A DNA stretch of 61,694 nucleotides, counting the filler, from Sphacelaria rigidula (Eukaryota): NCBI GenBank assembly GCA_964200075.2. It is 9 parts of 9 records of this genome, joined end to end, with 100 filler letters (N's around TTAATTAATTAA, not from the genome) between each part and the next. Parts side by side here need not be neighbours in the genome. Positions count along the whole stretch, not along the records: positions 6,868 to 13,633 come from CAXNAA020018184.1; 8 more parts are not named here. One strand, 5' to 3'. Shown one piece after another: positions 1-61,694 of the stretch. Both the position numbers and the translations under genes were made by a program. Every line of letters begins with the position of its first letter. Position 1 is the stretch's first letter. A model generated the notes under the pieces. The model worked only from the letters and a program-made list of their open reading frames with translations, ran no database searches and was not told the origin of the DNA.

Positions 1-1179
1 GCCCAAAGGTGTCTCGGGAGCAACATGATGGTGGATGTGTGGTACACGTCATATGATTACATCATCCACCGGTGTCAGCACAAATGTGGCCAACATAATA
101 GATAATTGACCGTCGCCTACAATCAAAATGTTTCCATGTACTCACTAGTCATACCCGAGTCGGGCAGCATCCGAGTGGCCCACAATTACCCAAAAAATAT
201 CTTTTAGTGAAGCCAAATCGCGTAAGAACACGCCTCCGGCGGGCCCCCTCACCAGCCGGGGGGGGGGCGGTGGTCGCGGCTTCGCCGCGGCACCATTGTA
301 CTGTTTGGACCAAGTTCACTGGCTGCTGACCGCAGCCAGTACACCTGGTACTAGCGCGCAGCGCCAGTACCCAACCCTGTGCAATAACCATACATCATGT
401 GTAGTACGCACTCCACAATTGGGGGTGAAAAATGATGCCGTCGCACATTAGGCACTGCGTAGTATCCAGCGTAGCATCCAGCCCCCGAGGCAACACCCGC
501 AAGATGCTTTCATGTGCGCTTGGCTACAAATGGATCGATCAACCACCCGTGAAAGCCACAACGCCACAACGCCACATCGTGCATTCACACTATCGGGCAG
601 AAGGGCGGAAGCGAGCCCAGCGAGTGGGGTGTAACACTCACGTGTGCCGGTAAGACAACAACAGTAGGTACAGTCAACATATTATGGTGCTGCGTAGAGA
701 TCATAGGCGAGAAGCGTAATGAGGATTGCAGAAGACACGGTTTGCATATCGTGAAATATACACCTGGCAAACAGCGGCTCAGTGAAGATGGCTGCTTCAC
801 TATGTTCGCCGTGCGGTTGTCGACTATGCTGGGCCACACAGCGCGGTGTGGCGTCGTTGCCAGCAGCAAGGAACAAAGTCGGCAGGGTATAACACCCCCT
901 ACGGTACTGCCGTGTAACCTCGATAATATTCAAAACAATGGACCCAAGGCTCGCGTCATTGGAAATTTCTCGTCGAAGTGTGCCTGTGCACGGCCTCTTC
1001 TCTGAAACCATGTCTTTTGTGGGGAAAAGTCGAGTTTTAAAGCACACGGTAATCAACGCGAGCGAGCGCGTGCGCGCGCGCGGGGGGGGTGGTATCGAGT
1101 ATTACAATGAACTGGGGAGTGGGAATTCTTACAGCAGGGTACTGTGCGCAACAGTGATGCAGATGAGGCTTTGACTTAC

Positions 1180-1274
1180 CATAGGACGTGTTCCAGCGAT
1201 TCCTCGAGCGATGCACCTTCGTCCTGCGTGGTCAGGGCCTCGTAAAAAACAAATGCACGTGTAACCCTCTCCAT
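1180..1274 (-). CDS. Putative first coding exon of a gene divergent from the DDT gene; weak resemblance to the CCZ1/HPS4 first longin domain
   Basis: ATG at 1274 (GCCATGG context) reads MERVTRAFVFYEALTTQDEGASLEESLEHVL and ends at a perfect TG|GTAAGT donor (intron starts at 1179). No downstream exon was confidently found. Confidence 0.35.
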
Positions 1275-1970
1275 GGCAATAATCACCTCGAACAACTGCC
1301 GCGCACCATCAAGGCTTCACGCGGCTATTGTTCCGAAATCTCTCAGGGACGTACGTGAAAAGTACCCGTCACGCCGAGTGAGCGAGAGCTGCTGTTACTG
1401 TACAGCACTGTACAGCATGCCCGTAAATACCGCAAATCTGTCTGTGCACGAGTTATCTCAACATAAAGTTTTACTACCAGGCCCTGCGGGATCGAGTTTA
1501 GGCGGAATGCGAGTATTTTCGCGGAGTATGCTCTGCTCTACGTACGTTTAAGAACGCCTCGCATAGATTTCGACTGTAAATATTTTATTTTTTTGTAATG
1601 CGCTGGCGTAGTAGGGTTTTGTTTTCTCTGCCTGAAAAAAAAGCGATTGGGGTCGTCCGCTCTACATCAGCGGGCGGTCGAGCGTCTGCTCTGTGCACCG
1701 CCAACTGTATTCTGGCCAACGAGGAGCGTCGAGTCTACCGCGCTCTGGCAGTGTGATTTGGTTATAAATTCTGCACGAGTGGCAACAAGAGCACACACAA
1801 AGCCTTTTTTCTCAGCTGTGTTGTAAACAACGTGCGTGGGAGAGTTCGCGTAACCAGCACACAAACAACAACGCTTTTGTCGTGCTGGGGGGCACAGGAA
1901 CTTTTGACCCCACCTCTCTCTCTCGCTCCCCCGTTTTTTTGAATTTTTTTCAAATAACAAAACAAAATCC

Positions 1971-3308
1971 ATGTCCTCGCGATCAAAGCCTACCCGAGGG
2001 CGGGGGCGCGGGCGCGGAGCCGCCGCCGCCGCAGCGGCTGCTTCTCCTGCCCCGAACGGCCGAAAGAAGAGTCAGAGAGGAGGACGCGGCGCATTCGCCG
2101 GTGCTGGACGAGGTAGGGGTGGGAGAGGTCGAAATGCTGCTGCTGCTGCTGCTGCTGCTGCCGCTACTGCTGCTATGGGGAGCAGTACCAGTGGTACCAG
2201 TAGTAGCGAAAGTGAGGCAATCGAAGAGGATGCTGAGGGCTTATCTTCTTCCGACGGGCCAGGGGACGATAGTCCGGCGGAAGAGGAAGGGGATAGCTCG
2301 GAGGAGGAGGAGGAGGAGATGTCGCAGTCGGGGTCAGAAGCGAGTTCGAAAGAACAAGACAGTGGTAGTAGTGACGATGACGATGATGAGGCGGAGGAGC
2401 AAGTGGTGGAGGAGGAAACGGATGATGCCAGTAGTAATAATAATAGTAGTAGCAGTGGTAGTAGCAGCGAGGAAGCTGTTCAAAGTACTGAAAATGAAGA
2501 GGAGGAGGAGGAGGAGGAGGAGGAAACGCCAAAGCCTCAGAGGACGAAAAACAAACCACGGGCTGCTGCTACGACACCCACCAACAGAGGCGGGCGTGGT
2601 GGCGGTGGCCGGGGACGCCCACCAGGTCGCAGTAGAGGCCGCGGTCGGCGAGGACGTGGCGGGCGTGGCGGGCGAGGAAGCCGATCCCGAAAGCCACCAC
2701 CACCACCACCACCACCATCCTCGTCTTCAGAGGAATCCGATTCCGAATCAGCATCATCTGATGAAGCTGCTGAATCCTCGGCCTCTTCTGAGTTCATGCC
2801 GCCTTCGGCAGGACGGCGGCGGCGGCAAACCTCCTCGGCGGCCGCGGCCGCCGCGGCTGCGTCAGCGCCCAAGCGCGGTAAACGGCGAGGCAGCAGTGCA
2901 GTAGCAATGGCACCCTCCACACCAACAAGACGGAAAGGGTCCGCCGCTGCTGCCCCGTCTGCTGCGAAGGGCAAGAAGAAGGGCACGCCGGGACGCAAAA
3001 AGGGCAAGAAGAAAGCAGTAGCTGCGGAAGAGTCCGAGGATGAGGACGAGGAAGATGCCATCGAATTGGAGCCGCCGCCCTCACCCAAGCTGCCGAAGAT
3101 ACCTCCTCCTCCGCTGCCGACGGCTACACCTCTGGGACATCACGTCGCCGCAGGGGCTGCGGGTTTTGTGCTGGGCGCTGGGCGCATGCGCGCGGGCAAG
3201 CGGGGCTCCGCGCAGTCAGCCGGTGTTGAGATACTGACGCCCGAGTTTTTGGATGACTTGTTGGCATGCTGGGACTTTCTTCATCTGATGAGCATGGGTC
3301 AAACCAAG
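1971..3308 (+). CDS. Exon 1 of a DDT-domain chromatin protein (BAZ/ACF1-like). Long RGG, acidic and poly-Ala/Pro low-complexity N-terminus, AT-hook-like GRGRPPGR, start of the DDT domain
   Basis: GC-rich 446-codon stretch of the 1971..3338 ORF. PEFLDDLLACWDFLHLMS matches the DDT helix-1 pattern (xDLLxxWxFL). Donor AAG|GTATTT at 3308/3309, phase 0. Confidence 0.8.
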
Positions 3309-5296
3309 GTATTTGAAAAACTTTTTGAATTTCATTGACTGCGGTGTTGAAGAGATGTTGGGGTGGTCGGGCGAGAGGCCGTCATGTGTCATGTTTGGAC
3401 GAGAGATGATCGGGAGCATTGCAGATGAATTTGATTTCGGTTTGTTTCCCGACTTCATGTAAATGGTTTTGTGAGGTTGTTGCACCGTCTGTACGTTTCG
3501 AAACGTGTACTGTACCTGTACTTGGCAATGTATTATGCTGTTGGAGAGTACCGTAGTTGTTTTGTGGTTGTCATCCTCGGCTCGTGGGGGGTCTCAACCA
3601 AGTAGTCCTCCGCATCTTCAGGTATAAAATTGAACTCATGTTTTTTTCAAATATTGTGCGGTTAGCTCATCGAGGATTGGATTTGACACACGAGCAAAGA
3701 GAGCAGTTCCGCCGTTTTCCTCGTCCGCACATCTCCTGAGTATCCTCGATCGCATATTTTTGAATATATGAACGGCCGTGCACATTCGACTGTCCCGCCT
3801 CTTAGCTCTAGGGCTGTAGACCCTGGCCAATCGCAAGTCCCCGGCTTTCTCTCCCGTGTATTGGGATCCGAAGCGTGGCACAAAGTTTCGAGTTGCAGGT
3901 GGTGGGAGCAACATCTCAAGTCCCTCTAAAACTAAGGGGCCACATGCAGCACTGCACGCTCACCTTCCACATGTCTGTTTTTGAAAAATTGAAAACAAGT
4001 TTACCGACTGAGGAGCAGCAGACAGCGAGGCAACGCAACAATTACAGCAGATGTATCCCCACACCCTTCTTCCCCTGATTGATGATTGATTATCTCACAT
4101 TCCCTGTGCTCATGTCGATGTCTCCCCAAGTGTTTTCATGTTGAAAATGTTCTTGAGTTTCACCGTGTTTGTGTTTCTGTCGTGTGTTTGCGGTTGAACT
4201 GTCGGGAATTGGCTTTCGTCTGCCGTGTTACGGCTTGTGCTGAAGCGGCTAGCCGAGACTGCTTTTTACATGTGCTGCTTCGTCTCCGGGCAGACTTTCT
4301 TGTTCACAACACAATACGCGACCTGCATGTTCCCGTTTTAATTTTTTTTTCGCGAGCACGCTAGCGCACGGTCGGAATTGCCGGCGATGTTTGCCGCCCT
4401 TCCCTCAAAGTGTTCTATACATGAAAAACCGTAATCGTGGTTTTTCCTGTTTCCCTTTCACCACGTGGCACTTGTGTCTGTCGCCGGATGTTGTACTTCA
4501 TCTTCTCCATGCACCTCTGTGTGACTACTGACTGTTGTACATGTGTTGGGATTGGTCCTCATGTAGGCATTGCCAGCACCATAACTACGGTCATCAATCA
4601 GAACACTAATATAGTACACCCAATCAACGATAAATTTCCTCGTCTGTGCTGAAGACGCTTCAACAGTATTGCAACACAGAACAAATGGACTGACTGTTTG
4701 AACGTAGTGTCACGTACAATAGCAGTACAGTGACTGCGCGGACGGCGGACGGCTGCTTCGGGAGCAAAACAGACGTCAAGCAACATCCACACAACTTCAT
4801 AAAACACGCCTCCGCCACGCCGTCGAAACCCATCTCTCCACGGGCGGACCCACCAAATGCGGTGCCTTCGGAAAAAACAACACTGCTTCATCTCCGTTTA
4901 TGTGCGGTTGTATTATACGTTGGGTAGGGCTTTGGTTTTGTGTGGGGTGGGAAATGTAGATACGCAGCAGACCTCTATGAACGAAACTCCTGCTACGTGC
5001 AAGAATCTTCTTAAAGACGGCTGTCGTTGCGCATGCGCACTATCCCTTATGTTTTTGGGAAAAAGATCGCGGAGTAACGCCTCGAAAATGTTTTTCTTCA
5101 GCCGTATCCTACCGTCGGTGGTGCTGTATTCTCGTGTCAAAATTTTCGTGTCAAATAGAAATTGCCTTACCCCCCCCCACGCCTCCACGCGAGGTTAATG
5201 GTGTTACGACTACGGCGATGTGCACACGCTCCTTCCATCCACTCTCTCCGCCCGCCTCCTTTCCGCCGGCCCCTTCATCGAATCAACCATCTGTAG

Positions 5297-5500
5297 GACT
5301 ACCACGGACCGATTCCGTCCATGATTCCTGGCCAACCCCCTCTGCTGGAGCCGATGGGCGAGCGGGTCACCCTGGGGGGTCGCTTGCGGGCCGGGCCGAG
5401 TCCGCTTGGACCGAACCTCGCCGCCGGCAAGCCGCCGTCCCTCTCTCAGCTCTACGCCGCGATTGTCTGTCCTGAGCGCGGTTGGTTGGATGCGTTGCAG
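5297..5500 (+). CDS. Exon 2 of the DDT-domain protein
   Basis: CTGTAG| acceptor and CAG|GTGATG donor; 204 nt, phase 0. Ends in PPSLSQLYAAIVCPERGWLDALQ, resembling the DDT C-terminal half. Confidence 0.7.
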
Positions 5501-6172
5501 GTGATGACTTGATTTATTGCATTGTTTCTGTTGTTGCTGTTGTTGTGGTTCGCGGTTGTGGTTGTAACCGTTGGCAAGCAGCATGAGCAAAAAAAGGCAT
5601 CCGATGCACAGACGGAAAGATTCCCCTCCCCCAAAACAGGCATGGATTTTAGTGATGAATATCGAGATGAAAACCGATGTGATACGATATTAGACATCCG
5701 CCGTAGAAGTCGCGATATCGAGTCGTTATCCGATGTATCGCTTCGGGTGATATCGCACAATATCCGATACGATATCGGGAAATCCAAAGCCAAATTCGAA
5801 CCCAAAAAATGATCCATTTTCATGGGTTAATCGCCCCCCTGTGCAATGACCTGGTTTCCTGTGCAATAGTCGAGTTAAATCAGTTGTTGTTGTTGCTGTT
5901 GTCCCCAGTTTGGTATTCGAACCCTGCGTGGCGTCGTAGCTGTGTTCTTGATACATATATCTCATGAAACCGCCATAAAAGCAGACAAAGCAAAAATGAC
6001 GGGCCAAATCCCTCCTCAGGCGTGGAGAAGTCCTTTTGGTGTACCCGCATTGATTTCTCATCCTGGTTGGTGATCGTTCGTTATACTATACCCCATTTTC
6101 TTTTTGATTTCCTACACTTCACCTATGGAAGATGACGCCAATTGTTACCCCTGTACGAAAAATACGACACAG

Positions 6173-6253
6173 GTGTGCCTGGTCGACATGGTTCAGTCCG
6201 AGGTGGCGAGCTTGGACAAGCGGGACGGAGGGATAACCGTGCGACCTAATGCG
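6173..6253 (+). CDS. Exon 3 of the DDT-domain protein; the gene continues beyond the contig end
   Basis: ACACAG| acceptor and GCG|GTGAGT donor; 81 nt, phase 0. VCLVDMVQSEVASLDKRDGGITVRPNA continues the last DDT helix. Confidence 0.65.
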
Positions 6254-6697
6254 GTGAGTTGCGCATCCACTAGAGCGGTGGAGGGGTAGCAGGGGGAGTG
6301 TGTGTGGGGGGGTTATGATCGCACGTTTTTCATTTCCCCTCCTGATATGACCGTTTGTATCTCCACATCCAACAATGTTTTCGTGAGGTCGAGAGTCTCG
6401 GATACGATAGAGAGTGAGAAGTGTTCAATGAATGAAATAATAACGTAGTTTCAGTTCCAAAATCCTGTACAGCTGACGGCAATGACGGTCACCATAAGAG
6501 TCTCATGCTGGAAAATAAAATCCTCTACAGTACCTGTCGCTACTCCCATCATGAGGTGGGAGGCAAACAAAGAGACTATAAACCGTTGTTACCCTTCTCG
6601 AGTTAATTTCGTCGTACAACCGGGGAAAAAAAAACCAGCTGGCATGGCAGGAAGTGATGGTCTCCCAGTATCGCTATATATTTTCATGTCGTACACC

Positions 6698-6767
6698 GGT
6701 CGCCCCGGTGGCTCAGTTGGTAACCTCGTAACCTTCTGGTGGTTGAGTTGTGGGGTTCGATTCTCGG
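6698..6767 (+). mobile_element. 5' tRNA-like head of a SINE, truncated by the contig end
   Basis: GGTCGCCCCGGTGGCTCAGTTGG (A box) and GGTTCGATTC (B box). A near-identical head lies in reverse at about 41845..41917. Confidence 0.7.
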
Positions 6768-6867
6768 NNNNNNNNNNNNNNNNNNNNNNNNNNNNNNNNN
6801 NNNNNNNNNNNTTAATTAATTAANNNNNNNNNNNNNNNNNNNNNNNNNNNNNNNNNNNNNNNNNNNN
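6768..6867. other. Artificial contig linker
   Basis: 44 N + TTAATTAATTAA (stop in all six frames) + 44 N. Confidence 0.99.
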
Positions 6868-7030
6868 TGCCCTTAACTCATGAAAAAAAGAAAACATTTG
6901 GTACTTCAGTAACTTTTTTTTTTATGCCCTATGCACTGTCCATACCAAATTTCAGGGCCCAACTCTAAATGTATAAAAGAGCATGGGCGTGCAAACTTCA
7001 AGTCCGCCTCTAGGCTGGCCCAGCTCGTAC
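6868..7030 (+). repeat. Interspersed repeat, same family as 60740..61060
   Basis: TGCCCTTAACTCATGAAAAA...TGTCCATACCAAATTTCAGGG is shared with 60939..61060 (+) and 60740..60911 (-). Confidence 0.75.
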
Positions 7031-8728
7031 GCCATCAGGGACTGCTAACTCAGAGGATTATCTGGTCTTCACAAAATGTAAGCCTGACCTTCATGCAACA
7101 CATGTTGTGCTGCAGCCTGCGCGGCTTATGGCATGCCACCTGACCACTCGTGCGGTGGCTGACTTTACACTCGATAGTATCGAACTCAGTGGTTGCGATA
7201 CTAAAGATTGTGTTTGGGCCTGCTAGCCCCGGTGCCCACTCAACTGGCATCTTCCTACCCAGGTGGTATCGTACCACGACATACACGCAACTTGGTCTGC
7301 AGCTCACCGCGATATGCTCAAGTCGAGCTGATTTGGTACACTTGAGGAGTTATGGTTGGAGATGCAAATGCGGCACTCTTTGCCGGCCCAGCCTGCACGG
7401 TCGACGAGGGAAAGGGACTGCTGAACCCCTCTCGCGATAAAAAATAAAGGCGCACCAGGATACGGCGTCAACACTTCTTATCCGCTTGTCAAACCTCGTG
7501 CGAAGCGCAGCTCTGCAAGCATAGACAGCTCAGCAGTACAAGGTCGCACATGTACAGTCTCTATTTGTCACCGTGGAAGCCGAGATACGTCTCCGCCGCC
7601 CGCGGACGTTGCGACCAGAAGCTCTCGTACGTTCACCGTTTGTCGACAGTCGACACACGGGGAGTAGTTCGAATCAATCAGATCACGTACTTTAACAACC
7701 CCTCTCATCTCAGCCACGGACTGCGTCGGCATGCACAAGCGAAGACAAAGAAGAAAGCAGCAATGAAGCTTAAACTTCTTGAGGGTGTTTAAAGTGATTC
7801 GGAGAGCCCGTTGCTGCGTGTGATGCCTCCAACCTCCCAAAGAGCCTCGTTTGAAGTTGCGACAGTCAAGTCTGAGAAGTTGAATCAGGACTAGCCGTGG
7901 TCAAAATGGGTCGGGTTGGGCTATTCTTGAGACCGCTGACAGACAGAAGCGAAACACAACGCCATGAGCACCGATGACGCTGAAACTTGTCGAAGGCGTA
8001 TCGACTGATGAAAGAAGAGCGATGGGATGTTTTTTTCGCGCAGCGCGGCTTCGAATCCATTCGAGAAAGTGCGTGGTTCTGGCCTTTGTTGTGAGAGCGG
8101 ACGGATAAGATAGGATAGGACACTCTTTGAATTTCGGTCCAGTAGCACCCTTTTCGGCCTAGGGCCTCAAAGGAATATATCCCCAATATGTATAATCCCG
8201 TGTTACAGACAGGATGCACGCGGCTAAAACCACAGCGTACCTGAGGTAAATCCGCCGTACCCATACTGAGACAACTGAAACTCTCTGGCGTCGTGATCTG
8301 ACAGAAACAAATCGCCGTACGCGTTATTGTTCGTGGTACAAATGCTGTCGTAGGATGGACAAGCGTGGCAGTATGTACTGCACCAGTCAGGAAAGGTTGG
8401 GGGAAAGTACGAACTACAAGACAGTGGTGTCATGGTTCATCGGGTGGCCGACTACTCCGATCCATCTACTTGCGGCCAGCTTTTGGCAAATTGTCTCTCA
8501 AGGACACGGTCGACGCAAGTATGAAGACTGCGCCTCGACGAGAAACTGGTGGGGCGTGGCGCTGGAATATCAGGAACCCGCAGCCTCACAATCTGCTTTG
8601 CATCAATGGAAGAAAAAACAGTATTGTCAATTGTTGTCTGAGACCGCTGACAACAAACGCGAGCACACACCAGCACCCTTCTAGGTCAACCTGGGCAATG
8701 GCGTCGGTATAAGAAATGGTGCCATCTA

Positions 8729-11446
8729 TCATGCTTCGGGCGCCGGAGGATTCGCACTGGACACTCCTGGCTCCAACTTCACGTTCGAATTATTTTTTGC
8801 CTCTTCAAAAGCCGCACCACTGACTTCGCCCAGGCGTCCAGGTACCACCGCCGGCAAACCGCAGATCTGCCCATTACTTTCACCATCACTGCTGACAAAG
8901 CCACTACCACCACGCGCGCTTCTCCAACTGCTCGAAGAGGCAGCCAACTTACGATACTCCCTCATCCCATCGCCACTGTGAGTAGGAGAAGGGACCGCCA
9001 CCTCTACCTTCACCCCTACTCCTGCTTTTGTCCCAAAAGTCACCTTTCCACCAGTCCTTGAAAGTCGGCATCCCGAGAGCAACGGCGTTCTTACACCCTG
9101 CCTGGGACCGGCATCGGCATTGCGGCGAGCACCAACAAAGTCGGTTGCAACAGGACTCGAGAATGCCGCGCGATTGCGTTTCGTTCCTCGTACATCAGCA
9201 ACGCTTTCTCCACTGTCCTCCGTCGGACCACGGCCGGGGGCGCCCTCCTCAGTGTTGAGCATCGCGGTATCAGACACCGCAGCTGTGTTGCGTGCAGTAG
9301 CGTGCTCTCCGCAAAACGTCGCCTCATCAACGTTGTGTTCCTTGTGGATAACCCATTTTGAAGACCCCACTTCACTGCACCTTTTGCTTCCTATATTTAC
9401 CATTCCCGCGCTAGCATGCTCAGAGCAGAACTCTGCCTTTGCGCTGCCCGCAATAGCGTACGACCGCCTGTTGGAGGATCCCTCGTTGCTGTAGTTCTTG
9501 TTCACCACATCCACCATTTCCGCTCTTGCATGCATGGAGCAGAACTCCGTGTTTCCCACTAGACCATGAGACGCCTGAGTGGAGCAGCCCTCGTAGCCGC
9601 AACTTTTGTTCACAGCATTCACCCTGCCCGCCATAGCATGCTTAAAGCAGAACTCCGCTTTCTTGCTTCCCACTAATCCAAAAGACGCCTGAGTCGAGCA
9701 GCCTTCGTAGCCGCAGATACTAACTCGGACATTCACCATCCCCGCCATGGCATGCTTGGAGCAGAACTCCGCTTTCTTGCTTCCCACTACACCGAAGGAC
9801 GGCTTCGTGGAGCAGCCCACGCAGCCGCACTTCGTGTTTGCCACGTCCACCATCCCCGCCCTGGCATGCTTGGAGCAGAACTCCGCCTTCTTTCTTCCTA
9901 ACACACCATGAGACGGGTGCTTTGAGCAGCCCCCGTAGCCGCACTTCTTGTTTTTCACGTCCACCATTCCCACCCCGGCATGCTTAAAGCAGAACTCCGC
10001 CTTCTTGCTGCCCACCAATCCAAAAGACGCCTGAGTCGAGCAGCCCTCGTAGCTGCACATACTAACTCGGACATTCACCATCCCCACCATGGCATGCTTG
10101 GAGCAGAACTCCGCTTTCTTGCTTCCCACTACACCGAAGGACGGCTTCGTGGAGCAGCCCTCGTAGCCGCACTTCGTGTTTGCCACGTCCACCATCCCCG
10201 CCCTGGCATGCTTGGAGCAGAACTCCGCCTTCTTGCTTCCTACCACGCCGTAAGACGGGTGCTTTGAGCAGCCCTCGTAGCAACACTTCTTGTTTTTCAC
10301 GTTCACCATCCCCGCCCTAGCGTGCTTGAAGCAGAACTCCACCTTCTTGCCCCCTACTACACCATAACACGGCTTCGTGGAGCAGCCCTCGTAGCCGCAC
10401 TTCGTCCTTGCCACATTCACCATTCCCGCCATGGCATGCTCAAAGCAGAACTCTGCTTTCTTGCTTCCTACTACACCATAAGACGGCTTCGTGGAGCAGC
10501 CCTCGTAGCCGCACTTCTTGTTCATAACATTCACCATCCCCGGCCTGGCGTGCTCAAAGCAGAACTCCGCCTTCTTGCTTCCGAACACACCAAAAGACGG
10601 TTGCTTTGAGCAGCCCTCGTTGTCACACCTCTTGCTTTTCACGTTCACCATCGCCGCCCTAGCGTGCTTGGAGCAGAACTCCGCGTTCTTGCTTCCTACT
10701 ACACCATAAGACGGCTTCGTGGAGCAGCCCTCGTAGCCGCACTTCTTGTTCACAACATTCACCATCCCCGTCCTGGCGTGCTCAAAGCAGAACTCCGCCT
10801 TCTTGCTTCCTACTACACCATACGACGGGTGCTTTGAGCAGCCCTCGTTGTCACACCTCTTGCTTTTCACGTTCACCATCCCCGCCCTAGCGTGCTCAAA
10901 GCAGAACTCCGCCTTCTTGCTTCCTACTACACCATAATACGGCTTCGTGGAGCAGCTTTCGTAGCCACACTTCTTGGTTTTCACGTCAACCATCCCCGCT
11001 CTAGCGTGCTCAAAGCAGAACTCCGCCTTGCTTCCTACTACACCATACGACGGATGCTTTGAGCAGCCCTCTTCGCTGCACCTCTTGCTTACCACATTTA
11101 CCATCCCCGACCTCGCGTGCTCAAAGCAGAACTCCGCCTTCTTGCTCCCCACCACACCGTACGACGGATACTTTGAGCAGCCCTCGTAGCCGCACTTCTT
11201 GCTTTTCACGTCCACCATCCCCGCCCTAGCGTGCTCAAAGCAGAACTCCGCCTCCTTGCTTCCTACTACACCATAATACGGCTTCGTGGAGCAGCCCTCG
11301 TAGCCACACTTCTTGCTTTTCACGTTCACCATTCCCGCCCTAGCGTGCTCAAAGCAGAACTCCGCCTTCTTGTTTCCTACCACACCGTACGACAGATACT
11401 TTGAGCAGCCCTCGTCGCTGCACCTCTTGTTCATCACATTCACCAT
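8729..11446 (-). CDS. EsV-1-7 cysteine-rich repeat protein, 905 aa: 17 well-formed and 2 degenerate 38-aa C-x4-C-x16-C-x2-H repeats plus a low-complexity C-terminal tail
   Basis: Uninterrupted ORF of tandem 114-bp units, consensus MVNVKxKKCGYEGCSxxPSYGVVGSKKAEFCxxHARAG. This is the hallmark motif of the EsV-1-7 family (Ectocarpus virus EsV-1 and brown-algal proteins such as IMM). The 5' end may be pseudogenised. Confidence 0.88.
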   Translation of the reverse strand: MVNVMNKRCSDEGCSKYLSYGVVGNKKAEFCFEHARAGMVNVKSKKCGYEGCSTKPYYGVVGSKEAEFCFEHARAGMVDVKSKKCGYEGCSKYPSYGVVGSKKAEFCFEHARSGMVNVVSKRCSEEGCSKHPSYGVVGSKAEFCFEHARAGMVDVKTKKCGYESCSTKPYYGVVGSKKAEFCFEHARAGMVNVKSKRCDNEGCSKHPSYGVVGSKKAEFCFEHARTGMVNVVNKKCGYEGCSTKPSYGVVGSKNAEFCSKHARAAMVNVKSKRCDNEGCSKQPSFGVFGSKKAEFCFEHARPGMVNVMNKKCGYEGCSTKPSYGVVGSKKAEFCFEHAMAGMVNVARTKCGYEGCSTKPCYGVVGGKKVEFCFKHARAGMVNVKNKKCCYEGCSKHPSYGVVGSKKAEFCSKHARAGMVDVANTKCGYEGCSTKPSFGVVGSKKAEFCSKHAMVGMVNVRVSMCSYEGCSTQASFGLVGSKKAEFCFKHAGVGMVDVKNKKCGYGGCSKHPSHGVLGRKKAEFCSKHARAGMVDVANTKCGCVGCSTKPSFGVVGSKKAEFCSKHAMAGMVNVRVSICGYEGCSTQASFGLVGSKKAEFCFKHAMAGRVNAVNKSCGYEGCSTQASHGLVGNTEFCSMHARAEMVDVVNKNYSNEGSSNRRSYAIAGSAKAEFCSEHASAGMVNIGSKRCSEVGSSKWVIHKEHNVDEATFCGEHATARNTAAVSDTAMLNTEEGAPGRGPTEDSGESVADVRGTKRNRAAFSSPVATDFVGARRNADAGPRQGVRTPLLSGCRLSRTGGKVTFGTKAGVGVKVEVAVPSPTHSGDGMREYRKLAASSSSWRSARGGSGFVSSDGESNGQICGLPAVVPGRLGEVSGAAFEEAKNNSNVKLEPGVSSANPPAPEA

Positions 11447-11913
11447 TCACGCCCTGGCATGCTTGGAGCAGAACTCCGCCTTCTTGCTTCCTACCACACC
11501 GAAAGACGCCTGTGTGGAGCAGCTCTCGTCGCCGCACCTCTTGTTCATCACACTCACCATCTCCGCCCTGGCATGCTCAAAGCAGAACTCCACCCTTTTG
11601 CTTCCTACTACACCATACGACGGATGCTTCGAGCAGCCCTCGTGTTCACCACGTTCACCATCCCCGCCCTAGCGTGCTTAGAGCAGAACTCCGTCTCCTT
11701 GCCTCCAGCTACTCCTTGAGACGGCCCGTAGGAACAGCCCTCGTCAAAGCACTTGTTCTTCACATTCACCCTTCTCGCCATCGCATATTTGGAGAAGAAC
11801 TCCGCCGTGTAACCCTGTGCACCGTGAGATGGCGGCTCGGAGTAGCCCTTGGTGATGCACCTTTCTTCTGCGACGTCGGCCGCCAGGTCCTTCGCGTGGG
11901 GCTTCTTCGAAGA
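11447..11913 (-). pseudogene. Disrupted 5' extension of the EsV-1-7 array (about 4 further repeats)
   Basis: The same repeat units continue upstream. There is an in-frame TGA at 11449..11447, where other repeats have a Gly codon, and a frameshifting deletion of about 13 nt at 11644/11643 (GTG AAC|AC GAG GGC TGC). Confidence 0.75.
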
Positions 11914-13633
11914 CTAACTGCTTACGGTAGCACAAAAAGCCAAAACGGCGGGAAGTCTTCCATGAGCCATGTGTGAAAGCGAGTTGGAACGCTTTGCAGA
12001 ACGATCGGCACTTTTGTTGGGGTACATACTCCGGAGAAAAAGAGACTGACTGCATACAACTTCGACGACGCTACATGTAAGCTGACCTTGACAACTGCAG
12101 CAGCACTGCAAGAGAGTTCTAGCGAACGGGGCATCCTGTACACTTTTGAGGTAGGGATCGAAGGCGAACAAAGCACTACCGCAGTACAATAGCAGGATAA
12201 TTGTGCAGCGGAAAACATGCCAAAGCACCATACCACCACAAAACCCTACCCAAACTTGAACAGAGACAAGACAGTGGATTTGAATCGACAGTATTACAGC
12301 TACCATTTCTGCTGTCATCGTTTCGACGCACACTCCGTCTGCATGGCACCATATAGCACATGAACGCCGAGACGCACTAGAGGGACACGGATCATGCATC
12401 GATACCGGCTGGACAAGGTTGAGCAAATGCACGCCGTCGTGCGAAGGCAACTGCGAATACATGGCCCAGGCCATGTTCCAGGCCATGATCTTATCGATAT
12501 TTCCCTGCTGGGTATTCCTCGTTGCACAGATAGAAGCGAGGGGCCCCATATTGGAGAACCCATGCACCACCGCTACCCCCCCTACCCGCGGTCGAGAATG
12601 AGCAAAATACCAAATCAATTTGGCAAAAACCTTATCCTTCCTTTTCCTCCACTAGTATACGGAATTGAACGATCATTGAGATATCTCGGGGTTCGCCTCA
12701 ACGAGAGCAGCTCAAAACCGAGGAGTTTTGGTGCGCCAGCTGTTCTTGTGGCGATTGGGGAGCAATTTTACTAGCTGGAAAATGACTTTTGACTCGCGAC
12801 GATCACTGGATAATGAATATTGAGTCCGGCTGGCTTTTGCAAGACCTCTTGTTACCGACCTGGCAATATCGCAGTGATACGGCCGCCATACTAAGAAGGG
12901 CGGTGTACGACGAACAGTTCTGTACTGATACTGAATGACTGAGAAGGACATGTAGTAGGTTGGACTGTGCGGTGTTACCAGCCGACACGAAAATGTTCTG
13001 ATATTATAGACGTGCACAATGTGTGAGTTGCAGATGATCACGTACTTTGCCCATAGTTGGGCAGACAGCCGTGTGCATACAACGCGTATATCTACATATC
13101 GCAATTCATACTGCACTGCGACACAAGAGAGAGAGAGGTTGCAAAGGGGAATATTATGGACGTGGTGTTGCGAAAAAGAATATCCAACATCGAGGTAGCG
13201 GCAGTCATGAAATATAAAATACGTGAGATTGATATTGTTATGCCCGCAAGGGCAAATCCATGCAAACTGCGGGGTGCCAGGCGTGCGCGCCCGTTTCACG
13301 TTCACCGCTTGCAAGACTTCTAGAATCTGCGGCACATTTCCAGCGCCGGTACCCTGAGCGCTTTGATCTTCACTCCCTGCTTCTGCGGGCATCTTCTTCT
13401 CCACTTGCTTTGACTTACCCCTACCACCTACCGCTTCGGTACACGCGGCGCAGGCCGACGTTACCAGCAAACACGTGCGGTGCCATCATCTAGCGATCAG
13501 GGGGTACCCCTCCCATTGAATCGGGTACCTCCCCCCCCCCCCCCCCCCCCCCCACCCCCCGAGCTGGATTCGGGGGGGTAGGGGGGGGGGGGGGGAGTGG
13601 ATTTCTCTATTTGGGCCGCCTGCGTGAAAATGC

Positions 13634-13733
13634 NNNNNNNNNNNNNNNNNNNNNNNNNNNNNNNNNNNNNNNNNNNNTTAATTAATTAANNNNNNNNNNN
13701 NNNNNNNNNNNNNNNNNNNNNNNNNNNNNNNNN
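13634..13733. other. Artificial contig linker
   Basis: N44-TTAATTAATTAA-N44. Confidence 0.99.
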
Positions 13734-14910
13734 TTCACTGATTGACCGCTTTTCGCTCTCAATCGTATCATCTACTCTCAATCTCACGAGAACACTGTTA
13801 GCAGTAGTAGCGGTGACGGGAACATTGCCCTGTTTTGCAGCGCACAGAAGCGCGTCCTGTCAAAAAAGAGAGGCAGAGAGAAATCCATCTTCGCATTGGT
13901 GACCTCCACAGAAAAAGAGACGGAATCTCTCCGCACCTTGATAACGGTTGATGGGGACCATCATGGAATGTTACAAACTAGCACTAACACTAGCCCCAAC
14001 CCCGACCCCGACCCAAGGCGCACGAGATCCTCGAGCGAGGAGGACGCATAGATTCCCCCGGGCCAAGTGTGCGTTGGCAGACTTCAAATCGTCGCCTAAA
14101 ACGCCGATTTCGACAAAAACACGTTCTGGGCGAGCTGGGTCCACTGCTCACCTGTCCCAAACCATGTATTGCTCAGAATTTTATCGGGTCTCAAATCTTG
14201 CAGCCATCCATCCCTGTCAACCATTTTGTGTACTAACACTTCTTTAGGTCTACTGCTCTTCATCATGCACTCTGGTACTGGTGTGTAGTAAGTATCTCGT
14301 CCAGGAAGCTCAACCAGACCTGACCATCCTTGTCGCCGAAGCCAGTCTACACACCGGCACACGCTCCTTTGTATCAAGAGTGTGCGTGCCAGCTTTCGAC
14401 AACGGTGCCAACTGCCTCCGCGCACACACCGTATTCCAACATGCCCGCACTAAGGGTGCTGTCACATTATATTGCTTGTAACGCAGGATGTGCCCGCACT
14501 CAGGCCGTAACATATTATACCGCTGCACTACGACAGGAGTGGGTGTGCCTGATAAGCACCGTGTTGACCCAGCTCTGCCACCACACCACAGCCTTGGCCA
14601 AGCGTAGCAGTGAGAAGGATTCACTCTTTGAAGGTGATTCCGATACAACATCCGCCGGAAATACCCTCCCCACGCCGTACCGACAAGACCGGTCATGGCC
14701 TTCGTTGGAGGACGGGAAACGGAGCAATAAATACTCTACTCAAAGTTTGAGTAGGTTTGCTCCAAGGGTCAACTAGCCTCTTGTTATGTACTACAACCCG
14801 AAGTGTCGTGGAACAATTCAAGAGGTCCCCGTTAGCGCGGTTCGAATAAACTGGTCGCTCTTAATTGGATGTTCAACTCTCAATTTCACGAAAACATTGT
14901 CAACGAGTGT

Positions 14911-16068
14911 AATAAGGTTACTCGGTGATATCAAGAAAAAATCCGCAACATCTGGGCGAACTGTAGGTGAGGCGCAATCGCTGAAAATTTCACCTGCAAA
15001 CTCTGCTCCAGCGCACTGTAAGTTTACATCGCTAGAACGATACTACCATAACCGCCTTGCGGGCTGCCAGACTGTCACAGACTCTCAGGACGTAGGAACC
15101 GCTAGCATTGCTACTGCCTGTACGGGGGTGTTGCCCCCTTCTCAGGTACGTTTTGGGGTATGATACAAGATGGAGATCACCCTTCCTTGGACATGGGCAC
15201 CAAACGCTGGGCTTCTCCCTCCAGACTTTGAATTGGAGGATGATACTACGTAGGCAGCGGCAACTGCTGTGTGTCCACGTGCCCCTTGAAGCAGGATGCG
15301 TTTGGTGTCCATTTGACAAAGGTATCCCCAAAAATCCCGAAATCGATAAGGGTTTTAGACTGGAAAAATCTAGCAAAAAAACTATCGCAAGGATCCGATC
15401 GCAAGAATCCCGACGCAAAAATGGAGTCGCAAAAAACCTCTTCGTCGGATTTTTACCCGCAGCAGAAACCAACTTCACTTTGTGAAATTGGAATGCATAT
15501 AATGTTACTCAATGATATCGTGAAAAACTCCGCAACATCTGCGCGAACTGCGCGTGAGGCAATCGCCGAAATATTCACCTGCAAACTCTGCTCCGGTGCA
15601 CTGTACGTTGATATCGCTAGAAGGACACTACCATGACCACCTTGCCGGCTGCAAGACTGTCAGGACGTAGAATCCGCTAGCATTCCTTTTGTCTATGTGA
15701 GGATGTTGCCCCCTTGTCGGGTACGTTTGGGAGCGTGATACTAGACGTAGATCATCGTTCCTTGTACATGGGCGCCAAACGATGGGGGTTCTCACTCAAG
15801 ACTTCGCTTCGGAGGATGATACTAGATCGGCAGCAGCAACTGCTGTGTCCAGGCGCCCCTTGGAGCAAGATGTGTTTGGTTTCTATTTGATGAAGGTATC
15901 CCCAGAAAACCGAAATCAAGAGGAGTTTCAAAGTGGAAAAATCTAGCAATAAAAGTGTCGCAATAATCGGGTCGCAGAAATCAAGTCGCACAAACGCAGT
16001 CTCAAAAAATCATGTAGTCGAATCTTTACCCGCAGCAGAAACCAACTTCACTTCGTGAAATTCGAATA
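14911..16068. repeat. Diverged tandem duplication, unit about 587 bp
   Basis: Collinear anchors GATATC...CCGCAACATCTG, TTCACCTGCAAACTCTGCTCC and TTTACCCGCAGCAGAAACCAACTTCACTT each occur twice (GATATC at 14927 and 15514). Confidence 0.85.
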
Positions 16069-17471
16069 CCCACGTCATCATTCAATTCAGCCAGGCAATA
16101 TCTATACCCACCTCCACGTATTATGATGACAAACAATTTTTATCGTCCACCACCCACCTGAAATCGAGTGCCCTGTGACCTACACCTCTTGAGAGGATGT
16201 TGGGTGCCATACACTAGCGTCGAGGACGTTATGAGAACTCAAATATGGTCTCGACACCGGTCGAAGAGGCCATTGACATAGTCCAGCTCAACAGTATTGC
16301 ATGTTTTATAACACGCGTGAGGTTATGTCGGGCATTAATCATCATATATAGTATCGTGGTACACTACACTGTCTGGATTTTCGTGTTCGCCCAAATACTT
16401 GACACACACTGCACTTCACAGGTCAGAATATATCAACTATCCTTTCGAGAAACAGGAAAAAGTACCAAGCGAATTTTCAGTCTCAACGATCACTCCAGTT
16501 CAGATCTTTTGACAGTCTCACCATATTGTTGAAACATGAGCAGCACATTACGGTGCCACATATCACAGCCAGCTCCAAATTTATCTAGAACACACTGATG
16601 AGCTGCCACCTACAGACACACTACCGCCACTGTCACATCATGCCCCTAATGATGCCATGTAACTGTTTGGGCTTTACCCACAAAATCAAAGTCATCACGC
16701 GGATCACCATAGGGATGAGACCACGAAACACTCATGAGACTCGTGCTTCATCAATCGGTGTTTTTGTGATTCACCAACGAGATGGCAGGAAGACGCGATG
16801 CGGTAACATCCCCAGCTGCGGCTGGCAACGTGCCATCACTAATAGGGTTTGCGGGCCTGAGAGGGAGTTTAGATGACGTACAGGCAGTGATCTCCCGAGT
16901 ACTCAAGGGGACACCACGTGTAGAGCCGTGGGTTGCAGCAGGTGGGAGGGAGGAATCATGTGGCCGACCGCACCCCGCGACGTTCAAAATACCCCGAAAA
17001 AATGAAGGCAATCTGTTTCATACCCCTCCCTAAACAGTCCTGCTAAAACACAAAGCGTGCGGCATCCTCGGAATCATTGTGTCGCTTGCTATGCACAAGG
17101 CACAGGGGAATCTCTTGTGCAGAAATAAAATTAAAGCTAGAACTGGCCTTTCAAGTTGCAGGCCTGCGCGGCATGTGAACTCCGTCACTGCCAAGATCAG
17201 CCAGTCTGACCCGCTACATTTGACTTTCGGAACGGAAATGGCGCACGGCGGAAATAAGGAACCACCAACTCATCGAGAAGTGCGCAATTACTTCTCGGGT
17301 TGTCTAAGCAGTGAAGCGAATCACTGAGCAATGTAAATTCCCTGGCTCCTCCAGTCTCTACGAAAACACACACGCATACCTCTTTCGCACACGCACACGA
17401 GAAACAAAGCTAAATCAAAACCAAAGTCCACGGTCATCCACTTTTGCGGACGAAACGTGAAGGTACTTCGT

Positions 17472-17568
17472 TCATGCCGCGACTGCCTCCCTTTCCGCGC
17501 CCATTTTCACTCCCTGGTCCAGCACGCCGCTCTTCAACAACTCTTCGATCCTCTCCGCCTCCTCGTAT
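17472..17568 (-). CDS. Putative terminal coding exon of an unidentified gene
   Basis: A long polypyrimidine tract precedes an AAG| acceptor. GC3-rich codons read YEEAERIEELLKSGVLDQGVKMGAEREAVAA followed by TGA. Confidence 0.45.
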
Positions 17569-18196
17569 CTTCGGCGGAAAGCAAACGCACAAAACCACAA
17601 GGAGGATCAACGTAGGAACGAAAGTAGAGCGAAAATGAGCGGGATAGAGAGATAAAAAACGAACCGAAGGAAGAGAGTAACCCTTTCAAGCGTCAACGAT
17701 GGGGGGTTCAATCAGCGTGGCTGGATAGCACGTGCATGTAAAAACAATATCGCGTCTTCTTCTGCTTCTCCATTTAAATCGTGTCTCCTTTTTGCATAGT
17801 TGGCAGCCGAGAGTTCCTGCTCGATAGCGCGGGCTCTAAATACCTCCTCAGTCGCCACCTGTTTCAACGGCCACGCTGCTAGTACGACCTACTATGTAAA
17901 GCATTGGCAGGGGGCTGTCGGAGTTGCCTCCCCCGGGACCACACTAGGTAGGTAACACGGGAATTTCCAATCGCGGATGGATTTGCTCTTGAGAATGCGC
18001 TTTGGGAATCTTCATAAGCATCGAAATATACATTTTTTCAAGTGCATATGCATGCTCCGGCCGTTACGTGGTGCCTCGCTTATCCTGAAAAAAAGTGCAT
18101 CCGCAATTTTTGAAATCCCGTGTTCTTATTTTTCAGAATCCATTTTTAACGCGGGATTTTACAACTTGCGCATGAATTTTTTTCAAGAATGAGCGA

Positions 18197-18413
18197 GGCC
18201 ACACATCATGGCCGGAATATGTGTTTCCATTAGTTTCCAAAATCTTTCAATACCTTGCTTGAGTTCGTCCATCATGAGGCCACGGCTGGACCCCTGGCCA
18301 CACATCAAGGCCGGAAAATGTGTTTCCATTAGTTTCCAAAATCTTTCAATACCTTCCTTGAGTACGTCTATCATGAGACCACGGGTCAGTTAAGGTGCGA
18401 CAATCAATCAATC
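18197..18413 (+). mobile_element. 3' end of a non-LTR retroposon with a 99-bp internal tandem duplication and a (CAAT)n tail
   Basis: Units start at 18197 and 18296. It ends in CATCATGAGACCACGG...GCGACAATCAATCAATC, a motif also seen at about 46102..46170 (-), 49159..49212 and 58469..58524. Confidence 0.6.
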
Positions 18414-20499
18414 ATAAAGGTTCCCGGGGCTCATCTTCAACACAAATCTACGTATACGCAATTTGAAAAATGATGTGTTGATCAGTGTCTGGAAGTTCAT
18501 CATGGTTGTTTCATCCATCATTTATTCATGTTTGCTCTTAGTTTTGAGTTCTTGTTCGGGAGTGTTCCCGTACATGTACAGAGGGTAGTGCGTTTGTTTG
18601 GTAACCACTGCTAAAGTATTCCCAGCGGATCATTCAATGTACGACAATCATCCACTCGATCGAAACATCACTCAACATGTACGCATATCCGACACGAGGA
18701 GAAGGAGAATATTGTCGTTTCCATCATCAGGCATTGAATTCACCATGCTCACGCTCAGCTCAAGGCACATACCACCAGCACAGCAGTCGAAAACCCGTCG
18801 TGTCCATCTGACGGTTCAACGACAACCATGTCTGGCAGAGGAACAGCCAACTGTCAACGTTCAAAATGGTTGGCGCAACTTCAACTCGTGCGTTGGCGGG
18901 TCAGTAAGTGTAGCTTGTTCAGCATGACACAAAGCAAAACATGTCTCAAAGTAGAGAGAAGGTACAACGAGCACACGTGCAAACGAGCTGGCTACCCCGA
19001 GGCTATTGCTTGTACTCGCGGTACCTGAACCACTTTGGCCAAATACCGGTAGTGATTTCAGCATTCAACCGGGGGTGGGGGGAGTGGAAGCACGTATTTT
19101 CGCACGTGGTAGTCGAAGTTCAAAGTCCGCATGTTCAATTGGAAGCGATTTTCCCAGGTTTTGCGGTTACCACGATTCACAAGGGTTTCAGCTCAATCCC
19201 AAATATTGGGAATCAAGAGACGTGAGTTCCCGACGCAAGTTTGGAGAAAACTCTGTTCATGACGACGATTTTTTTCAAGGAGATACAGGCTCACCGGTCT
19301 TTGAGGGTCCTACGAGTATACGGCGGCTCTTCTCGCTCTTCGATATCTTCGCTTCACAGAACCGATCCGGATAGTTACAACGAACTATTTAATTACTTCA
19401 TTATTTTCATCTTCTCGATACCTATTGCCCTACAGGCGGTAAAACGTGTTTTTGGACCATGTACGGTCGACAACACCTACTGGATAGACGGGGGTTTCAC
19501 CACGTATCGTTCCAGCAACACAGAAATGGTGGAGGTTTCCTGAGCACGACCTGCTATTTTTTTCAACGCCTACCGACTCGAAAACCCTCCAGTGAAGATA
19601 ATAAATCGTCTGTGAAAAATTCCCCATTGAAAGAATACCGTGTGTAAGCTTTGACCACGAGCACTGTAGTATGAACCCTCCTTCCCCTATTCGTCAGGCC
19701 GACTGCATATTCCGCAGGGATCAACCCCCATCTCTCCTGGTACAGTATTTCCTATCGTGTACGTTATTCCTGAGCATGGCACCAGCGCTCCAGAAAAAGG
19801 CATTGGCTTTGGACAGTTCCAGTTCCATCGTACCCTCATCTGGGTGGCACACAACATCAAAACTTGGCTGTGCTACACAGCGCAAAACATGCCGACTGCG
19901 AAGAGATTCCAACTTTGGCCCTCCCATTCAATGCGTTTGGAATTGCGAACAGCCCAGTCTGCATTTCGAAACGATCTCCACGAGGGGAAAACGTTGTTGC
20001 TTGTTGTACTCATGCGCGTCAATTTTTTGTTCTCACCCGTACTGCACACAGTCCCCAAACGCAACACCCGTGATGTAGTTGCCGCCCATTCGGAGGCCAG
20101 GCGCCGCCTTCAAGCCCTCCTCGAGATCGGCCAAGATGCCTAGGTGACCTCTCTGATATCTGCCGCGATATGACAAAGACAACGATTCTCTCGAGTCAGT
20201 CCGACTGCGAGAATTCTACGCGTGCAAAACGTTAGCGTCGCAGGTTCATAGGGGTGCGAGACTTCACCGGGGGCCGGGTGCAAGGACACATATCCCAGGT
20301 GAGAGTATTTTACGTTCAAGCCGACTAGTGATATTCACCGTACTCCACAATACTTGCTTGTCCACGAGGTAAACGGGGCAAGGGATGAGGAGGCATGGGA
20401 AGCTGGATCATCAATTTAGCGATGCTCAAGTTATAGGAATGAGCTTTACCGATTTGCGCACATAGCACCGGAGTCATGCTACGATAGGGACGGGGGGGG

Positions 20500-20599
20500 N
20501 NNNNNNNNNNNNNNNNNNNNNNNNNNNNNNNNNNNNNNNNNNNTTAATTAATTAANNNNNNNNNNNNNNNNNNNNNNNNNNNNNNNNNNNNNNNNNNNN
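20500..20599. other. Artificial contig linker
   Basis: N44-TTAATTAATTAA-N44. Confidence 0.99.
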
Positions 20600-20632
20600 T
20601 GTACAAAAAAAAACACTCCCAACACAGCATAC

Positions 20633-21043
20633 CTGTAAAAATCGCATCACCGCGTCCACCACCTCCCGATGTTGCTGGTCATCAAACCAGCCCAGCTTAG
20701 TAATTCGGCATAGCAACTGAATGAGGCTCGTTTTGACGTAATCCGCCAAACCCGGGCCAACACTGCCGAGATAGTTCAGGATGTAGTTACGGATTTCGAC
20801 CCGCTGGGGCGCGGTGAAGTTGTTCCAGTGGTTTGAGATAAGCCGTGTCAGACTGCTCGAGGCCAGCAGTAGGGCATATTGGTTTTCCGAGTGATCGAGG
20901 ATATACTGGCATTGCGGTATGCGCTCCGCCGAGTTTTGAAGGCTGAGAAGCTGGTTTTGGGCGTGATTCCGAGCGGCTTCGTCTGCGGAGTTGTACAGAG
21001 TTTGGCACAGCGCTTCCACCTGGGAAAGCTGCGCTGCATCCAT
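20633..21043 (-). CDS. XPO7: Exportin-7 / RanBP16-17 family, first coding exon (importin-beta N-terminal domain)
   Basis: MDAAQLSQVEALCQTLYNS...QCQYILDHS..YALLLASSSL...QRVEIRNYILNYL...LIQLLCRITKLGWFDD is diagnostic of XPO7. Donor CAG|GTATGC at 20633/20632; 137 codons. Confidence 0.92.
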
Positions 21044-23321
21044 GTTGACGTCGTTTCTTCTTTCTCCCAGTAGCAGTTGCTGTTACGACAGCTGTCCGCT
21101 CGCTTGCTCTCCTCCCTGAGGCAAAGTAAACCTCTGCGATCTCAGCTGTTGCTGCGTTCTCCTTTCGCCCCTGCTTTTCGTTGGTGCGGTTGCTGTTTCC
21201 CCTCTCCTCTCCTCTCTCCCTCGATCTCCTCTCCTTTTTTTTTTGCTCGAAAATGTACCGTCGCCCGGCCACCTTCCCCCCTATCTCTCCGCTCTCAGCT
21301 TCCACACACACAAAAATTCCGAGCCAGGTTGATGACAACACACACGCATACACAAGAAGATTTCCGCGTTTGTATGCAGCTGGGGGTAATTTCAGAACCC
21401 TAGCGCACAGAGATGCACACCTTTGCCACAAGCGACCCGTGTGCGGCTGAGACACCAGGCAATGACAACACGCTGCGGTTTCAAAATGCCAATGTGTGCT
21501 AAACAGCCGCTGCGTTGTCACACAGCGGAAACCGCCCTGAAAAGTAACGCAGCAAACCTGCAACAGACAGTACAGTAAAGTGCAGCAGTGAGCAGCCCTC
21601 GCTGCTGCTGCTGCTGCAGCTGTTCCTCCCCCAAAAGCCCGTGGGTGTTATTTTCCCTCCCTATAGTAGGGGTGAGGTTCGCTCAAAGGAAATGTTGCAG
21701 TGAGCAGCTTGCGATTGTCGCCCTCTCCCAGCAGTCTGCTGGGGACCCGACACAAATGTGACTATGTACGTGTTGCTGCGTGGGCTGCCCTTGGTAACAA
21801 GGTGAAAGTATATTGGCGGCAGGATATACGCGCACATGACAGAAAATAGGCAGCAGCAGCAGGATGCAGCAAAAGGACAGGCATGTTTTACTATTGAATT
21901 GATTCGCTTCATGACGTCTACTGCTCTCATTTACACTTAATCATCAAGGAGTATAGCCACCGCCCTGCCCATCTTGCCCTCTATCGATGCTCACATGAAC
22001 TTGGGTCGGAGCATGGCGTACTACAACACCACATCCTCTAGTGCAAATAACATAGGGGTGCTATTCAACGCACATACAAACAGACGCCAATTGCGTTGCC
22101 CTTTCTTTCGGTGTTCGTCGTTTTGCGCACACAGGAGTGAAATGGGTTGAAGTAACAGAAACAGACAGCAGCGACATCTGGAAGGCAAAACAGATCGCTG
22201 TGTGAGAATTGGCTGGCCCTCTTCTGAATTGGGGAAAAGTTCCGCATGCCCCCAACTAGCACTTTGTTGCCCTTATGTGCAGTGTGCGGCTGCCATGGAT
22301 GAGAGCAAGCAAGCCCATTTTCTATACTGTGTATAGTACGTTTGTTCAGGTGGGGAGAGCCAGGCACTCTTTTTCCATGTCAAAAGTCGATCTCGAAACA
22401 AGGACACACGCAGAAAAAAAGGGAAAATGAGCGGGAATGAAGGACGTGGAGATGATTGGCAAACAGATTAAAGCAACGATCATTGCCAGGAAGTATTCGA
22501 CATTGATCAAGGAAGGAACGAGCCAAGTCTATCTAGTAGCTGATCTCACCTCGTGAAACGCGAAGCTGTGTTATTTGATGTCGGTCTGTATCGCAAAATC
22601 GGCGTGCTGCTACAAGAAACTAAGATGGTCAAATGAATGCACCAGCACAAGATGCGGCCTTTCTCCGATGCAACGCGTAACGTATGATCATTTTTTATTG
22701 ATAATATGTTTTGCTATTGTCATCATTTCTATATACTAGAGTCCAGACTGGAGCCCTCCACTATTGTCCCGGCCTCGTTGTACACATTGCGCACGAATCG
22801 ACTGCACTACTACACCTCACCGCAATTTGTGTTGAGAAGACCTGACTACGGTGGGCACTTGGATCATTAGTCTAAACTTTTGAACTGCCTCGCTGGAGAT
22901 TTTGAAAGGCTCATTGCCCCTGCCTGGAGGAGTAAAACGGCAGCAAGCGCCCACAGCAATCCTGAGGCTTCTCTTCCTGCAACGCTGCCAAATTAGGACG
23001 TGTCTGCTCTGTGCAAAGCGGAGTTGCGACTTCGTGTTTCGCACACAGGGCGACATAGATACACACACCGTGTAAGGGGTACTTTCGATCTCTCAGCATC
23101 GAGTGCTGATCTGCGTTACTGAAGGCTTCAGCGAAAGTGTCAAACAAAAGTCAGCTGTTGAAGTTCGGCTGCTGTCGTAAACGTGAAGCGCTCTCGCTGT
23201 CCGACTTGGACATCCGGGCAAACGCGTGTTGCCGGGGGTAAACTTGGGCGGACTGCTTCCGAACATCAACTGCAACTTGTGAGCAACGTGGAGGCAGGAA
23301 TAGTGGGCTTTCGCTAAAGCC

Positions 23322-23391
23322 ATGTCGTGCATCGCTCTGAGCAACAACCAAAAGAACGAGCTGCTGTTCGTCGGCTTCAATCAAGACTACG
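23322..23391 (+). CDS. ATG18: First coding exon of a PROPPIN (ATG18/WIPI3-4-like) WD40 autophagy protein
   Basis: MSCIALSNNQKNELLFVGFNQDY(G) matches the LLxxxFNQDxGCF N-terminal motif. AGCCATG start context; donor G|GTGAGG. Confidence 0.8.
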
Positions 23392-25419
23392 GTGAGGTTT
23401 TGTCTAGAACTATGTACATGGGAACAGCGTTATTAGAAGGCTTTTGTAGAGGTGTACAGTACTCCAGTACAGTAGCGGGTGCATTGCTCCACGTGTTTCT
23501 CAAAGGGGGGGGGGTTGGAGAGGAGCAGAGGATGAGAAAGAAGTCGACCTCATCGTTCATACGAAGTTCGGTGTTATGGGAGTGAAGATCAATACGGTAG
23601 TGAACATTTGGCGGCAAAGATTGAACAAAAATGAGCTGTAGACAATCAACAGCAGTACTTCACCACTGCAGCGCAGGTTCTGTGACGAGTGGGCTGCAAT
23701 TTTGCGAACGCGATGCCTGCTCTCATGGTTTGGAGCGCAGCAATTGGTGAGATATGGAACATGCCGATTTCGCGTTGTATCCATGGAGATGTCCAGGCGC
23801 ACGGCGGGTTGATAACTTGACTGTACTATTACTTGTCCTCTGCCCGTCCTTCGATGCCTTCAGTACAGCATACGATGCTGTTACTGTGGTGTTGTTGGTG
23901 TGCATGCAATGTTTCACCCGAACGACAGGACTTGCCCAAGCTCTCGTTTCGTCTTCTTGGTGATTCATACTTACCGTGGATATTACGTTCGATAAAAATG
24001 GTGATACCAACACCAGACATGATAAGAGTGACCGCACGTAAGCTTTTCCATGTCACCGCTTGTCTCGTCAAAACGAAAATAGACAGCCAAACAACGCGTT
24101 GAACAAGATGCAGCTCGTACCATTGCCATGGTCGATGTCGATGGCATCCGCAAGTACCCCCCTCAAAACGGATGTATCCACCCCTCAGACCTCGGCCATA
24201 ATGCTCTTTTCCCTAGAAATCGACGGGGTGAGGGGGTCATCGCCTGCACTTGGTGGAGGCCCTTGCGACGACACTACTGTGTGTAACTAACTACCTTCAC
24301 ATCATTCGTTGGAAACCACCTTCCCTCCCGAATCCTTCCCATCCCCGACACCACCCACCACTGACCCACCACAAACCCTCAACCCCTCCGAGAGCCGTTG
24401 AAGCCGGAGGCGCCGCAGTCTGCCCGGTGGTTATCGTCGCATTGCCTTGATTAGGGTAGTGTAGGGCTCAGGGGTGACGATACCCCAGGCACCCTATATT
24501 ACATGGTATTCATAGTGCATCAGATGCGATGAGCCATACCCGCTACTTTTTGGCCAACAGCAGGTACCAAGGGTCTAGCTAACCTAGATGGAGAGAGCGG
24601 GGTACAGTCTACCCAACCCCGAGCTCACGAGCTCTGCCAATACGGTTGGATTTGGCCCAGCTTCCGCTCGACTGACGCCCACTGGGGTCTAGTCTATAGT
24701 GTGAAGTCTGAGTTAGTGTAAGGCGTACAGGCTGATTCACGCATTTGGCCCCAAATTCACTCATTCGTGAATATCCACGCCGATTCTTGGAGTTTGACTA
24801 CACAAATTTGCACACATACACGATCGGGCATCTCGAAACTGTCAAGGAATGATTTTGTTTTGTTCTTGTTTTTTTTCGCTGGTTATCGGGAGTCCTGGAG
24901 CGATCTGAGGTTCCCTACGCCAGATGCAAGGAAAACCGTCGGGAGTCTTTCTGGGTCTTTGGTGGGTATGTATCATCAGGGGGAATACGAGGACGCCAAA
25001 ACCCCATATCACCGAAACACCATGGTTATGGGTGATGGATGATGCCATGGAACCGTTTTAAAATATGTATTTCTGTTAGGTTCCCGAGCGGATGGTGATT
25101 AGTTCGATATAATTTTTTAAAATCTTTGACCAAAGGGGGAACCCCCAACCCAACACTTACCCCGCAAGCGAGTTTCGCAAGAGAGTTCGTGTGCCGATTA
25201 CCCTCGCGCTCGGCTAGACCACCTCGCGGAAGTCATGTGGGCAAGGCGCCTCGAGAGGCGGCACAAGGCAGCGTGGGAGATGCTCCCACTAAAACCCCCT
25301 GTTGTATCAACTTGTCGCAGTGCTCGCGCCGCCCTGCTCTCAGGAGCTTTGACTCTAGACTAACTACAATGTAGGTGTGTGTAGGTTAGGCAGAAAGGAG
25401 GTTGGGAATTCGCATACCT

Positions 25420-26400
25420 GAAATTCAGAACACTTTCAAGGCCGTTGATTGGCCGAGGTACCTTTTCGCCAGTTTTTCGCCCGTAGCGCCACCGCCATGA
25501 TCTTGAACAAAAGAATGTCCGATTGCCGGTACGATTTTTCGGTAAGCCTCCCACACCGTACCCGACAAGTTCTGTAATTTCTGTGTAAGACTTTCATCCG
25601 ATACCAGCACCCGATATTTCTGTGAGTTCTGTAAGGAATCTCATACCCTAAATTAAGAAAGGATCGGATTCTGGTGTAAATGTTTTCAGCCGTCTATTGG
25701 TGACCTCCGTCTTCCCGGCCCTCACATACTCCCATCTACTGTTTCCCTCGTAAATCATTATACATCATACCCGCCAATTAGTCATGGAACATGTTCACGC
25801 CTTGGACTGTACATGGTCATATTTGCAATAGGCCTGTACTTCACGTGGTACGTTTTTTTGTCCAACGCAGCAAAACATAGACGTAACTCACAGAACTTAC
25901 AGAACTATCGGGTGCAGGTATGAAAGTCTTGAAGAGCTCACAGAAATATCGGGTACCGGTACTGGATGAAAGTCTTACAGAAATTACAGAACTTGTCAAG
26001 TCCGGTATGTGAGGCTTCCGGAAAAACCGTACCGGCAATCGGGTATTGCTCGAAGAACACACCCGCGCTCTGGGTACGGGTAAACATTATGTACAGAACT
26101 CACAGAAGTGTCGGGTAAGCGTATGGAAGGCTGCCAGATCTTACAGAAACTGTCGGGTACGGTATGGAGGTTGCACAGAAAACCTTACCCGCAACCGGGA
26201 TATATTATCAAGAGCGTACCCATGCACCCCGGTAACGGTACGGGAGGCTTACAGAACTCACAGAACTATCGGGTAAGGGTATGAAATCCTTACAGAAATC
26301 ACACAACTGTCGGGTACCGTAAATACCCGGGAAAGTACCCCGGGAATACAGGAAACTGTATCCTACAGAACACAACATCGGAATTTTTGGGTCAAAACCG
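25420..26400. repeat. Two inversely oriented copies of a modular repeat built from ACAGAA(C/A)T(C/T)ACAGAA and CGGGTAC units
   Basis: About 25518..25650 is the reverse complement of about 25915..26042 (CGATTGCCGGTACG vs CGTACCGGCAATCG). The right copy continues as a minisatellite-like array. Confidence 0.7.
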
Positions 26401-26829
26401 TGAACCAGCCGTATGGATCGCATGAATGAGGCGGTAAAATTTTGCCTCCACTAAGAATGCCGAAATCTAATCATATGCAACTTTCTCCGGAAGAACGTAT
26501 ACAATTTTCGCCAAATACAGTGAATACAGGGATTCCCACTAGTCAAGCAAAGTATCTTTGACACCGTAATCGTCAGCAGTTTTTTTCGTCATAACGATGA
26601 GATCGTTTGACTCCTTCGGACGGGTAAAATATGTTGAGGTGGCGCATGCATGCGTGCCCACAAGGTACTGAATAGGCTGGGCCCTCTAAGACGCGGACAG
26701 GAATGTGAACACGCGATTTAACAGCTGAGTTTTGGGTCCAAGACTGGTTTCTATGTGGAGATGGACCCGCCACGAAAAAATGAAACGTGGTTATGCTGTT
26801 GAATTTCAAGTATTTTTCTACGAAATTTC

Positions 26830-27365
26830 AACACGATGCGCATGAGGTATGTTTTGAACTCCCTTTTGTCCTCCCTCAACATTTTTTTCAATGACTTGTC
26901 GACGCTTTTGCACCAGAAAAAAACTGTTCCAAAATTTAGATCACCAATAACATACGTACGAGAGGAAAAGAAAAGAAAGAAGGGGCAAACGGTAGGGGCT
27001 TCACATATACCCCATGTATACCGTGTCAAATTTTCATGGGAAACAACTTCAAATTGAGCAGTGAGATCGCCTTTTTTCTGCCGAGAACTGGTTCACTTGC
27101 TTTTAGACTACGAAAACCTCAGCCGGAAGTTTGACGTTTTTTACAAGCGCGACGCCTTGGCGCGCTGGAGGTCTCGTCTGCGTGCCATCTCAGACACTGC
27201 GTGCCTACAGTACGACATGACTTGTTGTGCAACCACAACTAGTGTAGCACCATCACTTTGCGGTCGCGGCACAACGGACTGTAATCGTAAAAACGATTTC
27301 AGCCGTTTTTTCCTCCTAATCCCGCCGCACATGCCACCCTCAACTCTCTACACTTCGCAGCTGAC
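26830..27365. repeat. Interspersed repeat family shared with 35200..36120 in opposite orientation
   Basis: CTCGTCTGCGTGCCATCT and CCCGCCGCACATG...TCAACTCTCTACACTT here match the reverse complements at about 35205..35410. Confidence 0.75.
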
Positions 27366-27465
27366 NNNNNNNNNNNNNNNNNNNNNNNNNNNNNNNNNNN
27401 NNNNNNNNNTTAATTAATTAANNNNNNNNNNNNNNNNNNNNNNNNNNNNNNNNNNNNNNNNNNNN
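27366..27465. other. Artificial contig linker
   Basis: N44-TTAATTAATTAA-N44. Confidence 0.99.
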
Positions 27466-28401
27466 ATTTTTCCTTCTTTTTTTTTTTTTTTTTGGGGGGG
27501 GTGCTATCGTCGAAAGTGTCAGCCCAGGCACGGGGAATGGCGCGAAAATTGCGTGGAGACTCTTGTTGACCAGCGGTCGACTTTTTTTCTCTCTTTCGAG
27601 CAATCAGGCCTAAGAAATCGTGGATTTGGTGATTCGAACCGGCGATGATTTGTCCGAACCGTGCAAGGGATCAACCGAATGTCTCCCCCGCGTATGCTCA
27701 TCCGCTGACAAATTGTAGTGGACCTTACAATCCGCCACCACGTGTCTTCAGGCACAGCTTGTACTACAGCACTACTAATTTAGCTGGCCGGAGTTCCACA
27801 TCACGGGTGTGTCCATAATATGGGGAGGTTAAAGTTGTGGGGAGATGTAGAGTTGTGTTTCCCAGAAGGCGGCGCAGCTTCTTACGCTGATTACAGAGTG
27901 AACCAGATCATAATTAATTCGTTTTTCATACAGATACAAACAAAATAGCGCTCATCCCATCTGCGAACGGCTACGCACATGTATGTGTGTCGGGGCTACA
28001 GAATCATTTATTTATAATGCTTCCGGCCTTCGCTGATCTTAATCCAGACGATGATGATCTTGACTCTGCTAGGTTTTCTGGGGCGGATGAGTCGTGTGCA
28101 TCAAATCTCCACACCCCGGATAATGACTACTGTAGATTACACCATCAAAAAGTGTATTGCGTACAGTATTGACTATTGCGTCTATTGTAGTATTGACTAC
28201 TGCGTCTATTGCACTAGACGCAATAGTCGATAATGTACGCAATATTTTTTTTACAATGTCATCGGTGGTCATTATCCATAAAAAGTTTTAAATGCGAAAT
28301 GCCGGGTTCAGCTGACTGTAGCTGTACCCACACCGAACTACTGCTCGAGACCATCTCTACTAGGAAGACAACCCCTCATTGAGTGATACCGCGATTGCCC
28401 C

Positions 28402-28789
28402 TGTTCAATATAGTTGATCTACGAACAGAACCCACAAGCATGACCGGGGAAATTGCGGGGTATTCGAGTATTCTAGTAAAAATATTGAAAAGGCTCTTCG
28501 CCGTTCAAGAACGGCGAATCGTTCCGAGTTCCTATTTTTTTTCAAGTGTTGCGTATCTGATCGTGGACCTTGCGCCGACAGCAGATTTTGGAGCGTAGGC
28601 TATCGAGATAGAGTAGTGCTCTACACCCTACTCTCTCACTCGTTCCCCTCACCTCTCTTCACCGAATTCCCTACGTGTGGATAGTAACAATAATGACTTA
28701 CTGGAAGATGGGGCAGTAATCTGTTTGGGCACACAGCGAAGGGCTGTTTGCTGATACAGGGTCATCTGCTCAACACCATCATTCGAATA
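28402..28789 (+). repeat. 5' LTR of the copia element (388 bp)
   Basis: TGTTCAATATAG...CATCATTCGAATA, collinear with 33295..33712. Confidence 0.9.
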
Positions 28790-30318
28790 CGTTCACGTAG
28801 TAGTCTGAACTTGGCTCGTGATTCTGAGATGGTAGATCGAGTCAGTGCAGTTGAAGAATTGAGTGTGCTGCACGAGGCACAGACAAGAACACTGTCGTGT
28901 ATCGAAGCTGCTCAGGAAAGCACAGGCGGCCGAATAGACGGACCTGTCGGTGAAGATCGACCGTCGTGTATTGATGGTGCTGTGTCCGGTAACCGGGCAG
29001 AGTCTGCTTCCGGTCGTAGAGGTGGAGTCGTCACCGACAGCCTGCTGCCAGCTGTCGGTGAGGTTGGCATTGCAGGAGGTAACACTTTCGCAATGAATCC
29101 TAGGGAAATAAGCAGCATCAAAACTGCTGTTCCCAAGCTCAAGAGTAGTGTTGATTTTCCGTTCTGGAAAAGACGCTCCGAGGGGATTTCTCTATCCAAT
29201 GATTGTATGCAGGATTTTTCTACAGGTGTTGTTGACATACATGCCCGTAGGTGACCCCCCAGTCACTTCCCAGTTTTTTATTGACCAAGGTTTTAGCTAG
29301 ACAAGTATAATATGACGAGCACGTATTGCTTGGACGTGTGTGACGGAGAGCATGACGGACCGTGAAGTATCAAGTAGGGTATTTCACACAAACTCCACGT
29401 GTGCAGGTTGGCGTTTTTTCCGTGTAATTGGTTCCTCCCGGGAACCCTCTCGGAGAAATCGAAGGGGAAACGCCTTTTCAACGGTTTAGAGATGGAGAAA
29501 AGGGGAAGATCCGATGAAGTTTTTCGCACCCGTAGATGAGATTGTGGGTGCACTAGTATGTATCAGTAGGGGTGCATATGCCTGTTGAGGATGTCAACGT
29601 CAAGATAGTTGAGGGATTCACAAGCGACTATGCGTACGAACAGCGTACAATCTTGTACGGAGACAGCATCACTCAAGCAAAGATAGAGGCTATTTATTGT
29701 ACGACAGAGATGCACGCTATGCACGTCTAGGAATGGTACGAAGAACAGTGGCATATAACAATGGACAAGCTCTCGTTACGAGCAAGCCCACCCGCCGAAA
29801 TCGCAATCAAGATGGCGCTAAAGGTGGTAGGGATGTTCCCAGGGGTGCCGTGGCCGACAAAAACGACCAGAACAGCAGTACGACAAACGCAGACAAGAAG
29901 TACGACGACATGCGAAACAAGCGCCACCGTTGCTCAGAGCCGGGGCATCGATTGTTCGACTGTACCGCACACGTCATCTCAGCTTCGAAGAAACCACGGG
30001 ATGACTGATGATATCATGGCGTCTTTATCGATTGGTATGCAACAAAGTAAGGAGGGTACAGTGGGAGTGCGTAATAGCAGTGATGATGGTACTGACAGGT
30101 GGATAGCTGATAGTGGAGCAACATTTCATATGACTAAATCAGCTGAAATGCTCCGTGACGTGCAACCATTTGAGGACGAAGTCAAGATCGGTCATAATAC
30201 TCTCATCGACGTTGAGGATTATAGACCGTTAACTGTACTTTCCCCCGACAAGGCTGGGGGAATAACAGTCAGGCTTGAGAAGGTGGCGTACGTCCCGGGT
30301 TTGGCTTTCAACCCATTC

Positions 30319-30591
30319 ACGCGTCGGACAGATCATGATCCGTCTGAAAATCACTTGTTCTCAGTATACTGATCCGGATCATGATCCGTGGATCATGATC
30401 CGGATCATTTGCCCCCCCTTCTTCTATGTTGGCTCCTTACAGCGCCGGACGCTGAGCACGCCGAGTATCGCAAGAGGTTGCTCTCTGGCTTTTCTGACTC
30501 CGCGGTCACATAGTTTGTGTTTTTGGACCCACGGATTCGAAAGTCTTCCCTGATTACTCGTTTCAGACAGGCCATGATATGGCCGACGTGT
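30319..30591. mobile_element. 273-bp MITE nested in the copia pol region
   Basis: Imperfect TIR of about 31 bp (ACGCGTCGGACAGATCATG... / ...CATGATATGGCCGACGTGT). Flanks CAACCCATTC and TAACCTATTC match 8/10. Internal GGATCATGATCC repeats. It splits the copia motif AFNxF. Confidence 0.75.
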
Positions 30592-33294
30592 TAACCTATT
30601 CCCACTAGTGGCTACGCACACACAAGGAGTCGGCTTCTCGACTGATGACTCGGCTATGAGAGTGACCCTACTGGATGGACGTATGAGGTTTTGGAGTGAT
30701 GGATCTGGATACTCCACGTATGGTAAAAGGAGTGATCATGATGATGACTGCATCCCCTTTCCCTTGCCGGTTCCCGAGTCTGTCGAAAATTCAGTGCAAT
30801 CTGACCCCCCTGTTCCCCTGGCGTTCCCTGTGATATCCCCCGGTAGTGCTGGCGCACGCAAGACTGCCGTAGACATCAGCTTTGTCCACCGCGTACAGAG
30901 ACATGCCAATGAATTTCTGTTGAAAGAGACAGCAAAATTGCTAGGTCCGGAGTTACTGGGTAATTTGAGACAGGGTATGGGATGCTTTATGGCAAAGGGG
31001 TACCGAAAGCCGATCGCAAACAGCACGAAATCTAGTGCTTTACAAAAGCTAGGAATAGTTTTTCTTGATTTTTGTGGTTCCAAGATAACTAACTGATTCA
31101 TTGCTAGGAAATAAATATGCCATGATAGTTAAAGGACGACTTCACCCGGTACACATGGGTATACTTATACTTCCTCGAGCGTAAGTTTGGCACCGCTGAT
31201 GCCTTCAGGAAAGTTTTTGGCTGATGTATGTGCGGATGGCGTACCTTCGGGAAGTAAGAATGGTTAGGTCTGACAGCGGAGGAATGCTTCGGTGGTGATT
31301 TTGAAGACGTTTGTAGGCACTACTGTGTTGGGCAGGAATTCACCAGCGCGAAGCGTCCGGAGCTGAACGGCGTTGCCGAGAGAGAGCTCTAGGTATCATT
31401 CAGAACGCCGCACTTGCCGCTCGCATCCAAGCCCCCATCCTCCTTCCACACGTGGAGCTGCCACCATCGGAGACCCTCTGTGCTGAGGCGATATGCTGGG
31501 CGTGTGACGCCCTGAATCAAACCGCGACGACGTCAAACCCAGATAACAAGTCACCGTACGAGATGCAGCACGATAAGGCAGCACCTGCACTATCGCATCC
31601 GTTTCTTCGTCCGGGTCATTGCCGCTGGAATCGACCCTCGAGCCCGGCATCGACCACCCCTGCGATTCATTGCAGACGCCGACGCGGGTAAATCAAGTAG
31701 TGGAGACAAGGGACATCACCTGGGAGGCGCTGTGGTCATGGGGGTGCCGTCGGTACAGCTGCGGCAGTCAGCTTCGCCGAAGCTGGCAGGGGCGTCGGAG
31801 CTGGGAGGGACGTCGGAGCCGGGCTGGACGTCGGAGCTCGGAGGGACTCCAGAGCCGGGAGGGTTAGATTATTTCGATTCTGCCCCACCGACTCCATGAC
31901 CGCTACTGGGGAGAAGAATCCACCATCAGCGTAGAGTGATATCCCCGGCGAAGAGTACAGACCATGGTGGCAAAGGTGAGCGGGGTTCTCTTGGCTATGA
32001 AGATCAACTGGCCCCGGACAACAAAACTGCTTCTTCAAGTGTTTATTTGTCATCTGTGAGTAGTGAGTCGTCTGCCGACGGCGAGCTCTCAGTCGAGGGG
32101 AGCGATTCGTCTTCGTCGGACGAATGTGTTCAAGTTCCAACGGCAGCGCGGACTGCGGCGCGCCAACTTGAGTCAAATCAGGTCGGATCTGGAAATAGCG
32201 ACGAGCTTGGGCGAACCAGAGCGCAGACACGAGCGCTCAGTCGAGAAGCATCTGAGCTCGTGACTTTGTCAGGGCCCGATGATGAAGAAGGGGGGGGTGA
32301 AATAATCCATGGGCTGCTGGCGGTACAAAAGGTTACCCGTAAGCCGGGCGAGCTCCCCACATGTCTTGTCAGGGAAGCGGGTCCGGAGCCGTTGTCGTAC
32401 CCTGCGGTGTGTTCATCACAATACTCGGATGTGTGGGTGGAGGCTTTGAAGATAAAGTTCCATGAACTCATGGCTGCTGAAATGTTTGCGGCGGTGACTG
32501 GCTATGCAGAGGGGTGGAACATTGTGGGCGCTAAGTGGGGTGTATCAGTGGAAGGGTGATTCACATGATAGGGTTGACCGGGCGAAAGCCCGTATGGTAG
32601 CTATGGGGGTACAGCCAGGGAGAGGGGGTACAGCCAGGGAGAGACATTTGCACCTACGGCATCTGCTACTTCGAACAGGTCGGCGGCGGCGGTCATAGCG
32701 TATAAGCTAGACTGGGATTCGAGGCACGTAGATGCAGACCAGGCTTTCAATTCATTCGGGATTGGACGTCGATATCTACTCGCGCCACAGAAGTACGTCA
32801 CCCTACTTACCACTGAGGCAGGATATGTAGCAATGGCAGACGGTGTCAAGGAGGCCCTGTATGTGAAGGGGATTCCGAAGTTCCTAGTGCCCAGTTTGGC
32901 GTCGAAAAGCATTGGCGTTTCTGAGGACAACGAGGGAGCGATAGACTTCGCTGAAAATCTCTCGAGTTCGTCCAACAGCAAACACATCGATCCATGGTGC
33001 CATTTTGTCAGGAAGCTGGCTGCTAGTGGTGACATCTCTGTGGAGTATTTTTCATCAGAAGATCAGCATGCGGATACTCTCCTCAAAACCCCATTTGTGA
33101 AGAATTTCGAAAGATACCGCGATTTCCTCTTAGGCAGAGGGTAGATTTCACCGTTTGTATTATTTTGTTGCGGTAGACCCTACTTTTTTTAATACGCGAT
33201 GGTAGTAGCGAATTCGATGATCTAATATAGTTTATTCGATGACAATAAGTTTATGTTTAGACATGTTATTAATAGTCGATAAAGCTAGGGAGGG

Positions 33295-33712
33295 TGTTCA
33301 ATATAGTCGATCTACGAACAGAACCCACAAGCATGACCGGGGAAATTGCGGGGTATTCGAGTATTCCAGGGAAAATATTGAAAAGGCTCTTCGCCGTTCA
33401 GGAACGGCGAATTGTTCCGAGCTCCTATATTTTGGGAACTGGTCGCGAATCTGGTCGCGGACCTTGCGCCGACAGTAGATTTTCGAGCGTAGGCAGTCGA
33501 GATAGGGTAGTGCTCTACGCCCTACTCTCTCACTCGTTCCCCTCACCTCTCTTCACCAAATTTCCTACGTGTGGATAGTAGTAATAAAGACTTGAAACAC
33601 ATATCTCATCTTCTTCGCACTTATTGGAAGATGGGGCAGTAATCTGCTTGGGCACACAGGAAGGGGCTGTTTGCTGCTACAAGATGATCTGATCAACACC
33701 ATCATTCAAATA
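33295..33712 (+). repeat. 3' LTR of the copia element (418 bp)
   Basis: TGTTCAATATAG...CATCATTCAAATA. Carries about 30 bp that are absent from the 5' LTR. Confidence 0.9.
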
Positions 33713-33760
33713 GCCCCCCCCCCCCCAAAAAAAGCCCCAAAACTGTCGGGAACAAAATAG

Positions 33761-33971
33761 CAGGGCTCTTTCTGTTACACGTCACAAAGTTCGTTACACG
33801 TCACAAGTTAAGCCAGGCTAGCTCCATGGTGGGCGCCTACGTGGTCCCTCACCGTAGTACTAGCCTGGCCCGACCTTTTGCACGGGGCTCCGCGTGTGAC
33901 GAATTTTGTGACGTGTAACGTTAATTTGTGACGTGTAACGAACATTGTGACGTGTAACGTACAGAGCCCTG
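33761..33971. mobile_element. hAT-like MITE (211 bp)
   Basis: TIR CAGGGCTCT...AGAGCCCTG; inverted subterminal GTTACACGTCACAA repeats; degenerate 8-bp flanks CAAAATAG and GAAAACAG. Confidence 0.7.
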
Positions 33972-34231
33972 GAAAACAGCATTTACAGCAGCTAATGGGT
34001 ACTGGTTTCCGAGTGTATGAAGCGCCTCGTATGGGCACCACCGGCGAAAACGATCCAAAGCGTGTCAGTTCTCAGCCGCTCGATGTGCGCTCGACTCTTG
34101 TCCATTTGATTCCCAAGTGTGTTTTGCCTCCTCCAACCAGTGACTCCTCTGCGGGGGGGGGGGGGGGGGGGGCCCATGGGTTGACATCCGGAGGCATTTT
34201 AACAACACCACTCAAGCCCCCCAAGCACGGG

Positions 34232-34331
34232 NNNNNNNNNNNNNNNNNNNNNNNNNNNNNNNNNNNNNNNNNNNNTTAATTAATTAANNNNNNNNNNNNN
34301 NNNNNNNNNNNNNNNNNNNNNNNNNNNNNNN
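34232..34331. other. Artificial contig linker
   Basis: N44-TTAATTAATTAA-N44. Confidence 0.99.
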
Positions 34332-34405
34332 GATGCACCCACATACACCGAAAGATGTAGACTGGTGCCCAGAATAGATGGGACGACAACACACACACAA
34401 CACAC
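34332..34405 (+). mobile_element. 3' tail of the tRNA-derived SINE
   Basis: CCAGAATAGATGGGACGAC-(AC)n matches the reverse complement of about 41590..41660. Confidence 0.65.
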
Positions 34406-34546
34406 TCGTGGTTTTCCAGTGGTCTCGGTTGCGACATGGTCTTGATTAATTAATCAACCCTTGCGTTGTTATGATTATTATTAGCCCTTCGAGCTCCCGT
34501 AAAATTTGGTCGTCTTCCACCAAGTAGAAACGTTTCACACCGTGAT

Positions 34547-34548
<2 letters not shown>

Positions 34549-34584
<36 letters not shown>
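34549..34584. repeat. (AT)n microsatellite
   Basis: Perfect dinucleotide run. Confidence 0.95.
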
Positions 34585-34586
<2 letters not shown>

Positions 34587-34822
34587 TCAACAGATGCGAT
34601 AGGCAACATGCACTGAGTTAAGGATGGGGGAGCATTACTGTTGTCATCCCGTCTATTCTTTTTTCTTTGTACTCATTGATGTCTTGAGAATATTACTGCT
34701 GGTCAACACATTCGAACAAAAGTCCACACACATGGAAATTCACCTGACGTTGTGGCAGAATGTGACCCGCCCCTACTCCCTCCCCGATTCCTCGTGCTTG
34801 TGACGACCGCACGCGTCGACAG

Positions 34823-35002
34823 ATGTGTTCCGAGGCATTCCGTAAGGCCGTGGCGGAGGCCATGGGCCCTACGGGTGTTATTGTCCCTGAGTACAGGGAA
34901 AAGCTGGATGACGTTGCGGCGCGCATGGGGCTGAGTGCGAAGTCGGCTAAGCTTGCCTTCCACGCTGCGGTCAGGCTGCGCATGGCGCCCTTGATCGAGC
35001 AG
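34823..35002 (+). CDS. TIC110: Internal exon of a Tic110-like plastid inner-envelope translocon protein
   Basis: GACAG| acceptor and CAG|GTACAT donor; 180 nt. MCSEAFRKAVAEAMGPTGVIVPEYREKLDDVAARMGLS. Splices in frame with five further exons; the joined peptide resembles stramenopile Tic110 as recalled, not searched. Confidence 0.75.
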
Positions 35003-36277
35003 GTACATTTTTTTCACTACTAGTACAAGCTGGGACGCCTAAGAAGCTCAATTTCCCTCAAGTCCGTTTGTTCTAACTGACGATGTAGCGCGAGTTGTGC
35101 CTACTATGACACATCGTGGTAATCAGCAAATCAGCGCGCGTCTTCAAATCCATGTACCACTGCGATCCGACAAGATATCATCAAACGAAATATCAAAATG
35201 TAGTCAAGTGCGAAAGTGTAGAGAGTTGAAGGTACCATGTGCGGCGGGAAAGTAGCCAGAAGATAAGGGCTGAAATTGGATTTTCGGTTACAGTCGGTTG
35301 TGCCGCGTGTTTCCGCACAAGCTGCGGTCGTACAACAACACATGTCGCACTAGACGCGCAGTATCCAAGATGGCACGCAGACGAGGCCCCAAGCGCGCCA
35401 TGGCGCCTGGTAGTAGTGTGCGAACCAACGATCAGTCCGTGAAGACCTCGGAGCCGAAATTAGGAGAAGAGTCAAAGGCTAACTTCTGGCTGAGCTTCCA
35501 TCTTCATATAGGAGCCGGATTTCGAGAGAATGACGCAATTCCCGTGCTAAATTTTTAGTTGTTCCCTATTAAATTTTGACTTGATGTACAGGCAGCACGT
35601 GCGAACACCCCCCTTCGTTCTTCGCGTGTTTTTTCCCCTTTTTTTTCCTCTTCGTGAGTTGTTAACGACGGAACATTTCAGAACATTTTTTCGGAACAAA
35701 AATGCCAATAACTCACTAAAAACAAGAATGAACAAGGACGGTGAGAGGGGGCCTTCGCACATACGTCCTGTACATCGTGTCATAATTCCATCAAGAACAA
35801 CTTAAAATTGGAACCGATCGCCGACGGAATGACGCGAGTCGTGCGCTCAATGTTGGATCGTTCTCGATGAAATGCCGACACGATGTACAGGACGTACGTG
35901 CGAAGCCTCAACCTTGCCCCTTATTATTTTTTTCACGTGAGATATTGGCGACAAAATATTTCAGAACTGTTTTTCGGCACAACATTTCCAATAACTCATG
36001 TACCAAAAACATAAATAGGGGGGGGAAAGGTTGGGTCTTCGCACGTACGTCCTGTACATCGTGTCAAAATTTCGTCGAAAACGATCCAAAAGTTGAGCGC
36101 ACGACTCGCGTTTCAACATTCCTGGTCGCATCTTGGGCGGCCCAGCTTGTAGTGGGTAGTGGAAGTATCCGTTGTTGCTGTTGTTGTTGTTGCTGTTGCT
36201 GTTTAGTAATGTGACTGATTTCCGTTGTCGCCAACTAACTTTTATCCCTCGTGTGGTTCGATGATCTGACGGACTAG

Positions 36278-36377
36278 ATCATCAACGAGTTCGAACGCAG
36301 CGTGCTCACGAAGGACCAGCTGGCGCGAAAGACCGGGAAGGACGCGGGCACCGATTTCTTCGTAGAGAGCGACGACA
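36278..36377 (+). CDS. TIC110: Tic110-like internal exon
   Basis: ACTAG| acceptor and A|GTGAGT donor; 100 nt. IINEFERSVLTKDQLARKTGKDAGTDFFVESDD. Confidence 0.72.
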
Positions 36378-36771
36378 GTGAGTTTTTTTTTTCATGCTTC
36401 CGGTGTACATCACCCCTCCCTCCCTGCCTCCCCGGCTACCGAAATTTCCAAGGTTGTGTTTTGTAGGGTATGCCCGTCTGATGACAGTGATCAATCACAG
36501 GTCTCCATCTGGTGACCGACTGGCGGACGATTGCTGGCGTCCATCTAATGACGCTTTAGGCGATCGCAGGTGGGTACCTGAGCCGTACCATGAAGCTGAG
36601 AGGATGTCAAGTTATATGTGTATTGGTGCTCTGAATTCAAGTGGTTTCAAGTGATTGTGGTCTGAGCTTCAGTTGTTCTTGGATTTTGTATGGGATGTAG
36701 ATGAAAAGTTTGAATTAAAAAAAAAAAATCCGTTTCCCCCGCCTCTTTATTCCCTCCCCTCCCCATGGCAG

Positions 36772-36920
36772 GCGACCTGGGCATAGAGGGAGGTCCCGCG
36801 GTCACATCGGCCCTACTCTCCCTCATCGACTTCTACGTGGACAACAAAGTTATTGAGACGGATGATGAAGGCAATGAGACGTTCCCCGTTAATGCCGCCC
36901 AGATCGGAATTGATACGCAG
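36772..36920 (+). CDS. TIC110: Tic110-like internal exon
   Basis: GGCAG| acceptor and CAG|GTACGT donor; 149 nt, phase-compatible with the previous exon. DLGIEGG...LLSLIDFYVDNKVI...FPVNA. Confidence 0.78.
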
Positions 36921-37740
36921 GTACGTCGGTTTTTTCTGTGCGGTGAATTGGTCATCACGATGGACGTGAATCATGTCATATATGCTGAAAATAAATGAAT
37001 AGTAACCCTTTCGCGGCCTGCTTGTACGGGGTTTCCCAGTATGCCTCGAGTTGGGGTACGCACTTGGCGTTATTTCATATGTTTTTGTATATATATATCA
37101 ACCGTGCGAAGTGGGACAGACGCATCTGCTTGTACTCGACCCACACCCACTACCCAAATATCCGTCATGTTTACTTCAATGTCAAACCCTCGTCGTTCCT
37201 CGGGATGAACGGCTCCGTTGATTCTCGAGAATCTAAGCCAACTGCCGATTTCTGCCGAAACACTACCTGCCTGACTTTTCTAGTGTTGCGTGGAAAGAAA
37301 TTGATTATTGGATCAGCACTGTTGCATCCATTCCGTGGGCTCTTTTGTTGAGTTTTTTCTACTCGCGCCCCCACCTTTGCAACAACCACTGTCAGATTTG
37401 TTTTTATAGAACAAGACAACAAAAATAAAGCCCTGTGTCTAGATTCGAACGCGTAACCTCTTTGTCGGCGTTTCTCACAGGCTATTGTGTTGTCGTGACG
37501 GTGGGACCACCAGAGTCCCGTGGTACTAAATATATATATATATTGATACATCAATTTTATGTACACTAAACACGCGGGTTACTTTCTTGTTGATGTGTTA
37601 CCTTTTCATTTTTTTTTTTATGCGACGATTGTTTTTCTCCATCGTGGTCGTCGTCGTCGTCCCCTTCTTTTGTTTTCCTGTCCTTCGGTTTCGTCTTCCC
37701 CTTCTTGTTTTTTTTCAATGTTTTTTAATTGTTTCTGTAG

Positions 37741-37872
37741 GTGCTCACCGCCCTGTACCAGAACTTCGTGGTGGCTGCCTTCGGCGTACAAGGTCCCAAG
37801 CTGAAGCGCTACGAGGAGGGCCAGCGTAAGCTTTCCGGCATTCTTGGAATTAGCGACGAAGAGAAGGCGAAG
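37741..37872 (+). CDS. TIC110: Tic110-like internal exon
   Basis: CTGTAG| acceptor and AAG|GTGCGC donor; 132 nt. VLTALYQNFVVAAFGVQGPKLKRYEEGQRKLSGILGISDEEKAK. Confidence 0.78.
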
Positions 37873-39820
37873 GTGCGCACCAGCGGGTACTACCGTTTTG
37901 CTGTGTGCCCTGTTGTAGCCGTGTTTGTATTGTTTCCTGTTTGTCGGTTATATGGTTTATTTTTATTGTTCCCACATGTTGCCCGTTTGGCGATACTGCA
38001 TCTTATTTCGAGAGTCCGTCTGCTGTTGTGGTGGTCGCTGATTTTCTGTGTACATTCGGGGCCCATTTTAACGAGGCAGGAAAAAGGAGAACGCGCCGTG
38101 AGACGGAGGGTGATTCTGGCGGTGTACTTGGGTGACTTTGGAATTTCTTCTCGTTCTGTCCTTGCGATTGATTGAGAGCTGATGAGCGACCAATTGGAAG
38201 GACAAAAAAAGGACAGGAAAAAAGCACGAAAGACCCTACAATCATTCGGACTCTCGCGGCGCGTTCCGACTTTTCTTGTGTGGTGAAGATGGGGATGGGC
38301 CCTTGGACGCCAGACGTCACCATGTCAACATACCAAAATGGAGATGGACAACTCCATCGTGCACCATTCTTATCTTCATGTTTTTTTCTGCTTCTGTGCA
38401 CCAAATGATTTTATTTCTCTCCTTCTTGTTGTTGAACGCTTGATTGAAGTCGGTGGCCAATCTTCATTCATTTTTTAGTTTACTCACACTTCCATTGGCC
38501 GTCTTACTCCTCCTCAGGATGAGTCCGTAGTCTGCAGGTACAAGCTCATCTGTCCCCAGGTACACGTTGAGCAACATTTTCTGACGCCTCGCTGAATTTT
38601 CCCCGACTAGTGGTACGTAGTCGAGGCACACGACACGGAACATGATCCCATAAACGTAATCATGGCAGGTGATGAGCTTGGAGGGGCGGTGTGTTAGTCA
38701 TATCCACGGTCTACATGCCAAGGATCTCTGTACATGGCAGCTGACTGCAGCTGACTGCATCCGCCAGCGCCCCGGCATGAAAGAAGAGGATAGCAGGCTG
38801 GGTGTCTCCCTTCCCCTCAAAAGCTCGAATTTTCGATTTTGGGGCTTACCTGTCCCGAAATATTTTTTTGACTTCTTTTACAGACCCTTGCCCTATTGTA
38901 GCTATTGTCGGCCGGCAATCGTCGCAATAGGTATATACTGTACGCAGTACATTTTTGGTCTATTGCAACTACTGACAAAATGTTGTGCGGGGTGTAGACA
39001 ATATATGGCTATGAGATTCACTAGGCCAAACATGCACCGGATCAAGTATAGGTCAATTGGAAATGTTGTCGATAAACAAAATTTGCGATATGCCTATACT
39101 TAACTCAGTACATTTTTGGTCTATTGCATCTTTTGACCATGTATTGTCCAGGGTGTGATATATATATATATATATATAATTGTATGTATCTTTGGTATAG
39201 GTGCGTTTGTGCAACCAATATATTGTCTTTTCCTTGTCCAAAAATAAATACAACCAACAAACCAACCAATTAATTAATTGTCATCTCAATTTTTTCATGT
39301 CTCTGTATATCCTCACGATTTCGCGACGAAAAATCAATGATTTATTTGAAAGAAAAAAAGTTGCATTTGGGGGTATCCGAAACCGCAGTCCCGCCATTTA
39401 TTGACAGCTTTCGGGGTGACAAGTTGGACCACACGCGGGGCACTCATGATTGTGATGTTATGCTGCCAAATTTGTTTCCCGTTTGGCGATGTTTTCCCTC
39501 TGTGGCGTCGGCGTTTGGAGTTCGAATACCAAACCCTGAAGAAGAGACAAGTCAATGTTTTGCAAACAAAACAAGAAAGGAAATTGTACTGCGTAAAGCA
39601 CTGCGTATGAACATATATATATATATGTTTTTTCCTCTTCTTGGTTTTTCATGTCAGTGTTCAACATGAGTAATGCTTTTTTTAACCAACTTTCTGTTTT
39701 TTCCACCCCTTGTTCAATGTCGTGGAGTACATATCTAATGGGGCACAGCGAGGTTTCCCAAAAGTATGACCGGCATCCCTTTTTCTTTTCTCCACACGTG
39801 TTTTGTGCCGCTCTCGTCAG

Positions 39821-39952
39821 ATCCACGAGGAAATCGGAGGGACTGTGATCCAGCGATTCGTGAACCAGGAGCTGGGCAAATCGGGGAAGATCACGACTCA
39901 GGGATTGACGTTCTTGGCCAACATCAACACGCGCTTAGCCATGCCCAGCGAC
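39821..39952 (+). CDS. TIC110: Tic110-like internal exon
   Basis: GTCAG| acceptor and GAC|GTGAGA donor; 132 nt. IHEEIGGTVIQRFVNQELGKSGKITTQGLTFLANINTRLAMPSD. Confidence 0.75.
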
Positions 39953-40415
39953 GTGAGAAGCAGAGCCCTGAACCTTTGAGGATCACACTGTACAGATGGA
40001 TTTCCTGCAGTATAGTGGGGTGTGTCACTTGAGGTAGCACCTGTCATGGCTTGTGCCACGATACGATGCGTAACCAAAAGCTGTTCTTGAACGACCACAA
40101 CAAACAATGTTTTCGTGAAATTAAGAGTAGAGGATACGATTGAGAGTGGAACTCGGTCAAGTAATTAATGAATCGTTTCAGTTCCGAAATGCTCCCGAAC
40201 GACGCCCAATATGGTTTCTGTAGTAGTTTGCCACTGAGGCCCTCGATATCCCTGAGTAGGATATCGACGTGTAGCTGTAAGCAAACGCTACTGATGGGGA
40301 CAAGGAGAACCACACACGGAATACACAATTGGCTAAGGTAAAGCGGATAATCAAAGTCACTCTCAATCTTTTTTATTCCATTTTTTCACTTTTTTCCCGA
40401 TGTCATGATTCACAG

Positions 40416-40493
40416 GTGTTTGACAAGATGGTGCAGAAATACAAGGCGCAATACCTCAGCGATAAGACGGAGGGGCTGTTTAGGACGGATAAG
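40416..40493 (+). CDS. TIC110: Tic110-like internal exon
   Basis: CACAG| acceptor and AAG|GTATGC donor; 78 nt. VFDKMVQKYKAQYLSDKTEGLFRTDK. Confidence 0.7.
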
Positions 40494-41097
40494 GTATGCT
40501 GTCTGGGAGAATATCACGTCCACCGTCCACCACTTGGTGCAATACCGGTACAGCAGATGGAAATTATAAATATACATCCAAACATGGAAGATGAGCATTT
40601 GATAACTGCTCACTAAATCATGACGAATCGTTCATGGCTTATTTCAGCTTGATGAGTTTATCTTCTATCAAATATTCCCTTGTCTTTGTTTTTTCGGAGG
40701 AAGCATTCATCAGGTCAAATCATTCCGTTAAACTAGTACTTAAATGTGCGTTTGTGTGTGCAGTTGTGGAGTGTCAGGATGTGGGCGATCTCAGTGACAT
40801 GAACACACGTGAAGGGAAAAAAAAGGAAAAGTGTCTCATGTGCATTGATGAAGTCAAATATGTTGGGGGAGGCGTACTCATTTGTTGCTTGCCTTAGTCG
40901 TTTGACCATTGACCACGCATCCCTTTCGAGACGAAGCAAAATATGTTTGGGGGGGGGGGGTTATGTTTCGGAGAAGGAATCCATACGCCCAGACGAAGTC
41001 GCCCGCCTTCATAGAAGGGGTATGTTTCAGGGGTCGGACAAATCAAAGATGCGTCTGGAAATTACTTCGTTCTAGTGTCATTGATTCGAATCGTACG

Positions 41098-41197
41098 NNN
41101 NNNNNNNNNNNNNNNNNNNNNNNNNNNNNNNNNNNNNNNNNTTAATTAATTAANNNNNNNNNNNNNNNNNNNNNNNNNNNNNNNNNNNNNNNNNNNN
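41098..41197. other. Artificial contig linker
   Basis: N44-TTAATTAATTAA-N44. Confidence 0.99.
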
Positions 41198-41586
41198 AAC
41201 GTGACGCCCAAAACGTAACGTTCACGTCACGTGTCACGCCGTATCACGTGTCACGTAGCCCTCCCTAGTTTTTTCCCCCTCATATTGCCAATGCACCTCC
41301 GCACCCACATCAGACCTTCATTCAACAGTAGATAATGGCCGCAAAAGAGTATAACGCTCGCGTATCAAACCTGGGAAGAATGTCTTGTCTCAAAGTCTCC
41401 GAAAGCCTCCAGTACACTGTGAACTGGTGCAGAGAATGCGCTGATCAGCATCGGTCCTAGGAACGTTCTCGGAACAACTCCAGGAAAGTCATGATGATCA
41501 TAGGAGCCTAAATCATCACGGTGTACCAGGATGTCGTGAATAGCCTGCATATTGCAACACAGTGAAAAGCGGCGGGAAGTTGAGGT

Positions 41587-41917
41587 TGTGTGTGAGTGTG
41601 TGTCGTCGTCCCATCTATTCTGGACGCCGGTCTATACCTTTCGGTATATGTGGGCGCACCAGCCGGGGTCACACAGGAGGAAGGCCAACACAGGGCTTTT
41701 TTCTTTTTTAATTGGTTTTTGTACCTCACCTTCCTTCTGCGGTGCCTGTCTATATTTGTTATCGCGAGAGGGGTTTAGCAGTCCATTTCCCTCGTCGACC
41801 GTTAAGTCGAATTTTGTGTACCCACGACATANNNNNNNNNNGATCGCTCCGAGATTTGAAACCACAACCCAACCGTCAGAAGGTTTCGAGGTTACCAACT
41901 GAGCCACCGGGGCGACC
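41587..41917 (-). mobile_element. Near full-length tRNA-derived SINE, about 330 bp, with a 10-N gap inside
   Basis: The reverse strand begins GGTCGCCCCGGTGGCTCAGTTGG with a B-box-like motif and ends GGGACGACG-(AC)n. Head and tail match fragments at 6698 and 34332. Confidence 0.75.
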
Positions 41918-42035
41918 AGTTGGGTGAAGTTATCCTTGGTGACAGCAGCAGTGGTTTTTTTTGGCGGTGATGGTGATTGTCGTTGCTGGTCTCCGAGTCA
42001 TCGCTGATGAGAGATCCATGTTGTTCCTGGATCCT

Positions 42036-42469
42036 CACGTCATCGTGCGACCTTTATCCGGAAAATAATATCCATCTGAGATGTCCATCTAGGATATCAT
42101 ATCCATCTGGGGCATGTATCTGGGATATGGACATCCATATGATAAATATTACCGGGGTTGATCCCTCGGGACCACAGACTCATCCCGAGGAAGGGGAGGG
42201 GTTCAAAGTGCGGCAAAGAAAAACAAATGGAAGATCCATTTTGGATCTGGACGTCCATTTGGATATCAGATCTATCTGGGTTTCCATCCAGGATGTCCAT
42301 CTGGAGTGTCTATTAAGAAATCTGTTTAGTAGGTTCATATCCCAGATTGATATTTCAGATGGGTGTTCACATGCCAGATGAATAGCTATCTATTGTGTGA
42401 TATCCTACATTGACGACCATCCGGCATATTCGCATCCCAGATGAAGGTTGCTTGATATTGCAAGACCGT
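42036..42469. repeat. MITE-like element built from GATGTCCATCT / CATCTGGGAT units; second copy at about 46500..46733
   Basis: Dense short internal repeats. Both copies end in GGTTGC...TGCAAGACCGTG. Confidence 0.6.
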
Positions 42470-44849
42470 GATAGTTTGATGATGTCCTGTGCTGCTGTCA
42501 TGTTTTACATTATCAAACAACGTGTCCATTACTGATCTCAAGTAACCGTCTAAAGCAAGTAGCGCACGATAGGCAGTAAGGAGTCTGGTGATAGCTCTCC
42601 CATGCGGTCGCAATAACAGTAAAAGCACAAACGAATCCGCTCCAGCAGCTGGATTATTGACTAGGCAAACGGATACACGGGTAGCTGCAACACTGTTGGA
42701 TTCGCCTCTATATCGCTCTTTGCTTTCAAGGGTTCAAAAAGGATGGGCCTATACTTCGAGCTTCTTTAGTCACTGATTTCACGGACCCCGGCATAGATTT
42801 GATCACCTGAGTAGATGCTAGAACTGTTCCTTATATTTCGAGGTAGATCCGGATGATCCATTAGAAAAGAGGCAAAGATTCAAGAGTCAAACGCGGTGGT
42901 TGGCAGGGATGGTCGTCGTACGCCGTGGAGGCGATCACACGATTGTCTGTAAGATGTGTTCGGTATGTGGTTCGAGCTACGGTGGTGCACGCACATGTCA
43001 GGCATATTCACCATGGGAATCAAAACCACGAGTGCAGATCGATCCAAAATGACCAGGAAACACACAACAGCTTGAGTGAGATCGGGGGTTCTTCAACCGC
43101 TCGCCGTCAGACTGGCGCTTCGTTAATCTGTGCTTGTATCAGCGACTGGATAAAGCACCGTTTCGCGTGGATTTACGTTCTATTATACGATAGCCTACTT
43201 GCGTCATCGATCCCCTACGATTTCCAAGTCGTGATGCGAAAAGCGTGCAAACGATGTACGAGGTATGTTTATATCGCACCCGCGGTGTACCTCCGTACCG
43301 GGCACTCTCGAGTCCTGTACCGACACGTGGTTGTAGCTGAGAACAAAGTACAAGACCCCTTATTCATGGGTGAGTTCTTCGATCTAAGACATGGAGGGGA
43401 ATGACACCATATTCCCCCGATCTCACATTCATCAAAACAACTCGCACGAGGTTCTTGGTAGCACAGCACGACGTGGTCGTGAAGAATCGCAGCGGAAACG
43501 CAAACGTCAGTATGAAAGGGGGTGTTGTCCCCCGTCATGAGTACAGCAGCTACATGTTCAAATGTTGGATTCCGAAAACAACCATTAGGGTATCGACCAG
43601 GACCAAGATATCAGCCTCGCCTAAGTATTCGCCGCTTATACGTAAATACTATGCAGATTCGGACGGGGAGGCGGGTATCTTGGGAAGACATTCCTACGCA
43701 ACATCAAGCGGCAGTCATGGTTATTGGCCCTTGAGGAATACAGGTACACTTGCCCTACTTTACAATCCCATACCTGGAGACTGAAGCTTTCCTCAACCTT
43801 GGTATAAGGACACAGCAAAATGTGCCCCACAATGGCTGCAAGGAGAGTGGACTCGGCTGCTGTGCGCCAGCTCCTCGGAGACATTGGCACAAATGAAAAT
43901 CAAGGATCCTGAGCAGCAAACACGCAGCAGCCAGCAGCCCCCTTTCAGGAACAATCTCACTGTAGGCTGAGAATATCCTGATCATACCCGTTGTTGTAAC
44001 GGCTCAGAATGTACGGTGTTACAGTACAGCCTTTTTTTGCCAGACAAAACAACTAGTATTCAACAACGTTTATGTTTCCCTTGAGAATCTTCAATTTTCG
44101 GTTGGTTCACGTGCATTTAGCTTCTTTTACGCTGAACACATAGCATTGATCTCCTGCGCGCTCCCACACAGCATTTCGTCATACTCCAATATCTTGCACC
44201 TGACAAGATTGCGCCGCGTTTCAAGATGCCACCGCTCACGTCCGTCGTCACGCCTGAAAATCAATGATTGAATGAGCTTTAGTTGCCTATTTTCATGTAT
44301 CACTGACAGGTACATATATTTAACACACGAACAGAACTTCCTCCCACGGACATACGCCGTAGGGCAACCGTTCTCACCCTACCGACAACCGTTTACCGCA
44401 CGTTGCACGATTTGGTAGGTCAGTCGATGTTTCCAGCGCGGAGGTTCCACCCGCATGTCGACGCAAACAGCGGATGCTGCTCTAACCCGTTGGGAACACG
44501 AAATGTAAGATATACTGTTCTATACCCACTATCTTCTGTGTGAAGAACTGCATCATTTAACGAAGTATATTCCGGATGAGATGCTGATTGTTTTTGCGAT
44601 ATGTTAATGCTGATACGGCGCTCTTGATTTCGCCTGTTGACATGTACGTTCTTCTTCCGTTCTCAGTCGAAAAAGCCAATAGAGAAGAGGCGCATTTCTC
44701 GCACGAAGTCTTACGTGGTCCTCTTCTGCCATATTCTCATTGAGCAAATACATTTCGTCTACTCGACCTTTTGATTGCCCAGGGGCATGAACCTGAGGCC
44801 ACTTCATACAGTGATGTGTACTGTATTTCTGGCCTCCACCTGCATCCAC

Positions 44850-45385
44850 GGAGACTTTCTTTCAAAAATCTCGTCGGCGCGTACGGTGATTCGTTTGTGT
44901 TTGCCATACCGCTGCGCCTTAGCCCACAGCGTCACCGCCCACAACACCGCACACATGGCGACGACTGAAGTCAGCTCTCTACATGACGCACTAACGCAAG
45001 TGCTGGAACACTCCACCAAATGTTGGGTCATGTTGCCGTCGACCGCCACAATAATATTGATGTCGTTGGTGACGGGCGTCAAGGTTTCAGGTCGTCTGTG
45101 CCCCGACCGAATAGTCGAAATGTCCAATCAGGGCACAGACGACAAGAAAACTCGACCTCCGTCACTAGGAACAACAACATGATGATCATGGTGTACCACA
45201 TGCCCCCACGATTTGGCACGCTACTCCAGTAGGTGTGCCGGCACGACATGTGAGAGAGCTGACTCCAATCGTCGTCATACGTGTGGAGTTGTTGTCTGCC
45301 GTGAGGACGTGGGCTACGACCCAGCGGCATGAAAATACAAAAAAAATCCCACAGGCATCGATGAGATTGTTGAAAGAGGATCCAA
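44850..45385. repeat. Long imperfect inverted repeat, arms about 250 bp, loop about 27 nt
   Basis: The inner stem GTCGTCTGTGCCC / GGGCACAGACGAC is perfect. Outer anchors AGTCAGCTCTCT / AGAGAGCTGACT, TAGCCCAC / GTGGGCTA and CTTTCAA / TTGAAAG are symmetric. Confidence 0.8.
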
Positions 45386-47963
45386 TCGTAAATAAAAGCT
45401 ACATTACGACAAGAAATTGCCTAAACACGAAATAATTGAACTGCACCGCGGGGCTGAGACACCGAAGCAACAAAAAATGTAGATTGAGACCTGGAAGATA
45501 AGTAACACGTATACCGGACATATTTTTCGCATGCATCTCTCATCAGTCTTTTGAAACAGCAACATCATATCTGCACGTGAAGAAAACGGTTCACTCAGGC
45601 GCCCATCGCCACGATGACAAGCGTAAGAGAGACAGAGTTTATCATTAGAGCTGGCAGGTTCTCCCCTGCCTGAGCTCCTGCTGGCTGGGTAATTTTTAGA
45701 ATCGTATACAAGTTTGTTTTCGGGTACGCAGACCGCCCGCCCTGCTTTCCGCTCTGTATTTCTCTGCCTTCTCACCCACCCGCTGTCTCTCTGTTACCAT
45801 GGCTCGCTGCTTTCGCTCACCCTCTCTTTGTTTTTTTTGTCGGTGTAAATGTGCCGAACTTTCATCCAGCAGTACGTATCGAATGATAGTCACGCGTATT
45901 GCTCGTGCATGCGTTGCAGCCATCCAAGCAAAGCAACGAAAGTGATGACGATCGAGCGATCGGGTTTCAAATGCAAGAAGCAGGAATCCGGACGCAGCGA
46001 GGGAGCAACCCAGTCGGTGAGACTGTCGACCGGTTTTTAACAGGCGAACACTCGAGGGAGCTTTGCATTGTCGGGCAAACTTCATCTAGAGTATCGTACT
46101 GATTAATTGATTTGATTGATTGTCGTAATTTATTTGACAGCCTAGGGGTCCAGCCGTAGTCGCATGATGGTCGTACCCGGATACATAACTGAAGCACTCG
46201 CTGAAGAAGAAATAAGAAACAGAAAGGTAGAACAGAACAACAAAGAAGACTACGCATCCTTCTAGGATACTCATCTGAGCTATCAATGTCGATCTATTTG
46301 CCCCTAGTTTTTGTTCAATTCACTTCGCTTACTCAATCTTTCTGTTTTTAGTCTTTTCTATTCTCCAGTTTCCCGTAGCGTGTGTTTCCGTTTTTTTATT
46401 CTGGGTGCGTCCATCTTTTGACCTCAGATTGATTCGCCTGGGATGAGTAAATGTGCTACAATAAAATCAATCAAACCAGATCAAATATGGAATCTGAGGT
46501 GTGGGCAACCATCTGACATGTAGACATTTGATATCATACCCATCTGGGATATGGATGTCCATCCGGGATGTTCATCTGAAGTTCCATCTGAGTTGCCTGT
46601 CTGAGAAATCCATCTGGGACATCCCTATCCCAGATTGATGTCCATGCCTCAGATGGGCGTCCATACCCCAGATAAATATCTGACAGAGATATCGACATCC
46701 GAGACGGAGGTTGCACAGCAATGCAAGACCGTGACATTCGACCAAGGGCCATTGAGCGCTCACTTGCCCAGTGATCAAATGTCCGCTTGTTGAGCAAAGA
46801 TTATGCTGTGCGCCCGGTTCCCGGCGTGGTCACATCAGAGATATCCGGGGTCGCGCCCTTGGCAAGACTGTCAAAGGTCCAACATCCACCATCAGCCTAT
46901 GATCCGGGGACTCGAACCACTTCCCTTTTTGTTCAGCAGGCGGGGATTACGAGATCAAGAGTTCGAGTCGCTGGATGATGGATTGCTGATGTATTTCGAA
47001 ATCTTGAACGGAAAGGTTTGCGAGGGGTACGACGCCAGAGATATCTAATACGACCGTGTCGGGAATTGGGTTCACACCAAGTCTTTTGTTCATCAAGCGG
47101 GCGTTTGACCTCTGAACCAGTGAGCGGACCACAACATACATTTCGTCCAACAAGCGGATACTTTCAGGGGGAGAATCGCTTAATCTAGGGAGCGCTGGTG
47201 GTACCGAATACACGTATAGGCGGAGAATAACAACTGTCAATTTGTTTGCACATCATACATACCTTGACTGAATGGCACATATTTTGCTTGTTTGACGATT
47301 CCTAGCGATGTGATTTTCATGAGACTTCAGCTTATTTCGATATGCAAGACCCTTGATCGCAGTGGGTGATACGTAACACCGTCGGAAGGCGGCAAATAAT
47401 ACACACTGTCGACGATGCTGATAGGTATACTGGAACATCCGATATGCATCGCGTTCCGACTTGCGTTAGGTGCTCAAATCCCGACTCCGAGTATTAATTT
47501 TGATATATGTAATTTTGAGGTGAATTTATCCTTGTGCTCTCGTTTACGCTGCAATAACGGCGTACACGATACTTACCACAATATCATCACCAAAATATTG
47601 ACCTCATCCTGCGTTAGCTGAATGGTTGTCCCAGACCCCATTTGCGCTGTGTGGATGATGACTTGGCAATCTTGACATCGACGAGACGACCACAAAACCA
47701 GCGCTCTCGAAGAGTGTCCATGATTACTTCCAACGGTGCAACTTACGGTGATATGGTCTTCGCCTGGGAGGTCTGGATCTGGAGCATTGTTGGCACAGCG
47801 GGCCCTGTACCGTACACCCCGAACTAACCACATCGGGTGTGAAGTATGATTATACTCAGTCACGACAGATTTCACGATGCGATAACAAAGGGTGTACTCA
47901 TGATCATGCATGACATAGTTCCAAGACCATTGGCCTCGCATCCCTACAAAGCCGGGACGGAGC

Positions 47964-48063
47964 NNNNNNNNNNNNNNNNNNNNNNNNNNNNNNNNNNNNN
48001 NNNNNNNTTAATTAATTAANNNNNNNNNNNNNNNNNNNNNNNNNNNNNNNNNNNNNNNNNNNN
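47964..48063. other. Artificial contig linker
   Basis: N44-TTAATTAATTAA-N44. Confidence 0.99.
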
Positions 48064-51000
48064 GAACCTCTTACATATCTCATCTCTGTCCTGTTTCGCC
48101 GTCTCTGGCCACCATCTATCCCCTAGTCTGGAGGGGGGGGGGGGGGGATCCTTGGCACCTTTCAACAAGTCGCGCGTGTATATGATAAGAAATGTCGTGT
48201 GAACATTTCAGCGCCTAACTTTTCGAATTACCAACCGCCTGGCCCGAGAATATTAAAAAATCACTGTGAGCTGGCCAAGCTCGTATGTAGAACCCATTTT
48301 TTAAGTTGCTGATCGAAGCTCCAACGCTTGCCGCTCATCGATTTCAGGTATCCTTCAAGATATCCAGGCACAGCCTAAGGGGGAGGGGGAGGTAGACAAT
48401 TTCGGGCACACCTGCTGGGTTCGCAGTCGTGGTCAGGTATCCTGCCGTCCTACAGCAGTGAGCAAGCAGCATGGTGGACCCATACCCGGCAGAGCATTCA
48501 CTCTTTGCACTACAGCACATTGAAGCAGCACACGTGATACTTCGAAGTATATGGGAAAATCTATTCATGTTTTTTTATGCCGTACGTTATGCGATCTTCC
48601 TAAGCGAGAGATGGCCACGTTCAGGTATTCTGAACGCTATTGCGACAACTTCAGGTATAGGTCCTTTGGGGGGACAATATAAGCTACCCCAACCACGGTC
48701 ATTTGAGGAGTGAATAAGCGTAGTGTACGGTGCGTATGGTGCCGCGGTGTACGGTACAGTCTGTGTTGTGGCGACCTATGCACTTTTGAACTGAACTCTG
48801 GTCGATCGTACATTTGGCGGGGCAACCTGCAGTCAATCACTGCGACAAATAAAAATCACGTCAAGCCACGTCACATCAGCTTCCGCTATGAAATTTTTAA
48901 CGTCCAATGTGAAGTTTCGAAGCTTCCACTCTGCACTCTGACTCTATGATGAAAAAATATATATTTCGAAACTCTCTGTTGTATATATACATATTGTTCT
49001 TTGTTGTCTTCATTTCATTTTGTTGTTTCCCTTAATATATTATATTTTACTTCCTTAGTCTACTCTTGCCGGTTATACCTTCCTGTTTTCTCCACTTCAT
49101 TTTTCACCGAGTGTTTCCATTTTGTTTTATCTCGGGTACATCTCTAATGTGACTAATGGGACCACGGCTTGATCCCTAGGGGATAAGCTAAAGTACGACA
49201 ATCAATCAAATCGGCCTATCAATATCCCTCAAGGTGTCCCTTTGTTCTTCGCCGGCCACTCCCGTCACAGGGTGCGGTTACCTGAGTTTTCCGTCTACTG
49301 TCCCGCGTTCGATGTCAAATGGACTAAGGCAGCTTTCTATCCGATGTTCGGAGTTCATGTAGAAAAAGCGGACCGGACCGGGTCGAAGCAGTGTGTTATG
49401 TATAAAAGGAAGAAATAAAGGCGATCGAGACCCCTGCAGTAGTACAGCGGCGGCCTGCTGTTGATGATAGAAACTGTTAACTCGTGGGGCGCACGATACT
49501 ACAGGCCGACGTTACAGTAGTGGGCGGTCCCTAACTATTCATTTTGTGGCATTTTGTGCTTTTTTCGTAATTGGCGGTTTTCTTGGGCTCTTTTCGCTTC
49601 CCAACCCCTATCACATCGGGGATCTGAAGATATTTGTATTCGCTCCACATTCCAAGAAAAAAAAATCATCTGCACTCAATATTGAGTGACTCACGGGCTG
49701 ACCGGTCATCGGGGGTCCTGCCACGTTTCAGCCCAGATTCTTACTCTTCTGTATTTTCGGTCGATCGGGTCCGTCCTGATCATGTTTGTAAAGAAATGTA
49801 AAGTTTCATTTTTTTTTAATTCTTCCTATCCATTGCACTATGGCCGAAAAACTGTGTTTCACGATCAATAACACCCTCCTGATGAACGGGGTATTTACTC
49901 GTTTCGCCCGATAACACGAACATACACTGACTTGGGCACTGTATTTCGAGGATGATCTGTTGTGCTGTACCAAAATCTACCCACGCTAGCAATTTTAACT
50001 TCTATCGGAGAGTAGTACGCGAGGAAAACCCCAAAACATCTCGAAATAGTTGGACCGCCCACTACTGTAGATCAATCACTGGAAACATGTAGAAAAAGAA
50101 TACCGCTTCGGTGTTAGCTATGAACGTGCACCAGGGGTCTGGGAACAGGGGAGTACACGGCATGTATGTATGCTGTCGTTGATGGTGGTGCTCGCCAGCA
50201 GAGACGAGCTGCTCGCCTACGGCGTTGGGGCTATGACCAGCGTTGAAGTTCAACAAAAAAATGATTGTTTGCTTGCTTGTTTTTTTGTCGCGAATGACCT
50301 TATCCCCAAGGGACCCAACCATGGTCATACCATTGACGTATGTAGCAAAGTGTGGTGTATTTTACCTCAGACACGTGACATAGCGTGGATTGTCAGACGG
50401 GGGTGCACGCTAGCATTGTGAGGGCTTGGACTTCTGCTTGGGATAACAGCGCCGCGCGTGGAGGTGTGCACATCCTTGCCCAGTCGAGTCAGTCATGCTC
50501 CACGACCTTCATTTTGCCATAACCTCTCGGGTGAACATACACGTAGGTAGACTGTTCAAGCGTGATAGCAAGCGGTACAATTCAAGAGAGACTCAACCAG
50601 ACTGATCAACCGTGGAAAACCCGCAGCAGTGCGACTCAAGACATCAATCGAGACAAACGGAAATATCACCGGCCCCCAATCTGCAGAACACAGGCGTGGC
50701 TGACCTCGGGGGCCAAGAGCCTTCAACACAAGGAGTGTACCTTTGACATTGCTCTGTAGAGTGCATGTCATAGCTGCGGACAAGTAGCCATAACATGAAG
50801 TATTTACGAGTATCATTGCGGTATGGTTAGGTTGCGAAGAATCCTAGACCTCTGGATGACTGGCAACAACAAATCTAGATCAATGGGGGGGGAGGGGGTT
50901 ATTCCAAACCTTTACGCGCGGACTGGTGAATAGCGATGTTCAACTAATTTACCTTGACGCCATTCCAACAGATGGACACGTGCACATCAACGCACTCAAA

Positions 51001-51071
51001 CCTCGGCGTTTAAGCGCTAAATGCGCAGGGTACGCGTTGGTTCCATCGGTATCACGGTCGACGACACATAC

Positions 51072-51189
51072 CTTGAGGGTATCGAGCATCTGCGGGCTAC
51101 CCTTGCTGTCCTTCTCGCTGATCGTCCCCGTCTTCACCAGCAAGCAATCGGCGAGAGTACTCTTGCCGTGGTCGATGTGCGCGATGATA
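51072..51189 (-). CDS. GUF1: Internal exon of translation factor GUF1/LepA (EF-4), G1/P-loop region
   Basis: AAAG| acceptor and AAG|GTATGT donor; 118 nt. [39 protein letters not shown]. The following ERERGIT exon was not found in the contig. Confidence 0.82.
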
Positions 51190-51655
51190 CTTTGATGGAA
51201 ATATTTACGGCAGTTTCAGCAGTAGCAAGCACAAACAGAATGGTGAACTTCAAGGTTCGGACGAATCATTGCTGGTTCGAATCACAGAATCTACGATATC
51301 TGAGGTCTGATTTCTCGAAATAGATGAGAACGATAACCGCGGGTCGGAAAAGTCTCTACGCAAATTTTGCGATATTCCACGTGCCTGGGGTGCGCGTTCC
51401 TGGAGTGCAGCACTGAAAACCAAAACCAAGGATTTGATTCGTACGGTACAAATCACTTACACTAAACGAAAGTAATTTTCAGATATTCACTACTCGTCCA
51501 ACCCTTGGTGTATTTGACGGGGGGGGGGGGGCAACACTAGGAGACGGAGAGAGGGATTTCGGAGGGCGGTGTTCTGATTTNNNNNNNNNNAGTACAAACT
51601 AAACAAAACTCTACAACAGAAACAAATATTTTTGCGTCTATCGTCCGGCGGCCGG

Positions 51656-51689
<34 letters not shown>

Positions 51690-51883
51690 ACACTAGGAGA
51701 CGGAGAGAGTGATTTCGGAGTGCGGTGTTCTCATTTTGGGAACGGGGCAGGGTCATGTTCTACTTCGTGGCGGAAGCTTTTAATTCAAACAGCTGTTTCG
51801 TTCGTTCCACCACACGCTGTTCCAGTCTTCTTCAGGCTCCATTCCCGTGCCAGACGTTATTGCCACATGCACACATATACACG

Positions 51884-51885
<2 letters not shown>

Positions 51886-51940
<55 letters not shown>
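51886..51940. repeat. (CA)n microsatellite
   Basis: Perfect dinucleotide run. Confidence 0.95.
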
Positions 51941-51942
<2 letters not shown>

Positions 51943-53764
51943 TTCTGCTGCAAACGTTAGCCTGGACTAAGGGCATACGGGATTATCGTTGCGCCAAGGC
52001 TATATAGACCTGCGCAAGGGCTACATGACGAGTGTGACATCAAGCTAGTGAAAATACTAGACTGTGCCCCCTCCCCCAGCGTGGGTTGGTACAACGCTAT
52101 GAGGTACCATTTGGGTACACGTAAACGTGCATCATCCAGGGAACGGCTGCTCAAGTTGCCCTCCAGGTAGGAATGTATGATCCCACCACGAGATGACGAA
52201 ATTATAGGAAATGCCTAGACAGTTGTCATGTTTCTCTCAATGAGAAAGAGGGGGATTTCAAAAGGGTGCTCTGGTCAGAACAACGTCTCAAGTCTTGCTG
52301 CAGCTCATGTAAGAATCCTCCCCATCGCACTATGTTCATGAGAGAGGCACCCCCTCTCTCCCCAACACAGCACAGCACATGCACCACATCACAGCAAACA
52401 CTGTTTCGAGTGAGGAGACGTTACAGCAACGTGGCTCACACCTGCTATCTAACAACGCGTCCTATTGGTGCTACTGTATATTGTCTCTATGGCCGTCTAT
52501 ACCGATTATTTAGTATGTGTGCGCGTTTGTGCATGTTTCCAGTTTTGTACCATCACATTGCATTTGTCTCGGACAAAAAATGTATCAGAGTCCCGTGTCT
52601 CGAGATTTGGCCAAAACAAGGGTAAACCGTCCACAAAGTCCAATGCTATCCGGCGGAATGAAAGGCTTCCACGATTGACTGCAGTGGTGACGAGAACACG
52701 GTGGAGGGGCGGAGGTGATGACAGCATGGATCGCATCCTGTTGACCTGACACCTGACAACAGCATAGCTCGCTGTGAACCTGAAAACGGAACAAGGCATA
52801 TACATCTATATTATTCTCTTTCCATCCTACTTTTGACCCATCCCCTTCCTCGGGAGAAGTTCCGACTCTCAAGGGATCAGTTCATCTCACTGTACCAGCC
52901 TGGGAAGGTGGTTTTACGGATAGGAGCAGCACTCCCGCACCGCGTCATGTCCCGTCGAAATGATATTTTCTGCTCACGACCTCATGTCTTCAACGAACGG
53001 TGAAAAATGTATTTTGTTCATAAGGATTGCACAACCCGCAATTCTTCTCCCTAAGTGGCCATTGATGCCACCGCGGCGTGGCGGTTACACACTATTATCT
53101 GCGTTCTGGTATGAAACCGAAGCAGTTCCCTCGCGGTGGTTGTGACTTTCCCTCGTGTCAGTATGGAATCCCGTCTCCAAGACTGTACTAGAAGAGAAAC
53201 GCGGAGAGTAGAGATTCTCGACACCGCAGCCGGGTGGACCCCCAAAATCCGATGTTGTACCAGTCTTGCGCTTGAAGAAAAAAAAACAATTTTCAGTGGA
53301 ACTACTCGCGTACAAAAGTCATCGTACAATGTTTGAGCTCGAAACAGACGCAGAACACGCACAGTTGGCGTGGTGGTTACGCCCCCAGCGGAGGGGTAGG
53401 AGTCCAACAAGCGGCATCGCTGAAAAGCCTAATTCAAGGCAGGACTGTCGGTGCGGAGATCTGGCTGCCGAGGTGACTGTTTCCGCAGTTATATGGTATG
53501 GATCGTGTTGCTTTGCGTTGCTGCGTGGCGATCGCAATGGTACGCCGCCAGGCGCCGACCATGATGTAGACCCCACGCTTTGGCGAGGCGCAGAGGGTAG
53601 CCCATAATGTATTCAATCCAACTGAAAAATAATTATGTAAAATGGTGCCGGCGCGAAAATTAGCACAGCAAATGTTTCCACGCATGTTTGTTGGCAAGAG
53701 TCGGCGAAATTGAACTGCGAACAATGCTGTAGTAAAGCGGCATAATAGAGTGAGTTTCGATGCG

Positions 53765-53970
53765 GTCATGTACTGTGTATTGCTGTATAATGTTGTATTG
53801 CACTGCAGTATGCTGGATTCGGTATCGTCCTGCTTTGTGCTGTACTCCTCTGTGCTGTACTGTACTGTACTGAACCGCACTGTTTTGCCCTTTACAGTGC
53901 TACGGTGTATTGCGCTCTACTGTCCTGTCCCATTCTGTACTGCACTGTTATGTACTCCACTGTACTTAGC
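53765..53970. repeat. Degenerate (TGTAC)n low-complexity pentamer tract
   Basis: Recurrent TGTAC, TGTGC and CTGTA units. Confidence 0.7.
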
Positions 53971-54829
53971 TGCCGCATATGATGTAACACAGTTTTTGTG
54001 AAATGGAGAGGTGAGGATACATTCCAGAGTAGGCAGCGGTGAATACATGAATGGATAATTTCTGTTCCGAGATGCCCCTCCACGGCGCCCCACACGCCTT
54101 CCATTGTAGCTTGCCAATGAACTCCTTCATATCCCTGAGTACGGTAGAGGCGTCAGCTTAAACCTTTCGCGAGTGATTGAAGCGAACGAAAGCACACACA
54201 GGATAAGAAATTGGCCAAGGTGAAGCGAATAATATAACCCACTCTCGACCAACGCTCTACTGCCAATCTCACGAAAACATTCTTGTACGTGATGATCGTG
54301 CGTCCTTCTCGGGTGGAAGACGGCGTCGGCGTGTACATCGGGGTTGAAAGTAGGGCCGCAGTGGGTGCGGGTTTGTGTACATGACACTAGCGATCAATCA
54401 CATAACCACAGGTCCGACGGTTCACCGCTCACTGCGGTCGTGATCGGCAGGTGTGGTACCATGAACACGCCGCCGGGGGGAAGTTGCGTGACAGGCCGCG
54501 ACTCCGAGAACGAGGGAGTACACGCCGTGGGGACACCGGTGAGAAACGCATCTGTTGCTCTGCACAATGTTTGCATCGCATTGTTGTCCGTATGTGGAGC
54601 ACATGTTGTCAAGGATTCAAAACACCGTCGTTGTTCTACACATGGCGTCCTGTATCAGGACGAATGTATGCCGGCCGATGGTTCCTGTCCCTCTTGTCGA
54701 GCCTACCCTTTGGATTATGATTCCTGGTAGGCGGGCTCCCCACCAGAATGAAAATACCTTGCCCACCAGTTCCTAATAAATAATGACTGCCTCAACACCG
54801 CCCGGTGTTGTCGCTTTGCAACTGCCACT

Positions 54830-54929
54830 NNNNNNNNNNNNNNNNNNNNNNNNNNNNNNNNNNNNNNNNNNNNTTAATTAATTAANNNNNNNNNNNNNNN
54901 NNNNNNNNNNNNNNNNNNNNNNNNNNNNN
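54830..54929. other. Artificial contig linker
   Basis: N44-TTAATTAATTAA-N44. Confidence 0.99.
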
Positions 54930-55707
54930 TTTCGCTCTGCTGTAGGTGGGGGGGGACGGGGGGGGGGGGGGGGGGGGGGGGAGTTGAAACTGTGGCGAAA
55001 AAGAAAACGATCACCATCTTACGTTGCTCACCACCGACTCGTGTGGACCCGCGTTCCATCCTCTATGCTCAGTCAGCTTGCTCAGTCAGATCCGTTGTCA
55101 ACGGCAGATATCGCCTCAACGTCTTGATATAGGCGTTTTGGCCGTAAGGTGGAGGAAGTCATTTCACTGGTAAAGCATGCACTCCTGTAACTTTCTTCCC
55201 TCTGAGGGACAAAAGTGAAGAGCATATCCGTGATCCTCACCTCAAAATCTGTCTACGTCGATAAATTTGGTTCGTAAGTATCCAGACTTTTTCTTCGCCA
55301 GGCGTGTCGCGGGTCAGGGAAGTCCCAGTGTGGGTTGGAGATCCGTACACCTCGTGCCCGGTAATTCGTTCGTATATTTTCGCATATGCTTTCCATGTGC
55401 GTTGGGCCACGATGCCATCGCTCGACATGCGAGCTTTCGTTCGACACAAGTCGCAACATGGGAGGCGCTACCCCACCAAAGATACGAGTAAAACCAAACG
55501 GGCCTATTCCCTTCTGTCGCTATGCGATGTCAACTGCCAAGTTGGTTGACACCCGATTTTCTTTTCACCGTCCATATGGAGATATGATAAACAGCTTTGT
55601 TGCCTTGATGAACAGCTGTAGGGATGTGGAATGTACGCATGTACATGGGTCGTTAGAATTAAGTAGGCCGAGAAGAAATCGAATCCTAAATAGGCCATTA
55701 TTGTATA

Positions 55708-56677
55708 CGGTGGGGGGCTCTCAGTAGTGCCGGTATGTGCCCACCACCGACACTGCACTACTCAGAGAGCCCGGCACTACTCTGAATAGTGCCAAAACAG
55801 GTGCAATTGAGGGCTCTGAATACCTCAGTAGTGCCGGTTCTGACACTACTGACGACCGTCCGTTCGTACAGTGCTACGCTTGCCCTTCGTGGAACCAACG
55901 GAAGCACAAAACGGACGAGGACCTTTGTTTCAAGGGATTTCGATAGGATACATCACGTAAGGTTTCGGGGTAGCAAAACTAAACCCGATGTTTTTATGTT
56001 TTTCACGTTCAACTTGATTGATCCTGTTCATAGGTTGATCATTTCCTTCCCTACTAGCACAACAGCAGCAGTACGGCCACAAAAGTTGCTCATGCCGAAA
56101 GACCTTCCCGACAAGAAAAATAAGGACACATCTGCACCCAACGCAACTATGAAGGTGCGGCATCTGGTGTGGAAAAAAACTCACGAAAGAGTACACCGCC
56201 CACCAAAAGGAGTGAGCGAGAAAGAATGAACCACACCACTTTTCACTTCCTACCGGCTACCGAGACAAGGAGAGAGAGAAACAAACGACCTCGAAATAAA
56301 ACACCGATGCAGAAAACTATACACAACTCCTCCCGTGGCTGTGCTCGGGCGTAGATGCTACGGGCTACCCGATAGAAAACAACATCAGTAAAGCAACCAC
56401 CACAGGCATGTTGTGTCTCTACGTTGCAAGGTCTGCACCAGCACTTACCCTGCTGTACCCCTACTGGTGCTTGGTTAGTGGGGGGTATGGCGTGCGTGAA
56501 TGTGTCCGGAACCGGCACTGTTGAAGGTACAAAACCGTTCAAACCGGCACTACTGATGGTCATCTGTCAGTAGTGCCGCCCGGCACTGTTGCGAGCTCTG
56601 GCTGTACCCGGAGTTTTTACCGGCATTATATAGGTCGTTAGCACTCTTCAACCGGCACTACTGAGAGCCCCCCACTG
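55708..56677. mobile_element. Non-autonomous Tc1/mariner-type element (970 bp)
   Basis: 27-bp TIR C(A/G)GTGGGGGGCTCTCAGTAGTGCCGGT with 1 mismatch, TA on both flanks and subterminal CCGGCACTACTG-like repeats. No transposase ORF. Confidence 0.85.
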
Positions 56678-57873
56678 TACTTGCAACTCCCGGCCCTTGG
56701 ACCGCATCGCCTTCAACGCCCGGCGCACAGTAATAACGTGGACATGTTGTACCGTGCGCCACACATGGGCTGCCAGTGTGCAGCCGTCAGAATAAGTATC
56801 AAGTATCAATCACGGGTACATGTGATGTTTTGTTTCTTTTTATTTCGGAACGAAAGCAGTCGTGATCAGCAATATTTTTCTCCCTCTTCCAAACTCTCGA
56901 AACCTCCGACACGTAGGATGAGTGTCGACACAATCGTGCGTTAAATTTCACGGCTTCCTCAACATCGATCCGTTTGTAAAGGAAAATATGCTACGTACTA
57001 GAATATACGCGATACATCAGAAGCCAGTGCGTTGAGATCAAGGTGTCGGCAGAAGGGGTCCAGGAACTAGAGTCAGCACGGTCCAGTGCGAGGTACCAAC
57101 AGGAACAATTCGGACACCTATGGTTGGGGTTCAGAGCTGACGTTGAGAGAGTATGTCCGGAGAAAAGATTCCATAACAGAAAAAGGTCGGTGGATACGGT
57201 GCACGCTCAAGACCGTGAACCCGACCTGAATCACTTACAACTTCGTACCCTACCCAATTAGGCCAAGCGTCATCCCGAGTGCCAAGAGTAGTGTTGAGAC
57301 AAGCGTTGTTACAGACCAAGTGTGGTGACCGACAAGAAAGGAACGAAAGGGAAATAAACAAGAGATTGATGAAAGGAGACCATGACACACTCTTGAGGTA
57401 CGCCAACGACACATCTTCTTGAGGAAGCCGTACCGCTAGCTATCCGCTCTGGTCAGTTAGTACCGAACAAGAGAACAGCATAAGGTTAGCGGTAGGCTTG
57501 CAATGTTCGCCGCTATAAGGGCTGCCGGAAGCAGAAAAAATGCCATATTTGGCTTTATCTCACGTCACCATTTAGCCCAGGATCCACGCACACACAGCAG
57601 CAGCAGCAGAAACTTTATTTTGACGCTGATCGACCGTCCAGCCAGACCGAGAAATTCATGCGCACTTCACGTAAATAGTTTCGTCTTGTCTACTGCAGTA
57701 CAACACTTTATCGGGAAGTGTATGAAAAAGACATCAGTCACGAAACCACGGCAAACTCCATCTTGACTGCTCTCTAGATGCAGCAAGACACACCGCACGT
57801 CTCAACCACAAGGAACAACACACCGGTGACAACTTCGAAACAGCGAAAGCTCAAAGTCTTTCGTGCTTAATTG

Positions 57874-59772
57874 CAGGGATCTACACGTTACACGTGCCAC
57901 AACGTTACACGTTACGTTCACGTTACGCTTTGGCCGAAACGTAACGTGAACGTTAAAAAAAAAACGTGATGAACGTAACGTGAACTTGACGTTAAATTTT
58001 TTAATGAAACGTTAACGTAACATTATTTTTTTTAACGTGCCAAACGGAACGTAACGTGAACATTAAATTGCCCAAACGTTCAAAACAGGTAACATGCAAC
58101 GTTTCATGTAACGTGTATCGTCTATCACACCTCATGTGTGCATTAGACGTTACACGTTGCATGAAACGTTGCATGTCACGTTACATATTACATAAAAACG
58201 TCATTAACATGTTACATAAAGCGGTGGACACTCCAAGTTTGCAATTAATTTTGAAATCCTAGGAGACAACGTAACTACGTAGTACTTTACAACGGTACAA
58301 GTACAGGCCGTGGATTTGCCATAATAACAGTACGAGGTTGCAAGTGCAGGCTGTCCTTGTAACCTTGTACTACTGTATTTCCGACTACAGGCTGTGTACT
58401 GCAAGCACAGTAGCGCAAGGTCGCCAGTACAGCCTGTACTCCGAGCTTTTCTGGGGTACGTCTATCACGCGACCACGGCTAGATCCCTGGGGGATCAGTT
58501 AGAACGCGACAATCAATCAAAATCGTCATAACCATCAATCATCTGCAAGCACAGTAGTGCAGTATGACAAGTACAGGCTGTTCTCACACAGTTGAACTCG
58601 AAAGCACAGTAGTGCAGTGCAAGGTTACAAGTACAGGCTGTATTTGCGAACACAGTAGAGTACGAGGTGGTTGCTGTACTTTGCAAATACAAGAGACAAT
58701 AGTAATAGTACTACAAGGATACGAACACCCTGTACTTTACACACACAAGTACGACACACAAGTACGAGGTAGTCAATCATTTGTTCGCGACAACGGGAGG
58801 CAGGCTAGCATTTGGTAGTGGTGAGATCGGCAATGTATTTGGCTCTACTTTGTTTGCAAATACCCGTAACCGTCTCAGAATAAGAAAAGCGGGCTCCCGA
58901 ATTGAAGAAAACGACGCAAGATCGGTAATAATAAAAAACGTGTGGGTGGATTTTTTTTTCCCCCCGTCTTGCCCCCACATGGGGGCATATCATTTTTCCG
59001 CTAGATGATTGGATTGATTGCCTGGACCGCGGTGTACATCTGTCATACATACATGCATACATGTATACATATACGTACACCTGCCCTTGACGGCGGTGAT
59101 GAACTATCTTATTATTTGTCCATGTACTGTATACATGTATACATATATAGAACCAAGAGTACGCTATAGTTTTCTCTGCGAAATGCCGGGACGACTCAAG
59201 CCGGCGTTTAATCATGTTCACGATTCGTTGTGTACAGTATGTGCTGTCGTGCGAATGACCAAGCATTCGAAAATTGAAAATTGAGCACAACAAAAATATG
59301 AAAAGAAGAGGAGAGATGTAGAAATAGTACGGTCAAAACCGAATGAACAAAACACTGTAGAGAAAGTAACGTGACACAATCAGAAAATGCGCCTACGCTC
59401 AAACATTCGACGGGCCACCATTAGCCTCACGTACATGGTAACGTCACGCCTTACACGGCACGTTACAACGCCTTCAACACTGGTAAATGAGCCGCGACAT
59501 GCACAGAATGAAACATTACATTCTAACGTTACACGTATCAACGAAACGTTATATTGGACGTTACATGTTCCATGAAACGTTCCATATTACGTTACATGTA
59601 ACGAAACGTAACGTTGAATTTTTTTCAGGAAATGAACGTAAACGTTCAAGTTTCAAATGAAACGTTAACGTAACGTAAAATTTTTCCAACTTGCCAAACG
59701 AAACGTGACGTGAACGTTAGATTTTACAAACATGATGGACGTGAACGTGAGCGTGTAACGAGTAGACCCCTG
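57874..59772. mobile_element. Non-autonomous hAT-type element (1899 bp)
   Basis: Perfect 8-bp TSD CTTAATTG (57866..57873 and 59773..59780). TIR CAGGG(A/G)TCTAC(A/T)CGTTACACG matches 19/21. Inverted ACGT-rich subterminal arrays at both ends. Confidence 0.9.
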
Positions 59773-60785
59773 CTTAATTGCTTCCTTCGTCCACGGGCCA
59801 TCGGTAGTGTACAGAGCTAGCCTTATGTATTGCTGTAGGAATCCACACAGCCAAAAGGATTCACGTCATGGGACCGTGAGTCGTCGGAGTCATCAGAGCC
59901 TGACCCTGAGGGGGAGACATCGTTTGCAATGAATTGCAATACTGCAGTGTAATGCGCACCACTTTTAGTCTATTATCGGTAATGATGTCAGTCCATTGGA
60001 TAATGACCCCATATATTGCGCTACGTAGCCAGTAACGGCAAATGGTCGATATATCAGTCCCAATCACCGATACGATGTGATGCGATACGATACATGGTAT
60101 CGGTTCTCGGTGCGATGTATGGCTGTACAACGGTACAATCAACGGAGTTACACATCGTAAAGCCATCGGCGAGAAACTGGTGAGTATGGCTATGAATGCC
60201 TGGCTTGTGCTGTGAATCGTCGGGCCGCACGTTCTACGAAACTAAAACTATAGAAATGCAGCGTCGGTTCTGCTTGGTCGTCATTTATTTCGCGTTCACT
60301 TTTCCATACAAACTTGATTTTTGCTTCAAAGGAGTGTAATGCGCTTTCAACACACATGTCTGGAGATGAAATCGTCATAGAAAGCATTTGCGAAGACTGG
60401 GCACGCGGTATATGGGGATCGAAATCTGCTCTGGAACTTTTTACCAGCGGTGGTTTTTCCAAGTCTGAAGTTTTTTTTTCATCATTACGTTTAGGGCAGA
60501 CAAATATTGGACAAGGATGATGGATATGTTTTTGATCTTCTCCTCCCTCAAATAATTCAAGCTATAGGGGTGCACGCTTCCTAGATAAAGGAAGTGATTT
60601 CTGCCACAATCGGCGTTGTCTATCCATCAAATTTCAGATAGGATTGTTCGGGACCCCACACACCAGACAAAACCCATCGAACGGGCACCCAACTAGGGGC
60701 CTGAGCGATGCGATTAAAGGGGTCAACGTATCTCCACGCAAAAGCTACGAGCTGGGCCAGCCGAGAAGCGATTCTGTAGTTTGCA

Positions 60786-61058
60786 GGCCCACTATACGAC
60801 CAATATTCAGAGTTGGACCCTGAAATTTGGTATGGACAATGAACAGGGCATAATAATAAAAATTGCCAGTGCACACAAGGTTTTTTTTCTTCTTTCCATG
60901 AGTGAGGGGCATTTTACCGATATCTGAAATCTGATGATTGCCCTTAACTCATGAAAAAGAAAAGATTGTGTGCACTATATATATTTTTTATTATGCCCTA
61001 TTCATTGTCCATACCAAATTTCAGGGTCCAACTCCAAGCATTGGCGGTATAATGGGCC
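60786..61058. repeat. Inverted repeat, arms about 120-125 bp, spacer about 27 bp
   Basis: GAGTTGGACCCTGAAATTTGGTATGGACAATGAA is the reverse complement of TTCATTGTCCATACCAAATTTCAGGGTCCAACTC. Confidence 0.85.
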
Positions 61059-61694
61059 GTTTAGTGACGGGGTCAGAAGAAATTCGGAACCGTATTTTGC
61101 AGGCCACTTACCGGCCCACGTTTGGTGTTTGTGTATTGAAACTTCGTGTGGGCCATGGTGAGGGCATAATTGACGAAACAAAGTGGGTCAGGTTGATTTT
61201 TCTTATTTTTTCACTGGTTTAGGGCGTTTTAGTATGAAACCACCATTGTTTTACGAGAACGCCTGAACCTCTTCCAAAAACACAAACAAACTGAGGGCCC
61301 ATTTTGTTTTTAATGCAGCATACCTTTGTGGTTCTTTATCCCGAGTTTCAAACCACAATTCCAAAAATTGAGCTAAAAAATTGAGATAGGGCCCAAAAGC
61401 AGTGATCATTTCTCCTCAAAACTGCCCCAGAACCCCGAAAAAAATGAAGAGAAAAACGAAAAAAGTGAAAAAGCTGTGTTTATAAGCCTTACTATGCACT
61501 AGCGGTTCTCCATACGAAATGTTATAGCATAACTCTCAAAAACTGAAACGCGATATCCAGGTTCAGCTAATCTAGCGCATCTGCTCGTAATATACTGATT
61601 TTAGTATGGAAACTTATGTGCGCCATATCTCGAGATAGATTACGAATTAGGTGAAGGTGAGGGTATCTATCATCTCCCCGTGCTCCAGGGAATG

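What the first reader, a model, noticed from the sequence alone, without database searches (positions are those of the whole stretch)
9290..11446. EsV-1-7 zinc-finger-like array with position-specific variable residues: candidate modular, TALE/PPR-like recognition code
Seen: the 38-aa scaffold (MV.V....C...GCS..P..G..G.KKAEFC..HA..G) is nearly invariant. Positions 16-17, right after the second Cys-Ser, switch among a small vocabulary. Repeats 1-17 read KY, TK, KY, KH, TK, KH, TK, KQ, TK, TK, KH, TK, TQ, KH, TK, TQ, TQ. Positions 19-20 (SY/YY/SF/CY/SH), 5-8 and 32-33 (FE/SK/FK) also vary discretely, and the repeats are very basic. Known: EsV-1-7 repeats are shared by giant viruses and brown algae (e.g. 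Ectocarpus IMM); to my knowledge their ligand is not established. Inference: one C3H finger per unit with a discrete variable di-residue is the architecture expected of a programmable nucleic-acid reader, possibly in gene regulation or antiviral defence.
Basis: partly seen in the sequence, partly recalled or inferred. Interest (0 to 1): 0.78.

Follow-up and report, generated by a model that had tools for sequence, protein, structure and literature searches.

The report
Long brown-alga EsV-1-7 zinc-repeat gene
This is an unusually long member of a known brown-alga and giant-virus family of small zinc-binding repeats whose job is still unknown; it probably binds DNA or RNA in the nucleus, but a TALE-like recognition code is not shown.

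Summary
A 905-codon minus-strand ORF (8729-11446) carries 17 intact and 2 decayed 38-residue EsV-1-7 units (Pfam PF19114, E 1.6e-266). All 17 listed di-residues are correct.

- **Against a code in this array:**
  - Units are 67-97 % identical at DNA level.
  - About 20 positions vary, most of all linker positions 5-8.
  - Units sharing a di-residue are also closer at synonymous sites elsewhere (p 0.0002), so the small vocabulary is largely inherited from block duplications (342-bp period).
  - Positions 16-20 change at 0.70 of the synonymous rate.
- **For unit-specific residues:** across 98 related arrays, position 17 is the residue most often changed between sister units (55 % of 174 pairs). 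Positions 6 and 19 follow.
- **For DNA binding:**
  - The array is basic (pI 9.2).
  - Viral relatives join such arrays to nuclease-like domains.
  - The tail is a conserved region, found mainly in Sphacelaria rigidula proteins, with an NLS-like motif and two SUMO-type motifs.

Best reading: a nuclear multi-finger nucleic-acid binder, more like C2H2 finger arrays than TALE or PPR. It is a new member of a known family. This scan has already noted the modular-reader idea on giant-virus DNA.

The parts
8729..11446 (-). Open reading frame of 905 codons: 19 EsV-1-7 units followed by a conserved C-terminal region. It starts at the Met that opens a unit, as its closest relatives do.
9518..11446 (-). 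17 intact 38-residue units (114 bp each) with ligands C9, C14, C31, H34. A higher-order period of 3 units (342 bp) is present.
9293..9517 (-). Units 18 and 19, with cysteines lost. Unit 19 is a divergent terminal unit that is conserved in the subfamily.
8732..9289 (-). Conserved C-terminal region of 186 residues that defines a subfamily, mostly Sphacelaria rigidula proteins.
9170..9181 (-). K-R-N-R, an NLS-like basic motif (K-R-K-R in most relatives). K75, R76 and R78 are conserved in at least 90 % of 17 aligned sequences.
   Evidence: the NLS consensus is recalled
9002..9013 (-). V-K-V-E, the first hydrophobic-K-x-E motif (SUMO-type consensus). E134 is invariant; K132 and V133 are at least 90 % conserved.
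   Evidence: the consensus is recalled
8771..8782 (-). V-K-L-E, the second hydrophobic-K-x-E motif near the C-terminus. K209 is at least 90 % conserved.
11447..11449 (-). In-frame TGA where the other units have the Gly38 codon. It cuts off the upstream units.
11450..11661 (-). Two further units upstream of the TGA. The distal one is broken by a 13-nt deletion near 11642 that removes its first Cys and shifts the frame.
11662..11877 (-). Two more units in another frame, one good (i-E 3.5e-15) and one decayed (i-E 5.7e-05). This is the decayed 5' edge of the array.

Best explanation
The gene encodes a very long member of the brown-alga/giant-virus EsV-1-7 family.

Shown:
- There are 17 intact 38-residue units. 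Each carries three Cys and one His spaced CX4CX16CX2H.
- The array grew by duplicating blocks of two to three units.
- It evolves under purifying selection on the scaffold.
- The tail is a conserved region of a Sphacelaria-type subfamily.

Inferred:
- Each unit folds on its own around one zinc. The predicted unit is a knuckle, a small three-stranded sheet completed by the M-V-x-V of the next unit, and a short helix. Four-residue basic linkers (positions 5-8) join the units like beads on a string.
- The protein enters the nucleus. The tail has an NLS-like motif and two SUMO-type motifs.
- The array binds DNA, or possibly RNA. Many basic units add their contacts, as in C2H2 multi-finger proteins.
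- The residues that flank the conserved Pro18 (17 and 19), together with linker residues 5 and 6, are the best candidates for unit-specific contacts.
- The small di-residue vocabulary in this array is a by-product of block duplication, not a read-out code.
For: Family membership:
- PF19114 matches with 18 stretches, E 1.6e-266.
- 271 relatives have E <= 0.001; the named ones are brown algae.

Growth by duplication:
- Mean identity at a lag of 3 units is 0.864, against 0.80-0.82 at other lags. Pairs 12/15, 2/5 and 6/8 are 97, 95 and 94 % identical.
- Units with the same di-residue are closer at synonymous sites of the other codons (0.179 against 0.270, permutation p 0.0002).
- On a tree built without codons 16-17 the label needs 7 changes. 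24 of 1000 shuffles need 7 or fewer, and 4 of 6 sister pairs share the di-residue.

Selection: pN/pS is 0.38 overall and the ligand residues are invariant.

Unit fold: the AF2 model has pLDDT 85.7, with strands at unit positions 20-22, 28-30 and 1-3 of the next unit, and a helix at 32-34. It matches viral EsV-1-7 models with TM-score up to 0.76.

Nucleic-acid lead:
- The array has pI 9.22.
- K or R predominates family-wide at positions 7, 8, 16, 26, 27 and 35.
- Relatives carry a helicase-associated domain in 2 of 20 proteins scanned.
- 4 of 29 BFVD matches are named Endonuclease and 1 is named DNA primase.
- The P0001 C-terminus matches phrog_559 HNH endonuclease at E 2e-5. A model of its homologue best matches Bax1, I-Bth0305I and Vsr nucleases at Z 7.0-8.2.

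Nuclear lead: the tail motifs are conserved in 17 aligned sequences.

Unit-specific residues: position 17 differs in 55 % of 174 sister pairs, position 6 in 47 % and position 19 in 45 %. Equally diverse positions 10, 15, 22, 25, 29 and 36 differ in 13-26 %. The result holds in both subsets.
Against: - No binding data exist, and zinc binding itself is not tested.
- No solved structure resembles the unit. Foldseek finds nothing at E <= 0.001 and the best VIA match is Z 3.1 to RING domains. RING-like zinc modules usually bind proteins.
- The nuclease evidence comes from distant viral relatives and from a low-confidence model (pLDDT 46.6). Its Z of 7-8 is within the range the tool calls common.
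- According to the 2026 preprint, no Ectocarpus EsV-1-7 gene has another Pfam domain, so algal members offer no fusion clue.
- The NLS and SUMO readings are matches to short consensus motifs. Hydrophobic-K-x-E motifs are only 1.4-fold enriched outside the repeats across relatives (110 observed, 77 expected).
- In this array's six youngest unit pairs, only 1 of 27 residue changes is at position 16-17.
- Four upstream units are cut off by a stop codon and a frameshift, so the gene has lost part of its array.
Confidence: 0.5

Rival explanations
1. One reading: a true modular code. Each unit reads one base or a short word, and the residues after the second Cys (16-17, with 19-20) set the specificity. 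The array would then be a programmable reader like TALE, PPR or designed zinc fingers.
For: - Position 17 is the top sister-unit hot spot family-wide and in both subsets: 34 of 60 and 57 of 109 pairs.
- Position 19, on the other side of the conserved Pro18, is third.
- In 838 distinct units, positions 17, 19, 5 and 6 vary largely independently of each other. The 17-19 pair ranks 88 of 703, as free code positions would.
- Residues at position 17 are mostly R, Q, H, K and Y here, and R, Q, I and H family-wide.
- Viral arrays are joined to nuclease-like domains.
Against: - The contrast is graded (about 2-fold over the mean), not all-or-none as in TALE. About 20 of 38 positions vary.
- Position 16 (ratio 0.36) and position 20 (0.25) are not fast-changing.
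- In this array the vocabulary follows descent.
- pN over array pS is 0.90 for positions 16-17 and 0.70 for 16-20, not above neutral.
- The units are not helical solenoid repeats.
- No target is known and no correlation of residue with base exists.
Confidence: 0.12
2. The units are protein-binding (or other non-nucleic-acid) zinc modules. The array would be a scaffold that gathers partners, as LIM, RING or B-box modules do. The fast-changing surface residues would reflect changing partners or weak constraint.
For: - The only structural neighbours, though weak, are RING domains (Z 2.2-3.1, 38-43 residues aligned).
- Small zinc modules with only ligands and a few core residues conserved are common protein binders (recalled).
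- A conserved tail with SUMO-type motifs fits a regulatory hub.
- The function of IMM is unknown.
Against: - The array has a strong net positive charge, +7.8 per 100 residues.
- Relatives fuse the array to nuclease-like, primase-named and helicase-associated domains.
- An earlier scan note reports a single unit fused to viral RPB2; I did not test this.
Confidence: 0.25
3. The locus is a decaying or neutrally drifting tandem array with no present function. The variable residues would be drift in a dying gene.
For: - An in-frame TGA and a 13-nt frameshift cut off four upstream units.
- Units 18 and 19 have lost cysteines.
- The six youngest unit pairs show 27 replacement against 15 synonymous-only codons.
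- The gene sits alone in a gene-poor stretch with a transposon fragment.
Against: - A 905-codon frame stays open, with all four ligands intact in 17 of 17 units and pN/pS 0.38.
- The tail motifs are conserved against paralogues.
- Subfamily proteins normally start at the Met of a unit, so the ATG at 11446 gives a normal-looking gene.
- Decayed edge units are usual in tandem arrays (recalled).
Confidence: 0.08

Closest known systems
EsV-1-7 domain protein family (Pfam PF19114; Ectocarpus IMMEDIATE UPRIGHT; EsV-1 gene 7)
   Same: - The same CX4CX16CX2H unit in tandem, with no other Pfam domain.
- A brown-alga-type sequence.
- The family is described as a possible new class of zinc finger with no known biochemical function (passages read).
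- The model matches the BFVD model of EsV-1-7 (Q8QNQ2) at E 7e-17 and 51 % identity.
   Different: - This gene has 17 intact units (23 counting decayed ones). IMM has five (passage), and the most in any of the 271 relatives fetched here is 16.
- The ORF starts directly with a unit, so it lacks an N-terminal region such as the one said to be unique to IMM.
- It has its own conserved C-terminal region.
Sphacelaria rigidula 'unnamed protein product' paralogues (P0241, P0242, P0246, P0247, P0257, P0260 and others)
   Same: - The same C-terminal region: 75 % identity to P0241, with 26 representatives at E <= 1e-10.
- The same divergent terminal unit and the same start at M-V-N-V.
   Different: They carry 0-6 canonical units, against 17 here. 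The best is only 75 % identical, so it is a paralogue or the product of a related species, not the same gene.
Giant-virus EsV-1-7 arrays joined to nuclease-like domains (P0001, P0273; BFVD entries named Endonuclease)
   Same: The same unit in long tandem arrays (16 in P0001), with position 17 again the fastest-changing residue (N21 subset).
   Different: - The viral proteins end in a domain with alpha-beta-beta-beta-alpha-beta order. Its best structural matches are Bax1, I-Bth0305I and Vsr (Z 7.0-8.2, from a low-confidence model).
- The window's gene has no such domain. It has a tail of short motifs instead.
C2H2 multi-finger proteins such as KRAB zinc-finger genes (comparison from recalled knowledge)
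   Same: - Independently folded zinc units on short linkers.
- Arrays that grow by unit duplication, with unit number varying widely between paralogues.
- A few surface positions that diverge faster than the rest, and large lineage-specific family expansion.
   Different: - The ligand set and spacing differ (C3H, CX4C...CX2H).
- The fold is mainly beta with a very short helix.
- There is no conserved TGEKP-type linker.
- Binding is not shown.
TALE and PPR repeats
   Same: Tandem units of 34-38 residues, and an idea of one variable site per unit.
   Different: - TALE and PPR units are helical hairpins that stack into a solenoid and bind no metal.
- TALE units are nearly identical apart from residues 12-13.
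- Here the units are zinc-plus-beta modules, 67-97 % identical at DNA level and variable at about 20 positions.

Membership tests
EsV-1-7 cysteine-rich repeat family (PF19114) | Match to the family profile above the curated cut-off | tested here: met
   860.2 bits against a cut-off of 25, with 18 stretches
EsV-1-7 cysteine-rich repeat family (PF19114) | Cys-Cys-Cys-His with CX4CX16CX2H spacing in each unit | tested here: met
   All four ligands are present in 17 of 17 units and the spacing is exact in 15 of 17. The same spacing is the commonest in relatives, 861 occurrences.
EsV-1-7 cysteine-rich repeat family (PF19114) | Binds one zinc per unit (proposed for the family, not shown in the passages read) | not testable with these tools
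   Only the ligand pattern and the AF2 unit model are available.
TALE repeats | Near-identical units with variation confined to two residues | tested here: not met
   Unit DNA identity is 67-97 %. Among the 17 units, 27 of 38 positions show more than one residue, and 13 have entropy above 1 bit.
TALE / PPR repeats | Helical-hairpin units stacked into a solenoid | tested here: not met
   The AF2 model shows short strands and one 3-residue helix per unit, with pTM 0.47. This is a prediction, not a structure.
C2H2 zinc fingers | C2H2 ligand set with a beta-beta-alpha fold and a recognition helix | tested here: not met
   The ligands are C3H with CX4C and CX2H. There is no Pfam C2H2 hit and no PDB fold match.
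Treble-clef / RING-like or GATA-like zinc modules | Zinc knuckle, then a beta hairpin, then ligands at the start of a helix | tested here: inconclusive
   The order of elements in the model fits, but the best matches are only Z 2.2-3.1 to RING domains.
Sphacelaria-type EsV-1-7 subfamily with conserved C-terminal region (named here for convenience) | C-terminal region of about 185 residues with a K-R-x-R motif and two hydrophobic-K-x-E motifs | tested here: met
   33 representatives at E <= 0.001, the best at 75 % identity over residues 1-185. The motifs are conserved in alignment A2.

The most novel reading that the evidence does not exclude
EsV-1-7 arrays are a further natural class of modular nucleic-acid readers. 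In each 38-residue zinc unit, residue 17 would choose the base or short word that the unit contacts, helped by residue 19 and linker residues 5-6. Brown algae would have expanded such readers into a large family of nuclear regulators, as animals did with KRAB zinc fingers. Giant viruses would use the same arrays to aim homing nucleases. This 17-unit gene would then read a long, specific site.
Probability: 0.15. Interest if true: 0.85.

Novelty: new member of a known kind. Interest (0 to 1): 0.45.

Why it matters
EsV-1-7 genes form one of the largest family expansions in brown algae. The Phaeoexplorer study counted 2018 members, and a 2026 preprint finds them in the largest orthogroup (passages). 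One member, IMM, controls early development. In the papers I could search, no ligand or biochemical activity is reported.

- Residues 17, 19, 5 and 6 are a short list of unit-specific candidates.
- The conserved tail has nuclear-type motifs.
- The viral nuclease fusions offer a natural way to decode targets.

If the arrays prove to be sequence readers, they would explain a major regulatory innovation in an independent multicellular lineage. They would also give a new designable DNA- or RNA-binding scaffold. If they are not, this gene is simply a large member of a known family.

Tried and rejected
- **Whole genome:** none is held for this window, so a genome-wide census of units was not possible. 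I used 271 relatives from protein searches instead.
- **PDB by sequence:** 0 matches at E <= 10 for four units. Only chance-level rows appeared for P0001 and for profile A3 (best E 0.29, an A20-type finger).
- **PDB by fold, unit model:**
  - Foldseek found 0 matches at E <= 0.001 among 12 at E <= 10.
  - The VIA wide search reported 8 chains at Z >= 2 of 48161, the best Z 3.1.
  - The VIA second look found 1 of 12 at Z 2.1.
  - No fold class can be assigned from these.
- **Surface mapping:** model coordinates are not returned, so I could not test whether residues 16-20 line one face.
- **Covariation:** it showed no coupling among positions 17, 19, 5 and 6. This does not decide between free code positions and unconstrained loops.
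- **Sequencing runs:**
  - Eight runs from two studies of one coded organism hold half or more of the sampled words, and a ninth run from a third study holds about a third.
  - No RNA holder is listed.
  - The four runs laid are contigs of unknown kind, broken at the repeats. They give no usable evidence on transcription, on the TGA or on the frameshift.
  - The stretch 12052-12499 had no cover.
- **Viral insert:** rejected. Of 85 open frames scanned, only one has a Pfam match, a copia-type Pol_BBD. I passed 85 of the 94 frames of 110 or more codons. The nine dropped were the ORF itself, six frames overlapping the array on other frames or strand, and two overlapping frames at 2176-2726.
- **Pfam on 20 relatives:** apart from the helicase-associated domain in 2 of 20, the extra 'domains' in the precomputed lists are sub-threshold or cysteine-pattern artefacts. 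Examples are CoV_NSP13_ZBD, Zf_WRKY19, IL8 and Gallidermin, all with 0 independent stretches.
- **Protein Atlas on the P0001 C-terminus:** scores of 0.86-0.89, a lead only.
- **Macaisne et al. 2017:** the founding paper is not held. I know it only from citing passages.
Full report
**What is there**

The window looks like eukaryotic nuclear DNA.
- Open frames are sparse and no whole genome is held.
- Of 85 open frames scanned with Pfam, only a copia-type Pol_BBD fragment at 29731-30369 matched.

On the minus strand, a 905-codon ORF runs from 11446 to 8729.
- Pfam assigns it to EsV_1_7_cys (PF19114) with 18 stretches, E 1.6e-266.
- Tandem Repeats Finder gives a 114-bp period (18.4 copies) and a 342-bp period (6.9 copies).
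- A profile built from the units finds 23 units in six-frame translation. All lie between 9293 and 11877 on the minus strand, and none lies elsewhere in the window.

**Check of the observation**

Cutting the protein at each M-V-x-V gives 17 intact units of 38 residues.
- Unit 4 lacks one residue and unit 17 lacks two.
- C9, C14, C31 and H34 are invariant.
- Units 18 and 19 have lost cysteines.
- The array is basic: pI 9.22, with K+R 101 against D+E 51.

- The most variable positions are 5, 6 and 8 in the linker, and 17. Position 16 is a simple K/T switch.
- Position 16 is linked to positions 17, 8, 10 and 11, so units fall into types rather than mixing freely.
- The array continues upstream of the ATG. 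An in-frame TGA at 11447-11449 stands where the other units have the Gly38 codon.
- Beyond the TGA lie two more units, one broken by a 13-nt deletion near 11642. Beyond those lie two more units in another frame.

**Is the small vocabulary a code or a history?**

The units are old copies.
- They are 67-97 % identical at DNA level, with overall pS 0.38, pN 0.15 and a ratio of 0.38.
- Identity is highest at a lag of three units (0.864 against 0.80-0.82). Pairs 12/15, 2/5, 6/8, 11/14 and 13/16 are 90-97 % identical, which explains the 342-bp period.

The vocabulary follows this history.
- Units that share a di-residue are also closer at synonymous sites in the other 36 codons (0.179 against 0.270, permutation p 0.0002).
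- On a maximum-likelihood tree built without codons 16-17, the label needs 7 changes. Only 24 of 1000 shuffles need as few, and 4 of 6 sister pairs share the di-residue. That tree is poorly resolved: 3 of 14 inner branches are well supported.

So the vocabulary is largely inherited from a few unit types that were copied in blocks.

Rates do not exceed neutral.
- Replacement change relative to the array's synonymous change is 1.01 for positions 5-8, 0.90 for 16-17 and 0.70 for 16-20.
- The six youngest pairs differ at 27 residues. One of these is at positions 16-17, three are at 16-20 and three are at 5-8.

These per-site estimates rest on few changes.

**The family at large**

From 271 relatives I took units with the exact spacing.
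- In 240 of these proteins there are 841 such units in 214 proteins.
- Within arrays of six or more units (72 arrays), the highest entropies are at position 6 (1.90), 17 (1.86), 19 (1.74) and 5 (1.74).

I then compared each unit with its closest sister in the same array (70 % to under 100 % identity).
- In 174 pairs from 98 arrays, position 17 differs in 55 %, position 6 in 47 % and position 19 in 45 %.
- I scaled each value by that position's family-wide diversity.
  - Position 17 gives 0.64 (bootstrap 0.56-0.73), against a mean of 0.31.
  - Positions 10, 15, 22, 25, 29 and 36 are just as diverse across the family but give only 0.15-0.29.
- Position 17 is first in arrays with Gly at position 21 (alga-like, 34 of 60 pairs). 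It is also first in arrays with Asn at position 21 (virus-like, 57 of 109) and in the rest (5 of 5).
- Position 16 (0.36) and position 20 (0.25) are not fast-changing.

This is a real, graded signal. The residues on either side of the conserved Pro18, and the first linker residues, are unit-specific, while other surface positions are array-specific. It fits specificity-determining residues. It also fits a loop under weak constraint.

Covariation does not tie these positions together; the 17-19 pair ranks 88 of 703. The sample is limited to hits of my own queries, and the pairs are not independent.

**Structure**

An AF2 model of units 5-8, built with 60 aligned sequences, has mean pLDDT 85.7 but pTM 0.47.
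- Each unit shows strands at positions 20-22 and 28-30, a short helix at 32-34 that carries C31 and H34, and a third strand formed by positions 1-3 of the next unit.
- The structural unit therefore runs from C9 to V4 of the next repeat, which is the Pfam register. Positions 5-8 form a four-residue basic linker.
- The low pTM suggests beads on a string rather than a rigid solenoid.
- However, the model superposes on BFVD models of two viral arrays with TM-scores of 0.75-0.76 over about 150 columns.

No solved structure resembles the unit. The best match is Z 3.1 to RING domains.

I could not obtain coordinates, so the 'one face' test remains open.

**What relatives suggest about function**

The papers I could search describe the family as a possible new zinc finger of unknown function.
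- It is greatly expanded in brown algae, often in tandem gene arrays, and IMM is the one member with a phenotype (passages).
- Searches for 'EsV-1-7' (11 papers) and for the Pfam/InterPro identifiers (2 papers) turned up no paper on ligand binding or per-position variation.
- I read passages, not whole texts, and the founding paper is not held.

Earlier notes of this scan, made on other DNA, reported giant-virus arrays joined to Vsr-like nucleases. I partly checked this:
- 4 of 29 significant BFVD matches are named Endonuclease and one is named DNA primase.
- P0001 has 16 units. Its C-terminus matches phrog_559 'HNH endonuclease' at E 2e-5.
- A model of its homologue P0272 is poor (pLDDT 46.6). 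It has alpha-beta-beta-beta-alpha-beta order, and its best matches are Bax1 (Z 8.2), I-Bth0305I (7.7), a Neisseria endonuclease-like protein (7.3) and Vsr (7.0). The tool warns that Z 7-8 is common.
- Two of 20 relatives scanned carry a helicase-associated domain.

Together these make DNA the most likely ligand, but none of this comes from the algal branch.

**The tail**

The last 186 residues are not junk.
- A full HMMER scan of 1.84 billion representatives finds 33 proteins at E <= 0.001 and 26 at E <= 1e-10. The best is 75 % identical over the whole tail.
- Eight of the ten looked up are Sphacelaria rigidula products. The source is therefore probably that alga or a relative; this is an inference.
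- An alignment of 17 sequences shows three conserved islands: a basic K-R-K-R motif (K-R-N-R here) and two hydrophobic-K-x-E motifs (coordinates).
- From recalled consensus rules, these look like a nuclear localisation signal and SUMO attachment sites, which are typical of nuclear regulators.
- The paralogues start at the Met of a unit and carry 0-6 canonical units. None of the 271 relatives has 17 or more.

So this gene is an expanded member of a subfamily whose unit number changes quickly.

**Verdict**

The thing is real. It is a new, very long member of a known family.

The most likely mechanism is a nuclear, multi-unit zinc protein that binds DNA or RNA through many basic modules. Residues 17, 19, 5 and 6 are the candidate specificity contacts. 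This works more like C2H2 finger arrays than like TALE or PPR.

A strict di-residue code at positions 16-17 is not supported by this array. The evidence does not exclude a looser modular read-out centred on residue 17, and that idea is worth testing.

Noticed in passing
window 1908-3335 (+): A 476-codon open frame encodes an extreme low-complexity protein with runs of Ala, Arg-Gly repeats, long Ser/Glu/Asp acidic tracts and a Pro run. It has no Pfam match and sits in the most GC-rich part of the window (0.569).
   Followed up: partly
window 29731-30369 (+): A fragment of a copia-type retrotransposon polyprotein (Pol_BBD, E 4e-11). It is the only other Pfam match in the window.
   Followed up: partly
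window 6900-7800: Summed word depth of laid contigs is in the thousands in all four runs (6,000-19,000 in two bins), against tens in the neighbouring bins. This suggests a high-copy repeat or transposon just downstream of the gene.
   Followed up: no
window 6768-6867, 13634-13733 and every 6866 bases onward: Pairs of 44-base N runs recur at a fixed spacing. They look like masking rather than assembly gaps. Two 10-base N runs at 41832 and 51581 are separate.
   Followed up: no
P0001 residues about 1050-1080; P0272 residues 11-34: In the viral nuclease-fused relatives, a separate small Cys-rich element lies between the array and the nuclease-like domain. It weakly resembles the A20-type zinc finger of TNFAIP3 (E 0.29).
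   Followed up: no
window 9404-9517 (unit 18) and P0241: The loss of the first Cys (replaced by Tyr) in the penultimate unit is shared with the Sphacelaria paralogue P0241. This 'broken' unit is therefore older than the gene duplication and may be a tolerated or functional variant.
   Followed up: partly
window 9518-11446, positions 16-17 of the units: 14 of 17 units keep a Lys at either position 16 or 17 (K-x or T-K). Only the three T-Q units lack one. This looks like a charge kept in the loop while its place shifts.
   Followed up: no
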